This document shows positions 1 through 64,000 of a stretch of 64,000 nucleotides of DNA, piece after piece. Source of the stretch: Alphaproteobacteria bacterium (GTDB taxonomy: Bacteria; Pseudomonadota; Alphaproteobacteria; MPNO01; UBA830); assembly GCA_964291215.2 (NCBI GenBank), contig OZ219790.1, positions 1,120,001-1,184,000 of the forward strand. Reading direction: 5' to 3'. The notes beneath the pieces are model-generated. The model made no database searches, had not been told where the DNA came from, and worked only from the letters and a program-made list of their open reading frames with translations. Made by a program: the position numbers and the translations under genes. Position 1 is the first letter of the stretch. Every line of letters starts with the position of its first letter.

Positions 1-6
1 CTCGCG

Positions 7-1667
7 GTGACCGCCGACCGGGCGCTGACGGGCAGCCTGACGGTCAGCCTGACGCTGTCGGCGCGCAACGCAAGCGGCTTCGATGCCGGTGACGTTCCGG
101 GCGGTCTGGGGCCGCGTTCGTTCGATGCGGTGTTCGGCGCCGCGGCGCGCACCACGGGGGTGGTGACGATCCCGACCGCGGCCGATGCGGATACGGAGGG
201 GACGGAAGCCTACCGCATCACGCTGAACGATGGTGCGGACTACGCGGTGGGGAGCGACGCGACGGCTGCGGGCGTGCTGCGCGACCGGGGTTCCGCGGCG
301 CGGGCGAACCGGGTGAATGCGGCGGTGCTGCCGCATGTGGCGGCGGCGGCGATGTCGCAGACCCTGGGGGCGGTGACGGGGCGCATCGAGGCGGCCGGCA
401 GGCCGGGCAGCTCGCTGCGGTTCGGCGCCCTGCCGTCGTCGCCGGTCAGTCATGCCCGGTCCGCCCGGTCCGCGCCGCCGCGCCCTGAGGAGCCGGCCCT
501 GAGCGAGATACTGGACGGGGCGTCCTTCACGCTGGCGGCGGGCGCCGACGGCGAGGCGTCCGTGCCGCCGTTGGCGGTATGGGGCCGGGGCGAGTGGCTG
601 TCGGGTTCGGAGAAGGATGTCGCCTGGGACGGCGGTCTGTGGTCGGCGCAGCTGGGGGCGGATGTGCGGGTGCGCCCGGACCTGCTGGCGGGTGCGGCGC
701 TCTCCCATGCGCGGGGCGAGCTGGACACGCGGACGACCGGCGCTGCCGGCGGCCGGGTGAAGGGCGTGCACGAGACCACGATCACGTCGGTGCACCCCTA
801 TGCGGCGTGGCTGCTGCCGGACGGCTCGACCCTGTGGGCGAGCCTCGGCTACGGGACCGGCGAGGTGCGGATTGCCGAGGAAGGCGCGCCTTCGCGCAGT
901 GCGGACCTGACGCAGTGGAGCGCGTCTGCGGGCGGCCGCAGCGTCCTGGTCGAGGATGCGGAGCTCATCGGGGGCGGGATGACGCGCCTTGCGGTGAAGG
1001 GCGAGGGTTCGGCGGCGCGCCTGCGCACGGGGTCCGATGACGGCCTGGCGGGGCTGACGGCGAGGACGACGCGGCTGCGTCTGCTGCTGGAGGGCTCGTA
1101 CGAGCACGCGCTGGCGGGCGGTGCGACGCTGACGCCGGCTCTGGAGGCGGGGGTGCGCCATGACGGCGGCGACGTTGGCGAAGGGGCGGGCCTCGAGGCC
1201 GGGGCGGGCGTGACATGGCAGGACCCGGCGGAGGGCCTGACGGCCGAGTTGCGCGCGCGGCTCCTGGCGGCGCACGAGGCGGACCGTGACGAGTGAGCGC
1301 GCTGGTGCGCCTCGACCCCGGGGCCGACGGGCGCGGGACGTTCCTCGCCTTCGGTCCCGCGCACGGGCGGGCGGACAGCGGCCTCGGCCAGTGGTTCGAC
1401 CTGCCCGCGGCCGCATCAGGCGCGGCTTCGGAAGAGGCCGGGAGCCGTCTGGAGGCGGAGGTGGGCCACGGGTTCGGCCTTGCCGGTCCGGGGCCCCTGG
1501 CGGTGCTGACCCCCTGGGCGGGCTTGAGCCTGGCGGAGACGGGCGGGCGCACGCTGCGGCTCGGCGCGCGCTACCGCATGGGCGCGGGGCTCTCCCTCGG
1601 CCTCGAGGGCGCGCACCGGCCGGGCCCCGAAGACAGCCTCATGCTGCGCGGCGCGCTCCGCTGGTAG
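7..1667 (+). pseudogene. Autotransporter (Calx-beta-like passenger remnant plus beta-barrel), 5'-truncated by the window and frameshifted near 1293
   Basis: Barrel-like motifs (WGRG..., LGADVRV, HPYAAW, TPALEAGVRHDGGD). ORF 7..1296 continues in another frame as 1293..1667, ending in terminal W. Confidence 0.75.
1614..1654 (+). repeat. 41-bp direct repeat, copy 1
   Basis: caccggccgggccccgaagacagcctcatgctgcgcggcgc, identical to 5665..5705. Confidence 0.9.
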
Positions 1668-1768
1668 GAAAACACCCGGCGTGTCCTGCCGATGGCGCAG
1701 GACAGGGGCCGCCGCCCCGGCCGTGACAGGGAGGCCGCGCCGCTCTCGGCAAGGCCGTATTCCATGTG

Positions 1769-1796
1769 TTGACTTCCCCCCCCCCCCCGGTATTGT
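1769..1796 (+). promoter_or_regulatory. Putative sigma70 promoter with a C13 tract in the spacer
   Basis: TTGACT-16 nt-TATTGT; C13 at 1776..1788; GAGGAG RBS before ATG 1835. Confidence 0.6.
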
Positions 1797-1834
1797 CAAG
1801 GACATTGTTCACCTGACCTTGAGGAGAGATCGTC

Positions 1835-4045
1835 ATGGCAACCCATTACATCGACAGCGAAGAGACGGTGGATCGATCCCGGGATACCGGAGAAAACCGA
1901 TACGAGGCCAGGCGCGGGGAGGGCGGAAGTCCCTACGAAGGCCCGATGAACGTTGTCGGAGGGGCAGGCAAGGACACCTTCATCGGACAGAAGGGCAATG
2001 ACTGGTTCAAGGATTCCGGCGGCGGCAGCGACGCACACGGCGGTGGCGGGCGCGACTATCTCGAAGGCGGCAACGGACCGAACACCCTGCGCGGCGGCTG
2101 GGGCAACGACATCCTGGTCGGGAACCAGAAGGACCAGATCGCCGACCGCCTCTACGGCGGCTCCCACAACGACTTCCTGATCGCGGGCAAGCTCAAGGCG
2201 AGCAACCGGCAGGACGACGGCACCGGCGCGCTGACCGACGCGACGCTTGGCCGGGGGCCGATCTCCAACCAGGCCGGGGATCCGCAGGGAAGCCTCCTCC
2301 ATGGCGGCCATGGCGGCGACCACTTCATCCTCAACCCCGACAGCTATGTCTATATCGAGGACTTCCGGCATTATTACGACTACATCTACGTGACCGGTAT
2401 CCGGGACGGGGCGGAGCTCACCATTGTCCACCACCCCGACGGCCATTACGGGAATGCCCACTTCCGGATCATGCTCGGCAACAAGGTGCTCGCCGAGCTC
2501 AAGTTCGAGGAGGATGTCAATCCCGATGACGCCGAAGCCGTGAGGGTGGCGAAAGGGAAGATTGACGAGTTCCTGGAGACCGCGAGCGGGGACTGGATCA
2601 ACGGCGACCACAATGGCAACACCATTCAGGGCACCGCGCATTCCGACCATATCTACGGCCATGGCGGCGAAGACACGCTCAAGGGCGGCGCGGGGGACGA
2701 CGCTCTCGTCGGCGGCAACGGCAACGATACCCTCCGCGGCGGGGACGGCGACGACCGGCTGCAAGGCGGCAACGGCAACGACACGCTTTGGGGCGGCGCG
2801 GGCATGGACTCGCTGGACGGCGACGGCGGCAACGACCTGCTCTACGGCGGCGGCGGCGACGACGGGCTCTACGGCGGCGACGGCCACGACCGGCTCGATG
2901 GCGGCGACGGCAGGGATGTGCTCTACGGCCGCGCCGGCCGGGACATCTTCGTGATCAGCGAGGGCCGGAGCAGCGACGGGGCCGCTGACATCATCGGGGA
3001 CTTCAAGGTCGAGGAGGACTACATCCGGTTGCCGTTCAGCATCTCGTGGGACGATGTCCGGTTTGTCCGGAGCATCACGGACCCGAACGATGTGACCACG
3101 CACCTTGTCACTGGCACGGGCGACTCGCAGAAGGTGCTGGCCCGGTTCCAGGGCTTCGAGAATCTCACTGCCCAGCAGCTGCAGGAGCTCAAGAACAAGG
3201 TCGACTTCATCTGGGACTTCGACCCGAACGAGGAGTATCCGGACCCGCAGGCCGGGAAGACGCTCAAGGGCACGAACAGGAAGGACATGCTCGTCGGTGG
3301 CAAGGACAACGACACCATTGACGGCAAGGGCGCGGCGGACGTGCTCTACGGGCGCGGCGGCGACGACAGGCTCTTCGGCGGCAATGGCAAGGACACGCTG
3401 TATGGCGACAGCGGCGACGACTCCCTGTTCGGGGATGACAACAACGACATCCTCCACGGCGGCGCCGGCGGCGACACGCTGAACGGCGGGAAGAGCGCCG
3501 ACCGGCTGTACGGCGAAGACGGCGATGACACGCTCAATGGCGGCAATGGCGACGACATGCTGTATGGCGGCGCCGGCAGCGACGAGCTGGACGGCGGGGA
3601 CGGCAATGACCGGCTGGAAGGCGGCGAGGGCGATCTCGATGTGCTGGCCGGCGGCGCGGGCGAAGACCGGCTGTTCGGCAATGGCGGCAACGACCGTCTG
3701 GAGGGCGGCAGGGATGCCGACCGTCTGCGTGGCGGCGAGGGCGCCGACGAGTTCCTGTTCCGCCGGGGCGACGGTGTGGACGTCATCACCGACTTCGAGG
3801 ACGGGACCGACGCCATTATCTTCCTGGCCCAGACCGGGGCGAATGCCGAGACCGAGAAGAAGTTCCTTTCGTTCTCCGACCTGGTGCTGACCGACAGCGA
3901 GGAGGCGGGCGGCGTGGTCATCACCTCGGCCAAGCTCGCAGGCAACGAGATCATCGTCAGGGGCGTGACGTCCGAGATGCTGACGGCCGACGACTTCGGC
4001 TTCCTGACGGTCGATCAGTACAACGAACACCTCGACATCGGCTGA
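1835..4045 (+). CDS. RTX/hemolysin-type calcium-binding protein (probable T1SS substrate)
   Basis: Many GGxGxDxLx nonapeptides; C-terminal D-x-I-T-D-F domain. Confidence 0.9.
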   Translation: MATHYIDSEETVDRSRDTGENRYEARRGEGGSPYEGPMNVVGGAGKDTFIGQKGNDWFKDSGGGSDAHGGGGRDYLEGGNGPNTLRGGWGNDILVGNQKDQIADRLYGGSHNDFLIAGKLKASNRQDDGTGALTDATLGRGPISNQAGDPQGSLLHGGHGGDHFILNPDSYVYIEDFRHYYDYIYVTGIRDGAELTIVHHPDGHYGNAHFRIMLGNKVLAELKFEEDVNPDDAEAVRVAKGKIDEFLETASGDWINGDHNGNTIQGTAHSDHIYGHGGEDTLKGGAGDDALVGGNGNDTLRGGDGDDRLQGGNGNDTLWGGAGMDSLDGDGGNDLLYGGGGDDGLYGGDGHDRLDGGDGRDVLYGRAGRDIFVISEGRSSDGAADIIGDFKVEEDYIRLPFSISWDDVRFVRSITDPNDVTTHLVTGTGDSQKVLARFQGFENLTAQQLQELKNKVDFIWDFDPNEEYPDPQAGKTLKGTNRKDMLVGGKDNDTIDGKGAADVLYGRGGDDRLFGGNGKDTLYGDSGDDSLFGDDNNDILHGGAGGDTLNGGKSADRLYGEDGDDTLNGGNGDDMLYGGAGSDELDGGDGNDRLEGGEGDLDVLAGGAGEDRLFGNGGNDRLEGGRDADRLRGGEGADEFLFRRGDGVDVITDFEDGTDAIIFLAQTGANAETEKKFLSFSDLVLTDSEEAGGVVITSAKLAGNEIIVRGVTSEMLTADDFGFLTVDQYNEHLDIG

Positions 4046-4174
4046 GCCGCTTCTGGCTGTCCCGGGATACCGCAAGGCGGAACCGAAAACCAATACCCCG
4101 AAATCAGGCCAGCTCGATTCAATCAGGAGCGGCAGGATGCGTTCGGGAACAATCGTTGAAAGGAAGGGACCATC

Positions 4175-5623
4175 ATGACGCAAGACATTACTGGCGGCGG
4201 CGGCAAGGACCGCCTGTTCGGCGGCCCGGGCGACGACAGGCTCTTCGGCCGCGGCGGCAATGACGAACTCTACGGCCTCGGCGGCAACAACCTGCTCTAC
4301 GGCGAAGAGGGCAACGACCAACTCTACGGCGGCCCAGGCGCCGACAAGCTCTTCGGCGGCGATGGCAACGACAAGCTCGAAGGCTTCGCCGGCGCTGACT
4401 ATCTCGAAGGCGGCGATGGCGCTGACAGGCTCTACGGCGGGAAGGGTGACGACTGGCTCTGGGGCCAGGACGGCAACGACAGGCTCCTCGGCGGCGATGG
4501 CGGCGACAGGCTCTACGGCGGCGACGGCAACGACAGGCTCCTCGGCGGCGATGGCGACGACTGGCTCTGGGGCCAGGACGGCGACGACAAGCTCCACGGC
4601 GGCGGGGGTCACGACTGGCTCTACGGCGGGAATGGCAACGACAGGATCGAGGGCATCGCAGGCGACGACGAGCTCCACGGCGGCGAGGGCAACGACGAGC
4701 TCCACGGCGGGGAGGGCGCCGACAAGCTCTACGGCGAAAAGGGCAACGACCAACTCTACGGCGGCGAGGGCGACGACAAGCTCTACGGCAGCGATGGCAA
4801 CGACAGGCTCTACGGCGGAGAGGGTGACGACAGGATCGAGGGCGGCGCAGGCGACGACAAGCTCTACGGCCAGGATGGCGCCGACGAACTCTACGGCCAG
4901 GATGGCGCCGACGAACTCTACGGCGGCAGTGGCGCCGACAAGCTCTTCGGCGGCGATGGCGACGACTTGCTCCGGGGCCAGGATGGCGCCGACGAACTCT
5001 ACGGCGAAGAGGGCGACGACGAACTCTACGGCGGAGAGGGTGACGACAGGATCGAGGGCGGCGCAGGCGACGACAAGCTCTACGGCCAAGATGGCGCCGA
5101 CGAACTCTACGGCCAGGATGGCGACGACGAACTCTACGGCAGGGAGGGCAACGACACGATCCTCGGCGGCGCTGGCACCGACGAACTCTACGGCGGCGCT
5201 GGCAATGACAAGCTCTACAGCGGAGCAGGTGACGACTACCTCTCCGGTGGCGCCGGCGCCGATAAATTCGTGGGCGGCACAGGCGACGACCGGTTGGAAG
5301 GCGGCAAGGGCGCCGACCGGTTCCTTTTCCGCCAGGGCGATGGCGCCGATGTGATCACCGACTTCTCGGTCGAGGAGGACACCATCCTCTTCCTGGCCCA
5401 GACCAAGACGCAGGCAATGGACCTAGAGAACCCCGGACAGCTGTTCCTCCAGATCTCCGACCTGAAGGTCGTCGACGACTACGAGGCGGGCGGCGTCAGG
5501 ATCACGTCGAAGATGCTTGAAGGCAGCGAGATCATCCTCGAGGGCGTGACTTTCGACATGCTGTCGGCCGACAACTTCAACGTGCTGACGATGGAGGAGT
5601 ACAGGGACTTCCTGACCGCCTGA
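4175..5623 (+). CDS. RTX calcium-binding protein made almost entirely of nonapeptide repeats
   Basis: Contiguous 27-nt GGxGxDxLY repeats; C-terminus paralogous to 1835..4045. Confidence 0.9.
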   Translation: MTQDITGGGGKDRLFGGPGDDRLFGRGGNDELYGLGGNNLLYGEEGNDQLYGGPGADKLFGGDGNDKLEGFAGADYLEGGDGADRLYGGKGDDWLWGQDGNDRLLGGDGGDRLYGGDGNDRLLGGDGDDWLWGQDGDDKLHGGGGHDWLYGGNGNDRIEGIAGDDELHGGEGNDELHGGEGADKLYGEKGNDQLYGGEGDDKLYGSDGNDRLYGGEGDDRIEGGAGDDKLYGQDGADELYGQDGADELYGGSGADKLFGGDGDDLLRGQDGADELYGEEGDDELYGGEGDDRIEGGAGDDKLYGQDGADELYGQDGDDELYGREGNDTILGGAGTDELYGGAGNDKLYSGAGDDYLSGGAGADKFVGGTGDDRLEGGKGADRFLFRQGDGADVITDFSVEEDTILFLAQTKTQAMDLENPGQLFLQISDLKVVDDYEAGGVRITSKMLEGSEIILEGVTFDMLSADNFNVLTMEEYRDFLTA

Positions 5624-5664
5624 GCCAACCTGCTGCGGCACCGCTTCGGCGCAGGGCCGGCGCA

Positions 5665-5705
5665 CACCGGCCGGGCCCCGAAGACAGCCTCATGCTGCGC
5701 GGCGC
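5665..5705 (+). repeat. 41-bp direct repeat, copy 2
   Basis: Identical to 1614..1654. Confidence 0.9.
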
Positions 5706-5716
5706 ATGGCAGGAGA

Positions 5717-6532
5717 ATGCAGGCAGTGATTCATCTCACCGACATTTGGCCGATACGGGAGCCGGCTCTCTACAAGCTGCACTTCGCCCGCTACAACAAG
5801 CTCGATCAACCGCTCGACGTTTTCGTTCGCAGCCGGGAAGAATGGCAAGGCTGGCAGGAGCATCGACCCAAAAACAACGATTTCAACCGCCCGTACATCT
5901 TCTCGGTGATCGATTTCCATCGGGAGCCTGAAATCTGGTTGTTCGGCGGTGTGTGGGAAGTCGTGGAGCGGCTGCCGGACAGATACGTCGTATCCCTGAC
6001 CGAACAGGGCCGCGACTTCATCGGACGCCTCAAACTGCATTCTCCCTGGCGCCAACGGGCAACCCGCGTGGATTTCGAGAAACGCCTGAACGAATTCACG
6101 GTAAGCGAAATTCTCGGAGAGGAGTATTCCGGGATCGATTTTCCGGGCCATGACCGGATCGACATCGGTTTCGGCGAGCTCGAATCGCTCATCCGCAACG
6201 ACCGGCCCGATTGGCGCGGCGCCCTGGAGAACGCAAAAGGCGTTTATCTGATCACCGACGCAGGAACGGGACGGCTGTATGTCGGGGCTGCCTACGGCGA
6301 TGGCGGCGTCTGGTCTCGTTGGCGCGAATACAGCACGACCGGACATGGCAACAATGCCAACCTGAAGGAATTGCTCGGGAATCGCGGTCTGGACTATTGC
6401 CGGGAGCATTTCCGGTTTTCGCTTCTGGAAAGCCATACCGCCCGTATTGCCGACGCCATGATTGTCGAACGCGAAACGCACTGGAAGCGGGTTCTGCAAT
6501 CGCGTGGGGAATTCGGCTTCAACAGGAATTGA
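5717..6532 (+). CDS. GIY-YIG nuclease family protein
   Basis: GVYLITD...LYVGAAYG...RWREY motif in the C-terminal half. Confidence 0.8.
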   Translation: MQAVIHLTDIWPIREPALYKLHFARYNKLDQPLDVFVRSREEWQGWQEHRPKNNDFNRPYIFSVIDFHREPEIWLFGGVWEVVERLPDRYVVSLTEQGRDFIGRLKLHSPWRQRATRVDFEKRLNEFTVSEILGEEYSGIDFPGHDRIDIGFGELESLIRNDRPDWRGALENAKGVYLITDAGTGRLYVGAAYGDGGVWSRWREYSTTGHGNNANLKELLGNRGLDYCREHFRFSLLESHTARIADAMIVERETHWKRVLQSRGEFGFNRN

Positions 6533-6571
6533 GTCCGCCGAACTCCGAACAACGGCGTATGCGCTGCGTCT

Positions 6572-6740
6572 AACCCACCTTCCGGCGGCGGAAGGTGTCG
6601 ATCGCCCGGCGGTTGAGGTCGATGCTGCGCAGCGCCGGCGGCTTGCGCTTCAGGATCGCGCCGCCCCCAAGGAACGCCTCGATGTACACGTCATGCGGCG
6701 GCCGCGACGATCGCCCGTCGTCGCCTTCGATCCGTACCAT
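6572..6740 (-). pseudogene. Eroded N-terminus of a small D12/Dam-class DNA adenine methyltransferase
   Basis: Across frameshifts reads M..GSKATTG..IVA..PPHDVYIEAFLGGGAILKRKPPALRSIDLNRRAIDTF (motif I-like). Confidence 0.65.
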
Positions 6741-7069
6741 GCCGCCATCTACACCTCCGACGAGATCCGCCCCGATGGCCAGTCCTGTGGAGTATCCCTT
6801 CTACAATGTCAAGCGCATAGGTCCGGCGGATTAGAAAGGCAGCCAACGGAACCCGCTCCACCGGACAGCACGGTTGACACGCGACGTCAGCGCGGGATGC
6901 CAGGTCGCGTTGCAGACCCCTCCCCACAAGGCTGGAACGTGGAGCTGAAGAGCGATCCGCTTCTTGTCAGCCGGAACACGCACATCCGGTCATCGGCAGC
7001 GAGCAAGTGAAGGGAACAAGGGAAAATGTCGAATCCGAACCCGTCAGGAAAAACGATTCGTCATCAGCA

Positions 7070-7084
7070 GGGGGGAGTAGATAC
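7070..7084. mobile_element. Isolated IS66-type terminal repeat truncating the IS256 remnant
   Basis: ggggggagtagatac resembles the IS66 end ggggtgagtagatac; IS256 sequence resumes at 7085. Confidence 0.5.
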
Positions 7085-8755
7085 CATCTCGGCTACGGCC
7101 ACGGCACGAGAAGATCGCTGGCCGCGTTCAAGCGACTGGGGACGGGTCGTCCCCGTGACCGGCCGTCTTTGGCACCTGAACGGTAACAGTGGGGGTGTCG
7201 ATCCGCTTGTAGCCGTTGGCCCTGTCGCTCCGGTGTCCGTTCGTAGTGGCCCGCTTTCAAGTGCTGCTCGCGCTCGATTTGCATCGCAAGCTCGAAGAGC
7301 TGGCCAAAGACCCGCCCCGGATCCGTTGCTCCGTTTGCGATCAGATGTTCCAAAACGACCTCAATCATCGTAGTGTGTCGCAGCTCCATTCGCTTCCTCC
7401 ATGAATGTTTACAGCTCCATGGGATAGTACGATGGCGCCGCGTTTCACTGGGGGGGGGGGCAGTAGTCTACCGGCATTGTATTGATGGTTTTTTGTGGGT
7501 AGTATTCCTGTGTCGGCGTTCGTTGGAATCCAGACAGTGCCGATATCCACACGGGCAGATGCCGAACAGGCAGGCAGCCGCGGCCCCATGCGCAGGTCCG
7601 GACAACAGGCATGCCCGCATGTCTTCGGCGCAATGACAGGAGCAGCGCATATGGCCAACTCTCAGGGCAGGAAGCTCTACCGGGTAACCCTTTCGGCGCA
7701 GGGGCGCCGGGATCTGAAGGCGATCGGGCACCGGAGCCGCTTGGCGCCGGGCACAGGTCCTGATGCTGAGGGGCGCTTGTCGATGCCGACATTGCGCTGG
7801 GCACGGCGACGGTCGAGCGCTTGCGCAAGCGCTGCGTCTTGGAGGGACGCCGCCCTCAGCCGCAAGGAGCAGGTGAACCGTCGGCCGAAACGGCTGGACG
7901 GGGCGATGGAGGCGAAGCTGGTCGCCCTGCTCGTCCCCACCCGAGGGCTGTGGACGCTGAAGCTGCATGCCGGCCGTCTGGTGGAGATCGTCGAGCGCAT
8001 TTCGGAAGAGACGGTCAGGAAGACGCTAAAAAAAAGAGATCAAGCCGTGGCTGAAGCAGTACTGGTGCATTCCACCGCACCGGAGCGCACAGTTGGTGGC
8101 GGCGGATGTGCTTGACATTTATCAGCGGGACTTTGCCGGAGACGAGGTGCTGGTGTGCGAAACCAGCCGGCAGCAGACGAAGGAAACCCGAATCCCCCGT
8201 CCCCCGGTCAGCCGGAGGTGGTCGACTATGAATACGAGCGCAACGGTACCGCCAACCTCTTTCTGGCCTTTGCGCCCAACGAGAACTGGCGCACGGTGAA
8301 AGTCACCGACCGCCGCGGGACCGGGCGCACTTCATCCGGGAGCTTGCCGACGAGCATTTCCCCGACAGGAAGATCGTACTGGACAATCTGAACACGCACA
8401 GTCACTGTATGAAGCCTTCGAGCCCGAGGAGGCGGGTGCGAAAGCGGTTCGAGTTTCGCTACACGCCCAAGCACGGAAGCTGGCTCGACATGGCCGAGAT
8501 CGGTGTGCTGTCGCGGCAGTGCCTTCGGCGACGCATTCCCGACAGAGACACCATGCTGCGGGAGACCGTGGCGTGGGTGGAACGGCGCAATGCGGGCGAT
8601 GTCACCGTCGACTGGCGTTTCACGACGAAGGATGCCCGGACGAAACTGAGGTCTCTATACCCATCAATACAATAATTTCAGACTACTAGCCCCCCCAGTG
8701 AAACGCCTCAAAGCGCAAACCTCAAACAAATTTCCAGACATCAAGTTACAGCACC
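7085..8755 (-). mobile_element. IS256-family remnant (copy A), interrupted by IS630
   Basis: Inverted copy of the 5' part of 13109..14335; FELAMQIEREQHLKAGHYERT; terminal IR ends at 8755. Confidence 0.85.
7463..8686 (+). mobile_element. IS630-family element, degenerate
   Basis: 26-bp imperfect IRs (gtagtct...attgtattgatgg); TA flank at 8687; A8 slippery site 8028..8035; DYEYERNGT and YTPKHGSWLDMAEI motifs. Confidence 0.9.
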
Positions 8756-9799
8756 GAAAGAACGTGAATCGGACAGGACGAGATGTGCCTGTGAACCGAC
8801 ATCCCCGCACCATGACAACTCCAGTGCAGGAAAGCCAGCGAAAACTGAAAAAAAATCTCCCGCACCAACCCGCGCCTCCGCAAAACCCAAGTACTGCCTT
8901 GAAAAACCAAACAGAATTTAGCGTAAGATCGTCCTGCCTCACCGCGCATCCCGCCCAGCGGTGCACGAAACCGCTCCGGGTGACGCTGGAACTCCCTGAC
9001 AAAAGCCCGTCAAACGGACGAAAACAACAACACCTCACCGCACGAACGAACGCTTACCGGCTCCCCGGCCGCAAGAAACTCCGCAACCTGCCCGTTTATA
9101 TGGCCGAACTGTGCCCGTCCCGGGCAGGGTGCACGCCGCCTTCACGGGTCTTCGCGTTGGCGCGTATAAGCAAGATCGCCCAGAAGCCGCCCGACAAGCG
9201 AGTGCGACGCCGAATAGCCCTGCTCCTCAAGACACTTCGCAAGATGCCGGGCGCTCTTCGAAACCCACAGCAGAGACCGTTCCGGGTCGCCCCGCGTCGC
9301 CGGCGCAACCAGCGCCTCAAGCGCCGCCAGCAAACCCGGCTGACGCTCCGTCGCCAGCTTGCGCCCGCCGCCCGCGCGCCGGACCCGGTCCGGTGCCGGC
9401 GGCGACATGGCTCCGTCAATCTCCTTCAGACCCCGTCCAATCGTCGAACGCGCAACTCCGGTGAGATTCGAGACCTGCGTTATTCCGCTGCGCCCAAGAC
9501 ATTGCGCCTCAACCGCCGCGAGCAACCGGCGACCCTTCTCGTCAAGATGAGGAGAAAGGACTGCAAACCGGTGCCTTAATCCTCTTTGCCTGTTCCATGC
9601 ACCGAATATAAACGTCCCAACCAGCGCCGGAGAATTAACCGGCAACCAAACTGACCGACAAATCATCCTCGAAAGACCCCAATACCAACCAGCCGAAGCC
9701 AGCAAACTGACCCGTGGGCAAGCGCTCAACCAAAACCACCAGACAGACAAAAACGCCAACGCAAACAACATGGATTCGATTATTTGGTGACAGACCCTT
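8756..9799 (-). mobile_element. ISAzo13-family remnant
   Basis: LSPHLDEKGRRL...RVRRAGGGRK...TRGDPE...WVSKS motifs; truncated at the IS256 end. Confidence 0.8.
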
Positions 9800-9885
9800 G
9801 CACTATGAGGCTACGGGGCACGGTCGTTTCGAGGCGACGCTCTGACGCTGTCCGGCCCCGAAACCGGTGACAGGCCGCACCGTAG

Positions 9886-10872
9886 TCAGGCGCCACCCTT
9901 CTGATGCCTTATCGGGTTCTCCAGACGGCCGAGCGGTTCAATTTCGATGGCAATCGTGCCCTGGCGTTCACCGATTAGCACGCTCTTATGTCCTCGCGGA
10001 AACTTCTCGTTGCCCTTTCCGGTCGTTCCGAAAGACAGCAGATCGCCGGGACGGAGCGTGAAGTAATGGCTGGCTTCAGAAATGCATCGCTGGATCGCAA
10101 AGCGATAGTTCCCGGTATGGTCACGGGCAAATTCCTCGCCGTTCAGCGTGCCGGTCACATGCAGGTCGTTGGGGTCGGGCACCTCATCGGCCGTCGTGAT
10201 CCACGGGCCCATCGGACCGAATGTATCGGTACCCTTCGACCTCGTGTGATAGACAAAATAGGCGTCGGTATCGTTGTCTCCGTGAAGGTTGCGCCACTGG
10301 TAAAACTCGGGCCGGGCCATATCGGCGTCATAGGTAACGGCGATGGAGTCCTTCTGGAACTTCAACCCGTGGCTGGTGATGTCGTTGTGGATCAGATAGC
10401 CAAAGACATGGTCCAGAGCCTCGTCTTCCGAGATGTGCTTGGCGCGTCTGCCGATGACAGCGCAGACCTCGGGCTCGGGGATCACCGCGCCCCAATCGGG
10501 GTCCACCACAATCGGTTTTCCGTGACCCTGCAGGCAGGATGGCGGTTTCAGGAAATAATTCGGCACCCCTGGGTCTCGATGCGCCGTCCTCATCAGTTCC
10601 TTGTTGTTGAACGATACATTGAGGATCATCGAAGGATTTGGCATGGGCGGCGCCCAGTCGATCCGCTCCACGTCAAGACCCGGCACCGCGTCAGCATCGA
10701 GCGCGATCAGCAGTTCGCTGTCGCGATCTGCCGCCTGCACCAGTTCCAGCATCGAGTCAATGCGACCCTTGCCTGCAGATTCGGTCACGTCGGCCAGGTT
10801 GCGGGCCTGGCCATCGCTCCCAAGAATGATGGCGGTCTCTTCGCCATCCGCATATCGGGTTCCGAATTTCAT
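9886..10872 (-). CDS. Fumarylacetoacetate hydrolase family protein
   Basis: FLKPPS, EPEV, HND, KGTDTFGPMGPW, LRPGDL..GT motifs. Confidence 0.9.
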   Translation of the reverse strand: MKFGTRYADGEETAIILGSDGQARNLADVTESAGKGRIDSMLELVQAADRDSELLIALDADAVPGLDVERIDWAPPMPNPSMILNVSFNNKELMRTAHRDPGVPNYFLKPPSCLQGHGKPIVVDPDWGAVIPEPEVCAVIGRRAKHISEDEALDHVFGYLIHNDITSHGLKFQKDSIAVTYDADMARPEFYQWRNLHGDNDTDAYFVYHTRSKGTDTFGPMGPWITTADEVPDPNDLHVTGTLNGEEFARDHTGNYRFAIQRCISEASHYFTLRPGDLLSFGTTGKGNEKFPRGHKSVLIGERQGTIAIEIEPLGRLENPIRHQKGGA

Positions 10873-11562
10873 GGGTTCTCACATGTCTTGGGGATGGTCT
10901 TCAGACCTCACCGACGGGCATCGAACCCGGGCCGAGCGGGCCGAGACGCCCTTGAACTCCGCCGTGCCCCGGGACCGTTTCTGCGGAGCCGAGGACCCCG
11001 GATCCGCAACCGGCCTAGGCCCATCATATCGCAAGGCATCGACTCATGATCGATGTCTATCATGTTAAAGCGGCCTGCGAAAGTCTCCGCCCGGCATCGG
11101 GCGCAACCAGTCGGCACCTGCGTTGACCATCGAGTGCACCGACATGCGGCTGATCGCCAGCCGCAGGCGCCCGCTCTTACATTTCGAACGTCAGGACAAT
11201 ATCAGGCGCGACGCTGTAGTCCGGTGCCTCAAATGCATCTGCGAAATCGTTCGGAATGAAGCGTACCGCAGTCCGACATTCAAGGGACTGATCGATACCA
11301 AGTCGCCTGTTGCAAGGGTTCAGATCTACCGGGACATTGACCCCGGAGGTGAAGATTTGACTGAAAAGCGACTGCGGGCGTCGCGAATGTCCACCCCGCA
11401 AATGATCCATTGAAATTACTCCGGGCCACCCGATATTGTAAGGAGCCGCATAATGAGCCTGTCAATCCGGCTACTCGAAAAGCAACGTTGCGTCCATCCG
11501 ACCTGAGCGAGACCGTGGTACATGAGAATATCTCCGTATCAGCATAGTGACGTCGCCTTGCT

Positions 11563-12050
11563 TTCTCCATTTCCGGAACGCTGGTACTTTGTTGTCAGCC
11601 GCAAGACGATAGACAAAGAAAAGCTGTTACAGAAAACCTAGCTTGGCGAACAGATCGTCGTCTGGAGCAACGAAGCTGGGGACATCTGCGTGGCCAAAGC
11701 GACCTGCGCGCACCTGGGCGCCGCACTGGGGCCCGAAGCCGGAGGCCGGGTACGCAACGGTTGCTTCGTCTGTCCCTTTCACGGATTCGAGTAAGATGTC
11801 AGCGGTCAATGCGTCGCGACACCCTACACGCTGGCACCCAAGTCTGCCAAACTGAAGGTATTCGAGACACGAGAAATACTGGGCTTGGTCTTTGCCTGAC
11901 GGGAAAATGGCGGACGGCCGCCGCAATGGGGTATTCCAGCGGCGCCTCCGGCCGAACCGAACTGGAGCGACATGGAGGTCTGGAGCATCCGGTTCGCGGG
12001 ACATCCCCAGGAAACGACTGAAAACTCCGCCGATCTCGGACATCTACGCT
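11563..12050 (+). pseudogene. Rieske [2Fe-2S] oxygenase pseudogene (KshA/sterol-desaturase-like)
   Basis: CAHLGA...CPFHGF Rieske motif with in-frame stops; ENSADLGHL; cut off at the IS3 remnant. Confidence 0.75.
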
Positions 12051-12052
12051 AT

Positions 12053-12790
12053 CTACTTGGCGCATAGGCCATTGTCACGCATCAGCCGCAGAACCCGCGC
12101 CTTCGAAGTGCGAATGTCCTTGTAACGCAGACATGCCCGGACCTTGCGGTAGACCTCGCCGTAGAACGGGCTGTCGGTGATCGCTTGCTTGATCTCCTCA
12201 ACCAGTTCCGCGTCGGACATCGGTCCCTGTGGCCCAGGGCGATGGCGCACCGGAGGCGGCGCCGGTTGCAAATCACGGTAAACGCTGGCCCGGCTCAAGC
12301 CCCGGACCCGGCACACCCGAGAGATACCGTAGCTCTTGCCCGTGGAGACCGAGATGGGACGGTGCTCATCGCTTCGACCTCCGGCGCCCAAAAGGGTGGC
12401 CCGCCTCCATCTTCGCGATCTTCTCATGGAGAAGCTCGTTATCCATCGTGACCTCGACCACCTTGGCGCGCAGCCTGTCGATCTCCTCGTCCCGGGCATC
12501 GCGCGGGCGCTACTTCAGATTGCTGACACCACCTTCCAGAAACGCATCCCGCCAGTTGCTCATATCCGCAGCCGTCGCCTCAAGCGATCGCGCGACCAAC
12601 TCGACATCCACGCCGCGAAGAACACGCAGCACCGCTTCCTGCTTTCGCGCAGCCGTCAGTCTGCGCCGCCGCGCAGGATCCGGATCTGCTGCCATGTGTG
12701 ATGGCTCCACAGTTCCCGCTCCTGCGCACTCAACTTTCTTCTGTTTCATCATCAAACACCTCAATCATCCCTTGGAATCAGCTTAACCCA
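12053..12790 (-). mobile_element. IS3-family remnant (orfA and start of orfB)
   Basis: RKQEAVLRVLRG...WRDAFLEGG; SPFYGEVYRKV...RVLRLMRDNGL; internal stop. Confidence 0.75.
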
Positions 12791-13108
12791 AGTTGGTACT
12801 TTTTGCGGCCTGGAATTTCTATCATGTTGCGCGATTTTTTTGTCGGTCGATTTCAACATGGCACTACATCCTGTTGAATTCTGTCAGCTTGTGAGGCGGC
12901 TCCTCGTGCGGCGGGTTCGACACCAGCCGCCGAGGAGATTTCGGCGACCTCGGCGGTGCGTGTCCTGTCGGTTGACGATCAATGCGCCCTGACGCAGGCG
13001 CGTGGGGACCCTGGTTCCGCATGCTCTCGCGGATTGATGTCCGGCACTTGTGGATGCCCCGCGCGGGGATCAGATGCACCGCGGCGAGCACGGCGATCAA
13101 CAGGGGGG

Positions 13109-14335
13109 GGTACTGTAACTTGATGTCTGGAAATTTGTCTGAGGTTTGCGCTTTGAGGCGTTTCACTGGGGGGCTAGCCCCCCAGTGAAACGCGGCGCCA
13201 TCGTACTATCCCATGGAGTTGCAAAACCTTCATGGAGGAAGCGAATGGACCTGCGACACACTACGACGATCGGGACTGTTTTGGAACATCTGATCGCAAA
13301 CGGAGCAACGGATCTGGGGCGGGTCTTTGGCCAGCTCTTCGAGCTTGCGATGCAAATCGAGCGCGAGCAGCACTTGAAAGCGGGCCACCGGACGCCGGAG
13401 CGACAGGGCTATGCCAACGGCTACAAGCGGATCGACACCCCCACTGTTACCGTTCAGGTGCCAAACGGTCACGGGGACGACCCGTTCTATCCCCAGTCGC
13501 TTGAACGCGGACAGCAATCTTCTCGCGCCGTAGCCGAGATGTACATCAAGGGTGTTTCCACACGGCAGGATGTAATGCGCGAGTTCGGGAGCCTGTCCTC
13601 TTCTCAGGGGGCCACCAGGTTGCTCGACGAAGAACTCGCCGCGCAACCGGCCCCTGATGAAATACCTGGATGCGCGTTATGGAAAAGCCCGCCATGACGG
13701 CGTTGTGCGCGATGTCGCGGTACTCTCGGCCATCGGAATAGGGGCTGCAGGCACGTTCTGGCGCTCTCTCTCTGTGGCGCTCTCCGAGGCCGAGGTCCAT
13801 TGGAGAGCCTTCCTGGAAAGCTTGCTAGCCCTGCATGGTACGACCTTCATCGTCTCGGATGCCGGGTTGAAAGCGGCACGGTGCTGGGCGCGGCGACATG
13901 GCAGCGCTGCCAGTTCCACTTGGCACAAAACGCCGTGCACCGAACAACGACATCAGGAAACGTATTGGAAAACAGCTCGGAACCATGCGTCCTCACTCCA
14001 AACCGCCGAGGCTGAACTGGGCGCCCTCGTGGCCAGCGACAAGCATCCAGGCTTCCTGGCTGGAAAACAATGCGGGGCTCGCTGTCTTCACCTTGCCCGA
14101 TGCTCACCACAAGCGTATGCGAACCTCGAACGGCATCGAGCGGCCGATCCAGCAAGAGCTCAAGCGGCGCACCTCCAAAGTCAGGGTCTTTCCGAACCTC
14201 GCCTCGTTGGAGCGCCTCTCAACCGCGGTCCTCATCGACGAAAAATGGGAAACCGAAACCAAGGCATACATCAAATGGGAACAGCTCGATGACTGACAGC
14301 TTCACGACAATTTCCAGACATCAGGTTGCGTAATC
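13109..14335 (+). mobile_element. IS256-family element (copy B) with a multiply frameshifted transposase
   Basis: 27-bp imperfect IRs (...tgatgtctggaaatt); MYIKGVSTR, YLDARY, WQRCQFH, RTSNGIER, ELKRRT motifs. Confidence 0.9.
13158..13193. repeat. Perfect 36-bp palindrome in the IS256 left end
   Basis: gcgtttcactggggggc-ta-gccccccagtgaaacgc. Confidence 0.9.
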
Positions 14336-15778
14336 TGTCTTGCAGGACATCGTTATCTGGCAAGGTGATCCCATGCTTGTTGATGTGATGTGATCGGAGT
14401 CCTGATCGTGGCGCGGGTCGACGCGTTCGAGGCTGCGATTTTGAGATTTGCTGACGCGCTGTTACGGCGCGGGGCGCGATTGGTCGGCGTATCCGGGGCG
14501 AGCGAGAGGCCTTGGTTGCCGGGCTCGAAAGCTTGCAGTTTCTGTCGGGGAGAGAGGCGCGGTCAGCCTGGTCTTGTGATTGCGTGCAGGACCTGCCTGC
14601 GCTTGTCGGCATAGTGGTGTCGACGAAGCTGTTGAAGGGTTTGGGCAGCTTGCGTTTGTTGCGGATGATGATTGCAAGGGTGATCGCGTTGTTTGCGGGC
14701 GCGTTCGGAGCATGGAGTCGTCTTCGCGGAAGGTGGCATCGCGGACATGATGATGGCTCTCGACTACCCAGTGTCCATGATTCCATGCGAGCAGCTGTTG
14801 CGGCGAGGCGCGTTCGGCCGAGGTCATGGCGTTTTCTGGATTTCTTGAATTCGACGCGCCGGGTGACGCGGAAGATCTGCTAGTTGATCATCTTCGCCAG
14901 CGGGGTGAAGATGGTGCGCTGGCAGCCATGCGCGGGCTTTTCGTTGTAGCGCTGGCGGTCTTCCAGTTGATGCTCTCTCGAAGGTGCGTTGCCCTTGACC
15001 ATCAGTCCGCGCGATGGGTCTCGATGATCAACCTCGCGGGTGGTGTGGAGCGCGTCGAGGGTGAGCAGACGGCCAGCGCCGTCGCGGCGTGGACGGCAGC
15101 GATCTCCCCGTCGTGATAGTTGAGGATCGAATACCGGCCAGCGAGACTGTCTCGTAATGATCCTCGCCGGTGCGCTTGCCGTCGACCGCGTTGCCGACCT
15201 GCGGCTGCGCGCCGCATCCTCGATCCATCCCGGGTCGGTGTTCTGCAGCACCCGGTGCACGGTGGAGACCGGCTTGTCCCTGTTCTTTCATGCTGCTCCA
15301 GCTCCTTCTGCGTCGTAGTGCGCCGCCGCGCCGGTTCGCAAGCCGCGCCATCACGCACAGCACCGAGGCGATGCGGTGCCCCTGCGCACGCCGGAAAGCG
15401 CCGCTGATAAATCGAGCGCAACTCCTGCGCCGACCAGCGGCGCCCGCAACTCCCACGCCACAGGAAGCGGCGAACGATCCCGCAGCCGACATCGCGACGC
15501 AGCGGAAACACGTAAAGATCCTTCGCCTCCCCGGTCGGTATAGCGCCCGCTGGCGCGCGCATAGCTCCTGCCAACGCACTCCCAGTTCGCCGCCTTGTAC
15601 ATGGTGCCGCTGAACTTCGTCGGCAAGACAAACGACTCCGCAACAAGCAACGGCAGCCTCCCAGTCGCCGCCGCACCATCCGCGACAACGCAAACGAGGC
15701 AAGGCCCGGAAACGACCACCAAGAACAACAAACCTCGTGTTGTTCCCGGCAACCGCCTGAACTGTTCCTCGCGGCGCC

Positions 15779-17314
15779 GTATCTACTCACCCCTAGTTGG
15801 GTTCTGATTGGTCGTAGTGCTCGTTGATGATGTCTGCGGCTTTTCCGTCGAGGGCGATCTGGGTGGCGACGTGATGATTGTAGCCGAGTGCGGCCATGGA
15901 GGTGAGGTAGCTTGAGCCCCGGCACCATGCTTTTGCGTGGAGCGGAAGCATCCGGACACCTTGACCTTTGCCATCCTGATCTTCTGTTCTCCGGCATTGT
16001 TGGTGAAGCTGACGTCGGGGTTGTCTATGAAGCGCAGGTTTTCGTGTTTCACGAGACGTTCGTGCAGGTTGTGCGCGTCGGACTTGCGTCCACGTTTTCC
16101 TTTCGGCGGCGGCGGAATGTCGGGCAGTTCCCTGGCGCCCTGATGGTGCGGTAGCGCTTGCGCCCGGCGTCGTTCAGGGTTTTGAATGCGCTCTTGTTGA
16201 CCTTGTGGCAGACCTCGCGGAGCAGGCTCTTCATCAGTCGCGCGGTAGCCTCGACGACAAAGGTCAGTTCGCGCAGCAGGTGGCTGCCGCACAACTGGTG
16301 GCTACACTGGCCCATGTACGAGGCCCAGCAGTCGTGGACCAGGACGCCCCTGTAGCACGGGATGATGCCGATCTCTTGCCTCCCGGCCGCGCTTGCGGTG
16401 CGGGAACTTGCACGTCAGGGTCCCACGACATGGAGCCACTTGCCGTTGATCCGAAATCGTCGACATCGGGCGTTGCAGGAGGTGCGCCACGGCGGCCTCC
16501 TCCCATGACGCATCGTGAAAGCATAGCTGAGGCAGGTTGCCTCGGAGAGCTTGATGCCGGAGATCGCCTGCACGAGCGGCACGGCGCAGGGACAGCATCT
16601 GGGCGACCAGCAGGTTGATGACGAGGGCCTGAATGCCGATGCCGTACTGCACGGGATGTTGTCGGGGAACCGGCCCTTGGTCCGGGCCTTGCACTTCGGG
16701 CATTCCTTGATCTCGGCGCGGCGCTCGACGACCTCGAACACGATGTCGTGCGGCGCTCCCGATCGACGGGGCCGTCAGCGCCGCAGGCGTCGCAGGCCGC
16801 GACCGTCTCCTCGACGATGGTCTTGCGCAGGTTGTCGCCCATATGCTGGTTCGGCTTCGGGCCCTTGCCGTTGCTTCCGGCACGCTCTTGTCCGTCTGTG
16901 ACGGCGGCAGACCGGAGTTCCGGCTCGTGCGTGGTCTTCTCCAGAAGGACGACGATGAGGATGACGAGGACGCGGATGACGGCCTCTTCCGCCACCTTGC
17001 CGGCCGCACGCAGCGCCGCGATCTTGGCCGCTTCGAACTCCTCGCGCGCCGCCCGTCGCCATCACCCGGCCTTGCGCTTCATCAGCGCGCCGCCTCCGAG
17101 ATGCGTTTCCACATACAGATCATGCGGAGGCTGGAGCCTCGGAAGCAGCTGGCACAGCCCGCTCGTCGCCTTCAATCCAAAGTAGCCCACTGGCGGTCCC
17201 CGTCGTTCTCGATTACCACCACTAAACGAATCGGCCTGCAGTGTCAAATCTCCACGAAAACCCGTTCGTTACTCTACCCCGACATCAAGCCGGAACCAGG
17301 GGGTGAGCAGTTAC
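15779..17314 (-). mobile_element. IS66-family (single-ORF, ISBst12-like) element, copy 1
   Basis: IRs gtatctactcacccctag / gtaactgctcacccc; 8-bp TSD gcggcgcc; empty site seen at 45088..45095; FTNNAGEQKIRMAKVK and CGSHLLREL motifs. Confidence 0.92.
17062..17190 (-). CDS. 42-aa methyltransferase-derived leader peptide in IS66 copy 1
   Basis: GTG start; GYFGLKATSGLCQ...PPHDLYVETHLGGGALMKRK; stop overlaps transposase ATG (TGATG). Confidence 0.55.
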   Translation of the reverse strand: MGYFGLKATSGLCQLLPRLQPPHDLYVETHLGGGALMKRKAG

Positions 17315-17867
17315 GCGGCGCCAGCCAATCCAACGGGTGCGCAGCTGAGGATGCCCGTCTGCCAGCCCGCAGCACCAATCCACCGCCCGCGCCAGGTGAA
17401 CACGTAGCGCAGACCTCGACCGGCAAACTGCTTGAAACCAAGATACGGTCAACGACACGATTCCAGCGACATCAGGCCGCGCAAGGCGCACAACCACATC
17501 CCGGAGCGCAAAACCCTCCGGAGTCATCTCAAAAAAATCCGCTGCCCCTTCCATCACGACAACGGATACTACGTCGCTTCACAAAAAGCCAGCGAAAATG
17601 CGAATCATCCTGAACAAGCAAAACCGACCCTTCCAACAAACCTAGCGTGGGATCGCCGTGCGTTATCTGGGGTTGAAACCAATACCGACCCCGCCCGATG
17701 CTCTGCCGTTCGGACGGCAAGAGCGGCCTCGACACCATGTTCCACCGAAGCGGTGGATGTTCCTGATCACGTCCGGGACAGCCGCCCCGCAAGCGCGGCA
17801 ACGGCGCTTTCCGCGCCGGGCCGGAGCGCAGCAACGGCAGATCCGCGCTGGCGGAGCGAAGGCCATT

Positions 17868-18659
17868 TCAGGAGCGGGCTCGCAGAAGCGCTGCAACCTT
17901 CTTCGCACTGTCTGACTCGCTGGGAGCGAAACGGTCCGCATCGTCCTCCGAGAACCATGAGAGGACAGCGTCCCGGAAGCTCGCACGCTGCCGGATCCTG
18001 TCGAACCACCCGGTCACGTGCGGCCGCCCTTCGAGAAAGGCATCAAGCAGCCCCAGCATGTCGAGCCGGTACACGTAAGGGGTCGCCGCCGCGTCGGCGA
18101 GTGAAAAAACATCGCCACCGAGCCACGGACCGCCGCTCAGGGCCTCTTCCATCTCGTCAACAAACCGTTGGTAATCGCCAACCGCATCGACCACGTACTC
18201 GCTTGCGATGCCATGAGTGTAGGCCGAATACTGGCGCTCTCGCCGCCGCGGATCGGGTATCTGCGCCATCCGCTTCTCGATGGCCTGCGGCGACGGATAG
18301 TCTTTTCTGAACGCGATCGCGTGGGTCAGGAGCCCGCCCGCCGGGTGGATCGGGTCGTCGATCAGCTTCATGAACCAGCGCACACGGTAACGTCTCAGCG
18401 GATCGTCGGGCATCATCGGAGGGTCCGGAAACGCGTCCTCCAGGTAGTATTGAATTACGGATGACTCGAGAATGACGTTACCGTCGTGGACGAGCGCCGG
18501 CACCACGGCGCCCGGATGGATCTTCAGGTATTCGGGGTCGAACTGGCGACCGCGGCGCAGATCGACGAAACGACCCCGGTAGGCGAGACCTTTCTCAGCC
18601 AGGGTCATCCGCACCTTGATAACGCACACCGAAGTTGAGTGCTCATAGAGTTCGAGCAT
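17868..18659 (-). CDS. Glutathione S-transferase family protein
   Basis: MLELYEHSTSVC..KVR..LAEKGL, VPAL, ESSVI..YLE, SLAD; RBS before 18659. Confidence 0.9.
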   Translation of the reverse strand: MLELYEHSTSVCVIKVRMTLAEKGLAYRGRFVDLRRGRQFDPEYLKIHPGAVVPALVHDGNVILESSVIQYYLEDAFPDPPMMPDDPLRRYRVRWFMKLIDDPIHPAGGLLTHAIAFRKDYPSPQAIEKRMAQIPDPRRRERQYSAYTHGIASEYVVDAVGDYQRFVDEMEEALSGGPWLGGDVFSLADAAATPYVYRLDMLGLLDAFLEGRPHVTGWFDRIRQRASFRDAVLSWFSEDDADRFAPSESDSAKKVAALLRARS

Positions 18660-19205
18660 GCCCCCCTCCGTCAAAGACACTTCTCGCTCAATATGCCACC
18701 CTACCATGCGCCCGGGCGTTGCGACAGGACGGCGCGCGGTGCCGCAGGCACCGCATTGGATGTCCAGCGATGCCAGCAGTCGGAGCTCAGGAGAGGCGCC
18801 TGCGCGGAAAGGTGCTCCAGCGCCATCCGAGCCGGCCCACGACCACGCCCCGCCATTTCGGCCGAGAACGGCAGGACGCACGGATCACAGCCCGGCTGGG
18901 GTGGCTAAGAGTTTGTTCCTAAAGTCGCGGGTAGCCCCAATCCATGGTATTCCATCAGGTACACAACCCGCAGATGGAGGGTATCATGGCTTGGAATGGA
19001 GCCACCCAAGCGAAGTATAAGCGTAGCGACGACTTCCGGCAAAACGATCTGAGCGACGAGGAGTGGGCACTCATCGAGCCTCTGATTCCGGCGCAGAGGG
19101 CCGTCCCCGCACGGCGGACCTCCGCCGGGTGTTCGATGCGATCCAATATATGTTGGCATCGGGATGTCAATGGCGCCTGATACCATCTGATTATTTACCG
19201 TTTTC

Positions 19206-20718
19206 GTATCTACTCACCCCTAGTTGGGTTCTGATTGGCCATAGTGCTCGTTGATGATGTCTGCGGCTTTTCCGTCGAGGGCGATCTGGGTGGCAACGAG
19301 TGGGTTGTAGCCGAGTGCGGCCATGGAGGTGAGGTAGCTTGAGCCCCGGCACCATGCTTTTGCGTGGAGCGGAAGCATCCGGACACCTTGACCTTTGCCA
19401 TCCTGATCTTCTGTTCTCCGGCATTGTTGGTGAAGCTGACGTTGGGGTTGTCTATGAAGCGCAGGTTTTCGTGTTTCACGAGACGTTCGTGCAGGTTGTG
19501 CGCGTCGGACTTGCGTCCACGTTTTCCTTTCGTCGGCGGCGGGATGTCGGGCAGTTCCCTGGCGCCCTGATGGTGCGGTAGCGCTTGCGCCCGGCGTCGT
19601 TCAGGGTCTTGGATGCGCTCTTGTTGATCTTGTGGCAGGGAGCAGGCTCTTCATCAGTCGCGCGGTAGCCTCGACGACAAAGGTCAGTTCGCGCAGCAGG
19701 TGGCTGCCACACAGCTGGTGGCTACACTGGTCATAGCCCATGTACGAGGCCCAGCAGTCGTGGGCCAGAACGCCCTTGTAACACGGGCCGATCTCTTGCC
19801 TCCCGGCCGCGCTTGCGGTGCGGGAACTTGCACGTCAGGGTCCCACGACATGGAGCCACTTGCTATTGATCCGAAATCATCGACATCGGGCGTTGCAGGA
19901 GGTGCGCCACGGCGGCCTCCTCCCATGACGCATCGTGAAAGCATAGCCGAGGCCTCGGAGAGCTTGATGCCGGAGATCGCCTGCACGAGCGGCACGGCGC
20001 AGGGACAGCATCTGGGCGACCAGCAGGTTGATGACGAGGGCCTGGATGCCGTACTGCACGGGATGTTGTCGGGGAACCGGCCCCGGGCCTTGCACTTCGG
20101 GCATTCCTCGGCGTCGACGCGGCGCGACCTCGAACACGATGTCGTGCGGCGCTCCCGATCGACGGGGCCGTCGATGTCCCCGGCGCCGCAGGCATCGCAG
20201 GCCGCGACCGTCTCCTCGACGATGGTCTTGCGCAGGTTGTCGCCCATCTGCCGGTTCGGCTTCGGGCCCTTGCTCCCGGCACGCTCTCGTCCGTCTGTGA
20301 CGGCGGCAGACCGGAGTTCCGGCTCGTGCGTGGTCTTCTCCAGAAGGACGACGATGATGATGTCGAGCAGGATGACGAAGACGCGGATCACGGCCTCTTC
20401 CGCCACCTTGCCGGCAGCGCCGCGGTCTTGGCCGCTTCGAACTCCTCGCGCGCCGCCCGTCGCCATCACCCGGCCTTGCGCTTCATCAGCGCGCCGCTTC
20501 CGAGATGCGTTTCCACATACAGATCATGCGGGGGCTGGAGCCCCGGAAGCAGCTGGCACAGCCCGCTCGTCGCCTTCGATCCAAAGTAGCCCACTGGCGG
20601 TCCCCGTCGTTCTCGATTACCACCACTAAACGAATCGGCCTGCAGTGTCAAATCTCCACGAAAACCCGTTCGTTACTCTACCCCGACATCAAGCCGGAAC
20701 CAGGGGGTGAGCAGTTAC
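19206..20718 (-). mobile_element. IS66-family element, copy 2
   Basis: Same IRs as copy 1; 8-bp TSD ccgttttc (19198..19205, 20719..20726). Confidence 0.92.
20466..20594 (-). CDS. Methyltransferase-derived leader peptide in IS66 copy 2
   Basis: Same length and frame as in copy 1. Confidence 0.55.
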   Translation of the reverse strand: MGYFGSKATSGLCQLLPGLQPPHDLYVETHLGSGALMKRKAG

Positions 20719-21416
20719 CCGTTTTCCACGGTTCAGAACTACGCCTGGTCCCGCAGCGGTGTTCTCGAGCGCATGCTGGATGTGTTGCGCACTTATGCGC
20801 GTTGTCTTTCGGGACGCCGGATTGAACCCACGGTTGCGGTGATCGACACGCAAAGTGTGAAGACGACGGAATGCGGTCGTCCTTCTGGTTATGATAAGAA
20901 GATCAAGGGCCGCAAGCGTCACGGTATACACCAAGGGGTCACCGATTGTCCTCAAGGTTCATGCGGCCGACATCCAGAACCAGGATGCGGCTGTTCTCGT
21001 GGATCTTCTGTGCAAGGCCCCGGAGGTCTCGCGGGTGTTTGCCGACGGCGGCTATAGAGGTCCCAAGCTGCGTGCTGCCTTGGCCCGCAGGGGTTTGCCG
21101 GACTTGATCGAGGTTGTCGAAAAACCCAAGGGTATCAGGGATTTCACTGTTCTCCCTCGTCGCTGGGTTGTGGAGAGGACCTTTGCCTAGATGGGTCGGT
21201 GCCGTCGATTGGCCAAGGACTTCGAGCGCACCGAGGCGAGCTCCTTGGCCTGGGCCAGGCTGGCGGCTTGCCGGTTTCTCATGCGGCGGGTGAGCGCGGG
21301 AGCTTAATAATATCAATGACTTATGATTCAAACTCTAAGACCCGGCGGGCGAATCAGCAGCGCTTCTTGCCGAACAAGGCCCGTGATCGGGAAGCGGCGT
21401 CAGCGGCGAGGCACCT

Positions 21417-22628
21417 TCACGCCCGCCTCCCGTCGACCTCGAATTCGATCGCGGCGAGCCGGTCACCCGCGATCGCGCGCTCGAATGCAGCCAGCCGCTT
21501 GTAGATGGACATCAGCTCGACGATGGTGGTCCAGGACTTGACGAGATACTGGAAGGAGTCCTCCACACGCCCGAACGCGCGAATGATCTGCTGCATCACA
21601 CCGAGCGTGAAACCGGCCGCGACGATCGAAGGACCGAGCACGATGTAGGGAAGCACCACTCCCACCTGGAGGTAACTGTAACGGACAATATCGAAATACA
21701 GATAGTTGAGGAACAGCCTGAAGTAGTTCCGGCGTACGTTCGAAAAAAGCTGCCCGAGCGACGGTGGCCTTGCGTGTTCGGTGTCATCCTCGCCCAAAAC
21801 CAGTTCCTTGCGGTAGGCCGCCTCGACGCGCTGGTTGCGGAATTCGAGCCCGGGCAGCCGTATGCCGGCCAACGCCAGGATCGTCGTCCCGAACACGGAC
21901 CAGAGTATCGCGACGAAGACCAGGGGTTGGGGCACATGGCCCACGAGGGGCAGTTCGGTGATATGTCCCGACAGGTGCCAAAGAATCGGCAGGAAGGCGA
22001 GCAGCGTCATTACCGCATCGATGAATCTCGAGCCGAGGGATTCCACGATGGCAGCGAATTTCATCGTGTCTTCCTGGATCCGTTGCGACGCTCCCTCGAC
22101 ATGGCGGATGCGGGACCAGACCGAAACATAGTAGTCGTTCATCGCGGTTCGCCAGCGGAACACGTAGTGTTTCGTCAGAAAGGCCGCCAGAACCGCGGTC
22201 AGGATGTAGACCATTGCGATCGTTACGAAGGTCAGAAGCTGCCCGAAATACTCGTCCACGGTCACCGAGTTGGGCTTTCCGAGGGCTTTCTGAATAATGT
22301 CATAGAACCTGCCGAACCACTCATTGATCATCACGTCCAGCTGGACCTGAAACCAGATGGCGAAGACGATGAGAGTGGAGCCTCCCACCGACCAGCGCGC
22401 CCAGGGATGGCGCGCCAGCATCAGCCAAGCGAACGCGAACACGGCGTAGCAGGCGACGACGAATTCATAGAGCCAGACCTTGGCCGGCGCCCAGCCCGTC
22501 AGTTCGGCGACTCCGGACGGTTCAGCCCAGTCCGACGCGACGGAATGCCAGAAAACGATGCAGGCGATGGCCCATGCTGTTGCGGAGAGAACGAAAATGC
22601 GCGGTCGGGGAAAGAATGACTGAAACAT
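21417..22628 (-). CDS. sbmA: SbmA/BacA peptide transporter
   Basis: MFQSFFPRP; HYVFRWRTAMNDYY; EGASQRIQEDTMKF; NQRVEAAYRKELV; FQYLVKSWTTIVELMSIYKRL. Confidence 0.92.
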   Translation of the reverse strand: MFQSFFPRPRIFVLSATAWAIACIVFWHSVASDWAEPSGVAELTGWAPAKVWLYEFVVACYAVFAFAWLMLARHPWARWSVGGSTLIVFAIWFQVQLDVMINEWFGRFYDIIQKALGKPNSVTVDEYFGQLLTFVTIAMVYILTAVLAAFLTKHYVFRWRTAMNDYYVSVWSRIRHVEGASQRIQEDTMKFAAIVESLGSRFIDAVMTLLAFLPILWHLSGHITELPLVGHVPQPLVFVAILWSVFGTTILALAGIRLPGLEFRNQRVEAAYRKELVLGEDDTEHARPPSLGQLFSNVRRNYFRLFLNYLYFDIVRYSYLQVGVVLPYIVLGPSIVAAGFTLGVMQQIIRAFGRVEDSFQYLVKSWTTIVELMSIYKRLAAFERAIAGDRLAAIEFEVDGRRA

Positions 22629-22911
22629 GGGGGGGCCTCTTCGAACAGGAAAACCGGAAGGGAAAAGCGGCGCTGCGCCGGAGGCAAAGGACCGCAGCGT
22701 TTTCGACGGCCGCTGACAACCTGCCCGGCAGATCGCGACCTACATCAGATGCAGATCCAAGTCGAGCGCGCCGAGCCCGGCATGGGCCGGCCGACAAGAC
22801 AACAGGACGGTCCCGCCAGTCCTTCCGGCGCCCCCTTCGGGGCCCGGCATTGCGCACTGCCACCAGGCTCGTCATCATGCCCGTCCATCGAGAACCTTGC
22901 CGGTCAGGACA

Positions 22912-23793
22912 ATGAGGATATCGTGGCAGTCGCCCATCACGGGCTACATCATCGCTCTTGTCTCCGCCCTGGCCTTTGCCGGCCAGAACGCGTTTGCCGG
23001 ACTCGCCATCGAAAACGGCACGGCACCGCTGACGCTCGTCACGGTGCGAACTGCCTTTACCCTGTGCGCACTCGCCGTCCTGCTGAAGATCACGGGCGGT
23101 GAGCTGACCCTGCCTCGCCGGGACCGGTATGCGGCAATGGGCCTCGGCATCTTGAACGGGGTAATGGCCTTCTTCCTGATATCCGCCTTCGACCACATCG
23201 CGGTCGGCCTCGCGATTCTGATCTTCTACCTCTATCCCGTACTCACCGGCATCCTTTCCTGGACAACCGGAATGGATCGGCTCGACCGCAGCCTAGTGGT
23301 CGGCCTGATCGGCGGATTCGCCGGCCTCTCCCTTGCTCTCGAATTCTCCGGCGACGCCGACAGCACGCTGGGCATGGCAATGGCAGCGACCGCGGCGGCG
23401 ATGATGGCGGCGACGATCATACTGAGCACCCGCGTGCTCCGGAGCAACAACTCCCGGACCGTCACGCTATACATGCACCTCGCGGCAGCCGGCATGTTCG
23501 CTGTCCTGTACGCCGCGACGGGCGACCTGTCCGTGCCGGTGGCGTCGGAGGGATGGATCGGTGCGATCGGCGTCCTGATCCTCTATACCGTAGCGATTGC
23601 CACGTTCTTCGCCGGCATCGCAAGAATCGGAGGCGTGCGCGCGTCCCTCGTCATGAATCTCGAGCCGATTGCCAGTATCGGTCTCGGGTTCCTGCTCCTC
23701 GGTCAGGCTCTCACGCCGCGCCAGCTCATCGGCGCCGCCATCGTTCTCGCAGCCGTGACCGCGGTCAAATGGCTGAAGGGAAAGCCGCGTTGA
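22912..23793 (+). CDS. DMT/EamA family transporter
   Basis: About 10 hydrophobic segments; LIFYLYP and MNLEP motifs; start codon uncertain. Confidence 0.85.
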   Translation: MRISWQSPITGYIIALVSALAFAGQNAFAGLAIENGTAPLTLVTVRTAFTLCALAVLLKITGGELTLPRRDRYAAMGLGILNGVMAFFLISAFDHIAVGLAILIFYLYPVLTGILSWTTGMDRLDRSLVVGLIGGFAGLSLALEFSGDADSTLGMAMAATAAAMMAATIILSTRVLRSNNSRTVTLYMHLAAAGMFAVLYAATGDLSVPVASEGWIGAIGVLILYTVAIATFFAGIARIGGVRASLVMNLEPIASIGLGFLLLGQALTPRQLIGAAIVLAAVTAVKWLKGKPR

Positions 23794-23929
23794 ACGGACT
23801 CGTCTCCGGCGGCCCGCCAGCCCCGTCCCGCCAACGCGACATGACCGGAGGCACCGCTGCGAGACCGGAGTTGCGCAAGGCCACGACAACCCGCAGACTC
23901 CCTTTCGCAACAACAGACTGGAAGGCCCG

Positions 23930-24352
23930 ATGACCAAGACGATTGAACATGTCCACTGGCCCGACGCGCCGGACATGTGGATGCCTTACGCCCCCGCCAT
24001 AAAGGTCACCGGCGGCACCACCGTGCATCTCGCGGGCGTCACCGCGGCGCCGGTCTACCACCACCACCCGCATCGCGCCGAAGAGTTCGATTCCATGCCG
24101 ACCGACATGCGCGGTCAGACCCGTGCGGCGCTCGCCAACCTCGAACGCGGGCTGGACGCCGTCGGAGCAGATTTTGCCAACATCGTCACCGCAACCCGAT
24201 TCGTGACGGACCTTGCCGACCAGGACGCAATGAACGAGGTCTGGGCAGAGTATTTCGGACAGGCCAAGCCGGCGACCACGACGGTGCAGGTCGTGCAGCT
24301 CGCGACCGACCCGCGCTGCCTGATCGAGATCAACGCCGTCGCCGTCATCTGA
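23930..24352 (+). CDS. RidA/YjgF family protein
   Basis: YAPAI..., QTRAALANL, MNEVWAEYF..KPATTTVQV..L...LIEINAVA. Confidence 0.85.
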   Translation: MTKTIEHVHWPDAPDMWMPYAPAIKVTGGTTVHLAGVTAAPVYHHHPHRAEEFDSMPTDMRGQTRAALANLERGLDAVGADFANIVTATRFVTDLADQDAMNEVWAEYFGQAKPATTTVQVVQLATDPRCLIEINAVAVI

Positions 24353-24379
24353 CGGTGGCAACAGGAGGAGACGAGCCAC

Positions 24380-25447
24380 ATGTCGCAGCCACCGGCGGAC
24401 GCGGACTTCGACCGGGAAATCCTCGACTACTGGATCCCTCGCCTCGTGGCCGACGGCATTGATGCCAACGATGCCCGAACAGCCCGAACGCAAATCAAGA
24501 GCTGGGCTGACTGGTCCGGCGTCTGGTCCGGCATTGCCGAAACCTACCAGTCCCTGGCTGCCGCCCGCCTGGCAGCGGATGCCCAACTGACTGCCGGCGA
24601 GGCGCTGGTCCGGTCCAGCCTCTGCTACCATGTTGCCCAACTGGTTCCGACCCGGACGCCCGAACTCAAGGCCGGCCTCCAGCAGCGCAAGGTCGAGCGA
24701 TTTCGGGAAGCTGCACCGCTGATTGATCCTCCGGCGAAGCGTCTCGAATTCCGGCACGGGAACAGTCTCTTCCCGGGATACTTACGCCTGCCGGCTGGTG
24801 TCGGGCCCCATGCCTGCGCGATTCTCGTGCCGGGGCTCGATTCGACCAAGGAGGATTTCATCACCGTCTCCGACATGTGCGTGCGTCGCGGGCTCGCCAC
24901 TTTCGCATTTGACGGGCCCGGTCAGGGCGAGGCGCGGTCGCACAGCGTGCTCGCGCCTGGCTACGAAGGCTGTATCGGTGATGTCTTCGAGCTAATGGCC
25001 GCTCGCGACGAGATCGACGGAAGCCGGATCGGCCTGCTCGGACGCAGCCTCGGAGGCCACTACATTCTGCGCGCCGCCGCGGCAGATGACCGCATCGCTG
25101 CCTGCACCGTCTTCGGTGGAGCCTACGACCTGTCGGACTGGGACAACATGCCGCAGACCATTCTCGACGGCTTCCGCCACGCCACCGGTTCAGCAACCGC
25201 CGACGAGGCCCGGAACCGGATGGAAGCGAGCTCGCTCGACGACTGCATCGATCGGGTCGGTTGTCCGACGCTGATCGTCCATGGCCGGCGCGACGCGATA
25301 TTTCACTGGACGCAGGCCGAACGGATCGCCGGGGCGCTCAAGTGCAACCCGACGCTCCTGATGGACGAGGACGGCGTGCATTGCTGCCACAATCACGCCT
25401 TCGAATACCGCACCGCGATGGCCGACTGGCTGGCCCAGATCCTGTGA
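24380..25447 (+). CDS. Alpha/beta hydrolase (2,6-dihydroxypseudooxynicotine hydrolase-like)
   Basis: PGYLRLP, GLDSTKED, FDGPGQGE, GRSLGG nucleophile elbow, HCCHN. Confidence 0.85.
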   Translation: MSQPPADADFDREILDYWIPRLVADGIDANDARTARTQIKSWADWSGVWSGIAETYQSLAAARLAADAQLTAGEALVRSSLCYHVAQLVPTRTPELKAGLQQRKVERFREAAPLIDPPAKRLEFRHGNSLFPGYLRLPAGVGPHACAILVPGLDSTKEDFITVSDMCVRRGLATFAFDGPGQGEARSHSVLAPGYEGCIGDVFELMAARDEIDGSRIGLLGRSLGGHYILRAAAADDRIAACTVFGGAYDLSDWDNMPQTILDGFRHATGSATADEARNRMEASSLDDCIDRVGCPTLIVHGRRDAIFHWTQAERIAGALKCNPTLLMDEDGVHCCHNHAFEYRTAMADWLAQIL

Positions 25448-25499
25448 CGGAGGCGCACGAAGGCGCTGCCTGTTCCGTTCGCCGCGAAAGCGGAACCGG

Positions 25500-25934
25500 T
25501 CAGTCGGCAACCAGTACGACGACCGGTATCTCGCGTATCGCCGACGCCTTCCTGCGATAGGCGTCATAAGGCGGATAGATCCCGGCCATCATTGGCCAGA
25601 GCCGTACTCGTTCCTCGGCACTCGCCGCGTGGGCCCGGGCCGTGAAGGTGTCGGCGCCGACTTGGACCGTGACCCGGGGGTCTGCCTCGATATTGAAAAA
25701 CCAGCCCGGATGGTTCGGAAGGCCTCCCTGGGAAGCGACCACGACATGGTCGTCGCCATCGCGCCCGTATATCAGCGGAGTCGTCCGCCGCTCGCCCGAT
25801 TTCCGTCCGGTTGTGGTTAGCAGGAGGCACGGGAAGTGCCCCTTGCCGTCGTGGCCGCGCCAGATATGACCGTCGGCGCCGCCGGTTTCGAGATAGCGGC
25901 GGACATGATCCCTAGTCCAGTCGAATTTTGCCAT
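25500..25934 (-). CDS. Deazaflavin (F420)-dependent nitroreductase-family oxidoreductase (Ddn-like)
   Basis: LLLTTTGRKSGERRTTPL, VASQGG..HPGWFFNI, REIPVVVL. Confidence 0.88.
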   Translation of the reverse strand: MAKFDWTRDHVRRYLETGGADGHIWRGHDGKGHFPCLLLTTTGRKSGERRTTPLIYGRDGDDHVVVASQGGLPNHPGWFFNIEADPRVTVQVGADTFTARAHAASAEERVRLWPMMAGIYPPYDAYRRKASAIREIPVVVLVAD

Positions 25935-26061
25935 TGCCTGAAACTCGTGCGGTTGTGTGCCGGACATAACAGCAGACGCGGCGATTCTGCCACCTTCTGC
26001 CGGCCCGAACAATTCCGCCCGGGCCAGTTAATAGTGTGCCGGCGGCGTCGTGAAGAGCCGA

Positions 26062-26895
26062 CTACGCCGCCATCTTCCATTCCGCCAAACCGCAGCCGAT
26101 GAGGATCTCGGGAACCGGCCTGTAATCGATCAGGTCGAAACCGCGGCTGCCGCATGCGGCATGAACGATCAGCCAGTTTCGGAGCTCGGCGCTGCCATTG
26201 CCGGTCGTCTTGAGTCTGCGCTCGAGTTCGCTCGCGAACTCCTCGTCGGAAGCGTCGCGGAACATTCCGATGCAGGCGTCGTCGAACGGCTCATCGATCC
26301 AGCCCGTGGTGACCTCGCCGATGGAGTGGCTCAGCCCGCCGGTTCCGAGCATTGCAACGCGGAGTTTCCCCGGGAAACTCTCGATAGCCTGCCTGACCAT
26401 CTGACCCCAGCGGATACAGCGGCCGGGTTTCGGGAAGGGCTCTTCCATAAGATTGATGAACAGGGGCACGACCGCGACTTCGGGGCCGATGCCCGTTTGC
26501 CAGAGCGGCACGCAGATTCCATGGTCGAGCTTGAGCCGCTGCGCATAGGCGGGATCAAAGCCGGAGTCCAGCGCAACATCCAGGATATGGCGTCCGAGCG
26601 CTTCGTGGCCCGGCCACATACGGTGGGGAAACAGCGGCTTCATGAAGGGCTCCGGCGGGCCATCATGCTCATCGCCAATGCCGATGCAGAATGCCGGCAT
26701 GTTGTCGAGAAAGAAGTTGACCCAGTGATCGTTGGACTGCACGACCAGGACATCCGGTTCCAGCGCCTTCACGCGACGGCCGAGCTCGGTATAGGAGTCG
26801 ACGATCCAGTCACGCGTTCCCGGATCGAGAGTGGTCCAGTGACGGGCGATGTTGGGGCCGTGGCCGGCCGCGAAACCGCCGACGAATTCAGCCAT
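26062..26895 (-). CDS. LigB-type extradiol ring-cleavage dioxygenase, catalytic subunit
   Basis: GHGP, NDHWVNFFLD, LDHG..VP, GTGGLSH, GSAELRNW. Confidence 0.88.
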   Translation of the reverse strand: MAEFVGGFAAGHGPNIARHWTTLDPGTRDWIVDSYTELGRRVKALEPDVLVVQSNDHWVNFFLDNMPAFCIGIGDEHDGPPEPFMKPLFPHRMWPGHEALGRHILDVALDSGFDPAYAQRLKLDHGICVPLWQTGIGPEVAVVPLFINLMEEPFPKPGRCIRWGQMVRQAIESFPGKLRVAMLGTGGLSHSIGEVTTGWIDEPFDDACIGMFRDASDEEFASELERRLKTTGNGSAELRNWLIVHAACGSRGFDLIDYRPVPEILIGCGLAEWKMAA

Positions 26896-27163
26896 TGGCG
26901 ACCTCCTGCTGTCGTTTTCCGATGTCGCTGAGAATCCTGATCGAGCCCGCGTCGTCATGGCCGCTGATCAGCAGAAAGAACCGCAGCAGGTAGGGATTGG
27001 CAAGCGGCTGAATCACGTCATAGTCGTCTTCGAGGAGCGCCTTGCGAACTTCGGGCGAAAGCGGATAGCTGTCGACGACATCCTCGCGGCTGTTCGTCCA
27101 CCGGTCCTTGCCGTCGTCGCCCTGGAGATCAAACATCAACTTGTTGAGCCAGTAGTCCGCCAT
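26888..27163 (-). CDS. LigA-like small subunit of the extradiol dioxygenase
   Basis: MADYWLNKLMFDL...ANPYLL; overlaps the ligB-like start. Confidence 0.7.
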   Translation of the reverse strand: MADYWLNKLMFDLQGDDGKDRWTNSREDVVDSYPLSPEVRKALLEDDYDVIQPLANPYLLRFFLLISGHDDAGSIRILSDIGKRQQEVANG

Positions 27164-28399
27164 TACCGCCTCCGCAATCGTAGCGAGAAAGAGGAGCGAT
27201 TGTAACGCCCAAGGGCAGCATGTCCACGAAAAAACCGGTCCAATGGACGCCATCGGCAAACCAGTTCCGTAGGCAGCCTCGGGCCCGCTGCCAAGACCAT
27301 TTTTGCTTGTGCCGGCCCGGGTCCTCGGCATGCAGTCAATCGGGATGATCGATGATGGCCGGAAGCCATTTCGATCATGATTTGACGAGAGCAGGAGAAA
27401 TTTCGAAGGCGCCAGACAGCATTTTCTCGCTTCAATGGTCAGTCCCTGATCAATTCCGGATACCTCTGCAATGCAGGCGTGATCGGGAGCAAAATCCACT
27501 GTTTAGGCGAACTTGACCCGGAGCAATGGAGCAACCTGTTGGAAGGCGCACTTGCGTAAGGTTACTGGCGACTGCGGCTATCCGGTTATGATACCGGCCT
27601 TATCGTTTCATGTTTCCCCCGTTCCATAGTGAAGTGCAACCCATGATGGGCTGTGGCCATGTGTTTTTAGACGCATGATGTTGCGGAGCGGTAGCGGCGA
27701 GAGTTTCTGTGCAAGATAAAGGGAGCTTGTTCATGTCCAAAGGCTACCGTTACCTACGAAGAGCGATGCCAGATTGAGGCAGAAAAGCGGTCTTTCACAA
27801 GGTGCGATTGCTCGGCAGCTGGGCCGATCAACAATTTTCCGGGAGATCAAGCGCAACACCGGGGGACGGGGTTACCGTCACAAGCAGGCGCAAAGGATGG
27901 CAGAAACGCAGGGCAGCCTCGTCTGTTTCCTGGCGGTTGACGCCTCGGGTTGAAGCTCAGAAAAAGCTGCGGGAGGGCCCCGAGCAGCGGCCGTTTTCGA
28001 CTGGAAGGCCGTGGGTCGGCAACGGATCCATGATCGCGCATTCATGAAGATCGGAGAGCTGGGGACGTCTTGTGGAAGAAGCTTCAGCGGCGCGGCAAGA
28101 AGCCGAACTGGAAGGGCGGATGCCATTCCGGCCGGGTGGACATTTCCGAGCGCCCTGCGGAGGCAAAGGAACGGATCGGCGACTGGGGGCCATCATCGGC
28201 AAAGCTCACAGTGGAGCTGTCGTGTCGCTCGTGCCACGAAATACACCTTGCTGGGTGGACAGAAAGACACGGTTGGTTCGGTCATGATCCGCCTGCTCGG
28301 CTCTGGTGCGCTATTGGTCCACACAATCACGTCAGACAACGGAGTTCGCAGACCACAGGCGTGTCGCTGAAGCACTTGATGCAGATTTCTTCTTCGCCT

Positions 28400-29988
28400 G
28401 TATCTACTCACCCCTAGTTGGGTTCTGATTGGCCATAGTGCTCGTTGATGATGTCTGCGGCTTTTCCGTCGAGGGCGATCTGGGTGGCGACGAGTGGGTT
28501 GTAGCCGAGTGCGGCCATGGAGGTGAGGTAGCTTGAGCCCCGGCACCATGCTTTTGCGTGGAGCGGAAGCATCCGGACACCTTGAGCTTGACCTTTGCCA
28601 TCCTGATTTTCTGTTCTCCGGCATTGTTGGTGAAGCTGACGTTGGGGTCGTCTGTGAAGCGCAGGTTTTCGTGTTTCACGAGACGTTCGTGCAGGTTGTG
28701 CGCGTCGGACTTGCGTCCACGTTTTCCTTTCGTCGGCGGCGGGATGTCGGGCAGTTCCCTGGCGCCCTGATGGTGCGGTAGCGCTTGCGCACGGCCCGGC
28801 GTCGTTCAGGGTTTTGGATGCGCTCTTGTTGACCTTGTGGCAGACCTCGCGGAGCAGGCTCTTCATCAGTCGCGCGGTAGCCTCGACGACAAAGGTCAGT
28901 TCGCGCAGCAGGTGGCTGCCGCACAGCTGGTGGCTACACTGGCCCATGTACGAGGTCCAGCAGTCAGGACGCCCTTGTAGCACGGGATGATGCCGATCTC
29001 TTGCCTCCCGGCCGCGCTTGCGGTGCGGGAACTTGCACGTCCCGTCAGTGACGACATGGAGCCACTTACTGTTGATCCGAAATCATCGACATCGGGCGTT
29101 GCAGGAGGTGCGCCACGGCGGCCTCCTCCCATGACGCATCGTGAAAGCATAGCCGAGGCAGGTTGCCTCGGAGAGCTTGATGCCGGAGACCGCCTGCACG
29201 AACGCGACGGCACGGCGCAGGGACAGCATCTGGGCGACCAGTAGGTTGATAACGAGGGCTTGGATGCCGATGCCGTACTGCACGGGGCCCGGCATGTTGT
29301 CGGGGAACCGGCCCCGGGCCTTGCACTTCGGGCATTCCTTGATCTCGGCGCGGCGCTCGACGACCTCGAACACGATGTCATAGAGGACGCGGCGCTCCCG
29401 ATCGACAGGGCCGTCGATGTCAGCGCCGCAGGCGTCGCAGGCCGCGACCGTCTCCTCGACGATGGTCTTGCGCAGGTTGTCGCCCATCTGCCGGTTCGGC
29501 TTCGGGCCCTTGCCGTTGCTTCCGGCACGCTCTCGTCCTTGTCCGTCTGTGACGGCGGCAGACCGGAGTTCCGGCTCGTGCGTGGTCTTCTCCAGAAGGA
29601 CGACGATGATGATGTCGAGCAGGATGACGAGGACGCGGATGACGGCCTCTTCCGCCACTTTGCCGGCCGCACGCAGCGCCGCGATCCGGGTTTTGGCCGC
29701 TTCGAACTCCTCGCGCGCCGCGTTGACCGTCGCCATCACCCGGCCTTGCGCTTCATCAGCGCGCCGCTTCCGAGATGCGTTTTCACATACAGATCATGCG
29801 GGGGCTGGAGCCCCGGAAGTAGCTGGCACAGCCCGCTCGTCGCCTTCGATCCAAAGTAGCCCACTGGCGGTCCCCGTCGTTCTCGATGACCACCACTAAA
29901 CGAATCGGCATGCAGTGTCAAATCTCCACGAAAACCCGTTCGTTGCTCTACCCCGACATCAAGCCGGAACCAGGGGGTGAGCAGTTAC
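28400..29988 (-). mobile_element. IS66-family element, copy 3 (least eroded)
   Basis: Same IRs; 8-bp TSD cttcgcct (28392..28399, 29989..29996); TSRNSGLPPSQ motif. Confidence 0.92.
29736..29864 (-). CDS. Methyltransferase-derived leader peptide in IS66 copy 3
   Basis: Same length and frame as in copies 1 and 2. Confidence 0.55.
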   Translation of the reverse strand: MGYFGSKATSGLCQLLPGLQPPHDLYVKTHLGSGALMKRKAG

Positions 29989-30426
29989 CTTCGCCTTTCC
30001 ATTCCTGGGAGCGCGGCTTGAATGAGCACACCAACGGCCTGGGGCGGGAGTACTTCCCGAAGGGCACGGACTTTCGCGCGACATGCAACGAAGATGTTCA
30101 GAAGGTGCGGCTCAACACTCGGAAAGTCCCGGGATCGCCGACGGAGGTAATCTTGAAGTGAAACCGCCCTGACCATCTGCGTTCCAAAGCCGCAACGTGC
30201 AGCAGGGTCCATGCCGCGCGACGGCGGAATAGTGGCTTGAAGCCGACAAAGGCGTTGCATAAGCTTGATGTTGAAGGAACTGAAGCTGTTTCCAGGCGGA
30301 ATCGAGAGGGGCAGGGGGAAAAAAGAACTCCCCCTGCCCGCCGGATCTTCGAGCGGCATTTCGGTGAGTGCAGTCAAGCAAAATCCGTGGCCGCCGGAAG
30401 GCTCGCTCGAGCCCCGGCCGATATCG

Positions 30427-30502
30427 TGGTGACCCCAACGGGAGTCGAACCCGTGTCTTCACCTTGAAAGGGTGATGTCCTAGGCCTCTAGACGATGGGG
30501 TC
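30427..30502 (-). tRNA. tRNA-Glu (anticodon TTC)
   Basis: GACCCCA...CTTTCAA loop...GGTTCGACTCC...GGGGTCACCA; 76 nt with encoded CCA. Confidence 0.95.
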
Positions 30503-30625
30503 TTCGGAGACGCGAAGTAAACGAGCACGGCGGGAAAATCAACCCCTGACCCACGATCAGGACGATTTTCTCCCGTATGGTTGGCGCGAGTCTCGTCCCT
30601 GCCCATCATCGAACCGGTCGGATGC

Positions 30626-31252
30626 TCAGCTGTCTCCAGCCCGGGCAGCGCGGCGCCGAAGCCGTCTTCCAGCCCTCGCCCGCCGCCGCTGCCGCCAGCG
30701 GCGCACCGTGCGCAGCGTCAACTGATATCCTATCAGGTAGGACAGGATTGCCACCGGGATCGAACCGACCACGGTCGAAAGTCCCCATCCCTGAACGACA
30801 AGTTCGAAAAAGGCGTCCCACAGGCCGCGGTCGACAAGTCTCGGACCGGTTGCCGTCGACGATTTCATCGTCTGCAGGAACTCGAGGAATCTATGGTATC
30901 CGGTCAGGTCGTGCCAGTTTCCGAGGAGGAGCTGGCCCATGAGGAAACAGACATAATAAACGGGCCCCACGGTGAACACGTTGGTTACCCATGTCCACGC
31001 CATCGCAATGACGACGCTGAAATCGCGGCAGAAGAACGTGCGCGAGATCCACCAGTGTACGCAGCACAACGCCATCTGGATGCCGAAGGTCGGCGTGAAG
31101 GCCCAGAACAGCCCTGTCGCCACGGCCGTCGCCGCATATTCTGGGCTCCGACGCGAGCGGACAACCGGTACGATGAGCCGCAGCCGAACTGCGCGCGTTA
31201 TCCGTTCCCGAAATGTCCGCTCTGGACGTTGGGGCGTCTGTCTTTCAGCCAT
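30626..31252 (-). CDS. DUF2062 membrane protein
   Basis: SPEYAA..VATGLFWAFTPTFGIQM...WVTNVFTVGPVY. Confidence 0.8.
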   Translation of the reverse strand: MAERQTPQRPERTFRERITRAVRLRLIVPVVRSRRSPEYAATAVATGLFWAFTPTFGIQMALCCVHWWISRTFFCRDFSVVIAMAWTWVTNVFTVGPVYYVCFLMGQLLLGNWHDLTGYHRFLEFLQTMKSSTATGPRLVDRGLWDAFFELVVQGWGLSTVVGSIPVAILSYLIGYQLTLRTVRRWRQRRRARAGRRLRRRAARAGDS

Positions 31253-31330
31253 TTGCCGGCGATCTCGCGAAGCGACGGATGCCCGGGCGCGACCGGACCT
31301 TCCACCTGTGGCAATTTGCGGCCAGCCCCG

Positions 31331-33118
31331 TCATGTCGCGACGGTGGCGTCCTCGATCACCAGTTGCGCCCGGCGATTACCCCGCCACGAATCTATGTCC
31401 GGATGCCCTGCCAGATGGAGCGGAGCGCCAGCGTTGTCGATCAGAATCTTGCCGAGTATGGTACCGGCAGATCGAAAGGCAATGGCACTGAGCCGCTCTC
31501 CACCCTCGGCCCGCTGAAGGAAACATCGGACATGGTCGCGGCCGACTACCCTGGCATGGACGGGTCTGACCGCCGGCAACGCCAGGCGTGGACGCGGATT
31601 TCCCGGTCCAAACGGCCCCGCCGCTTCAAGCTGCTCGATCAGCTCGGTCGTCACGCCACCGGGAGTCACCACAGCATCGATGCCGATCTCGGGAGAGAGG
31701 CCGGCGTCCCCGAGTTGTTCAGCCGCCCGGGTGGCAAGAAAACGGTGAAGCTCACCGAGCCTGTCCTCGCGGACGGTGAATCCCGCCGCCATCTCGTGGC
31801 CACCGCCATCAATGAGCAGGCCTGCGGCGCGGGCAGCGACAACAGCGGGCCCCAAGGCAACGCCGCGCACCGAACGGCCCGAGCCCTTGCCGATACCGTC
31901 GTGCAGCGAGACAACGCAAGCGGGACGATCAAAGGTCTCCCTGAGCCGGGAAGCAACGATTCCAATCACGCCGGGATGCCAGCCCTCAGACGCCACTAGG
32001 AGAAACAGCGGGTCCGATTCCATCTGGCTCCTAGCCTGCTCGACCGCCGCTTCGGTAACCGCGAGCTCGATTTCGCGCCGCTCGCCGTTATGCAGATCGA
32101 GGCGGGCGGCAATCGCCGATGCCTCGCTCTCGTCGGCCGCCGTCAACAGCCGCACTCCAAGCCCCGAATCGCCGACGCGACCGCCGGCATTGATGCGCGG
32201 TCCGAGCACGAAGCCGAGGTGCCAGGGTTCGACCTTGCCGTCGAGCCTAGCGCTTCGTGAAAGCGATACCAGACCCGGATTCCGTCCGCGGCTCATGACC
32301 GCGACTCCTTGGCGAACAAGCGCCCGGTTGATTCCGGTAAGCGGCGCCATGTCGGCAACCGTCGCCAGCGCAACCAGATCCAACCAGGCCATCAGATCCG
32401 GTTCCGGGTGCCCCTCTTCGTACCACCACTGCTCGCGCAGAGCCCGATTGACGGCAACCACCAGAAGAAAAGCGACGCCGGCGGCGCACAGTTGCGGCAC
32501 CGGACTAGACTCGTCCAGGCGATTCGGATTGATCACGGCCGTTGCCCGGGGCAGCCGCTCTCCGGACACGTGATGGTCCACCACGATCACGTCCAGACCG
32601 GCCTCCGACACTTGGTCAAGCGCTTCAAACGCAGTAGTGCCGCAATCGACCGTGATCACCAGCGACACCCCTTCCGCCTTGAGCTTCAGCAGCGCCGCAA
32701 CGTTCGGGCCATAGCCTTCGCGCAGGCGGTCGGGAACATAGACCCTGGTGGTGCGGCCGATTGCCGACAGAAAGTTGACAATAAGCGCCGCCGAGGCAGC
32801 GCCATCCACATCGTAATCGGCGAACACGCCTATCTTTTCGCCGTCGACTATCGCCGCGGTCACGCGTTCGACGGCACGGTCCATATCGAGGAGATGTGAC
32901 GGGTCGGGCAGAAGGTCCCTGAGCTTCGGCGACAGGAAGTCCGCGACCTCGGACGGCGCGACTCCGCGCGCGGCCAGCACCCGCGCAAGTATTTCGGGCA
33001 GGCCGTATTCCTGGACGATGGTCAGCGCCGCGCGCTCGTCGTCGAGCCGCGCACGCCACCTCCGGCCACGCACCGAACGCTCGACGTTCAGTACAGCAGG
33101 CTCGCTGGCGCCCGTCAC
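31331..33118 (-). CDS. recJ: ssDNA exonuclease RecJ
   Basis: DYDVDG, TVDCG, DHH, PRINAGGR, GSGRS, GGH.MAAG, PFGPGNP. Confidence 0.97.
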   Translation of the reverse strand: MTGASEPAVLNVERSVRGRRWRARLDDERAALTIVQEYGLPEILARVLAARGVAPSEVADFLSPKLRDLLPDPSHLLDMDRAVERVTAAIVDGEKIGVFADYDVDGAASAALIVNFLSAIGRTTRVYVPDRLREGYGPNVAALLKLKAEGVSLVITVDCGTTAFEALDQVSEAGLDVIVVDHHVSGERLPRATAVINPNRLDESSPVPQLCAAGVAFLLVVAVNRALREQWWYEEGHPEPDLMAWLDLVALATVADMAPLTGINRALVRQGVAVMSRGRNPGLVSLSRSARLDGKVEPWHLGFVLGPRINAGGRVGDSGLGVRLLTAADESEASAIAARLDLHNGERREIELAVTEAAVEQARSQMESDPLFLLVASEGWHPGVIGIVASRLRETFDRPACVVSLHDGIGKGSGRSVRGVALGPAVVAARAAGLLIDGGGHEMAAGFTVREDRLGELHRFLATRAAEQLGDAGLSPEIGIDAVVTPGGVTTELIEQLEAAGPFGPGNPRPRLALPAVRPVHARVVGRDHVRCFLQRAEGGERLSAIAFRSAGTILGKILIDNAGAPLHLAGHPDIDSWRGNRRAQLVIEDATVAT

Positions 33119-33149
33119 AGCAGGCCGCTCCCGTGATAGCCGTCCGCAG

Positions 33150-34139
33150 TCATTGGTCCAGCGGATCGAATCCGGTCTTGCGGCTGAAGTTGTGAAGCGC
33201 GGTGATGTAGCGAACCGTTCCCGACTTCGAGCGCATAACCAGCGAATGGGTTTTCGCTCCGCCGGAAAATCGGCGGACGCCGCCCAGCATCGCGCCGTCG
33301 GTCACGCCGGTTGCGGCAAACACGACATCACCGTCAGCGAGGTCGTGAAGGTCGTACTTGCGATCGAAATCCGTAATTCCGCAACGCTGCGCACGAGCCC
33401 GCTCATCGTCGTTCCGGAACACCAGGCGCCCCTGCATCTGGCCGCCGATGCATCGAAGTGCAGCAGCCGCCAAGACGCCTTCCGGGGCTCCACCCATGCC
33501 CAAATAGATGTCAATGCCGCTGGCTCCTTCGGATGTGGCGATAACCCCGGAAATGTCGCCGTCGGAAATCAGCGTGATGCGGGCACCGGCCTCGCGCACC
33601 TTCCTGATCAGCGCCTCATGGCGCGGCCGGTCGAGAATACAGGCCACGAGATCCGAGACGTTGCACCCCTTGGCGTCCGCCAGGTTCTCAAGGTTATCCG
33701 CCGGTTCCAGGTCCAGATCGACTACCTTCTCCGGCAGTCCGCCGCCGACCGCGATCTTGTCCATGTAGGTGTCGGGCGAATAGAGAAAGTTGCCGCGGTC
33801 GGCGATGGCGATCACCGACAGGGCGTTGGTCAGTCCCTTGGCGGTGATCGTGGTGCCCTCAAGGGGGTCGAGAGCAATATCGACCTTGGGACCGCTGCCA
33901 GTTCCCACCTCCTCGCCGATATAGAGCATCGGCGCTTCGTCGCGCTCGCCCTCGCCAATGACCACGGTTCCCGCGATATCGAGGCTGTCGAGCGCGGCGC
34001 GCATGGCATCGACAGCCACCTGGTCGGCCGCGCGTTCGTCACCACGTCCCATAAGGCGCGACGCGGCAAGCGCCGCTGCCTCGGTCACGCGCACCACTTC
34101 CAGCGCGAGGTTCCGGTCCATCTTTTCGGTGTTGGACAT
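33150..34139 (-). CDS. glpX: Class II fructose-1,6-bisphosphatase
   Basis: VVIGEGERDEAPMLYIGE, DPLEGT, GGAPEGV. Confidence 0.97.
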   Translation of the reverse strand: MSNTEKMDRNLALEVVRVTEAAALAASRLMGRGDERAADQVAVDAMRAALDSLDIAGTVVIGEGERDEAPMLYIGEEVGTGSGPKVDIALDPLEGTTITAKGLTNALSVIAIADRGNFLYSPDTYMDKIAVGGGLPEKVVDLDLEPADNLENLADAKGCNVSDLVACILDRPRHEALIRKVREAGARITLISDGDISGVIATSEGASGIDIYLGMGGAPEGVLAAAALRCIGGQMQGRLVFRNDDERARAQRCGITDFDRKYDLHDLADGDVVFAATGVTDGAMLGGVRRFSGGAKTHSLVMRSKSGTVRYITALHNFSRKTGFDPLDQ

Positions 34140-34182
34140 GCAGCACAGCCTCCCGTCACACGTTCCATGACGGAACCGACCG

Positions 34183-35475
34183 TCACGAGCTCTCCATTCT
34201 AAGCATGCAAGGCCGCTTTACCACCATATCGATGGCTGCGATGCGCGCGAGCGCGCGTTGCAACGCGTCTTCGCGGGTCTCGTGCAGGGTCAAGACGACA
34301 GGCACCGCATCCTCCGGCGCACGCGCCCTCTGGATCAGCGACTCGACGGACACCTGCTCGTCGCGCAGCGCCGCCGAAATGTCGGCAATAACCCCCGGAC
34401 GATCGACAACCGTGAGGCGCACATAGTAAGGCCCCGTGCGCCGATCGATCGGCACGGTCCTCGCCGGCCGAAGTCGCGACACCGGCACGGTAAAGAGCGG
34501 CAGCCTCGCGCCGCGAACGATGTCGATGACATCGGCGACGACCGCTGACGCGGTCGGTCCGGCGCCAGCGCCCCGGCCCTCCAGCATGCCGATGCCTGCT
34601 GCGTCACCCTCGGCGACGACGGCGTTGAGCACGCCTTCGACATGAGCCAGCGGCGCGTCTGCCGGCACCATGCAGGGATGCACCCGCTGTTCGATCCCGT
34701 CGCCGGTGTCGCTTGCAATCCCGAGAAGCTTGATGCGGTAGCCGAGCTCGTCAGCATAGCCAATGTCCTCGGCGGTAACCTGACGAATGCCCTCGACGTG
34801 AATTCCGGAAAAATCGATCTCACACCCGAACGCAATGGCAGCGATTACCGCAAGTTTATGCGCCGTATCTATGCCGTCGATATCGAAACCCGGGTCGGCC
34901 TCCGCATATCCGAGTCGTTGCGCTTCAGCCAGCACTTCGTCGAAACCCCGGCCGGTCTGGCGCATGGTGCTGAGAATGAAATTGCAGGTCCCGTTGAGAA
35001 TGCCGTAGACGCGCGAGATCCGGTTGCCAGCGAACCCCTCGCGCAAGGCCTTTACCACGGGCACTCCGCCAGCCACCGCAGCCTCGCACGCGATCACCAC
35101 GCCCGTCTCCTCGGCCGCCAGGGCCAGTTCCCTGCCATGGTGGGCCAAGAGCGCCTTGTTGGCGGTCACGACATGACGGCCAGCTGCCGTCGCGCGCTCG
35201 CACACGGCACGAGCGATCCCATCCTCTCCGCCAATAAGTTCGAGTACGATTTCGACATCGGCTTCGGACGCCATCGCGGCCGCATCGTCGTACCAGACAC
35301 ATCCGGAAAGATCCACGCCGCGGTTCCGGTTCCGGTCCCGCGCTGACACCGCGACCACGTCGACCGGACGCCCGCACCGCGCCGCGACGAGTTCGCGGCT
35401 CGACTGCAATATACCGACCGCTGCGGCGCCGACCGTACCGAGGCCAGCGACGGCAACTCGTACCGCCGCGGTCAA
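34183..35475 (-). CDS. hom: Homoserine dehydrogenase
   Basis: GLGTVG, VVTANK, GILNGTCNFIL, GYAEADP; C-terminal ACT domain. Confidence 0.97.
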   Translation of the reverse strand: MTAAVRVAVAGLGTVGAAAVGILQSSRELVAARCGRPVDVVAVSARDRNRNRGVDLSGCVWYDDAAAMASEADVEIVLELIGGEDGIARAVCERATAAGRHVVTANKALLAHHGRELALAAEETGVVIACEAAVAGGVPVVKALREGFAGNRISRVYGILNGTCNFILSTMRQTGRGFDEVLAEAQRLGYAEADPGFDIDGIDTAHKLAVIAAIAFGCEIDFSGIHVEGIRQVTAEDIGYADELGYRIKLLGIASDTGDGIEQRVHPCMVPADAPLAHVEGVLNAVVAEGDAAGIGMLEGRGAGAGPTASAVVADVIDIVRGARLPLFTVPVSRLRPARTVPIDRRTGPYYVRLTVVDRPGVIADISAALRDEQVSVESLIQRARAPEDAVPVVLTLHETREDALQRALARIAAIDMVVKRPCMLRMESS

Positions 35476-36689
35476 GAAGCCACTGCGCGGCGCGGCGCAG
35501 GATCTGCGGCAACCCGCACATCGGACAGGAAACGGCGCAGGTTGCGGGCCGCCTGTCGGATACGCTGCCGGTTTTCCACCAGTGCGATGCGCACGAACCC
35601 GTCGCCGTATTCGCCAAAGCCAAGACCCGGAGATACCGCGATATCAGCCTCGGACAGGAGCAACTTCGAGAATTCGAGCGAACCGAGCCCGGCGAACTGT
35701 TCGGGTATCGGCGCCCATGTGAACATCGTCGCCGACGGCGATGGCACGTCCCATCCGGCCTGGCCGAAACTCTCCACCAGCACGTCCCGGCGCCGGCGAT
35801 AGGTGTCCCGCATCTCGTCGACACAGTCCTGCGCCCCGTTGAGCGCGGCTGCGGCGGCCACCTGTATCGGCGTAAAAGCGCCATAGTCGAGATAGGACTT
35901 GATCCGCGTCAGCGCGGCGATGACGCGGGGGTTGCCGGCGACGAAACCGATGCGCCAGCCGGGCATCGAATAGGTCTTGCTCATCGAGGTGAACTCGACC
36001 GCAACCTCTTTCGCGCCGGGGACCTGGAGAATAGACGGTGGCGGATCTTCGAAAAAGACCTCCGAATAGGCGAGGTCGGAGAGCACGTAAATTCCCTCGT
36101 CGCGGCAGAAACGGACGACCTCTTCGTAGAACGCGAGATCGACGACCTGCGCCGTCGGATTGGCCGGGTAGTTGAGAACGAGCGCCAGTGGCGGTGGCAG
36201 GCTGAACCTTACCGCATGCTCGAAGCGCTGCATGAAGTCGTCTGCCGGTCCCACCGGCAGATGGCGGATCAGGGCGCCGGCGAGAAGGAACCCGAAGGCA
36301 TGAATGGGATAGGTGGGATTGGGCACGATGACCGAATCGCCCGGTGCGCAGATGGCCTGGGCCAGGCTGGCGAATCCCTCCTTTGAGCCCAGCGTGACTA
36401 TGATTTCGGTTTCGGGATCGACATCTACGCCGAAGCGGCGGGCATAATAGGCCGCATGCGCCCGGCGCAGCCCCGGAATGCCGCGCGACGCCGAATATCT
36501 GTGGGTGCGCGGATTCTGCGACGCTTCCGCCAGTTTCTCGACTATATGCGGCGGCGTAGGCAGATCGGGATTGCCCATCCCGAAGTCGATCACGTCCCTC
36601 CCGGCAGACCGCGCCCGCGCCTTCATTTCATTTACCTCGGCAAACACATAAGGCGGCAGAAGCCTTATGCGGTGGAAATCATGTTCCAT
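35472..36689 (-). CDS. Class I PLP aminotransferase (AlaC/LL-diaminopimelate aminotransferase-like)
   Basis: LPPYVF, GMGNPD, GSKEG, DLAY, SMSKTYSMPGWRIG. Confidence 0.92.
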   Translation of the reverse strand: MEHDFHRIRLLPPYVFAEVNEMKARARSAGRDVIDFGMGNPDLPTPPHIVEKLAEASQNPRTHRYSASRGIPGLRRAHAAYYARRFGVDVDPETEIIVTLGSKEGFASLAQAICAPGDSVIVPNPTYPIHAFGFLLAGALIRHLPVGPADDFMQRFEHAVRFSLPPPLALVLNYPANPTAQVVDLAFYEEVVRFCRDEGIYVLSDLAYSEVFFEDPPPSILQVPGAKEVAVEFTSMSKTYSMPGWRIGFVAGNPRVIAALTRIKSYLDYGAFTPIQVAAAAALNGAQDCVDEMRDTYRRRRDVLVESFGQAGWDVPSPSATMFTWAPIPEQFAGLGSLEFSKLLLSEADIAVSPGLGFGEYGDGFVRIALVENRQRIRQAARNLRRFLSDVRVAADPAPRRAVAS

Positions 36690-36738
36690 CGCGACATTCC
36701 CGACATTCCCGCCGGAATCCGGCGGCCAAGTTTCCGGT

Positions 36739-37650
36739 CTAGTTGGACAAGTATACTTCAACCCGTTCGGTTTCGGCAGCGCCGGAAGATGCCGGCAACC
36801 CCGGAAGCGGCGTGCCGGGCGCCACGACTCCGATCACAATCCTCGGCTGCGGCACACCCCGCCACAGCAACCGCCCGGCAACGGCATTGGCCCGTTGTAC
36901 CGACAGCTCAAGCTCCGCCACACGCATATCCGGCCGTTCAGGTGGCCCCGCACGCCCGTGCGCCTCGATGCGGACCCTCCCGCCGTGCCGCCGCCAAGCC
37001 TCTGCAACCGCGTCGATGAGATCGAGGGCGCCTGCGTCGAGGTCGGCCGATCCGGAGGCAAACCGCACCTCAGCGCCCCGATTGCCCAGCAGCACATCTC
37101 CTGCCGAAAGCGGAGGCTGCAACGCCGGAACGAGCAGCAGGCCTCCAGGAACCACACCTCCCTCGGCGGCGCGGATCGAGGCGGCGATCGGGGGTGGCGG
37201 GGAGCCGACGCGCACGGGCGCCATCCGGCGTCCGGGATCCGTTCCGGCTCTGTCGGCCTCCCCGCCCGATGGTGTGCGACCGCCGATCTCGGCCGAGATC
37301 CGGGCTGCGCCGGCGCGGTCGGCCGCCAGTTCAGCGTAGACCCTGTCCCGCTCGGCACCGTCCCGCACCGGCGAACGGGCGGGAACAACTGCCAACCGCG
37401 GAAAGGGCCTGCCATCTCCTCCCCGCCCGGCATCCACCGATCCCGGAGGGCCAGCCCCGGCGCTGACGCGGTCGGATCGGACAGCCGACTCGACCGGCTG
37501 TCCAGGGCCGCCCTGGGCACAGGCCGACACCCACAGGACAGCGAACGCAGCCAGCGTCACGGGGCGGATCGGGAATGGAAGCGGCAAGTCCTTCCCGTTG
37601 TCGCCAGCGCAGGTAATGATGAGAGGACGTGACATGGAAACAGTTGCCAT
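36739..37650 (-). CDS. OmpA-like domain (lipo)protein
   Basis: VRFASGSADL...LSVQRANAV...RVEVY; start uncertain. Confidence 0.6.
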   Translation of the reverse strand: MATVSMSRPLIITCAGDNGKDLPLPFPIRPVTLAAFAVLWVSACAQGGPGQPVESAVRSDRVSAGAGPPGSVDAGRGGDGRPFPRLAVVPARSPVRDGAERDRVYAELAADRAGAARISAEIGGRTPSGGEADRAGTDPGRRMAPVRVGSPPPPIAASIRAAEGGVVPGGLLLVPALQPPLSAGDVLLGNRGAEVRFASGSADLDAGALDLIDAVAEAWRRHGGRVRIEAHGRAGPPERPDMRVAELELSVQRANAVAGRLLWRGVPQPRIVIGVVAPGTPLPGLPASSGAAETERVEVYLSN

Positions 37651-37835
37651 GCGACCGAAGGCGTAAGGTGCACCGTACCGTGCTGTCTGGAGACTATATC
37701 CCGTCGCCCAAAAAGCAAGCCGCCGGGCACTGCAGAGCTGGGCAGGAAATTTGCGCTGCTGGGAGCATGCCGACTATGCTGCCGGCAACGCGGCAGCATG
37801 CGACCGCCGAGCAGTCCGAGAGAGGTTCCACAGCC

Positions 37836-38525
37836 ATGAAACTTGCCGTTTCGGACTGGATACGGCCGACCATCGCGATCGCGGGAACCAAAACGGTGTT
37901 TCCGGTGCGCAGGATCTACGCCATCGGCCGCAACTACGCCGATCATGCTGCCGAGACCGGTCTCGGCGCACAGGACGGGCCAGTGCCGGGGATTTCGCTC
38001 AAGCCCGCCGACTCGGTTGTCGCCGACGGCAACGACCTGCCCTACCCGCCGGCGACCGCTGAACTCGACCACGAGATCGAGATGGTCATCGCCATCGGCA
38101 AGGGCGGCGCCTCGATTGCGACAGAACGGGGAACCGAGCACATCTTCGGCTACGCGGTCGGTTTCGACCTTATCCGCCGCGACCTGATGCGCGAATGCAT
38201 CGCCCGCGAGCACTCGTGGGATCTGTGCAAGAGTTTCGACGGCGCGTCGCCGGTTGGCGCAATCCGCCCGGCTTCCGAAATCGGTCATCCGGTCTCCGGG
38301 ACCATTGCCCTGAGCGTCAACGGCGCCCCGCGCCAACGAGGCGACATCTCGCAGATGATCTGGAAGCCGGCCGAGATTGTCTCCCGCCTGTCCCGCTACA
38401 GCCGGCTGGAGCCCGGCGACATCGTCTTTACCGGCACGCCCAGGGGCCCGGCGCCGGTTGTCGCCGGCGACCTGATCGAGGGTCACATAAAGGGCGTGGG
38501 ACAGCTGACGATACGCATCGTCTGA
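37836..38525 (+). CDS. FAH family hydrolase (fumarylpyruvate hydrolase-like)
   Basis: FPVRRIYAIGRNYADH, HEIE, KSFD, LEPGDIVFTGTP. Confidence 0.9.
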   Translation: MKLAVSDWIRPTIAIAGTKTVFPVRRIYAIGRNYADHAAETGLGAQDGPVPGISLKPADSVVADGNDLPYPPATAELDHEIEMVIAIGKGGASIATERGTEHIFGYAVGFDLIRRDLMRECIAREHSWDLCKSFDGASPVGAIRPASEIGHPVSGTIALSVNGAPRQRGDISQMIWKPAEIVSRLSRYSRLEPGDIVFTGTPRGPAPVVAGDLIEGHIKGVGQLTIRIV

Positions 38526-38592
38526 TGCCCGGTGCGCGATGCTCGCCAGCGAAACAGCCGCGCCAAGCAAGTCTTCATGGAAGGAAAGCACG

Positions 38593-39387
38593 ATGAACAC
38601 CTATAGCGACTTGGCCGTGGAAAGGCTGTTCCGCATGGATGGAGAGGTCGCCCTCGTCACCGGCGCCGGCAGCGGCTTCGGCAGAATCGCAGCCCTGACC
38701 TTCGCCAATGCCGGCGCCTCGGTCGCCGTGACCGACATCGACATGACGACGGCCGAAGCAGTGACCAGGGAGATCACCGAGGGCGGCGGCCACGCTGTCG
38801 CACTGCACCTCGACGTGTCGGACCGAAACGCAGTCGGTGAGCTCATCGACAGCGCCGCACAGATCCTCGGCGGGCTGCATGTGCTCGTGAACAATGCCGG
38901 CATTGCCCGCCGCGGACCGTCGGAGGACCTGTCTGACGAGGACTGGAATGCCATCGTCGAAGTCAACCTGAGCGCCGTCTTCGCCGGGTGCCGCGCGGCC
39001 GCGCCGCACATGTTCGCGCACGGCGACGGCCGCATCATCAACATATCCTCGATCATGGGCCTGGTCGGCAACAGGATGTTCCCGCACACCGGCTACCAGG
39101 CGACCAAGGGAGCCCTCGTCAACCTGACGCGGTCGCTCGCCGTGGAATGGGCGGGCCGGGGCATACGGGTCAATGCTCTCGCACCGTCGTTTTTCAGGAC
39201 CAATTTTGGTGCCGGTCTCATGCAGTCGAGTCCCGAGTTCGTGCAGAAAATCGAAGAAGCAACGCCGCTTGGACGCTTCGGAGAGCCATGGGAACTTGCC
39301 GGCGGCCTGCTTTTCCTGGCCAGCCGCGCCTCGTCGATGGTGACCGGCGTCACGCTTCCGATCGACGGCGGCTGGACTGCAGCATAG
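38593..39387 (+). CDS. SDR oxidoreductase
   Basis: TGAGSGFG, NNAG, YQATK. Confidence 0.92.
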   Translation: MNTYSDLAVERLFRMDGEVALVTGAGSGFGRIAALTFANAGASVAVTDIDMTTAEAVTREITEGGGHAVALHLDVSDRNAVGELIDSAAQILGGLHVLVNNAGIARRGPSEDLSDEDWNAIVEVNLSAVFAGCRAAAPHMFAHGDGRIINISSIMGLVGNRMFPHTGYQATKGALVNLTRSLAVEWAGRGIRVNALAPSFFRTNFGAGLMQSSPEFVQKIEEATPLGRFGEPWELAGGLLFLASRASSMVTGVTLPIDGGWTAA

Positions 39388-39403
39388 GCTTTCGGTGCCT
39401 CTT

Positions 39404-40757
39404 TCAGGCGCGGCCCGCCGGCCCACCGAGAATCGCGAGGAGTTTCCGCGCGTCCTCGAGGGTTTCAAGTTCGGCAACCATTGCCGCGACCTCATCGATC
39501 CGGTCGCTCGCCAGCATGTCGGCGGCACAGGCCCGGAACTTGTCCGCAACCTGCGCGTGGGACAACGGGTTCTCCGACGTTCCCAGCGGGTGATCACAGC
39601 GGCCGTTGAATGCGTCGCCGTTCCGCATCGTGATCTCGACCGTAGCCTCGCCGGGCGCCAAGCCGGGTTCGGGCCGCACCTCGACCTGTTCTGCCGCGAA
39701 TGCGCGAAGCACCGGATCGTCGTAGCAGGCGGCTCGAACTGATCGAGGGTCAGGGTCCCGGCCCGCAGGAAAACGGCAGCGACGTAGTGGGCCGACAGCA
39801 GGGCTTCGAACCTGCCCTCGTAGGTCCCGAAACCGCCGTGCATGTCAAACGGAGTCTGGCTCAGCGCGACCTCGACCCTGGCGATGTCATCGAACGCGAT
39901 GCCGTCGCGGGCGATAAGCACAGACAGCGCGGTGAGGACCTCCTGAAGCGCAGTCGCCGCAGGCCAGAGCCGCAGTGAAATCTGCTGCAGCTCCCAGCGT
40001 CGGCCGAGATCCCTTGTCGCCAGCTCCGGAGTCCCGCCCCCGGCCCAGGTCGCGTAGAGGCCGCCGTCCGGCGCCGTCAGGAACTCCCGTGTGGCAATGA
40101 AATCCCGCTCGGCGAGCAGCGCCGCCATCAGCCCGGACAGCGCGGCACGGCACTGGTGCCACTTGACGGTCGGCGTTCCCCAGGCCGCAAAGGTGCCGGC
40201 CGACTGGCTGCCGGCCAGCCCGAACGCGCGCGCCATGCAGTCGCCATCGAAACCTCGGAGCCGACCGACCGCGGCCGCGGCACCGAAGGGCCCGATGACA
40301 CCGGGACCGTGCCAGCCGCGCTTGCGAAACGCCGCATGGTCGAGTCCAAGCCCGATTCGCGCCGTGACCTCCAGTCCAGCGATGAGCGCCGCCAGCAGTT
40401 CGCCGCCCGCAACGCGGTCGCGTTCCGCAATCGCCAGCGCCGGAGGCACCACCTCGGGGGTGATGTGCGTGAGCGTAGACCTGTGGACATCGTGACAGCG
40501 GTGATCAGGTAGCCGTTGAGAAGCGTAGCGCCGGCAAGAGAGAGGCCGCCGCCGCCGACGACAGTACTCTCGCCGGACTGCGCGAGGGTCGATGCCATCC
40601 CGGTTACCTGCGTCGTCTCCTCGCCGCGATGACCGGCGAGCGCGCAGGCCAGCGCGTCGAGCAGGAGGGTCTTCGCCGATTCGCGCACCGCCTGCGGCAC
40701 ATCCTCGACGCACAGACCCGAAGCGAATTCCGCCAGCGCCGCCGTCGCGTCCGTCAT
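39404..40757 (-). pseudogene. MmgE/PrpD family protein, frameshifted
   Basis: LLDALACALAG, RGWHGPG, AGSQSAG, GTSENPLS; frame breaks near 40490 and 39730. Confidence 0.8.
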
Positions 40758-40832
40758 CCCGGCCTCCCTTCTGCTGGACGGAGGCCATCGAAACGATATT
40801 CTTCCGAAAAATCAACGTCGGAGATCATCGCG

Positions 40833-42296
40833 ATGCTCACCGGAGCAGAATACCTCGACAGCCTGCGTGACGGCAGGTGCATCTATCTCGGCAGGGAGCG
40901 GGTTGATGACGTCACAACCCATGCCGCTTTCCGCAATGCGGCCGCATCATTCGCGAAGATCTACGATCTCAAGCGGGCAACGGAAAACCGTGATCCGATG
41001 GTCTCGGAAGAGGGCGGGGAGGAGTTTTCTACCTATTTTCTGATGCCGCGGTCGCGCCGGGATCTCGAGCGGCGTTTCGAAACCCATCGCAGGATCGCAT
41101 CATGGAGCTACGGGTTGCTCGGCCGTTCGCCGGATAATTTCCCGAGCTATCTGAGCGGCCTCGCCACCCATCCACAACTCTTTAACGATCTCCGTGAGGG
41201 ATCCGGCGACAACCTGTCCGGGTATTATCGGCGCGCCAGGCGCAATGACCTGTTCATCACCCACACCGTCACCAATCCGCAGACGACACGCCGGCCAGGC
41301 CGCCCCGGGCCGGCCGGCGGCGCCTCTCCGACCCTCAGGGTGGTGGACGAGGACGATGCCGGCGTCACGATAAACGGCCTCAAGATGATCGGCACCTCGG
41401 CTGTCTTCTGCCACGACGCGTGGGTCGGCAACCTCCAGCCAGTTCCCGACGGCCACGAGGACGAGACCATCACCTGCGCGGTGCCACTCAGCGCGCCGGG
41501 AGTCTCCATCTGGTCGCGCAAGCCCTACGAGCGGTTTGCCGGAAGTGAGTTCGACATGCCGCTGACATGGCGCTACGATGAAACCGACGCCGCCGTGTTG
41601 TTCGAAAACGTCCGGGTTCCGTGGGAGAGTATTTTTCTCCACGACAATGTCGAGATGACCCGGGAGATTTACATGCGGACGCCCGGCCACTCGCTTGCCA
41701 ATCATCAGGCCAATATCCGCTTCCTCGAGAAGCTGAAGCTGCTGACGGGGGTCGCCCACGCGGTATGCCGTGCCAACAACACGCTGCATATCCCGGCGGT
41801 GCAGGACGTTCTCGGGCAACTCGCCGCCCGGCTCGGCCTTCTCGAGGGGCTGGTGATGGGGCAGCTGCATGGTTGCGAGAAAATGGTGCCTGGCTCCGGA
41901 TATGTCACCGTGAACCGCCGCTACATGTACGCAGCCCTCCACTGGTGCACGAACCACCATTCGGAAATCTGCGACACGGTACGCGAGCTCCTTGGCGGCG
42001 GCCCGATGCAGATGCCAGCCGATTCGTCGATACTCGCCGATCCGGAGCTCTGCCAGAAATTCGAAAGGTACTGGTCAACGCCGGAACAATCGGCCAAGGA
42101 CCGCATGAAACTGCTCAGACTCGCTTGGGACCTGTTGAATTCGGAATTTGCGGGCCGCAACACGCAATACGAGAAATTCTACGCCGGCCCCGGCTTCGTG
42201 ATGGATTCCTACAGCTTCGCAAGCTGCCCGTGGCCGGAGCTCGAGGCGGCCGTGACCGAGCTGATGGCCGGCTACGACGCCGAAACGGTGGTCTGA
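40833..42296 (+). CDS. 4-hydroxyphenylacetate 3-hydroxylase family flavin monooxygenase (HpaB-like)
   Basis: TGAEYLDSLRDGR, GRSPD, YDETDA...VPWE, SEFAGR..QYEKFYAG. Confidence 0.92.
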   Translation: MLTGAEYLDSLRDGRCIYLGRERVDDVTTHAAFRNAAASFAKIYDLKRATENRDPMVSEEGGEEFSTYFLMPRSRRDLERRFETHRRIASWSYGLLGRSPDNFPSYLSGLATHPQLFNDLREGSGDNLSGYYRRARRNDLFITHTVTNPQTTRRPGRPGPAGGASPTLRVVDEDDAGVTINGLKMIGTSAVFCHDAWVGNLQPVPDGHEDETITCAVPLSAPGVSIWSRKPYERFAGSEFDMPLTWRYDETDAAVLFENVRVPWESIFLHDNVEMTREIYMRTPGHSLANHQANIRFLEKLKLLTGVAHAVCRANNTLHIPAVQDVLGQLAARLGLLEGLVMGQLHGCEKMVPGSGYVTVNRRYMYAALHWCTNHHSEICDTVRELLGGGPMQMPADSSILADPELCQKFERYWSTPEQSAKDRMKLLRLAWDLLNSEFAGRNTQYEKFYAGPGFVMDSYSFASCPWPELEAAVTELMAGYDAETVV

Positions 42297-42864
42297 AACG
42301 CCGCCCGCAGTCGCACAGCGGCTCCGAAGACGACAGCCTTCAGCAACCGCCAAGGCCGCGCACGCGCCGGACGCCGCGGTCATTGCGGACGCTTCTCCAC
42401 CTGGCGGGAGGCCGGCTATCGCAAGGTGATCCCATGCTTTTTGATGTGATGTGATCGGAGTCCTGATCGCGGCGCGGGTCGACGCGTTCGAGGCTGCGAT
42501 TTTGAGATTTGCTGACGCGCTGTTGCGGCGCGGGGCGCGATTGGTCGGCGTATCCGGGGCGAGCAAGAGGCCTTGGTTGCCGGGCTCGAAAGCTTGCGGT
42601 TTCTGTCGGGGCGAGAGGCGCGGTCAGCCTGGTCTTGTGATTGCGTGCAGGACCTGCTTGCGCTTGTCCGCATGGTGGGAAGCTGTTGAAGGGTTTGTGC
42701 AGCTTGTTGCGGATGATGATTGCGAGGGTGATCGCGTTGTTTGCGGGCGCGTTCGGAGCATGGAGTCGTCTTCGCGGAAGGTGGGTATGCGGTGATGGCT
42801 CTCGACTACCCGGTGTCCGCGATTCCATGCGAGCAGCTGTTGCGGCGAGGCGCGCTCGACCGAG

Positions 42865-44160
42865 CATCCATGTTTCCTGGCAAGGTTTTTGCGGGTGTCT
42901 GTGGTGATGTTTTCTGTGGTTGTCCACAAGCGGTGTGGGATTTGCTCTGCGAGCGAGGCGACATGAAGCTTGTGGTCCCGGCGGCGGGTTGCCATCCATT
43001 GGTCACGTGAACGCGGCTACCTTGCCATCCCCGGGCACGTGACCGGCCGGGTTCCAGGTGTCCCAAGGCGGTTCGATCTCCTCGATGTCGGCCTCGACGA
43101 TGATCTGCAGACATTCTCCCCAAGTCGTGTCGTAGAGGGAGACTATCGAGACAGTCCCGATCGCGCTCTCGGCAGGGCCGTGTCTCCTTCGCTCACTCAC
43201 CGGTGCTTCAGGCAACGCTGCTGTCGCAGCAAGGTGTTCGCCAGAGCTTGCGCATCACGGCGACAATCGCGACCTTGCTTGCCGGCAGTCTTGAGGCGCA
43301 CCAGGTCCGCGTTGAAGCGTGCCGGCTGCGGCCATGAACAGGAGATCGCGTGGCCTTCGGCGCCGGCCACGGATGTGCCGAGCACCGTGGTCGTTGGCGC
43401 CACCCCGATCAAGGCTGCCGACGCTGCCGAGTTCGGGCATCCAGAAGGGCCGCGGCGGTCACCGGATCGAGGTCAGAATGGTGTACCTCTGCTCGGGATC
43501 ACCGGCGATCACCGCTTTGATCGCCGCGCCGGCGGTCATCGAGATCGGCCGCCGAGGCCCTTGTGACGGTCTCGCCATCCACCTCATCTGCCACGCGTCG
43601 ACAAGCGCGGCACCAGGAGATCCTCCAGGCTCTTGAGGAAGGCGGAGCCACAGGCTCACCGTGCCGATCCTGGCGTCGACGCGGTTGGCCCATCGCCTCG
43701 GCGAAGCGCCCGCAACGGGTTGACGAGAATAACCTCGAAGCCCCGGTCATGAAGACACTGGTGAACCTTGCGGTGATAGCGGCCTGTCGCCCACCACCCG
43801 GCTCACCCCGAGGCCGCGAAGCCACCTGCCCGTGGCGTCGTTCGCAAAACAATGCGCCAGATGTCCAGACTGGCTGACCCCTGCTACTACCTTGACCATC
43901 GCTCCTCGCCTTGTGATAATACGGGTTCAAACCCAGGCATCTAGCGAGGGATGTCAAGGGAGGTTGCCAAACTCGGACGCGGCTCTGTCAAGGTCAAAAC
44001 GGCAACCTCCGCGGAGATCGTTTGATCCCCTGTGCGTGTTCGCTCAGGGGAGCGGAATCTCTCTGCAACCATGAACCGGACGCTCTCCCACAGATCCACA
44101 TTTTCCCGCCCCCAACTGCTGTGGATGATTTCATCATCAAGGGGACAAAACCTGGTCATA
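42865..44160 (-). mobile_element. IS110-family element, copy 1 (eroded)
   Basis: Paralogous to 47696..49093; IGVAP and ARFNADL...LANTLL motifs; AG core at 42863..42864; the junction near 44160 appears to have lost about 8 nt. Confidence 0.85.
43895..44065 (-). ncRNA. Putative bridge RNA of IS110 copy 1
   Basis: Stem ggaggttgcc (43959..43968) / ggcaacctcc (44001..44010) encloses ctcggacg and aggtca, which match this copy's target; donor loop is degenerate. Confidence 0.65.
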
Positions 44161-45502
44161 TGGCGTGTTCGGTTTTCTTGAATTCGACGCGCCGGGTGAC
44201 GCGGAAGATCTGCTTGACTAGTTGATCATCTTTGCCAGCCGGGTGAAGATGGTGCGCTGGCGGCCATGCGCGGGCTTTTCGTTGTAGCGCTGGCGGTCTT
44301 CCAGTTGATGCTCTCTCGAAGGTGCGTTGCCCTTGACCATCAGTCCGCGCGATGGGTCTCGATGATCAGCCTCGCGGGTGGTGTGGAGCGCGTCGAGGGT
44401 GAGCAGACGGCCAGCGCCGTCGCGGCATGGACGGCAGCGATCTCCCCGTCGTGATAGTTGAGGATCGAATACCGGCCAGCGAGACCGTCTCGTAATGATC
44501 CTCGCCGGTGCGCTTGCCGTCGACCGCGTTGCCGACCTGCGGCTGCGCGCCGCATCCTCGATCCATCCCGGGTCGGTGTTCTGCAGCACCCGGTGCACGG
44601 TGGAGACCGGCTTGTCCCTGTTCTTCCATGCTGCTCCAGCTCCTTCTGCGTCGTAGTGCGCCACCGCGCCGGTTCGCAAGCCAGCAAAATCACGCACAGC
44701 ACCGAGGCGATGCCCCTGCGCGCGCCGGAAAGCGCCGCTGATAAATCGAGCGCAACTCCTGCGCCGACCAGCGGCGCCCGCAACTCCCACGCCGCAGGAA
44801 GCGGCGAACGATCCCGCGTCACGACGCAGAGGAAACACGTAAGGATCCTTCGCCTCCCCGGTCGGCGCCCGCTGGCGCGCGCATGGCTCCTGCCAACGCA
44901 CTCCCGGTTCGCCGCCTTGTACATGGTGCCGCTGAACTTCGTCGGCGAGACAAACTTCTCCGCAACAAGCAACGGCAGCCTCCCGGTCGCCGCCGCACCA
45001 TCCGCGACAACGCAAACGAGGCCCGGAAACGACCACCAGGAACAACAAACCTCGTGTTGTTCCTGGTGGTCGCCTGAACTGTTCTTCGCGGCGCCAGCCA
45101 ATCCAACGGTCCCGCGCAGCCGAGGGCGCCCGTCTGCCAGCCCGCAGCGCCAATCCACCGCCCGCGCCAGGTGAACACGCAGACCTCGACCGGCAAACTG
45201 CTTGAAACCAGGATACCGTCAACCGCACGACTCCAGCGACATCAGGCCGCGCAAGGCGCACAACCACATCCCGGAGCGCAAAACCCTCCAGAGTCGTCTC
45301 AAAAAAAATCCGCTGCCTCTTCCATCACAACCCCACTTCCAGTCTGAAGTGCAACATCCGGCCCTTCCAACAAACCTGGCGTGGGATCGCCGTGCCGGCT
45401 ATCGCAACCGGCGATGACAACATTCCCAAAATCTGGAATACTGGCAAGGTCCGCTGCAGCCGGGCTGCGGCTGCACGAACACCATCCGGGGACCAGACCG
45501 CG

Positions 45503-45829
45503 ATGATCGATACGGTGGCAGCAAGGAAGCGACTGGAGGCACGCCTGCAGGCGTTGACCTCCAAACTGACGGAAATCGACGAGGATCTGAAGGAGCACGG
45601 AGCCGAGGCCGACTTCGAGGAACGGGCCACGGAAATTGCCGGCGACGAAGTCCTCGAAGGGCTCGGCCTGCAGGGTCAGCGAGAAGCCACGCAGATCAAG
45701 GCTGCCCTCCAGCGGATCGACGACGGCACATACGGGATCTGCGTGCAATGCGGCGAGGAAATCCCGGAAAAGCGCCTCGAGCTCCTGCCTCACACCCCGC
45801 TCTGCACCGATTGCATGGCCGACGGTTAG
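45503..45829 (+). CDS. TraR/DksA C4 zinc-finger protein
   Basis: ALQRIDDGTYGICVQCGEEI..KRL...P.TPLCTDC. Confidence 0.9.
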   Translation: MIDTVAARKRLEARLQALTSKLTEIDEDLKEHGAEADFEERATEIAGDEVLEGLGLQGQREATQIKAALQRIDDGTYGICVQCGEEIPEKRLELLPHTPLCTDCMADG

Positions 45830-45879
45830 AGCGCGTCCAGCTGCGATGTCCCTCCAGCCGCGCCGCCAAGCGGGCGGCG

Positions 45880-47130
45880 TCACCCCTTCTCGCCCCCGCT
45901 CTTGCGGACCTGCGCATGGACGAAGCCGCTCTCGAGCAGGCGCGTGGCGGCTTCTTCGTCCAGCTCGAGCACATCACGCAGGATTTCGGCCGTGTCGGCG
46001 CCAAGCGCGGGCGGATAGCTGTGCCGGTCGACGCCGGACCGCGACATCTTGACCGGATTCCCCGCAACCCTGACCGCCCGGCCAGCACCGTCGTCAAGGT
46101 CCAGAACCATGTCGCGTCCCGTGATCTGGGGGTTGGAGAGCGCCTTTTCCAGCGTGTTGACCTCACCGACCGGGATGCCGGCTTCAAGGAGCCGCGGCAC
46201 CCAGTGATCCGCCTCGTGTCCGGCAAACGCCTCCTCAAGGAGCTGCCACAAGAGGTCACGATTGACGTAACGGTCCTCGTTGCGCACAAAGCGCGGGTCC
46301 TCCTTTAGCCGCTCAAGCCCGAGCACATCGCAGAGTCCCTGCCACATTCGCTCGGTGTTGGCCGTGATCACGAGGGACGTTCCGTTGGCGCAATCGAAGC
46401 CGCGATAGGTCGGGATCGAATCGTGGCCCGACCCCTGCCGGCCCGGGTTCTTGCCCGAATGCAGATAATAGGCGGCCTGGTAACACAACATCGAGACCTG
46501 GCAGTCCAGCATCGAGACGTCAATGTACTGGCCCTTGCCGGAACGGCGTCGCTCTTCCAGCGCGGCAAGAGCGCCGATGACCGAAAACATGCCGGCAGAC
46601 AGGTCTCCGATCGGGATACCGGACCGGACCGCCGAACGACCGGCTTCTCCGGTCATGCCCATGCCTCCCGAGACCGCCTGCACGATCATGTCATAGGCCG
46701 GGCGGTTGCGATCGGGTCCGGTCTGGCCAAAACCGCTGATCGAAGCCCAGATGAGCCCGGGATTGCGGTGCGACAGATCGTCATAGGCGAGCCCCAGACG
46801 GTCAAGAACGCCGGGGCGGAAGTTTTCGAACAGGAAATCCGACCTGTCGGCCAGTTTCTTGACCAGATCGAGGCCCTCGGTCGTCTTCATATCCACAACG
46901 ATGCTTTTCTTGTTGCGATTGACCGACAGGTAATAGCAGCTGTCGTCGCCGACGAAGTTCGGCGGCAGGGCCCGCGACCAGTCGCCGGCCGGCGCCTCGA
47001 CCTTAAGCACCTCGGCCCCGAGATCGGCGAGGACCATCGTGGCGTACGGCCCGGCAAGAAACTGGGTCAGATCCAGTACCCGCAAGCCACCAAGCGGCCC
47101 GCCGCTCCTGTCTCGTTGTCCGTCCGGCAT
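45880..47130 (-). CDS. CaiB/BaiF family III CoA-transferase
   Basis: LRVLDLTQFLAGP, NRNKKS, ENFRPG, AYD. Confidence 0.92.
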   Translation of the reverse strand: MPDGQRDRSGGPLGGLRVLDLTQFLAGPYATMVLADLGAEVLKVEAPAGDWSRALPPNFVGDDSCYYLSVNRNKKSIVVDMKTTEGLDLVKKLADRSDFLFENFRPGVLDRLGLAYDDLSHRNPGLIWASISGFGQTGPDRNRPAYDMIVQAVSGGMGMTGEAGRSAVRSGIPIGDLSAGMFSVIGALAALEERRRSGKGQYIDVSMLDCQVSMLCYQAAYYLHSGKNPGRQGSGHDSIPTYRGFDCANGTSLVITANTERMWQGLCDVLGLERLKEDPRFVRNEDRYVNRDLLWQLLEEAFAGHEADHWVPRLLEAGIPVGEVNTLEKALSNPQITGRDMVLDLDDGAGRAVRVAGNPVKMSRSGVDRHSYPPALGADTAEILRDVLELDEEAATRLLESGFVHAQVRKSGGEKG

Positions 47131-47695
47131 CTGCTGAAACTCCGGCCCAAGGGCGATCGCAAAATCCGATCCGAGCGGCCCGCAAACGGAACACAAGGAC
47201 AACGCGCCGCAGCCACAACCTCGGGCAGGCCCGTTCGCGGCAGTTCTACTTCAGTTGCCAGGCGCCCGCAATTTGCCGGCGTCCACCCCAACCGCCGCGC
47301 CTCGATCAGGAGTCCGCAAAGATGCAGGATGCCGACGGGCGATACGTCCTGCAGCGCCCTTCGGACCGACGCGAAATTCGCGGCCAGTCGGTTCGTGGGG
47401 CGATCCTGGATCCCGAACCGGCAAGGGGATGTCGCAACCGTGGCGGACAGGCTGCCGGTTTCGATTCGTCCGCACATAGCGGTGGTGCCGGGAAGGGCCT
47501 GACATGACTGCACATCCGGTTCCGACGATCGACATCGCCCCCTTCGTCCGTGGCAGCGAAGACGGGCGGGACAGTGTTGCGCGGGCCGTGGACCAGGCCT
47601 GCACCGGATTCTTCGCGATCACCGGCCACGGCGTGTGCGATGAACTGGTCGCGCAGCTGCGAGGATCTGCGGTCGATTTCTTTGCCCTTCCCGAG

Positions 47696-49093
47696 CATCC
47701 ATGTTTCCTGGCAAGGTTTTTGCGGGTGTCTGCGGTGATGTTTTCTGTGGTTGTCCACAAGCGGTGTGGGATTTGCCCTGCGAGCGAGGCGACATGAAGC
47801 TTGTGGTCCCGGCGGCGGGTTGCCGTCCATTGGTCACGTGAACGCGGCTACCTTGCCGCCCCCGGGCACGTGACCGTCCGGGTTCCAGGTGTCCCAAGGC
47901 GGTTCGATCTCCTCGATGTCGGCCTCGACGATGATCTGCAGACATTCTCCCCAAGTCGTGTCGTAGTAGGGAGACTGTCGATACAGTCCCGATCGCGCTC
48001 TCGGCAGGGGTGAGGGCCGTGTCTCCTTCGCTCACTCACCGGTGCTTCGGTCGACCAGCAACGCTGCTGTCGCAGCAAGGTGTTCGCCAGAGCTTGCGCA
48101 TCACGGCGACAATGGCGACTTTGTGGGCCTTGCCGGCGGTCTTGTGGCGTTCGAACACCAGATCCGCGTTGAAGCGTGCTGCCGAGGTCGCGGCCAGGAG
48201 ATCACGTGGCCTCCGGCGCCCGCCTCGGATATGCCGAGCACCGTGGCCACTGTCGTTGGCCATCGGCGCCACCCCGATCAAGGCTGCCGACGCTGCCGAG
48301 TTCGGGCATCCAACAAAGAAGGGCTGCGGCGGTCACTGGACCGGGGATCGAGGTCAGGGTACCTCTGCTCGGGATCACCGGCGATCACCGCTTTGATCGC
48401 CGCACCGGCAATCATCGAGATCGGCCGCCGAAGCCCTTGTGACGGTCTCGCCATCCACCTCATCTGCCACCTACCTCAACTTGGTCCGCACGTCGACAAG
48501 CGCGGCGCCAGGAGATCCCCCAGGCAACTGAGGAAGGCTTCCTGAGGAGCCACAGGCTCGAGATCGCACCGTGCCGATCTTGGCGTCAACGCGGTTGGCC
48601 CAAAGCCTCGGCGAAGCCCTCAACGGGCAGGACAACCTCGAAGCCCCGGTCATGAAGACACTGGTGAACCTTGCGGTGATAGCGGCCTGTCGCCCACCAC
48701 ACGGGTTACCTCGAGGCTGCGAAGCCACGTGCCCGTGGCGTCGTTCGTAAAACGACGCCCCAGATGTCCAGACTGGCTGACCCCTGCTACTACCTTAACA
48801 ATCGTCCCTTGTTCCTCGCCTTATGATGATACGGTTCAAACCCAAGCATCCATTCAGGACGCAAGGGACGCCAAAGGAGGTTGCCACGCTCGGGAACGGC
48901 TCTATAAAGCCAAGGACGGAACGGCAACCTCCGCGGAGATCGTTTGATCCCCGCTCCCCTGTACGTTCTCACACAGGGGAGCGGAATCTCTTTGCAACCA
49001 TAGCTCTCCCATAGTCGAGGTTATCCACATTTTCCCGCCCCCAACTGCTGTGGATGATTTCATCATCAAGGGGACAAAACCTAGTCATATAAG
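47696..49093 (-). mobile_element. IS110-family element, copy 2
   Basis: No terminal IRs; AG (CT on element strand) core at both junctions; IGVAPMANDSG...IRGGRRRPR...KVAIVAVMRKL motifs. Confidence 0.92.
48800..48992 (-). ncRNA. Putative bridge RNA of IS110 copy 2 (5' hairpin, target-binding loop, donor-binding loop)
   Basis: Hairpin 48951..48984; target-loop stem 48876..48885 / 48923..48932; donor-loop stem 48803..48811 / 48862..48870; loop sequences match target and donor. Confidence 0.8.
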
Positions 49094-49938
49094 GACGACA
49101 AGCGCACGGTCGAGCGCCCCGAAGACCGCATCAGCCGCGGCTGGAACGCGATCGGCGACCGGGCGCTGGCCTACTCGCTCGGCAACGAAACACCGCCGGA
49201 TCTCCAGGAGAGCTTCGCGACCGGCCTGTCGAGATGCCCGACGCACTCTACTTCACCTGCGGACGGGCGAGAGCCTTCTTCGCCCCCAACCTGTGGTCAC
49301 CGGCGGCGCCCGAACTCCGTAAAATCATGGAACGCTACTACCGCGTGATGAAGGGGCTTTCGCACACGGTCGTGGAGGTCTTCGCCCGCGCGCTCGGCAA
49401 GCCCGACGATTTTTTCGACGACAAGATCGACCGTCATTCGTCGAGCCTGCGGCTGATCCGGTATCCCGGCCGCATCACAGGCGCTGCGGAAAGGCAGCGC
49501 CGGCGAGCACCATGATTACGGCGCGCTCACCATTCTGCATGGCAGCAACCTGCCCGGCGGACTGCAGGTCAAGCTGCGCCACGGCGGATGGATCGATGTC
49601 GTCCGCCCCGAAGGCAGTTTCATCTGCAATATCGGCGACGCGATGATGCGCCGGACCAACGACCGCCGGGTTTCGACGCTTCACCGCGTCGGGCCGCCCG
49701 AGACCGGAGACGACAGCCCCGACCGGATCTCGATCGTGTATTTCCACAATCCCAACTACGATGCCGGGATCCGCTGCCTCACGGCTCGCCGGCGAGATAT
49801 CCGCCGTCGGACTTCGACGCCTTTTTCATCGACAAGCTGATGCGCGGTTCATGCAGACGGGCCGCCGCGCGAAACGGGCGACTGCTGAGACGTTCTCGGC
49901 AGCAGCCCGTGACCGCACCGCCGTGGGCCGCCACGAAC

Positions 49939-50901
49939 TCAACCCGAACCGAAATGCGCGTTCAGGCTTCTCCGCAGGCGCCCCGGATTCAGTCCGCGCC
50001 TCGCGGCGACGCCAGCCAACTCCTCAAAGGCGCCACCAGGATCCGCAGCCTTGTGCAGGCGCTTGTACGCGTCTTCGCGACGGGCAAGGCCAAGCGCTTT
50101 GGCGACGAGCTCGGTATAGTGAATCACCTCCACGCCGCTGCTCTTCTCCTGCGGAGACAGGTTGCGGTAGCATGAGTGGTAAAGTGCGGCAACGGCGTCC
50201 ACCCTGCACCGCTTGGCCTCCTCGAACAGTCCGCTCACCAGCCGGGCATGTTTCTCCTTTCCGACAAGGCCGATCTGCAGATTGCCGCAATCGTGTCCCC
50301 ATTCGGGCCCCGCGGAGCCGTCGATTACCTCGAGCCCGCGGACCGCGGCGAGAATGGCGCGGGCGAAACGGGAATCGCGGCGCGCCTGTTCATTGTCCCC
50401 ATGGGTATGGAGCATCACCCTCCGCTCCACATGATTGCGGAATTCGAGCCGGTCCAGGTTTTGGACAATGAACTCCGTGACATGCAGATAGGGCACATCG
50501 AGGGAAATACCGGTCTCGGCGAAGGTGTGATCCATGTGCGCGTGGCATGACGGGCAGTAGGTCAGCACCGCCTTCGGGGCATAGCCCTCGAACTTGCTGA
50601 GCGTCTGCCGGGTGATGGTCTCCGACAACTCGACATCGCCGTGGGCGCTGTGAATGATCCCGCAACAGGTGGACGGCCCGCCAAGGGCAACGAAGTCGAT
50701 GCCCATTTCGCTCAGGATCGCGGTGATGGTTTCGGCAAGCGCGACGGTCCTCAGGACGTTGCAACCGAGATAGAGGACATAGTCGTGCGCCGCCCTGTTC
50801 TTCTCGGTGCCTGCGCCCCAGCACCGCGTCTCGTCGCCCCGGGTGGCGTCCGCGAGCGGCTCAATGGGACCAAAATAGCTGGCGTAATCGAATTTCGGCA
50901 T
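49939..50901 (-). CDS. CCG-domain Fe-S protein (HdrB/GlpC-like)
   Basis: YLGCN, TCCG, CPSC, LHVTEF, HDCG...HSC. Confidence 0.8.
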   Translation of the reverse strand: MPKFDYASYFGPIEPLADATRGDETRCWGAGTEKNRAAHDYVLYLGCNVLRTVALAETITAILSEMGIDFVALGGPSTCCGIIHSAHGDVELSETITRQTLSKFEGYAPKAVLTYCPSCHAHMDHTFAETGISLDVPYLHVTEFIVQNLDRLEFRNHVERRVMLHTHGDNEQARRDSRFARAILAAVRGLEVIDGSAGPEWGHDCGNLQIGLVGKEKHARLVSGLFEEAKRCRVDAVAALYHSCYRNLSPQEKSSGVEVIHYTELVAKALGLARREDAYKRLHKAADPGGAFEELAGVAARRGLNPGRLRRSLNAHFGSG

Positions 50902-51176
50902 TGTCAGGCATCTGTTCCGCGCATGGCAGTATAACGAGTTGCCGCTGCGGCCGCATTCGTGGCCGGCCGGAATGCCGATACCTTGACCGATGGGAATCAG
51001 CCGCCGGTGCCGGAAGGGGTGCATGACCGCATCCAACCCGGGCCTCCCGGTTGCAAGCTTCCGCCGGACCATCCGGGACTGCGGCGACGGGCCCGAACGC
51101 GTGATCGCCACAGCGCAGCCTCCGGTGGCCGGACGAAGGTCCGTGATGAAACGGCTGTTGCGCGGCTGCGTCCCGC

Positions 51177-51659
51177 TCAGAGGATGAAACTCACGGAGCC
51201 GAGAGATCCGAGCTCCTCCGAATCGAGGATTGCTCGCCGTTCTGCGATCCGGAGTTCGTCTCCGTCCGCTGCCAGGCGGTGCAGGTAGCGGCCGACATAC
51301 ACGCCGCCGCGGCCACCCCTCCGGAACCTGTGCACAGAGAAATTCGAGGCGACAAGCGCCTCCTTGTCGTCACCCTCCACGATCCTGACGTTGGTAATCA
51401 GCCGGCGGGTGCGCGACGGCGGGAACTCGGCATGGGCATCCCGGCTCTGCAGCCGCTTGACGCGTCCGCGAAGCCTCTGCATGTCATCGGCGATGATGAA
51501 CAGCGTCGTGTCGGGATCACTGTCGGGCGCCTCGTTGGGCGGCACCAGGTAGCGGCCATCATCGGTCAGCAGGGCGAGCCACGCATCGAGTTCCCAAGCA
51601 TCGAGTAGGGCGGCTTCGCGATACAGGAACTCCTCCGCCCGTTCCCGCGTCAGCGCCAC
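51177..51659 (-). CDS. Aromatic ring-hydroxylating dioxygenase beta subunit
   Basis: FLYREAALLD...W, PPSRTRRLITNV. Confidence 0.92.
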   Translation of the reverse strand: MALTRERAEEFLYREAALLDAWELDAWLALLTDDGRYLVPPNEAPDSDPDTTLFIIADDMQRLRGRVKRLQSRDAHAEFPPSRTRRLITNVRIVEGDDKEALVASNFSVHRFRRGGRGGVYVGRYLHRLAADGDELRIAERRAILDSEELGSLGSVSFIL

Positions 51660-51664
51660 GGCCG

Positions 51665-52963
51665 CTACCCCGCGTCCGGCCGCGCTGCGGCGTCTTCGGC
51701 CATCAGTGCGTTCCAGCGCCGCCAGAACGTGCGAAGATGCAACTCGTCCGAGTTAAGCTGTTCGCCCTCCTTCGAGATGCCGCGTGTCATGACGGACCAC
51801 GGCACCTCGTCGACCGTCGCGCCGACGCCCTCCTGGACCTGTTCCAGCGCTTCAACATCGTCGGGCGTTGCAAGGCCGCCCGGGCCGTAGAAGGTGAGAA
51901 AAGAATCGAGCCGCACCTTCCGCATCACCGGGCTTTCCTCTACCGGTCCGATCGCCCAGGCGGTGACCTCCATGCGGTCGGCGGCTGCCGGCCAGAAGGT
52001 GCGGATGGTTACCGAGGAGCCGTCATTGACCATGAGATTGGGAAACACCAGAAGGTTGCGGTTGGTGTTGGCGACACGTTCGGCCCGCTCCGGTCCGAGG
52101 CGCGCTACGAGTTCCGCCTTGGCCGCGGCGATGGCAGGTTTTGCCTCGTCTCCATAGACCGGTATCCAGGAGGCAACCGGGCGGCCCCGGAAATTGAGAT
52201 TGTCGATGACGGCGTGGCCGTTGCCGAGATTCTTGCCGACACCTCTTTTCGGCAGCAGCAGGCCCTTGGGAACCGTCACGTCGACGCCGCTGTCCTTCAT
52301 GTATTCGAGCCAGGTCGCATGAGTGGAATGAAGGTGGTAGTCGTCGAACGAATTCTCGACCAGAAGTTTCCAGTTGGCGCGAATGTCGTACTCCTGGACG
52401 CCGCTCACGACCGTCAGGCTGCCCGACGCCGACTGCTCGACGACGAGATCGATATAGTCCCGTGCGCCGGCCAGATAGGCGTGAAGCTCGCAGATCGCCT
52501 TGTCGAAACTCGCGAACCAGAACCCGCGATAAGAATCGAGGCGCGGTGGCGCCATGAGGCCGAGCGACGTTCGGTCGAACGTATCGGGATAGGCATCGGC
52601 TCCGGGGACCGCGGCAAGACTTCCGTCATTGGCATATGACCAGCCATGGTAGAAGCAGTAGAAGCGGCTGCTGTTACCGCGCCGCTCGCGGCAGACGCGA
52701 GCGCCACGGTGCCGGCAGGTATTCAGGAACAGTCTCACCGAGCCGGTCGAATCGCGGCAGAAGATAACCGGTCGACCGGCCACCTTGCGGGTTACGAAAT
52801 CGCCGGGATCCGGAATTTCCGACTCGTGTCCAACATAGATCCAGCTCCGGTCGAACACCTGTTTCCGTTCCGCCTCGAGAATCGTGGGCTCGACCAGCAC
52901 GCGGCGATTCAGCCGGAAATCACGGCCTGCGGCATCGTCGACGATGAAGGCGCCGCGCGTCAT
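51665..52963 (-). CDS. Aromatic ring-hydroxylating dioxygenase alpha subunit (Rieske)
   Basis: CRHRG...CFYHGW, NWK..VEN..DDYH...TH, TPDD. Confidence 0.95.
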   Translation of the reverse strand: MTRGAFIVDDAAGRDFRLNRRVLVEPTILEAERKQVFDRSWIYVGHESEIPDPGDFVTRKVAGRPVIFCRDSTGSVRLFLNTCRHRGARVCRERRGNSSRFYCFYHGWSYANDGSLAAVPGADAYPDTFDRTSLGLMAPPRLDSYRGFWFASFDKAICELHAYLAGARDYIDLVVEQSASGSLTVVSGVQEYDIRANWKLLVENSFDDYHLHSTHATWLEYMKDSGVDVTVPKGLLLPKRGVGKNLGNGHAVIDNLNFRGRPVASWIPVYGDEAKPAIAAAKAELVARLGPERAERVANTNRNLLVFPNLMVNDGSSVTIRTFWPAAADRMEVTAWAIGPVEESPVMRKVRLDSFLTFYGPGGLATPDDVEALEQVQEGVGATVDEVPWSVMTRGISKEGEQLNSDELHLRTFWRRWNALMAEDAAARPDAG

Positions 52964-52970
52964 CGACGAA

Positions 52971-53408
52971 TCAGTCTCCCGGTTCCGAATCCGGCACGCC
53001 GCCGGCGTCTCCTCGGCCGTCGGGGACGACCGCGGTCGTTTCTATTTCGAGCCGGGCCCGGTCCTCCATCAGCGCCACTACCTGGACCGCCGCCATCGCC
53101 GGAAAGTTCCGGCCCATGACCTCGCGCCAGGCAGCACCGATCTCCGGCAAGCGGGCGAGATACTCCTGCTTGTCGACGAAGTACATCGTCATGCGGCAAA
53201 CATGTTCCGGACCGGCACCGCCTTCGTGCAGCACCGCGACCGTGTTGCTCAGAGCGCAACGGAACTGATCGACAAAATCGTCGGTCTCGAACTTCTCCTC
53301 GGCGTTCCAGCCAACCATGCCGGCCACGAACACGAACCGGCCGCACGCCGCAATTCCGTTCGAGTAACCCTTCGGCCTCTTCCAGCCGGGCGGATTGAGA
53401 ATCTGCAT
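52971..53408 (-). CDS. RidA family protein (abm-cluster type)
   Basis: LNPPGWKRPKGYSNG...FPAMAAVQVVAL...EIETTAV. Confidence 0.88.
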   Translation of the reverse strand: MQILNPPGWKRPKGYSNGIAACGRFVFVAGMVGWNAEEKFETDDFVDQFRCALSNTVAVLHEGGAGPEHVCRMTMYFVDKQEYLARLPEIGAAWREVMGRNFPAMAAVQVVALMEDRARLEIETTAVVPDGRGDAGGVPDSEPGD

Positions 53409-53462
53409 GTCCTTCCCCGCGCTCCGCGAAGCCTGCCTGTCTTGCGAATAGCCGTCCAACAG

Positions 53463-53474
53463 TTTAGGCTTAAA
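53463..53474. promoter_or_regulatory. Putative MarR operator in a divergent promoter
   Basis: AT-rich near-palindrome TTTAGGCTTAAA between divergent operons, one encoding MarR. Confidence 0.45.
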
Positions 53475-53497
53475 TCATTATCGTACAAGATGGTTCC

Positions 53498-54334
53498 GTG
53501 ATGACGGATCTCTCCGCCACAGGCACGACCGGCTCAGGCGCAGCCGACGCACGGGATGCGCCGCTCGGGGGACAGCACGCGGTGGTCACGGGCGGAAGCC
53601 GAGGCATCGGCGCCGCAATCGCCGGCCGGCTCGCCGCGCTCGGCGCCAGTCTCACGGTCATCAGCCGCGACCGGCAGGCGCTTCGGCATGTCGTGTCCGA
53701 CCTCTCCGGCAGGTTCGGCATCCCGGTCGGGCCTGAACCGGCCGACGTCACGCGGCCTGATCAGGTCAGGGCGGCCATGGAGGCCGCAGCCGGATCGCGG
53801 GGCCCGATCTCGATTCTGGTCAACAACGCCGGCACCGGCAAGAGCGCGCCGTTTCGACGTACCTCACGCGCGTTGTGGGACGAGATGCTCGAACTCAACC
53901 TGACCAGCGCCTACATGTGCACCCACGAGGTGCTTCCGGGCATGATCGAGGCCGGTTTCGGCCGGATCATCAACATCGCTTCCACGGCCGGCCTCAAGGG
54001 CTATCCTTACGTCACAGCCTACTGCGCTGCCAAGCACGGCATGATCGGCCTCACGCGCGCACTCGCGCTCGAGACGGCGCGGCAGAACGTCACGGTCAAT
54101 GCCGTCTGTCCCGGCTATACCGAGACCGAGCTGACCACGCGGACGATCGACAACATCGTGTCCAGGACCGGGCGAAGCGCCGACGACGCCATGGCCGAGC
54201 TCGCCGCGCTCAACCCCCAGAAGCGTCTGGTCCAGCCCCGGGAGGTCGCCGAGGCCGTCGCCTGGCTCGCTCTGCCCGGTTCCGCGGCAATCACCGGACA
54301 GGCTGTCGCCGTGGCGGGCGGAGAAGTGATGTAA
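53498..54334 (+). CDS. SDR (3-hydroxyacyl-CoA dehydrogenase-like)
   Basis: TGGSRGIG, NNAG, YCAAKHG. Confidence 0.92.
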   Translation: MMTDLSATGTTGSGAADARDAPLGGQHAVVTGGSRGIGAAIAGRLAALGASLTVISRDRQALRHVVSDLSGRFGIPVGPEPADVTRPDQVRAAMEAAAGSRGPISILVNNAGTGKSAPFRRTSRALWDEMLELNLTSAYMCTHEVLPGMIEAGFGRIINIASTAGLKGYPYVTAYCAAKHGMIGLTRALALETARQNVTVNAVCPGYTETELTTRTIDNIVSRTGRSADDAMAELAALNPQKRLVQPREVAEAVAWLALPGSAAITGQAVAVAGGEVM

Positions 54335-54861
54335 TGGACCGGAGCAACGCCCGCGCAGACGACATGCGCACGGACTGTGAATTCGGCGTCTGCCACAGCG
54401 ACCACATGGAATTGCGCGTCTGGCTGAGACTGTTGGCCTGCACGAATCTTCTCGATCACGAACTCAGGCAAAGGCTGACGCGGACCGCCGGAACCACCCT
54501 CCCCCGCTTCGACGTACTCGCACAGCTCGACCGCCATCGCGCGCCGGTGTCCATGGGCGAACTCTCGCAGCGCCTGATGGTCTCCAAGGGCAACGTCACC
54601 GGCCTGATCGACCGTCTGGCTCGTGACGGGCTGGTGGCGCGCAGCCGGTCCCCCGAGGACCGGCGTTTTCAGATGGTCGAGCTGACGGCCGCAGGCAAGG
54701 CGTTCTTTGCGAGGATCGCCGACGAACACCGCCAATGGGTGACAGAGATGATGGGCAGGCTGTCCCCGGACGAAATGGCGGCACTCTACACGCTGCTGGC
54801 GGGTCTCAAGAATTCGGTGCTTGCCAACATCAGCGAACAGACACCGGAGAAGGTTGAATGA
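54334..54861 (+). CDS. MarR family regulator
   Basis: [42 protein letters not shown]. Confidence 0.92.
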
Positions 54862-55676
54862 ACAAACCGACGACCGCGGCAATCTCCCCACAGCACTTTG
54901 ACTGGCTAGTGGACGGAGCGGTCGCAACTATCACGCTGAACCGCCCGGAGCGCAAGAATCCGCTGACGTTCCACTCCTATGCGGAACTACGCGACACCTT
55001 CGCCGCGCTTCGCCATGTCGATGACATCAACGCAGTCGTGATCACCGGCGCCGGCGGGAATTTCTGCTCCGGCGGCGACGTGCACAACATCATCGGCCCT
55101 CTCGTCGAGATGAACATGAAGGATCTCCTGCGCTTCACCGAGATGACCGGAGATGTGGTGCGCGCCATGCGCGCCTGTCCGCAACCGGTGATCGCCGCCG
55201 TCGAAGGGGTCTGCGCCGGCGCCGGAGCGATACTGGCGATGGCTTCCGACCTGCGCTACGGAACCGCTGAATCGAAGACCGCGTTCCTGTTCACCCGCGT
55301 CGGTCTCGCTGGCTGCGACATGGGCGCCTGCGCCATCCTGCCCCGCATCATCGGCCAGGGCAGAGCATCCGAACTGCTCTATACCGGACGTTCGATGAGC
55401 GGCGAGGAGGGGCTGCAGTGGGGCTTCTTCAATGCCCTCTGCGATCCCGGGAAAACGCTTGAGACGGCCAGGGAACAGGCGGCGCGGCTGGCGAAAGGCC
55501 CGACATTCGCGCACGGCATAACCAAACGCCAGCTCCACATGGAGTGGAACATGAGCATCGACGACGCGATCACCGCCGAAGCCGAGGCGCAGGCCATCTG
55601 CATGCAGACCGAGGACTTCCGGCGCGCCTACCAGGCGTTCATCAACCGGGCAAGACCCGAATTCGAGGGAAACTGA
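54858..55676 (+). CDS. Enoyl-CoA hydratase family protein
   Basis: [28 protein letters not shown]. Confidence 0.92.
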
Positions 55677-55678
55677 CA

Positions 55679-56887
55679 GTGTCCGACCAGAGCTATCTCG
55701 AGTGGCCGTTCCTGGAGGACTCGCACCGGGCGCTGGCCCGCGACATCCGCACCTGGGCCGAACGCGAGATTGCGCCACTGGCCGAGGAGGAACCGGTTGA
55801 CCGGGCTGGCCTCGATGCGCAGATGAGGGAGCTGGTCGACCGCCTCGCAGCGGGCGGCTGGCTGCAATACACGGTGCCGGCGCCGTGGGGCGGGCGGACG
55901 CGAACGCTCGATGTGCGGGCCTTGTGCCTGATCCGCGAGACGCTGGCCTTCCATTCGGGCCTCGCCGACCTCGCCTTCGTCATGCAGGGACTGGGGACGG
56001 GCCCGATTTCGCTGTTCGGTTCCGAAGACATGCGGCACCGGTACCTGCCGGACGTTGCCGCCGGCAGACGCATCGCCGCCTTCGCACTCTCGGAGCCACA
56101 GTCGGGATCCGATGTCGCCGCCATGACGACCGCCGCACGACAGGACGGTGATAACTATGTGATCGACGGCGAAAAGACGCTGATCTCGAACGGCGGGCTG
56201 GCGGATCAGTACGTGGTGTTCGCGCGTACCGGAGAGGCGCCGGGGGCGCGCGGCCTGTCGGCGTTCGTGGTCGATGCCGATGCGCAGGGTTTTTCGGTCA
56301 TCGAACATTTCGACATCATCGCGCCGCATCCGCTGGCGAGGCTCGGATTCGAGAACTGCCGCGTCCCCGCATCGCAGATGCTCGGCAAACCCGGCGACGG
56401 CTTCAAAGTGGCCATGGCCTCTCTGGACGTGTTCCGCCCGACCGTTGGCGGCGCAGCGCTCGGCTTCGCCCGGCGCGCCTGCGACGAGGCGCTGGCCCAT
56501 GCGCAGGCCCGCCAGTCGTTCGGGAAGCCGCTGGCCGAACACCAGCTGATCCAGGCCAAGATCGCGGACATGGCTCTCCAGATCGATGCCGCCGCCCTCC
56601 TCGTCTGCCGCGCGGCCTGGGCGCGGGACACTCGTCCCGGCCGGGTGACCCGCGAAGCGGCGATGGCAAAGCTCTATGCCACCGAGAGTGCGCAGGAGGT
56701 TGTGGACGAAGCCGTCCAGATCTTCGGCGGCATGGGGGTCGTGGTCGGCTCGACCGTCGAACGTCTCTATCGCGAGGTTCGCGCACTGCGCATATACGAG
56801 GGTGCAAGCGAGATCCAGCGCCTGATCATAGCGGGTCAGGCGCTGGCTGAAGCCCGCGCCGAAATCGAGGCCGAAGCGGCCGAATGA
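55679..56887 (+). CDS. Acyl-CoA dehydrogenase
   Basis: [28 protein letters not shown]; GTG start. Confidence 0.93.
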
Positions 56888-56905
56888 AGCCTTCGGAGAA
56901 AAGAC

Positions 56906-58579
56906 ATGCCAGGACGCCTGCCGGGAGGACCTAGCGCCCACATCGACCGGTTCGCGGCCGAACACCTGCCGCCGCGCGAACAGTGGCCGGTGATGGACTA
57001 TGGCTCGCTGCCGGTCCTCCGCGCCTATCCGGATCGCATCAATGCCGGCGTCGAACTGCTCGACCGCCAGTGCGAAACGGGCCACGCCGCAAGCCCGGTG
57101 CTGCATTACGGGGAAACGACTTGGAGCTATGGTCAGCTCCGGGACATCTCGGATCGCATTGCCACCGTGCTGGTCGGGGACCTCGGCCTCGTGCCGGGCA
57201 ACCGGGTTCTGCTCCGTGCCGCCAACAATCCGATGCTGGTCGCCTGCTGGTGCGCAGTATTGAAGGCGGGCGGAATATGCGTCACTACCATGCAGCTCCT
57301 GCGCGCGCGCGAACTCGGCTACATCGTGGAAAAGGCCGAGGTAACCCACGCGCTTTCCGATCTCACGCTGGCCGACGCGCTCGAGGAGACACGGTCGCAC
57401 CAGCCGGAGCTTGCGCATGTTCTGTATTTTTCGGCGTTGGGCGACAGCACCGATGGCGACGCGACGCTGGACCAAGCCGTAGCCGGCGCCCGCGGCGGCT
57501 TCCGGTCCTGCGACACCGCGGCCGACGATACCGCCCTGATTGCATTTACCTCGGGCACCACCGGCCAGCCCAAGGCAACGATGCATTTCCACCGCGACGT
57601 CATGGCGATGTGCGATTGCTTTCCGAGGTCCTTTCGGATGTCGGAGCCGCATGACGTCTTTGCCGGCACACCGCCGCTTGCCTTCACGTTCGGACTTGGC
57701 GGCCTGACATGCTTTCCGATGCGGTTTGGCGCCTCGACCCGGTTTTTCCCGGGCCCGGTCGGCCCTGACGATCTTCTCCAGGCGGTGCAACGGTACCGAC
57801 TGACCAGCCTCTATACCGCTCCGACGATGTACCGGCAGCTCGCTGACCTCGCCGACGGCTACGACATTTCCAGCCTTGAGAAATGTGTCTCCGCCGGCGA
57901 GACCCTGCCGAAGGCAACATGGGAGGCGTTTCACGACGCTACCGGCATACCGGTCGTCGACGGACTCGGTTCCACCGAGATGATCCATATTTTTATCTCC
58001 GCCGCCCCCGCCGACATGCGTCCGGGATTCACCGGCAAGGCAATACCCGGATACCGGGCTCGGATCGTCGACGACAGCGGGGCCGAGCTGCCACCCGGAG
58101 AGCCAGGAATGCTCGCCGTTCAGGGACCGACCGGCTGCCGCTACCTTGCCGACGAGCGCCAGTCCTCTTACGTGCGCAACGGCTGGAACTACCCCGGCGA
58201 CATATACGAGATGAGCGAAGACGGATATTTCCGCTACGTCGCGCGCGCCGACGACATGATCATCTCTGCCGGCTACAACATTTCGGGGCCGGAGGTGGAG
58301 AACGCACTGCTCGACCATGATGCGGTCGCGGAGTGCGCCGTGATCGCCAAGCCGGATCCCGAGCGCACCAGCATAGTCAAGGCCTTCGTTGTGCTGCGAG
58401 AGGGCTTCGCCGCCGGCCCGGCGATGGATCAGACGCTGAAGGATTATGTCAAGAACGAAATCGCGCCCTACAAGTATCCGCGCGAGATCGAATTCGTCGG
58501 CGAACTTCCCAAGACCGAAACCGGCAAGCTGCAACGCTTCCGGCTGCGCGAACACGAACGCGGGGGGCACGCGCCGTAG
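56906..58579 (+). CDS. abmG: 2-aminobenzoate-CoA ligase-like AMP-binding enzyme
   Basis: SAHIDRFA..HLPP, FTSGTTGQPKATMHFHRD, GSTEM.HIF, PYKYPR, TGK. Confidence 0.85.
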   Translation: MPGRLPGGPSAHIDRFAAEHLPPREQWPVMDYGSLPVLRAYPDRINAGVELLDRQCETGHAASPVLHYGETTWSYGQLRDISDRIATVLVGDLGLVPGNRVLLRAANNPMLVACWCAVLKAGGICVTTMQLLRARELGYIVEKAEVTHALSDLTLADALEETRSHQPELAHVLYFSALGDSTDGDATLDQAVAGARGGFRSCDTAADDTALIAFTSGTTGQPKATMHFHRDVMAMCDCFPRSFRMSEPHDVFAGTPPLAFTFGLGGLTCFPMRFGASTRFFPGPVGPDDLLQAVQRYRLTSLYTAPTMYRQLADLADGYDISSLEKCVSAGETLPKATWEAFHDATGIPVVDGLGSTEMIHIFISAAPADMRPGFTGKAIPGYRARIVDDSGAELPPGEPGMLAVQGPTGCRYLADERQSSYVRNGWNYPGDIYEMSEDGYFRYVARADDMIISAGYNISGPEVENALLDHDAVAECAVIAKPDPERTSIVKAFVVLREGFAAGPAMDQTLKDYVKNEIAPYKYPREIEFVGELPKTETGKLQRFRLREHERGGHAP

Positions 58580-58634
58580 CGCGGCAGCCCCGAATCACCC
58601 TTCTCCGAAACAGCCGCTTGCCCGGAATGCCCGC

Positions 58635-59333
58635 TCAGGCCGTGATCTCATAGGCAACCGTCCGACGCGCAAAACCGTCGAAGAGGTCGAGCATGCGTTC
58701 GCGCCAGGCAAAAACCGGATCGTCCGCGTCGAGGAGCTTGAAGGGACTGACGACCCGCGCCCACTGAAACTGGGAAAAGACGACATAGTCGGCGTAACCG
58801 GGCACCTCTCCGCACACATAGGCCTGCCCCTTCCGGAAGGAAGTCCGGATGGGGTCGAGTGTTCGATAGAGGTTCTTGACCCGGGCCTCTCGCTCTTCCT
58901 GCACCTCTTCAAGCGTGCGCCCGAACATTCTCTCCATGGTCTCGCGGAAATACTTCCGGTCATCGGGATGGGCGGCATCGAGGACATCGCGCACGATCAG
59001 CGGACCGAACGCCACGTTGACCGCACGGTCGCACCACGAATTGATCACGCGGGTCAGGCCAAAGCCGATCTCGCCGCCGAACAACGACGGCGCGTCAGGA
59101 TACGCGGTTTCCAGATACACGGCTATGTCCCATGAATCGGTGTGAACCGCCTCGCCATCAACCATGACCGGAACGCTGCTCGAGTTGGCGAAGGCGATGG
59201 ATTCCTTGTCGGTCAGCCGGATAGGCGTGATCTCGAATTTCAATCCCTTGTGCTTCAGCGCCATCCTGGCACGCCAGGAAAACTGGCTGTAGCGGCGATC
59301 TTCGGCACCTAGCAGTTCAAATAGCTGGATCAT
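58635..59333 (-). CDS. Glutathione S-transferase, LigE/beta-etherase-like
   Basis: YSQFSWRARMALKHKG, VPV, DSWDIAVYLE..YPDAPSLF, YADY. Confidence 0.8.
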   Translation of the reverse strand: MIQLFELLGAEDRRYSQFSWRARMALKHKGLKFEITPIRLTDKESIAFANSSSVPVMVDGEAVHTDSWDIAVYLETAYPDAPSLFGGEIGFGLTRVINSWCDRAVNVAFGPLIVRDVLDAAHPDDRKYFRETMERMFGRTLEEVQEEREARVKNLYRTLDPIRTSFRKGQAYVCGEVPGYADYVVFSQFQWARVVSPFKLLDADDPVFAWRERMLDLFDGFARRTVAYEITA

Positions 59334-59951
59334 GGCTCCTCTTCACGGCCGCGGCGGGCATGGCCCGGTCATGGCTGCGGCAGTCATTGGCGGGAAAGCG
59401 TCGGTCAGACGGGCGGCATGAGTTTATCGGCCCGCACCGCCGCATGCAAAGAAAACAGACCCGCCGATCGGCGGCTGGCGCTCCAGCGACACGCGGGACT
59501 CTACCCTTCCAGCGGACCGCAGTCGATGCAGGCGCCGATGGCGAGCGTGACGGCCCTGCTCTCGTTTCCGAACCACGGAGGAATAACGGCGCCGGAGCCG
59601 CCGGCCGGCTCGTCGGACGCGCGCCCGGAAGAAGCGGAATCGGAAGACCCGGTTTTCGCGCCGGAGGAGTTTCTGTCCGGTTCCGTCGCAGCCAGCGGCA
59701 TTCCAAAACGGGTTTTCGCCACATTGCCTGAGGCCGCCGATGGATTCGGCGGCAGTGCCTGCGCGAACGTATCGCGGGTCGAAAGCAAGGGCCGGCCAAG
59801 GCGGGAGTCAAACCCTCGGCATGCGCGCCGGACAGCCCGTCGCGAGACCGTGTCCGTGCCCGACGCGTCGCAGGATCAGGGCGAATCCGGGCGGCGCGAA
59901 CTTGACACCCGCCGACGGTGCATGCATCATCAGACAGGGAGGACAGCAACC

Positions 59952-61493
59952 ATGATCGAAATTCAACGCAGGGACTTTCTTGCAGGGGCCGCCGTTCTCG
60001 GAGCCTCGCTGCCGACATCGCTTCTGTGGTCCAACGAGGCCCGCGCCGCCATTGGCGATACGCTGACCATTGCCTACAACCTTCCGGTTCCGTCGTGGGA
60101 TCCGACAACCGGCACCTCGGCTGTCAACCCGGCCCTCGCCTCGATATACAAGTCGGTCTTCGACCAGTATGTCGACCAAGCTCCCGACCTGAAACAGATT
60201 CCGGGCGTGCTGACCGAGTGGTCCTTCAACGCGGACAACACCGGCATCCGCCTCAGGGTCGGCAAGGGACGCCGCTGGGCCGACGGAAAGCCGATCACCG
60301 CCGCGGACATCGTCTGGAACCTCAAGCGCCTCGGTGATCCCAAGACCGGCAACCCGATCCAGTTCATCTGGGGCAGCCTGAAGAATTTCAAGGTCGACGG
60401 CGACGTGATCACCGCCGATCTGGAACCGTACCGGGCGACGATACTGGGCTGGATGAGCTTCCTTGGCGCCTACCTGCTGCCGCCGCACTATTTCGAGAAG
60501 GTCGGCAAGGCGGGTTTCGAGAAGGCGCCGATGGGCTCGGGACCCTACCAGCTCGAGAAATACTCGCGCGGATCATTCGCGCGGCTCAAGCGGAACCCGA
60601 ACTACTGGGGCCCGAAACCGGTTTTCGAGACCGTCATCTTCAAGTTCGTTACCGACGTCTCGAGCCGGGTGTCCGAGATCGAGAGCGGCTCGTCCGACCT
60701 CACGCTCGATCTTCCGCACGAACAGTTCGACAGGCTTCGCGCCAAGCCCGGACTCGCCGGCGTCGTGCATCCGGTAAGCGACATCGCGATGATCTTCATT
60801 AACGATATCGGCCCCATGCTCGATGCCAACGTGCGCCGGGCGGCAGTACATGCGATCGACAAGCAGGCCATCGTCGACCGCCTCATGGGCGGGTACGCAA
60901 CACCGATCGACACCCTGCTGACGCCGAACTATGTCGGCTACAACGCGGGGATCAAGACGCCCCACGATCCGGAACTCGCGAAGAAACTGCTGGCCGAGAG
61001 CGGCTTTTCGCGCGAAAAGCCGGTCCGGTTCAAGATCCAGACCACGCGCGGCTACAAGCCCAAGGACTACGAAACGGTCCAGGCGATCGTGGGCATGTGG
61101 CGGCGGGTCGGCATCGAGGCCGAGATCGAGGTCTACGAGATCGCCAAGCACTTCCAGCTCCGGGCGCAGGACAAGCTCGCGCCGGCGGCCTATTACAGCT
61201 GGGGCAATTCGTCAGCCGACCCCGAGAGTTCGACCGGCCACGCGATGTTCGGACCGAGCCCCCATTCCGTGTGGGACGGAAAGACGCTGACGGCGATGAT
61301 CGGCAAGCTGTTCCTGGAGCGCGACTACGACAAGCGCATCAAGGGCTATGACGAGGCCAACCGCTACATCGCGGAGAAAGCCCTGGTGCTGCCGTTGTGG
61401 CAGTTCCACCAGCCGGTGGTTCACAAGGCCGAACTGAAGTTCTCGCCGCATGTCGCGAATTTCGTCCTGCCGGCAGCGATGGGCCGGAAGTAA
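59952..61493 (+). CDS. ABC transporter substrate-binding protein (family 5) with Tat signal
   Basis: QRRDFL; DG.PITAADI; PMGSGPY. Confidence 0.92.
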   Translation: MIEIQRRDFLAGAAVLGASLPTSLLWSNEARAAIGDTLTIAYNLPVPSWDPTTGTSAVNPALASIYKSVFDQYVDQAPDLKQIPGVLTEWSFNADNTGIRLRVGKGRRWADGKPITAADIVWNLKRLGDPKTGNPIQFIWGSLKNFKVDGDVITADLEPYRATILGWMSFLGAYLLPPHYFEKVGKAGFEKAPMGSGPYQLEKYSRGSFARLKRNPNYWGPKPVFETVIFKFVTDVSSRVSEIESGSSDLTLDLPHEQFDRLRAKPGLAGVVHPVSDIAMIFINDIGPMLDANVRRAAVHAIDKQAIVDRLMGGYATPIDTLLTPNYVGYNAGIKTPHDPELAKKLLAESGFSREKPVRFKIQTTRGYKPKDYETVQAIVGMWRRVGIEAEIEVYEIAKHFQLRAQDKLAPAAYYSWGNSSADPESSTGHAMFGPSPHSVWDGKTLTAMIGKLFLERDYDKRIKGYDEANRYIAEKALVLPLWQFHQPVVHKAELKFSPHVANFVLPAAMGRK

Positions 61494-61566
61494 GTCTGGC
61501 GGCACGAGGAACCCGCAGCGAGCCCCGTAACCCGCGCCCGGCCGCCGCCGGACGCGGGAACCGGCA

Positions 61567-62574
61567 ATGCCCGCAAAATATGTCCTGAAACGGCTGCTGT
61601 TCGCGGTGCCGACCTTGGTCGGCGTTGCGGTGATCGTGTTCGTGCTCCTCCGGGTCGTTCCCGGCGACCCGGTATCGATGATGATCGGGCCCGAGGCAAC
61701 GACGGCCGACATCGAGAGGCTGCGCGGCTTCTACGGCCTCGACCGGCCGATCCTCGACCAGTTCCTGATCTATCTCGGCAACGCGGCGGCCGGGGACTTC
61801 GGCATCTCGATCAGCTTCAAGCAGGACGTGACGGCGCTGATCCTGACCCACCTGCCGCCGACCCTCGAGCTCGTCGCCTTCGCGATCGCCGTCGGCATCG
61901 CGCTCGGCGTCGCGCTCGGCTGCGCCGCCGTGTACTGGCGCGGGCGGTGGCCCGAGATGGCGGTCGACGGGCTGAACGGGATCGCGGTCGCGATTCCCGA
62001 TTTCCTGTGGGCGCTGCTGCTCATCCTCTTTTTCGGCGTCCTGATCCCGGTGCTTCCGGTTTCCGGCCGCATCGATCCGGCGCTCGCAGTCGACTTCGAG
62101 ACCGGATTTTTCCTCGCCGAGAGCGTCCTCCGCGGCAACGGAGAAGTCCTGGCGACGCTGTTGCGGCACCTCCTGCTGCCTGGCCTCGCGCTGGCGCTTC
62201 CGCTCACCGCCGTCGTCGCCCGGGTCCTCAAGACCTCTCTCATCGAGGCCATGGCGCAGGACTACATTCTCCTCGCCCGGGTGAAGGGTTTCGGCCGTGC
62301 CCGAACCCTGCTGCGCCACGCGCTTCCCAACGCGCTGATTCCGACGGTGACCCTGAGCGGCGTACAATTCATGTTCCTGACCGGCGGCACCGTCCTGATT
62401 GAGCTGATCTTCTCCTACCCCGGCATCGGCAATCTGGCAGTAAGCGCGGTGATCAACCGCGACCTGCCGCTGATCCAGGGAATCACGCTCACGTTCGCGG
62501 TCCTGTTCGTCCTCCTCAACCTGCTGATCGACCTCACCTATACGCTCATGAACCCCCGCGTGCGCCATGGTTAG
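61567..62574 (+). CDS. ABC permease (DppB-like)
   Basis: PGDP, ARVKG..RHALPNA, IFSYPGIG, RDLPLIQG. Confidence 0.93.
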   Translation: MPAKYVLKRLLFAVPTLVGVAVIVFVLLRVVPGDPVSMMIGPEATTADIERLRGFYGLDRPILDQFLIYLGNAAAGDFGISISFKQDVTALILTHLPPTLELVAFAIAVGIALGVALGCAAVYWRGRWPEMAVDGLNGIAVAIPDFLWALLLILFFGVLIPVLPVSGRIDPALAVDFETGFFLAESVLRGNGEVLATLLRHLLLPGLALALPLTAVVARVLKTSLIEAMAQDYILLARVKGFGRARTLLRHALPNALIPTVTLSGVQFMFLTGGTVLIELIFSYPGIGNLAVSAVINRDLPLIQGITLTFAVLFVLLNLLIDLTYTLMNPRVRHG

Positions 62575-63394
62575 GCCGAACCCGCGCCTGGCTTTCGGCC
62601 TCGCCGTCATCGCGATGCTGGTCGTCAGCGCGCTGTTCGCGCCCGCGCTGGCGCCGCGGGATCCGCTCGACCAGGAACTCATGGCGCAGTACCTGCCGCC
62701 ATTCTGGTCGGCGTCGGCAGATGCCGGTCATCTCCTGGGGACCGACTCGCTCGGGCGCGACGTGCTGTCCCGGCTCATCCACGGCGCCCGGCCCGCGGTC
62801 ATCGTCGCCGCGTTCGGCGCGTTCTTCGCCGCCGCCATCGGCATTTCACTCGGGCTGTTCTCGGGCTTCTACGGAGGCTGGGTGGACGCGCTGATCTCGA
62901 GAACGGTCGAAATATTCATGTCGTTTCCACCAGTGCTGCTCGCGATCATCCTGGTCGCGGTGATCGGCTCCGGGCTGCACGCCGTCGTCATCGCCATCGT
63001 CGTCATCGACTGGACGCGTTTCTGCCGCGTCGTGCGCGCCGAGACTCTGGTGCTGCGCGAGCACGACTTCATCGCGTCCGCCGTAGCGGCGGGAAAGAGC
63101 CGAAGACGTATCCTGCTCGGCGAGATCCTGCCCAACGTGGCGCCGCTGATGCTCGTGCTGTTCGCGCTTGAAATGGGCATCGCGATCGTCGTCGAGGCAA
63201 TCCTGAGCTTTGTCGGCTTCTCGTCCTCGAACATCGCCACGTGGGGCGGCATGATCGCCGAGGGCCGCGAATACCTCCATCAGGCCTGGTGGGTGATGGC
63301 GCTGCCCATCGCGTGCCTCATCGTTTCCGTCTTCGGCCTCAACTGCTTGGGCGACGGGCTCCGCCAGGCCTTCGATCCGGTGATGCGCAAATGA
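62567..63394 (+). CDS. ABC permease (DppC-like)
   Basis: LGTDSLGRDVLSR, EAILSF, NCLGDGLR..DP. Confidence 0.93.
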   Translation: MVRPNPRLAFGLAVIAMLVVSALFAPALAPRDPLDQELMAQYLPPFWSASADAGHLLGTDSLGRDVLSRLIHGARPAVIVAAFGAFFAAAIGISLGLFSGFYGGWVDALISRTVEIFMSFPPVLLAIILVAVIGSGLHAVVIAIVVIDWTRFCRVVRAETLVLREHDFIASAVAAGKSRRRILLGEILPNVAPLMLVLFALEMGIAIVVEAILSFVGFSSSNIATWGGMIAEGREYLHQAWWVMALPIACLIVSVFGLNCLGDGLRQAFDPVMRK

Positions 63395-64000
63395 CCGCGG
63401 CCCCGATCCTGTCCGTCGAGAATCTGCACGCCGAAATCGTCGAGGGCCGGACCCCCGCGCCGGTGCTGCGGGACGTGACGCTTCGGATCGAGCAGGGCCG
63501 GGTGCACGGCCTGGTCGGAGAATCGGGGGCGGGAAAGACGATGGTCGGCAAGGCCGTCCTCGGCATCCTGCCACGATCCGTCCTAGTGACCGGAGGGACG
63601 GTACGGTTCCGCGGGAATCCGCTTTTCGGTCCAGGCGCGGTATCGGGCACGGGGTTACTGGGCCGCCGGATTTCCATGGTGTTGCAGGATCCCATGACGG
63701 CGCTCAACCCGGTTCTCCGCATCGAGGCGCAGATCTGCGATGTGCTGCGAAGGCATCTCGGCCTGTCCCGCCGCACCGCGCGGACGCGAGCGCTGGAACT
63801 CCTGGACGCCGTCCATATCCGCGAACCCGGCCGCGTCCTCAAGCAGTACCCTCACGAGCTGTCGGGCGGAATGCGCCAGCGCGTCATCATCGCGGTTGCC
63901 TTCGCCTGCGATCCGGACCTGGTCGTTGCGGACGAGCCGACGACCGCCCTAGACGTGACCGTGCAGAAGCAGATCCTGCAGCTGATAAAGGAACAGCAGG
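63391..64000 (+). CDS. ABC ATPase (DppD-like), runs off the window
   Basis: GESGAGKT Walker A; [12 protein letters not shown]; [10 protein letters not shown]. Confidence 0.92.

What the first reader, a model, noticed from the sequence alone, without database searches (positions are those of the whole stretch)
42855..49102. Two IS110 paralogues whose bridge-RNA target guides differ and each match their own insertion site
Seen: both copies share the stem ggaggttgcc/ggcaacctcc upstream of the recombinase, but the loop differs. Copy 2 target is ttcccg-AG-gacgac; its loop has ctcgggaa (48889..48896, 8/8 reverse complement of ttcccgag) and aggacg (48913..48918, 6 contiguous matches). Copy 1 target is cgaccg-AG-gtcatg (right half taken from the uninterrupted ISAs1 near 14821); its loop has ctcggacg (43972..43979, 7/8) and aggtca (43991..43996, 6/6). 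Known: IS621-type IS110 elements use a bridge RNA with target and donor loops around a CT core. Inference: both guide arms have been retargeted within one genome on a constant scaffold, by mutation and selection or by an undescribed guide-rewriting process.
Basis: partly seen in the sequence, partly recalled or inferred. Interest (0 to 1): 0.92.

Follow-up and report, generated by a model that had tools for sequence, protein, structure and literature searches.

The report
Fast-evolving guides of IS110 bridge RNAs
Two broken copies of a known kind of RNA-guided jumping gene carry different predicted guide sequences that closely match their landing sites, and across dozens of copies in this genome and intact relatives elsewhere these guides differ several times more than silent sites, likely through ordinary mutation plus selection for fresh targets rather than active rewriting.

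Summary
Both elements are dead IS621-type IS110 copies (CT core, two-loop bridge RNA) from a family with 75 anchored loci in this genome; 64 keep the target loop and none of these has an intact recombinase. Guides track flanks genome-wide (RTG 265/295, LTG 169/205 matches; no shuffle of 5000 reached either). Copy 2's empty site is confirmed by a sister-strain contig. Copy 1 is not a clean case: its right guide is the allele of another site type, as in 10 copies of its clade at this site type. The two copies are as far apart as each is from an intact foreign element, so this pair does not show retargeting inside one genome; shallower clades probably do. New: guide positions diverge about 4-11 times faster than four-fold sites in three sets. 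Single guides sit unchanged at 5-8 imperfect sites, which refutes rewriting at each insertion. Best reading: point mutation, arm shuffling and selection for unoccupied sites, mostly inside other insertion sequences. Guide-target covariation itself is published.

The parts
42863..42864 (-). Core dinucleotide (CT on the element strand) at the right-end junction of copy 1
42865..44161 (-). IS110 copy 1 (e4, B/C/D/E clade), dead; left-end junction lost in an 8-nt deletion shared with 8 other copies at this site type
43197..43899 (-). Recombinase pseudogene of copy 1 (approximate end); frameshifted by many 5-8 nt deletions
   Evidence: family assigned through other copies and intact relatives
43905..43950 (-). 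Predicted donor-binding loop of copy 1, damaged by an 8-nt deletion and substitutions
43959..44010 (-). Predicted target-binding hairpin of copy 1
43972..43979 (-). Right target guide of copy 1: B-type allele on a C-type site (4 of 5 programmable positions match)
43991..43999 (-). Left target guide of copy 1 (C-type; 4 of 5 positions match the site read from sister copies)
42421..45022 (.). Degraded ISAs1-family element that hosts copy 1 (approximate ends)
   Evidence: repeats D12, D14, D19; plasmid hit annotated ISAs1 transposase; PF13808 hits about 700 nt from sister sites
14360..15700 (.). Uninterrupted copy of the same ISAs1-family element; its site carries a deletion allele that lacks the right-target match
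47504..47693 (+). 5' part of a non-haem dioxygenase (DIOX_N) gene interrupted by copy 2
   Evidence: PF14226 E=3e-12
47694..47695 (-). Core dinucleotide at the right-end junction of copy 2
47696..49091 (-). IS110 copy 2 (e5, clade A), dead; absent from the same site in runs X3 and X4
47709..47714 (-). -35-like hexamer near the right end; in the circle it would lie 17 nt from the -10-like hexamer at 49084-49089
   Evidence: read from the sequence; function inferred from IS621
47696..48035 (-). Right end with remnants of a 96-aa hypothetical cargo gene that is whole in intact relatives
48036..48802 (-). Recombinase pseudogene of copy 2 (start codon mutated to ATT, frameshifts; approximate end)
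48812..48866 (-). Predicted donor-binding loop of copy 2: LDG 48845-48851 and RDG 48820-48824 match the element's own ends; handshake dinucleotide at 48818-48819
48876..48932 (-). Predicted target-binding hairpin of copy 2
   Evidence: (fold of 48810-48960, z -3.47)
48889..48896 (-). Right target guide of copy 2 (8 of 8 complementary to core plus right target)
48913..48921 (-). Left target guide of copy 2 (4 of 5 programmable positions plus core)
49092..49093 (-). Second core dinucleotide of copy 2
49094..49840 (+). 3' part of the interrupted dioxygenase gene, frameshifted; run X3 shows no gap over this stretch, so the frameshift likely predates the insertion
   Evidence: (PF03171 E=0.0066, below cut-off)

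Best explanation
Shown: family size, guide/flank covariation, excess guide divergence, scarcity of perfect empty sites for most guides, broken recombinases, and the empty site of copy 2 in a sister strain. Inferred from IS621: circle formation, a junction promoter, and RNA-DNA pairing that picks the site. Inferred here: a guide change is amplified when it matches a multicopy dispensable target (two ISAs1-type elements and other repeats); ectopic recombination later shuffles alleles among copies, which explains copy 1's mismatch; and dead copies such as copy 2 were likely moved by an intact recombinase in trans while their own RNA, or a sister's identical RNA, chose the site.
For: Covariation in G000: RTG 265/295 (n=59 copies; shuffle mean 205, max 229), LTG 169/205 (n=41; mean 121, max 142); still significant after collapsing identical pairs. 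Intact relatives carry other guides that match their own flanks. Rates: G061, all 8 copies with a loop, 8 of 10 guide columns variable against 22 of 150 four-fold columns (Fisher p=2e-5; parsimony 1.7 vs 0.16 per column); 9 near relatives 3.3 vs 0.83; 9 G000 lineage representatives plus L041, 1.6 vs 0.35 extra alleles per column (p=6e-4). No odd mutation spectrum: G061 guide ts/tv 4/3 against 10/6 at four-fold sites. Single-step intermediates exist: e13 joins the B left arm to the C right arm and sits at a unique site matching 5/5 and 5/5; e73 and e48 differ by one LTG base at the same site type. Site use: 13 occupied A sites, and only 1 of 13 empty host copies has a perfect site; 0 of 20 occupied but 13 of 23 unoccupied C hosts carry the target-destroying allele. 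Full 12-nt perfect empty sites number 0-5 for 6 guides tested. Occupied hosts are no closer to each other than to empty ones (0.035 vs 0.036; 0.044 vs 0.046). Clade A (19 copies, 1.3% SNP diversity) is fixed for frameshifting deletions, yet copy 2 is absent in X3 and X4.
Against: Depletion is not general: 16 of 34 empty E hosts keep the same site as the occupied ones. The excess is weak or absent in some sets: B/C/D/E clade p=0.054 (28 of 33 copies used, 5 left out for indels in the loop), clade A has no shared guide variant in 18 copies, L044/L047 differ at 0 of 10 guide positions at 4.9% four-fold divergence, and most deep pairs are saturated. Several G061 alleles differ by 2 adjacent changes with no intermediate sampled. 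Four-fold sites in GC-rich genes may understate the neutral rate; the 10 guide columns follow the published register but were fixed after I had seen the alignments; copies are mosaic and not independent. G061 is an 8.8-Mb MAG of unstated quality and may mix strains. No intact helper of this family was found in G000. No expression or activity data.
Confidence: 0.68

Rival explanations
1. Guide-coding DNA is a local mutation hotspot (unpaired loops in a single-stranded circle, or self-binding of the RNP to its own guide DNA), and new alleles simply land on whatever site they now match, without positive selection.
For: Large excess of change over four-fold sites even in very shallow clades. IS621 is reported to excise a single-stranded circle and to act on half-matches (10.64898/2026.08.31.748434, abstract and Discussion). 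The element's own guide DNA is by construction a perfect half-match for its RNA (inference).
Against: No transition or deamination bias in guide changes. Unpaired neighbours inside the loop (LTG positions 1-2, RTG position 8, hairpin loop) are not hypervariable in G061. Clade A shows no shared guide variant in 18 copies.
Confidence: 0.13
2. Guides are occasionally rewritten by copying from near-matched target DNA, for example through an aborted target-target synapsis with short strand exchange and mismatch repair.
For: Excess guide divergence and two-base jumps without sampled intermediates; e73 to e48 looks like a guide corrected toward the site it occupies.
Against: Same guide at 5 distinct imperfect sites in G063 and 8 loci in G068; 17 of 33 copies in one clade and 2 of 8 in G061 mismatch their own flank; LTG positions 1-2 never follow the flank; no reverse transcriptase or other accessory enzyme in the elements, only a 96-aa ORF without Pfam match.
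Confidence: 0.08
3. The differing guides are old, neutrally diverged lineages imported by horizontal transfer; coexistence in one genome is incidental and there is no acceleration.
For: L041 from another MAG nests among G000 lineages in the best tree and is as close to copy 1 as copy 2 is; the same guide allele occurs in two different MAGs (L044, L047). This likely explains the copy 1 versus copy 2 contrast in part.
Against: Cannot explain 5 guide combinations among G061 copies that differ by 0.5-4% in the gene, nor four site-matched RTG alleles in a clade 1-3% deep.
Confidence: 0.11

Closest known systems
IS621 bridge recombinase system (Durrant et al. 2024, PMC11208160; Hiraizumi et al. 2024, PMC11208158)
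   Same: PF01548 plus PF02371 recombinase in intact relatives (IS621 transposase E=2e-28), CT core, bridge RNA in the left end with 5' stem-loop, target loop and donor loop, guides pairing with both strands, handshake base, junction promoter motif. Covariation of guide and target across orthologues is how the bridge RNA was found (passages).
   Different: Here the right guide matches 5-6 bases beyond the core and the left guide about 5, against 2 and 7 in wild-type IS621; a 96-aa cargo ORF follows the recombinase; all 64 loop-bearing copies in G000 are dead; targets are mostly other insertion sequences, not REP elements; several guides coexist among near-identical copies.
IS622/ISCro4 (10.1101/2025.05.14.653916)
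   Same: Same architecture and CT core; ISCro4 transposase is the second PDB hit of an intact relative (E=5e-24).
   Different: Distant in sequence; that work (passages) is about engineering and the passages seen do not treat natural guide turnover.
ISPpu9 with MITEPpu9/ssr9 in Pseudomonas putida (PMC12288879)
   Same: Non-autonomous IS110-derived units proposed to move with a transposase supplied in trans (passages).
   Different: There the unit is a small-RNA module sharing one REP target; here full-length decayed elements keep distinct target guides.

Membership tests
IS110 family, IS110 (IS621-like) group | Recombinase with DEDD RuvC-like domain (PF01548) and Tnp domain (PF02371) with catalytic serine | tested here: met
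   Met for intact relatives (P0002: both domains; D9, E51, D93, D96, S232 invariant) and for PF02371 pieces in 16 G000 copies. The window's own fragments gave no Pfam hit; they are linked by 91-93% identity at aligned CDS positions to L041.
IS110 family, IS110 (IS621-like) group | Short core (CT) on both sides of the element, single core at the empty site | tested here: met
   Copy 2: empty site in X3; empty host sites across the genome. Copy 1 has lost its second core by deletion.
IS110 family, IS110 (IS621-like) group | Long left end encoding a bridge RNA with 5' stem-loop, target loop and donor loop | tested here: met
   Folding z -3.47 and -2.83; consensus structure of 16 sequences with 8 of 37 pairs showing changes on both sides. 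Prediction only.
IS110 family, IS110 (IS621-like) group | LTG and RTG covary with the target | tested here: met
IS110 family, IS110 (IS621-like) group | LDG and RDG match the donor junction | tested here: met
   RDG follows the right donor in 26 distinct left ends, exactly or with a G-T wobble at one position; copy 2 matches exactly; copy 1's loop is damaged.
IS110 family, IS110 (IS621-like) group | Handshake guide of the donor loop pairs with target position 7 | tested here: met
   In one search, LTG position 7 is T in 5 left ends, all with handshake A; it is C in 20, 19 with G; 1 has A with A. Related sequences, not independent.
IS110 family, IS110 (IS621-like) group | Promoter formed at the circle junction | tested here: inconclusive
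   -35-like and -10-like hexamers 17 nt apart across the predicted junction; no expression data.
IS110 family, IS110 (IS621-like) group | RNA-dependent, reprogrammable recombination | not testable with these tools
   Needs an assay; the window's copies lack a whole recombinase.
IS1111 group | Long right end carrying the RNA and long sub-terminal inverted repeats | tested here: not met
   The RNA lies upstream of the gene; group features taken from PMC11208160 passages.

The most novel reading that the evidence does not exclude
IS110 bridge-RNA target guides are rewritten at low frequency by copying from near-matched target DNA, giving these elements a built-in way to acquire new specificities; this would account for guides diverging about ten times faster than silent sites among near-identical copies.
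Probability: 0.08. Interest if true: 0.92.

Novelty: new member of a known kind. Interest (0 to 1): 0.5.

Why it matters
How an RNA-guided element without a spacer-acquisition machine changes targets is an open question. These loci make it testable: natural allelic series of guides one or two bases apart on a near-identical scaffold, with occupied and empty sites countable in the same genome, and intact recombinases available from related MAGs. The faster-than-silent divergence of guides was not found in six literature searches, though most subscription papers are outside the library and the supplements of PMC11208160, which I did not open, may hold these loci. The data also suggest IS110 acting as a parasite of other insertion sequences and dead copies still moving under guide control. 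The mechanism of the system itself and cross-orthologue covariation are published, which caps the interest.

Tried and rejected
Rfam scan of 42000-50000: no match. Pfam on the window's recombinase fragments: none. PDB search with a 135-aa fragment: none; the intact relative hits IS621. DNA search of 60 relatives: 2 weak hits only; protein search of 25 family genomes: 1. Two intact IS110 genes in G000 (about 415 aa) belong to another group with no BLAST match to this family and were rejected as the source; whether they could act as helpers is untested. Host elements of A and D sites could not be named; a PF14236 fragment lies in the host of the F and I sites. Composite amplification of host plus IS110 as the cause of shared sites: not supported, on 260 nt of mosaic host sequence. 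Assembly artefact as the cause of the deletions: X1 contigs match deleted stretches without gaps, but X1 may be the source sample. Motif search at deletion hotspots: nothing clear. Whether the runs hold an intact helper recombinase remains open. Metagenome scan gave only one close locus, L120. Earlier findings: none. No structure or complex prediction was run, as homology to solved IS621 was already clear.
Full report
Observation. The stem, the two loops and the four quoted matches are at the stated coordinates. Both elements lie on the minus strand, so the core is CT as in IS621. For copy 2 the flanks joined at the duplicated core restore the reading frame of a DIOX_N dioxygenase. A 9922-nt contig of run X3, another sample of the same study, joins 47693 to 49092 with a 2-nt overlap, and X4 also lacks the element. 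Copy 2 matches 9 of 10 programmable positions (LTG positions 3-7 and the five RTG bases next to the core); random CT-centred genomic sites do so 0.00019 of the time. Copy 1 has lost its second core in an 8-nt deletion. Its site is read correctly from 4 sister copies with intact junctions, but the uninterrupted ISAs1 near 14815 carries a different right half. Copy 1 matches 8 of 10 positions (0.00086).

What the elements are. G000 holds 75 anchored loci of this family; 64 retain the target loop and 57 are near full length. None of the 64 has a whole recombinase: each carries 20-49 deletions against the intact relative L041, and the best tblastn hits in the assembly are all gapped. Intact relatives are 315-aa proteins with PF01548 and PF02371, an invariant DEDD motif and serine, and homology to IS621 transposase at E=2e-28; they occur in Alphaproteobacteria MAGs. 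The left end folds into a 5' stem-loop, a target hairpin and a donor hairpin. The donor guides follow the element ends, and the handshake base covaries with LTG position 7 (T with A in 5 of 5, C with G in 19 of 20), as described for IS621 (PMC11208158, passages). That constraint fits the low variability of that one guide column (1 change against 2-5 in the other nine columns).

Covariation. The 64 loops show 10 RTG and 11 LTG alleles (read). Guide and flank agree at 265 of 295 RTG positions (59 copies) and 169 of 205 LTG positions (41 copies); none of 5000 shuffles reached either value, also after collapsing identical pairs. Intact relatives have other guides that match their own flanks. Most G000 sites lie in multicopy elements: C sites in one ISAs1-family element, B, E and a secondary A site at three positions of a second one, and the main A site in an unnamed repeat. 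Copy 2 is one of few insertions in single-copy DNA.

Copy 1 and the within-genome claim. In copy 1's clade only 16 of 33 copies carry the RTG of their own site; copy 1 is one of 10 B-type guides on C sites, against 8 C-type. All but one of the mismatching alleles belong to the same pool, which points to ectopic recombination or insertion guided by a sister's RNA (inference). The two window copies differ at 5 of 10 guide positions, 8.6% of other left-end positions, 7.0% of the gene and 14% of four-fold sites; L041 from another MAG is 6.9% from copy 1 and nests among G000 lineages in the best tree. G000 monophyly is not rejected (p-AU 0.19), while a clade of only A plus B/C/D/E is (p-AU 0.01; 17 of 64 copies used). 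So this pair shows two subfamilies, not proven in-genome retargeting. The B/C/D/E clade (100/100 support, 1-3% deep, four site-matched RTG alleles) and G061 are the better cases.

Rates. In G061, 8 copies with a loop show 5 guide combinations; the six of them with a near-whole gene differ by 0.5-4% (leaving out L077, whose 3' end is interrupted). Eight of 10 guide columns vary against 22 of 150 four-fold and 18 of 220 other left-end columns (Fisher p=2e-5 and 4e-7; parsimony 1.7, 0.16 and 0.09 per column). Nine near relatives give 3.3 against 0.83, and nine G000 lineage representatives plus L041 give 1.6 against 0.35 extra alleles per column (p=6e-4). Against this: B/C/D/E p=0.054 (28 of 33 copies), clade A no shared variant in 18 copies, L044/L047 0 of 10 at 4.9% four-fold divergence, and deep pairs saturate. 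The guide columns follow the published register but were fixed after I saw alignments; copies are mosaic; four-fold sites may understate neutrality; G061 may mix strains.

Mechanism. Rewriting at each insertion is refuted: one guide sits at 5 distinct imperfect sites in G063 and at 8 loci in G068, 2 of 8 G061 copies share a guide matching neither flank and with no perfect empty site, and LTG positions 1-2 never follow the flank. Guide changes show no special spectrum (ts/tv 4/3 against 10/6). Single-step intermediates exist (e13, e73, e48). Perfect 12-nt empty sites number 0-5 for the 6 full guides tested. All occupied A sites are perfect while 12 of 13 empty A hosts are mismatched; no occupied C host (0 of 20) but 13 of 23 unoccupied ones carry the allele without the right target. 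Occupied hosts do not cluster, which favours separate insertions. E sites are a counter-example, with 16 of 34 empty hosts keeping the site. I therefore favour point mutation and arm shuffling with selection for unused, multicopy targets (0.68) over a local mutation hotspot (0.13), neutral import (0.11) and rare templated conversion (0.08). Clade A is fixed for frameshifting deletions while copy 2 is polymorphic between strains, so dead copies were likely moved in trans, or homogenised after insertion; no helper is in the assembly.

Relation to what is known. Guide-target covariation across 5511 pairs, longer RTGs in some orthologues and low conservation of the target loop are in PMC11208160 (passages; preprint passages). 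Half-match activity and single-stranded circles are in 10.64898/2026.08.31.748434 (abstract and Discussion). Trans-mobilised IS110 modules are proposed in PMC12288879 (passages). I also saw the abstract and outline of 10.64898/2026.08.14.744561 and passages of 10.64898/2026.10.21.760802, PMC13604230 and 10.1101/2025.05.14.653916; none of these passages treats the rate of natural guide change. Six searches listed no paper on it; supplements were not opened.

Verdict. A real, well-supported new member family of a known system. Interest 0.5.

Noticed in passing
All G000 copies of this family; also the ISAs1 copies at window 14360-15700 and 42421-45022: Dense small deletions, mostly 5-8 nt: 281 distinct, 2490 in 64 copies, 68 hotspots shared by 8 or more copies across lineages; modest excess of microhomology, no clear motif; weaker linkage to nearby SNPs than SNPs have to each other (four-gamete 0.38 vs 0.14 within 30 nt), which hints at recurrent origin or deletion-biased conversion.
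   Followed up: partly
L052:2462-2752; remnants at window 47696-48035: Conserved 96-aa ORF downstream of the recombinase in near relatives; no Pfam match; Atlas hits are unnamed hypothetical clusters.
   Followed up: partly
Recombinase gene of the G000 copies (e.g. window about 43470-43485): The D-type guide (4+2+5 positions) has 76 matches in G000, apparently largely because the same word occurs inside the element's own recombinase gene: possible self-targeting.
   Followed up: no
G000:C2:3297676 (L220): An empty B-type host keeps about 9 extra nt resembling the element's left end at the core: a possible imprecise excision scar.
   Followed up: no
Empty B and E host sites in G000: About 13 of 20 empty B sites and 10 of 34 empty E sites have a small deletion over or beside the core; could be background hotspots or repair of failed attacks.
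   Followed up: no
G000:C1:883760 and C1:481582: Two intact IS110 genes of another group (about 415 aa, 96% identical elements), in a genome where this high-copy family is fully decayed.
   Followed up: partly
window 2042-5603: Long arrays of 27-nt repeats that look like glycine/aspartate-rich RTX-type nonapeptides (label recalled).
   Followed up: no
window 15778-17309, 19205-20713, 28399-29983; 7096-7488 with 13109-13536: Three copies of another decayed repeat and a pair of long inverted segments, probably further insertion sequences.
   Followed up: no
window 38575-40757 (-): Frameshifted gene resembling MmgE/PrpD family (label recalled, not tested), suggesting small deletions also hit single-copy genes.
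   Followed up: no
L216:1355-1705: Host of the F and I sites carries a PF14236 (DruA/DUF4338) fragment.
   Followed up: no
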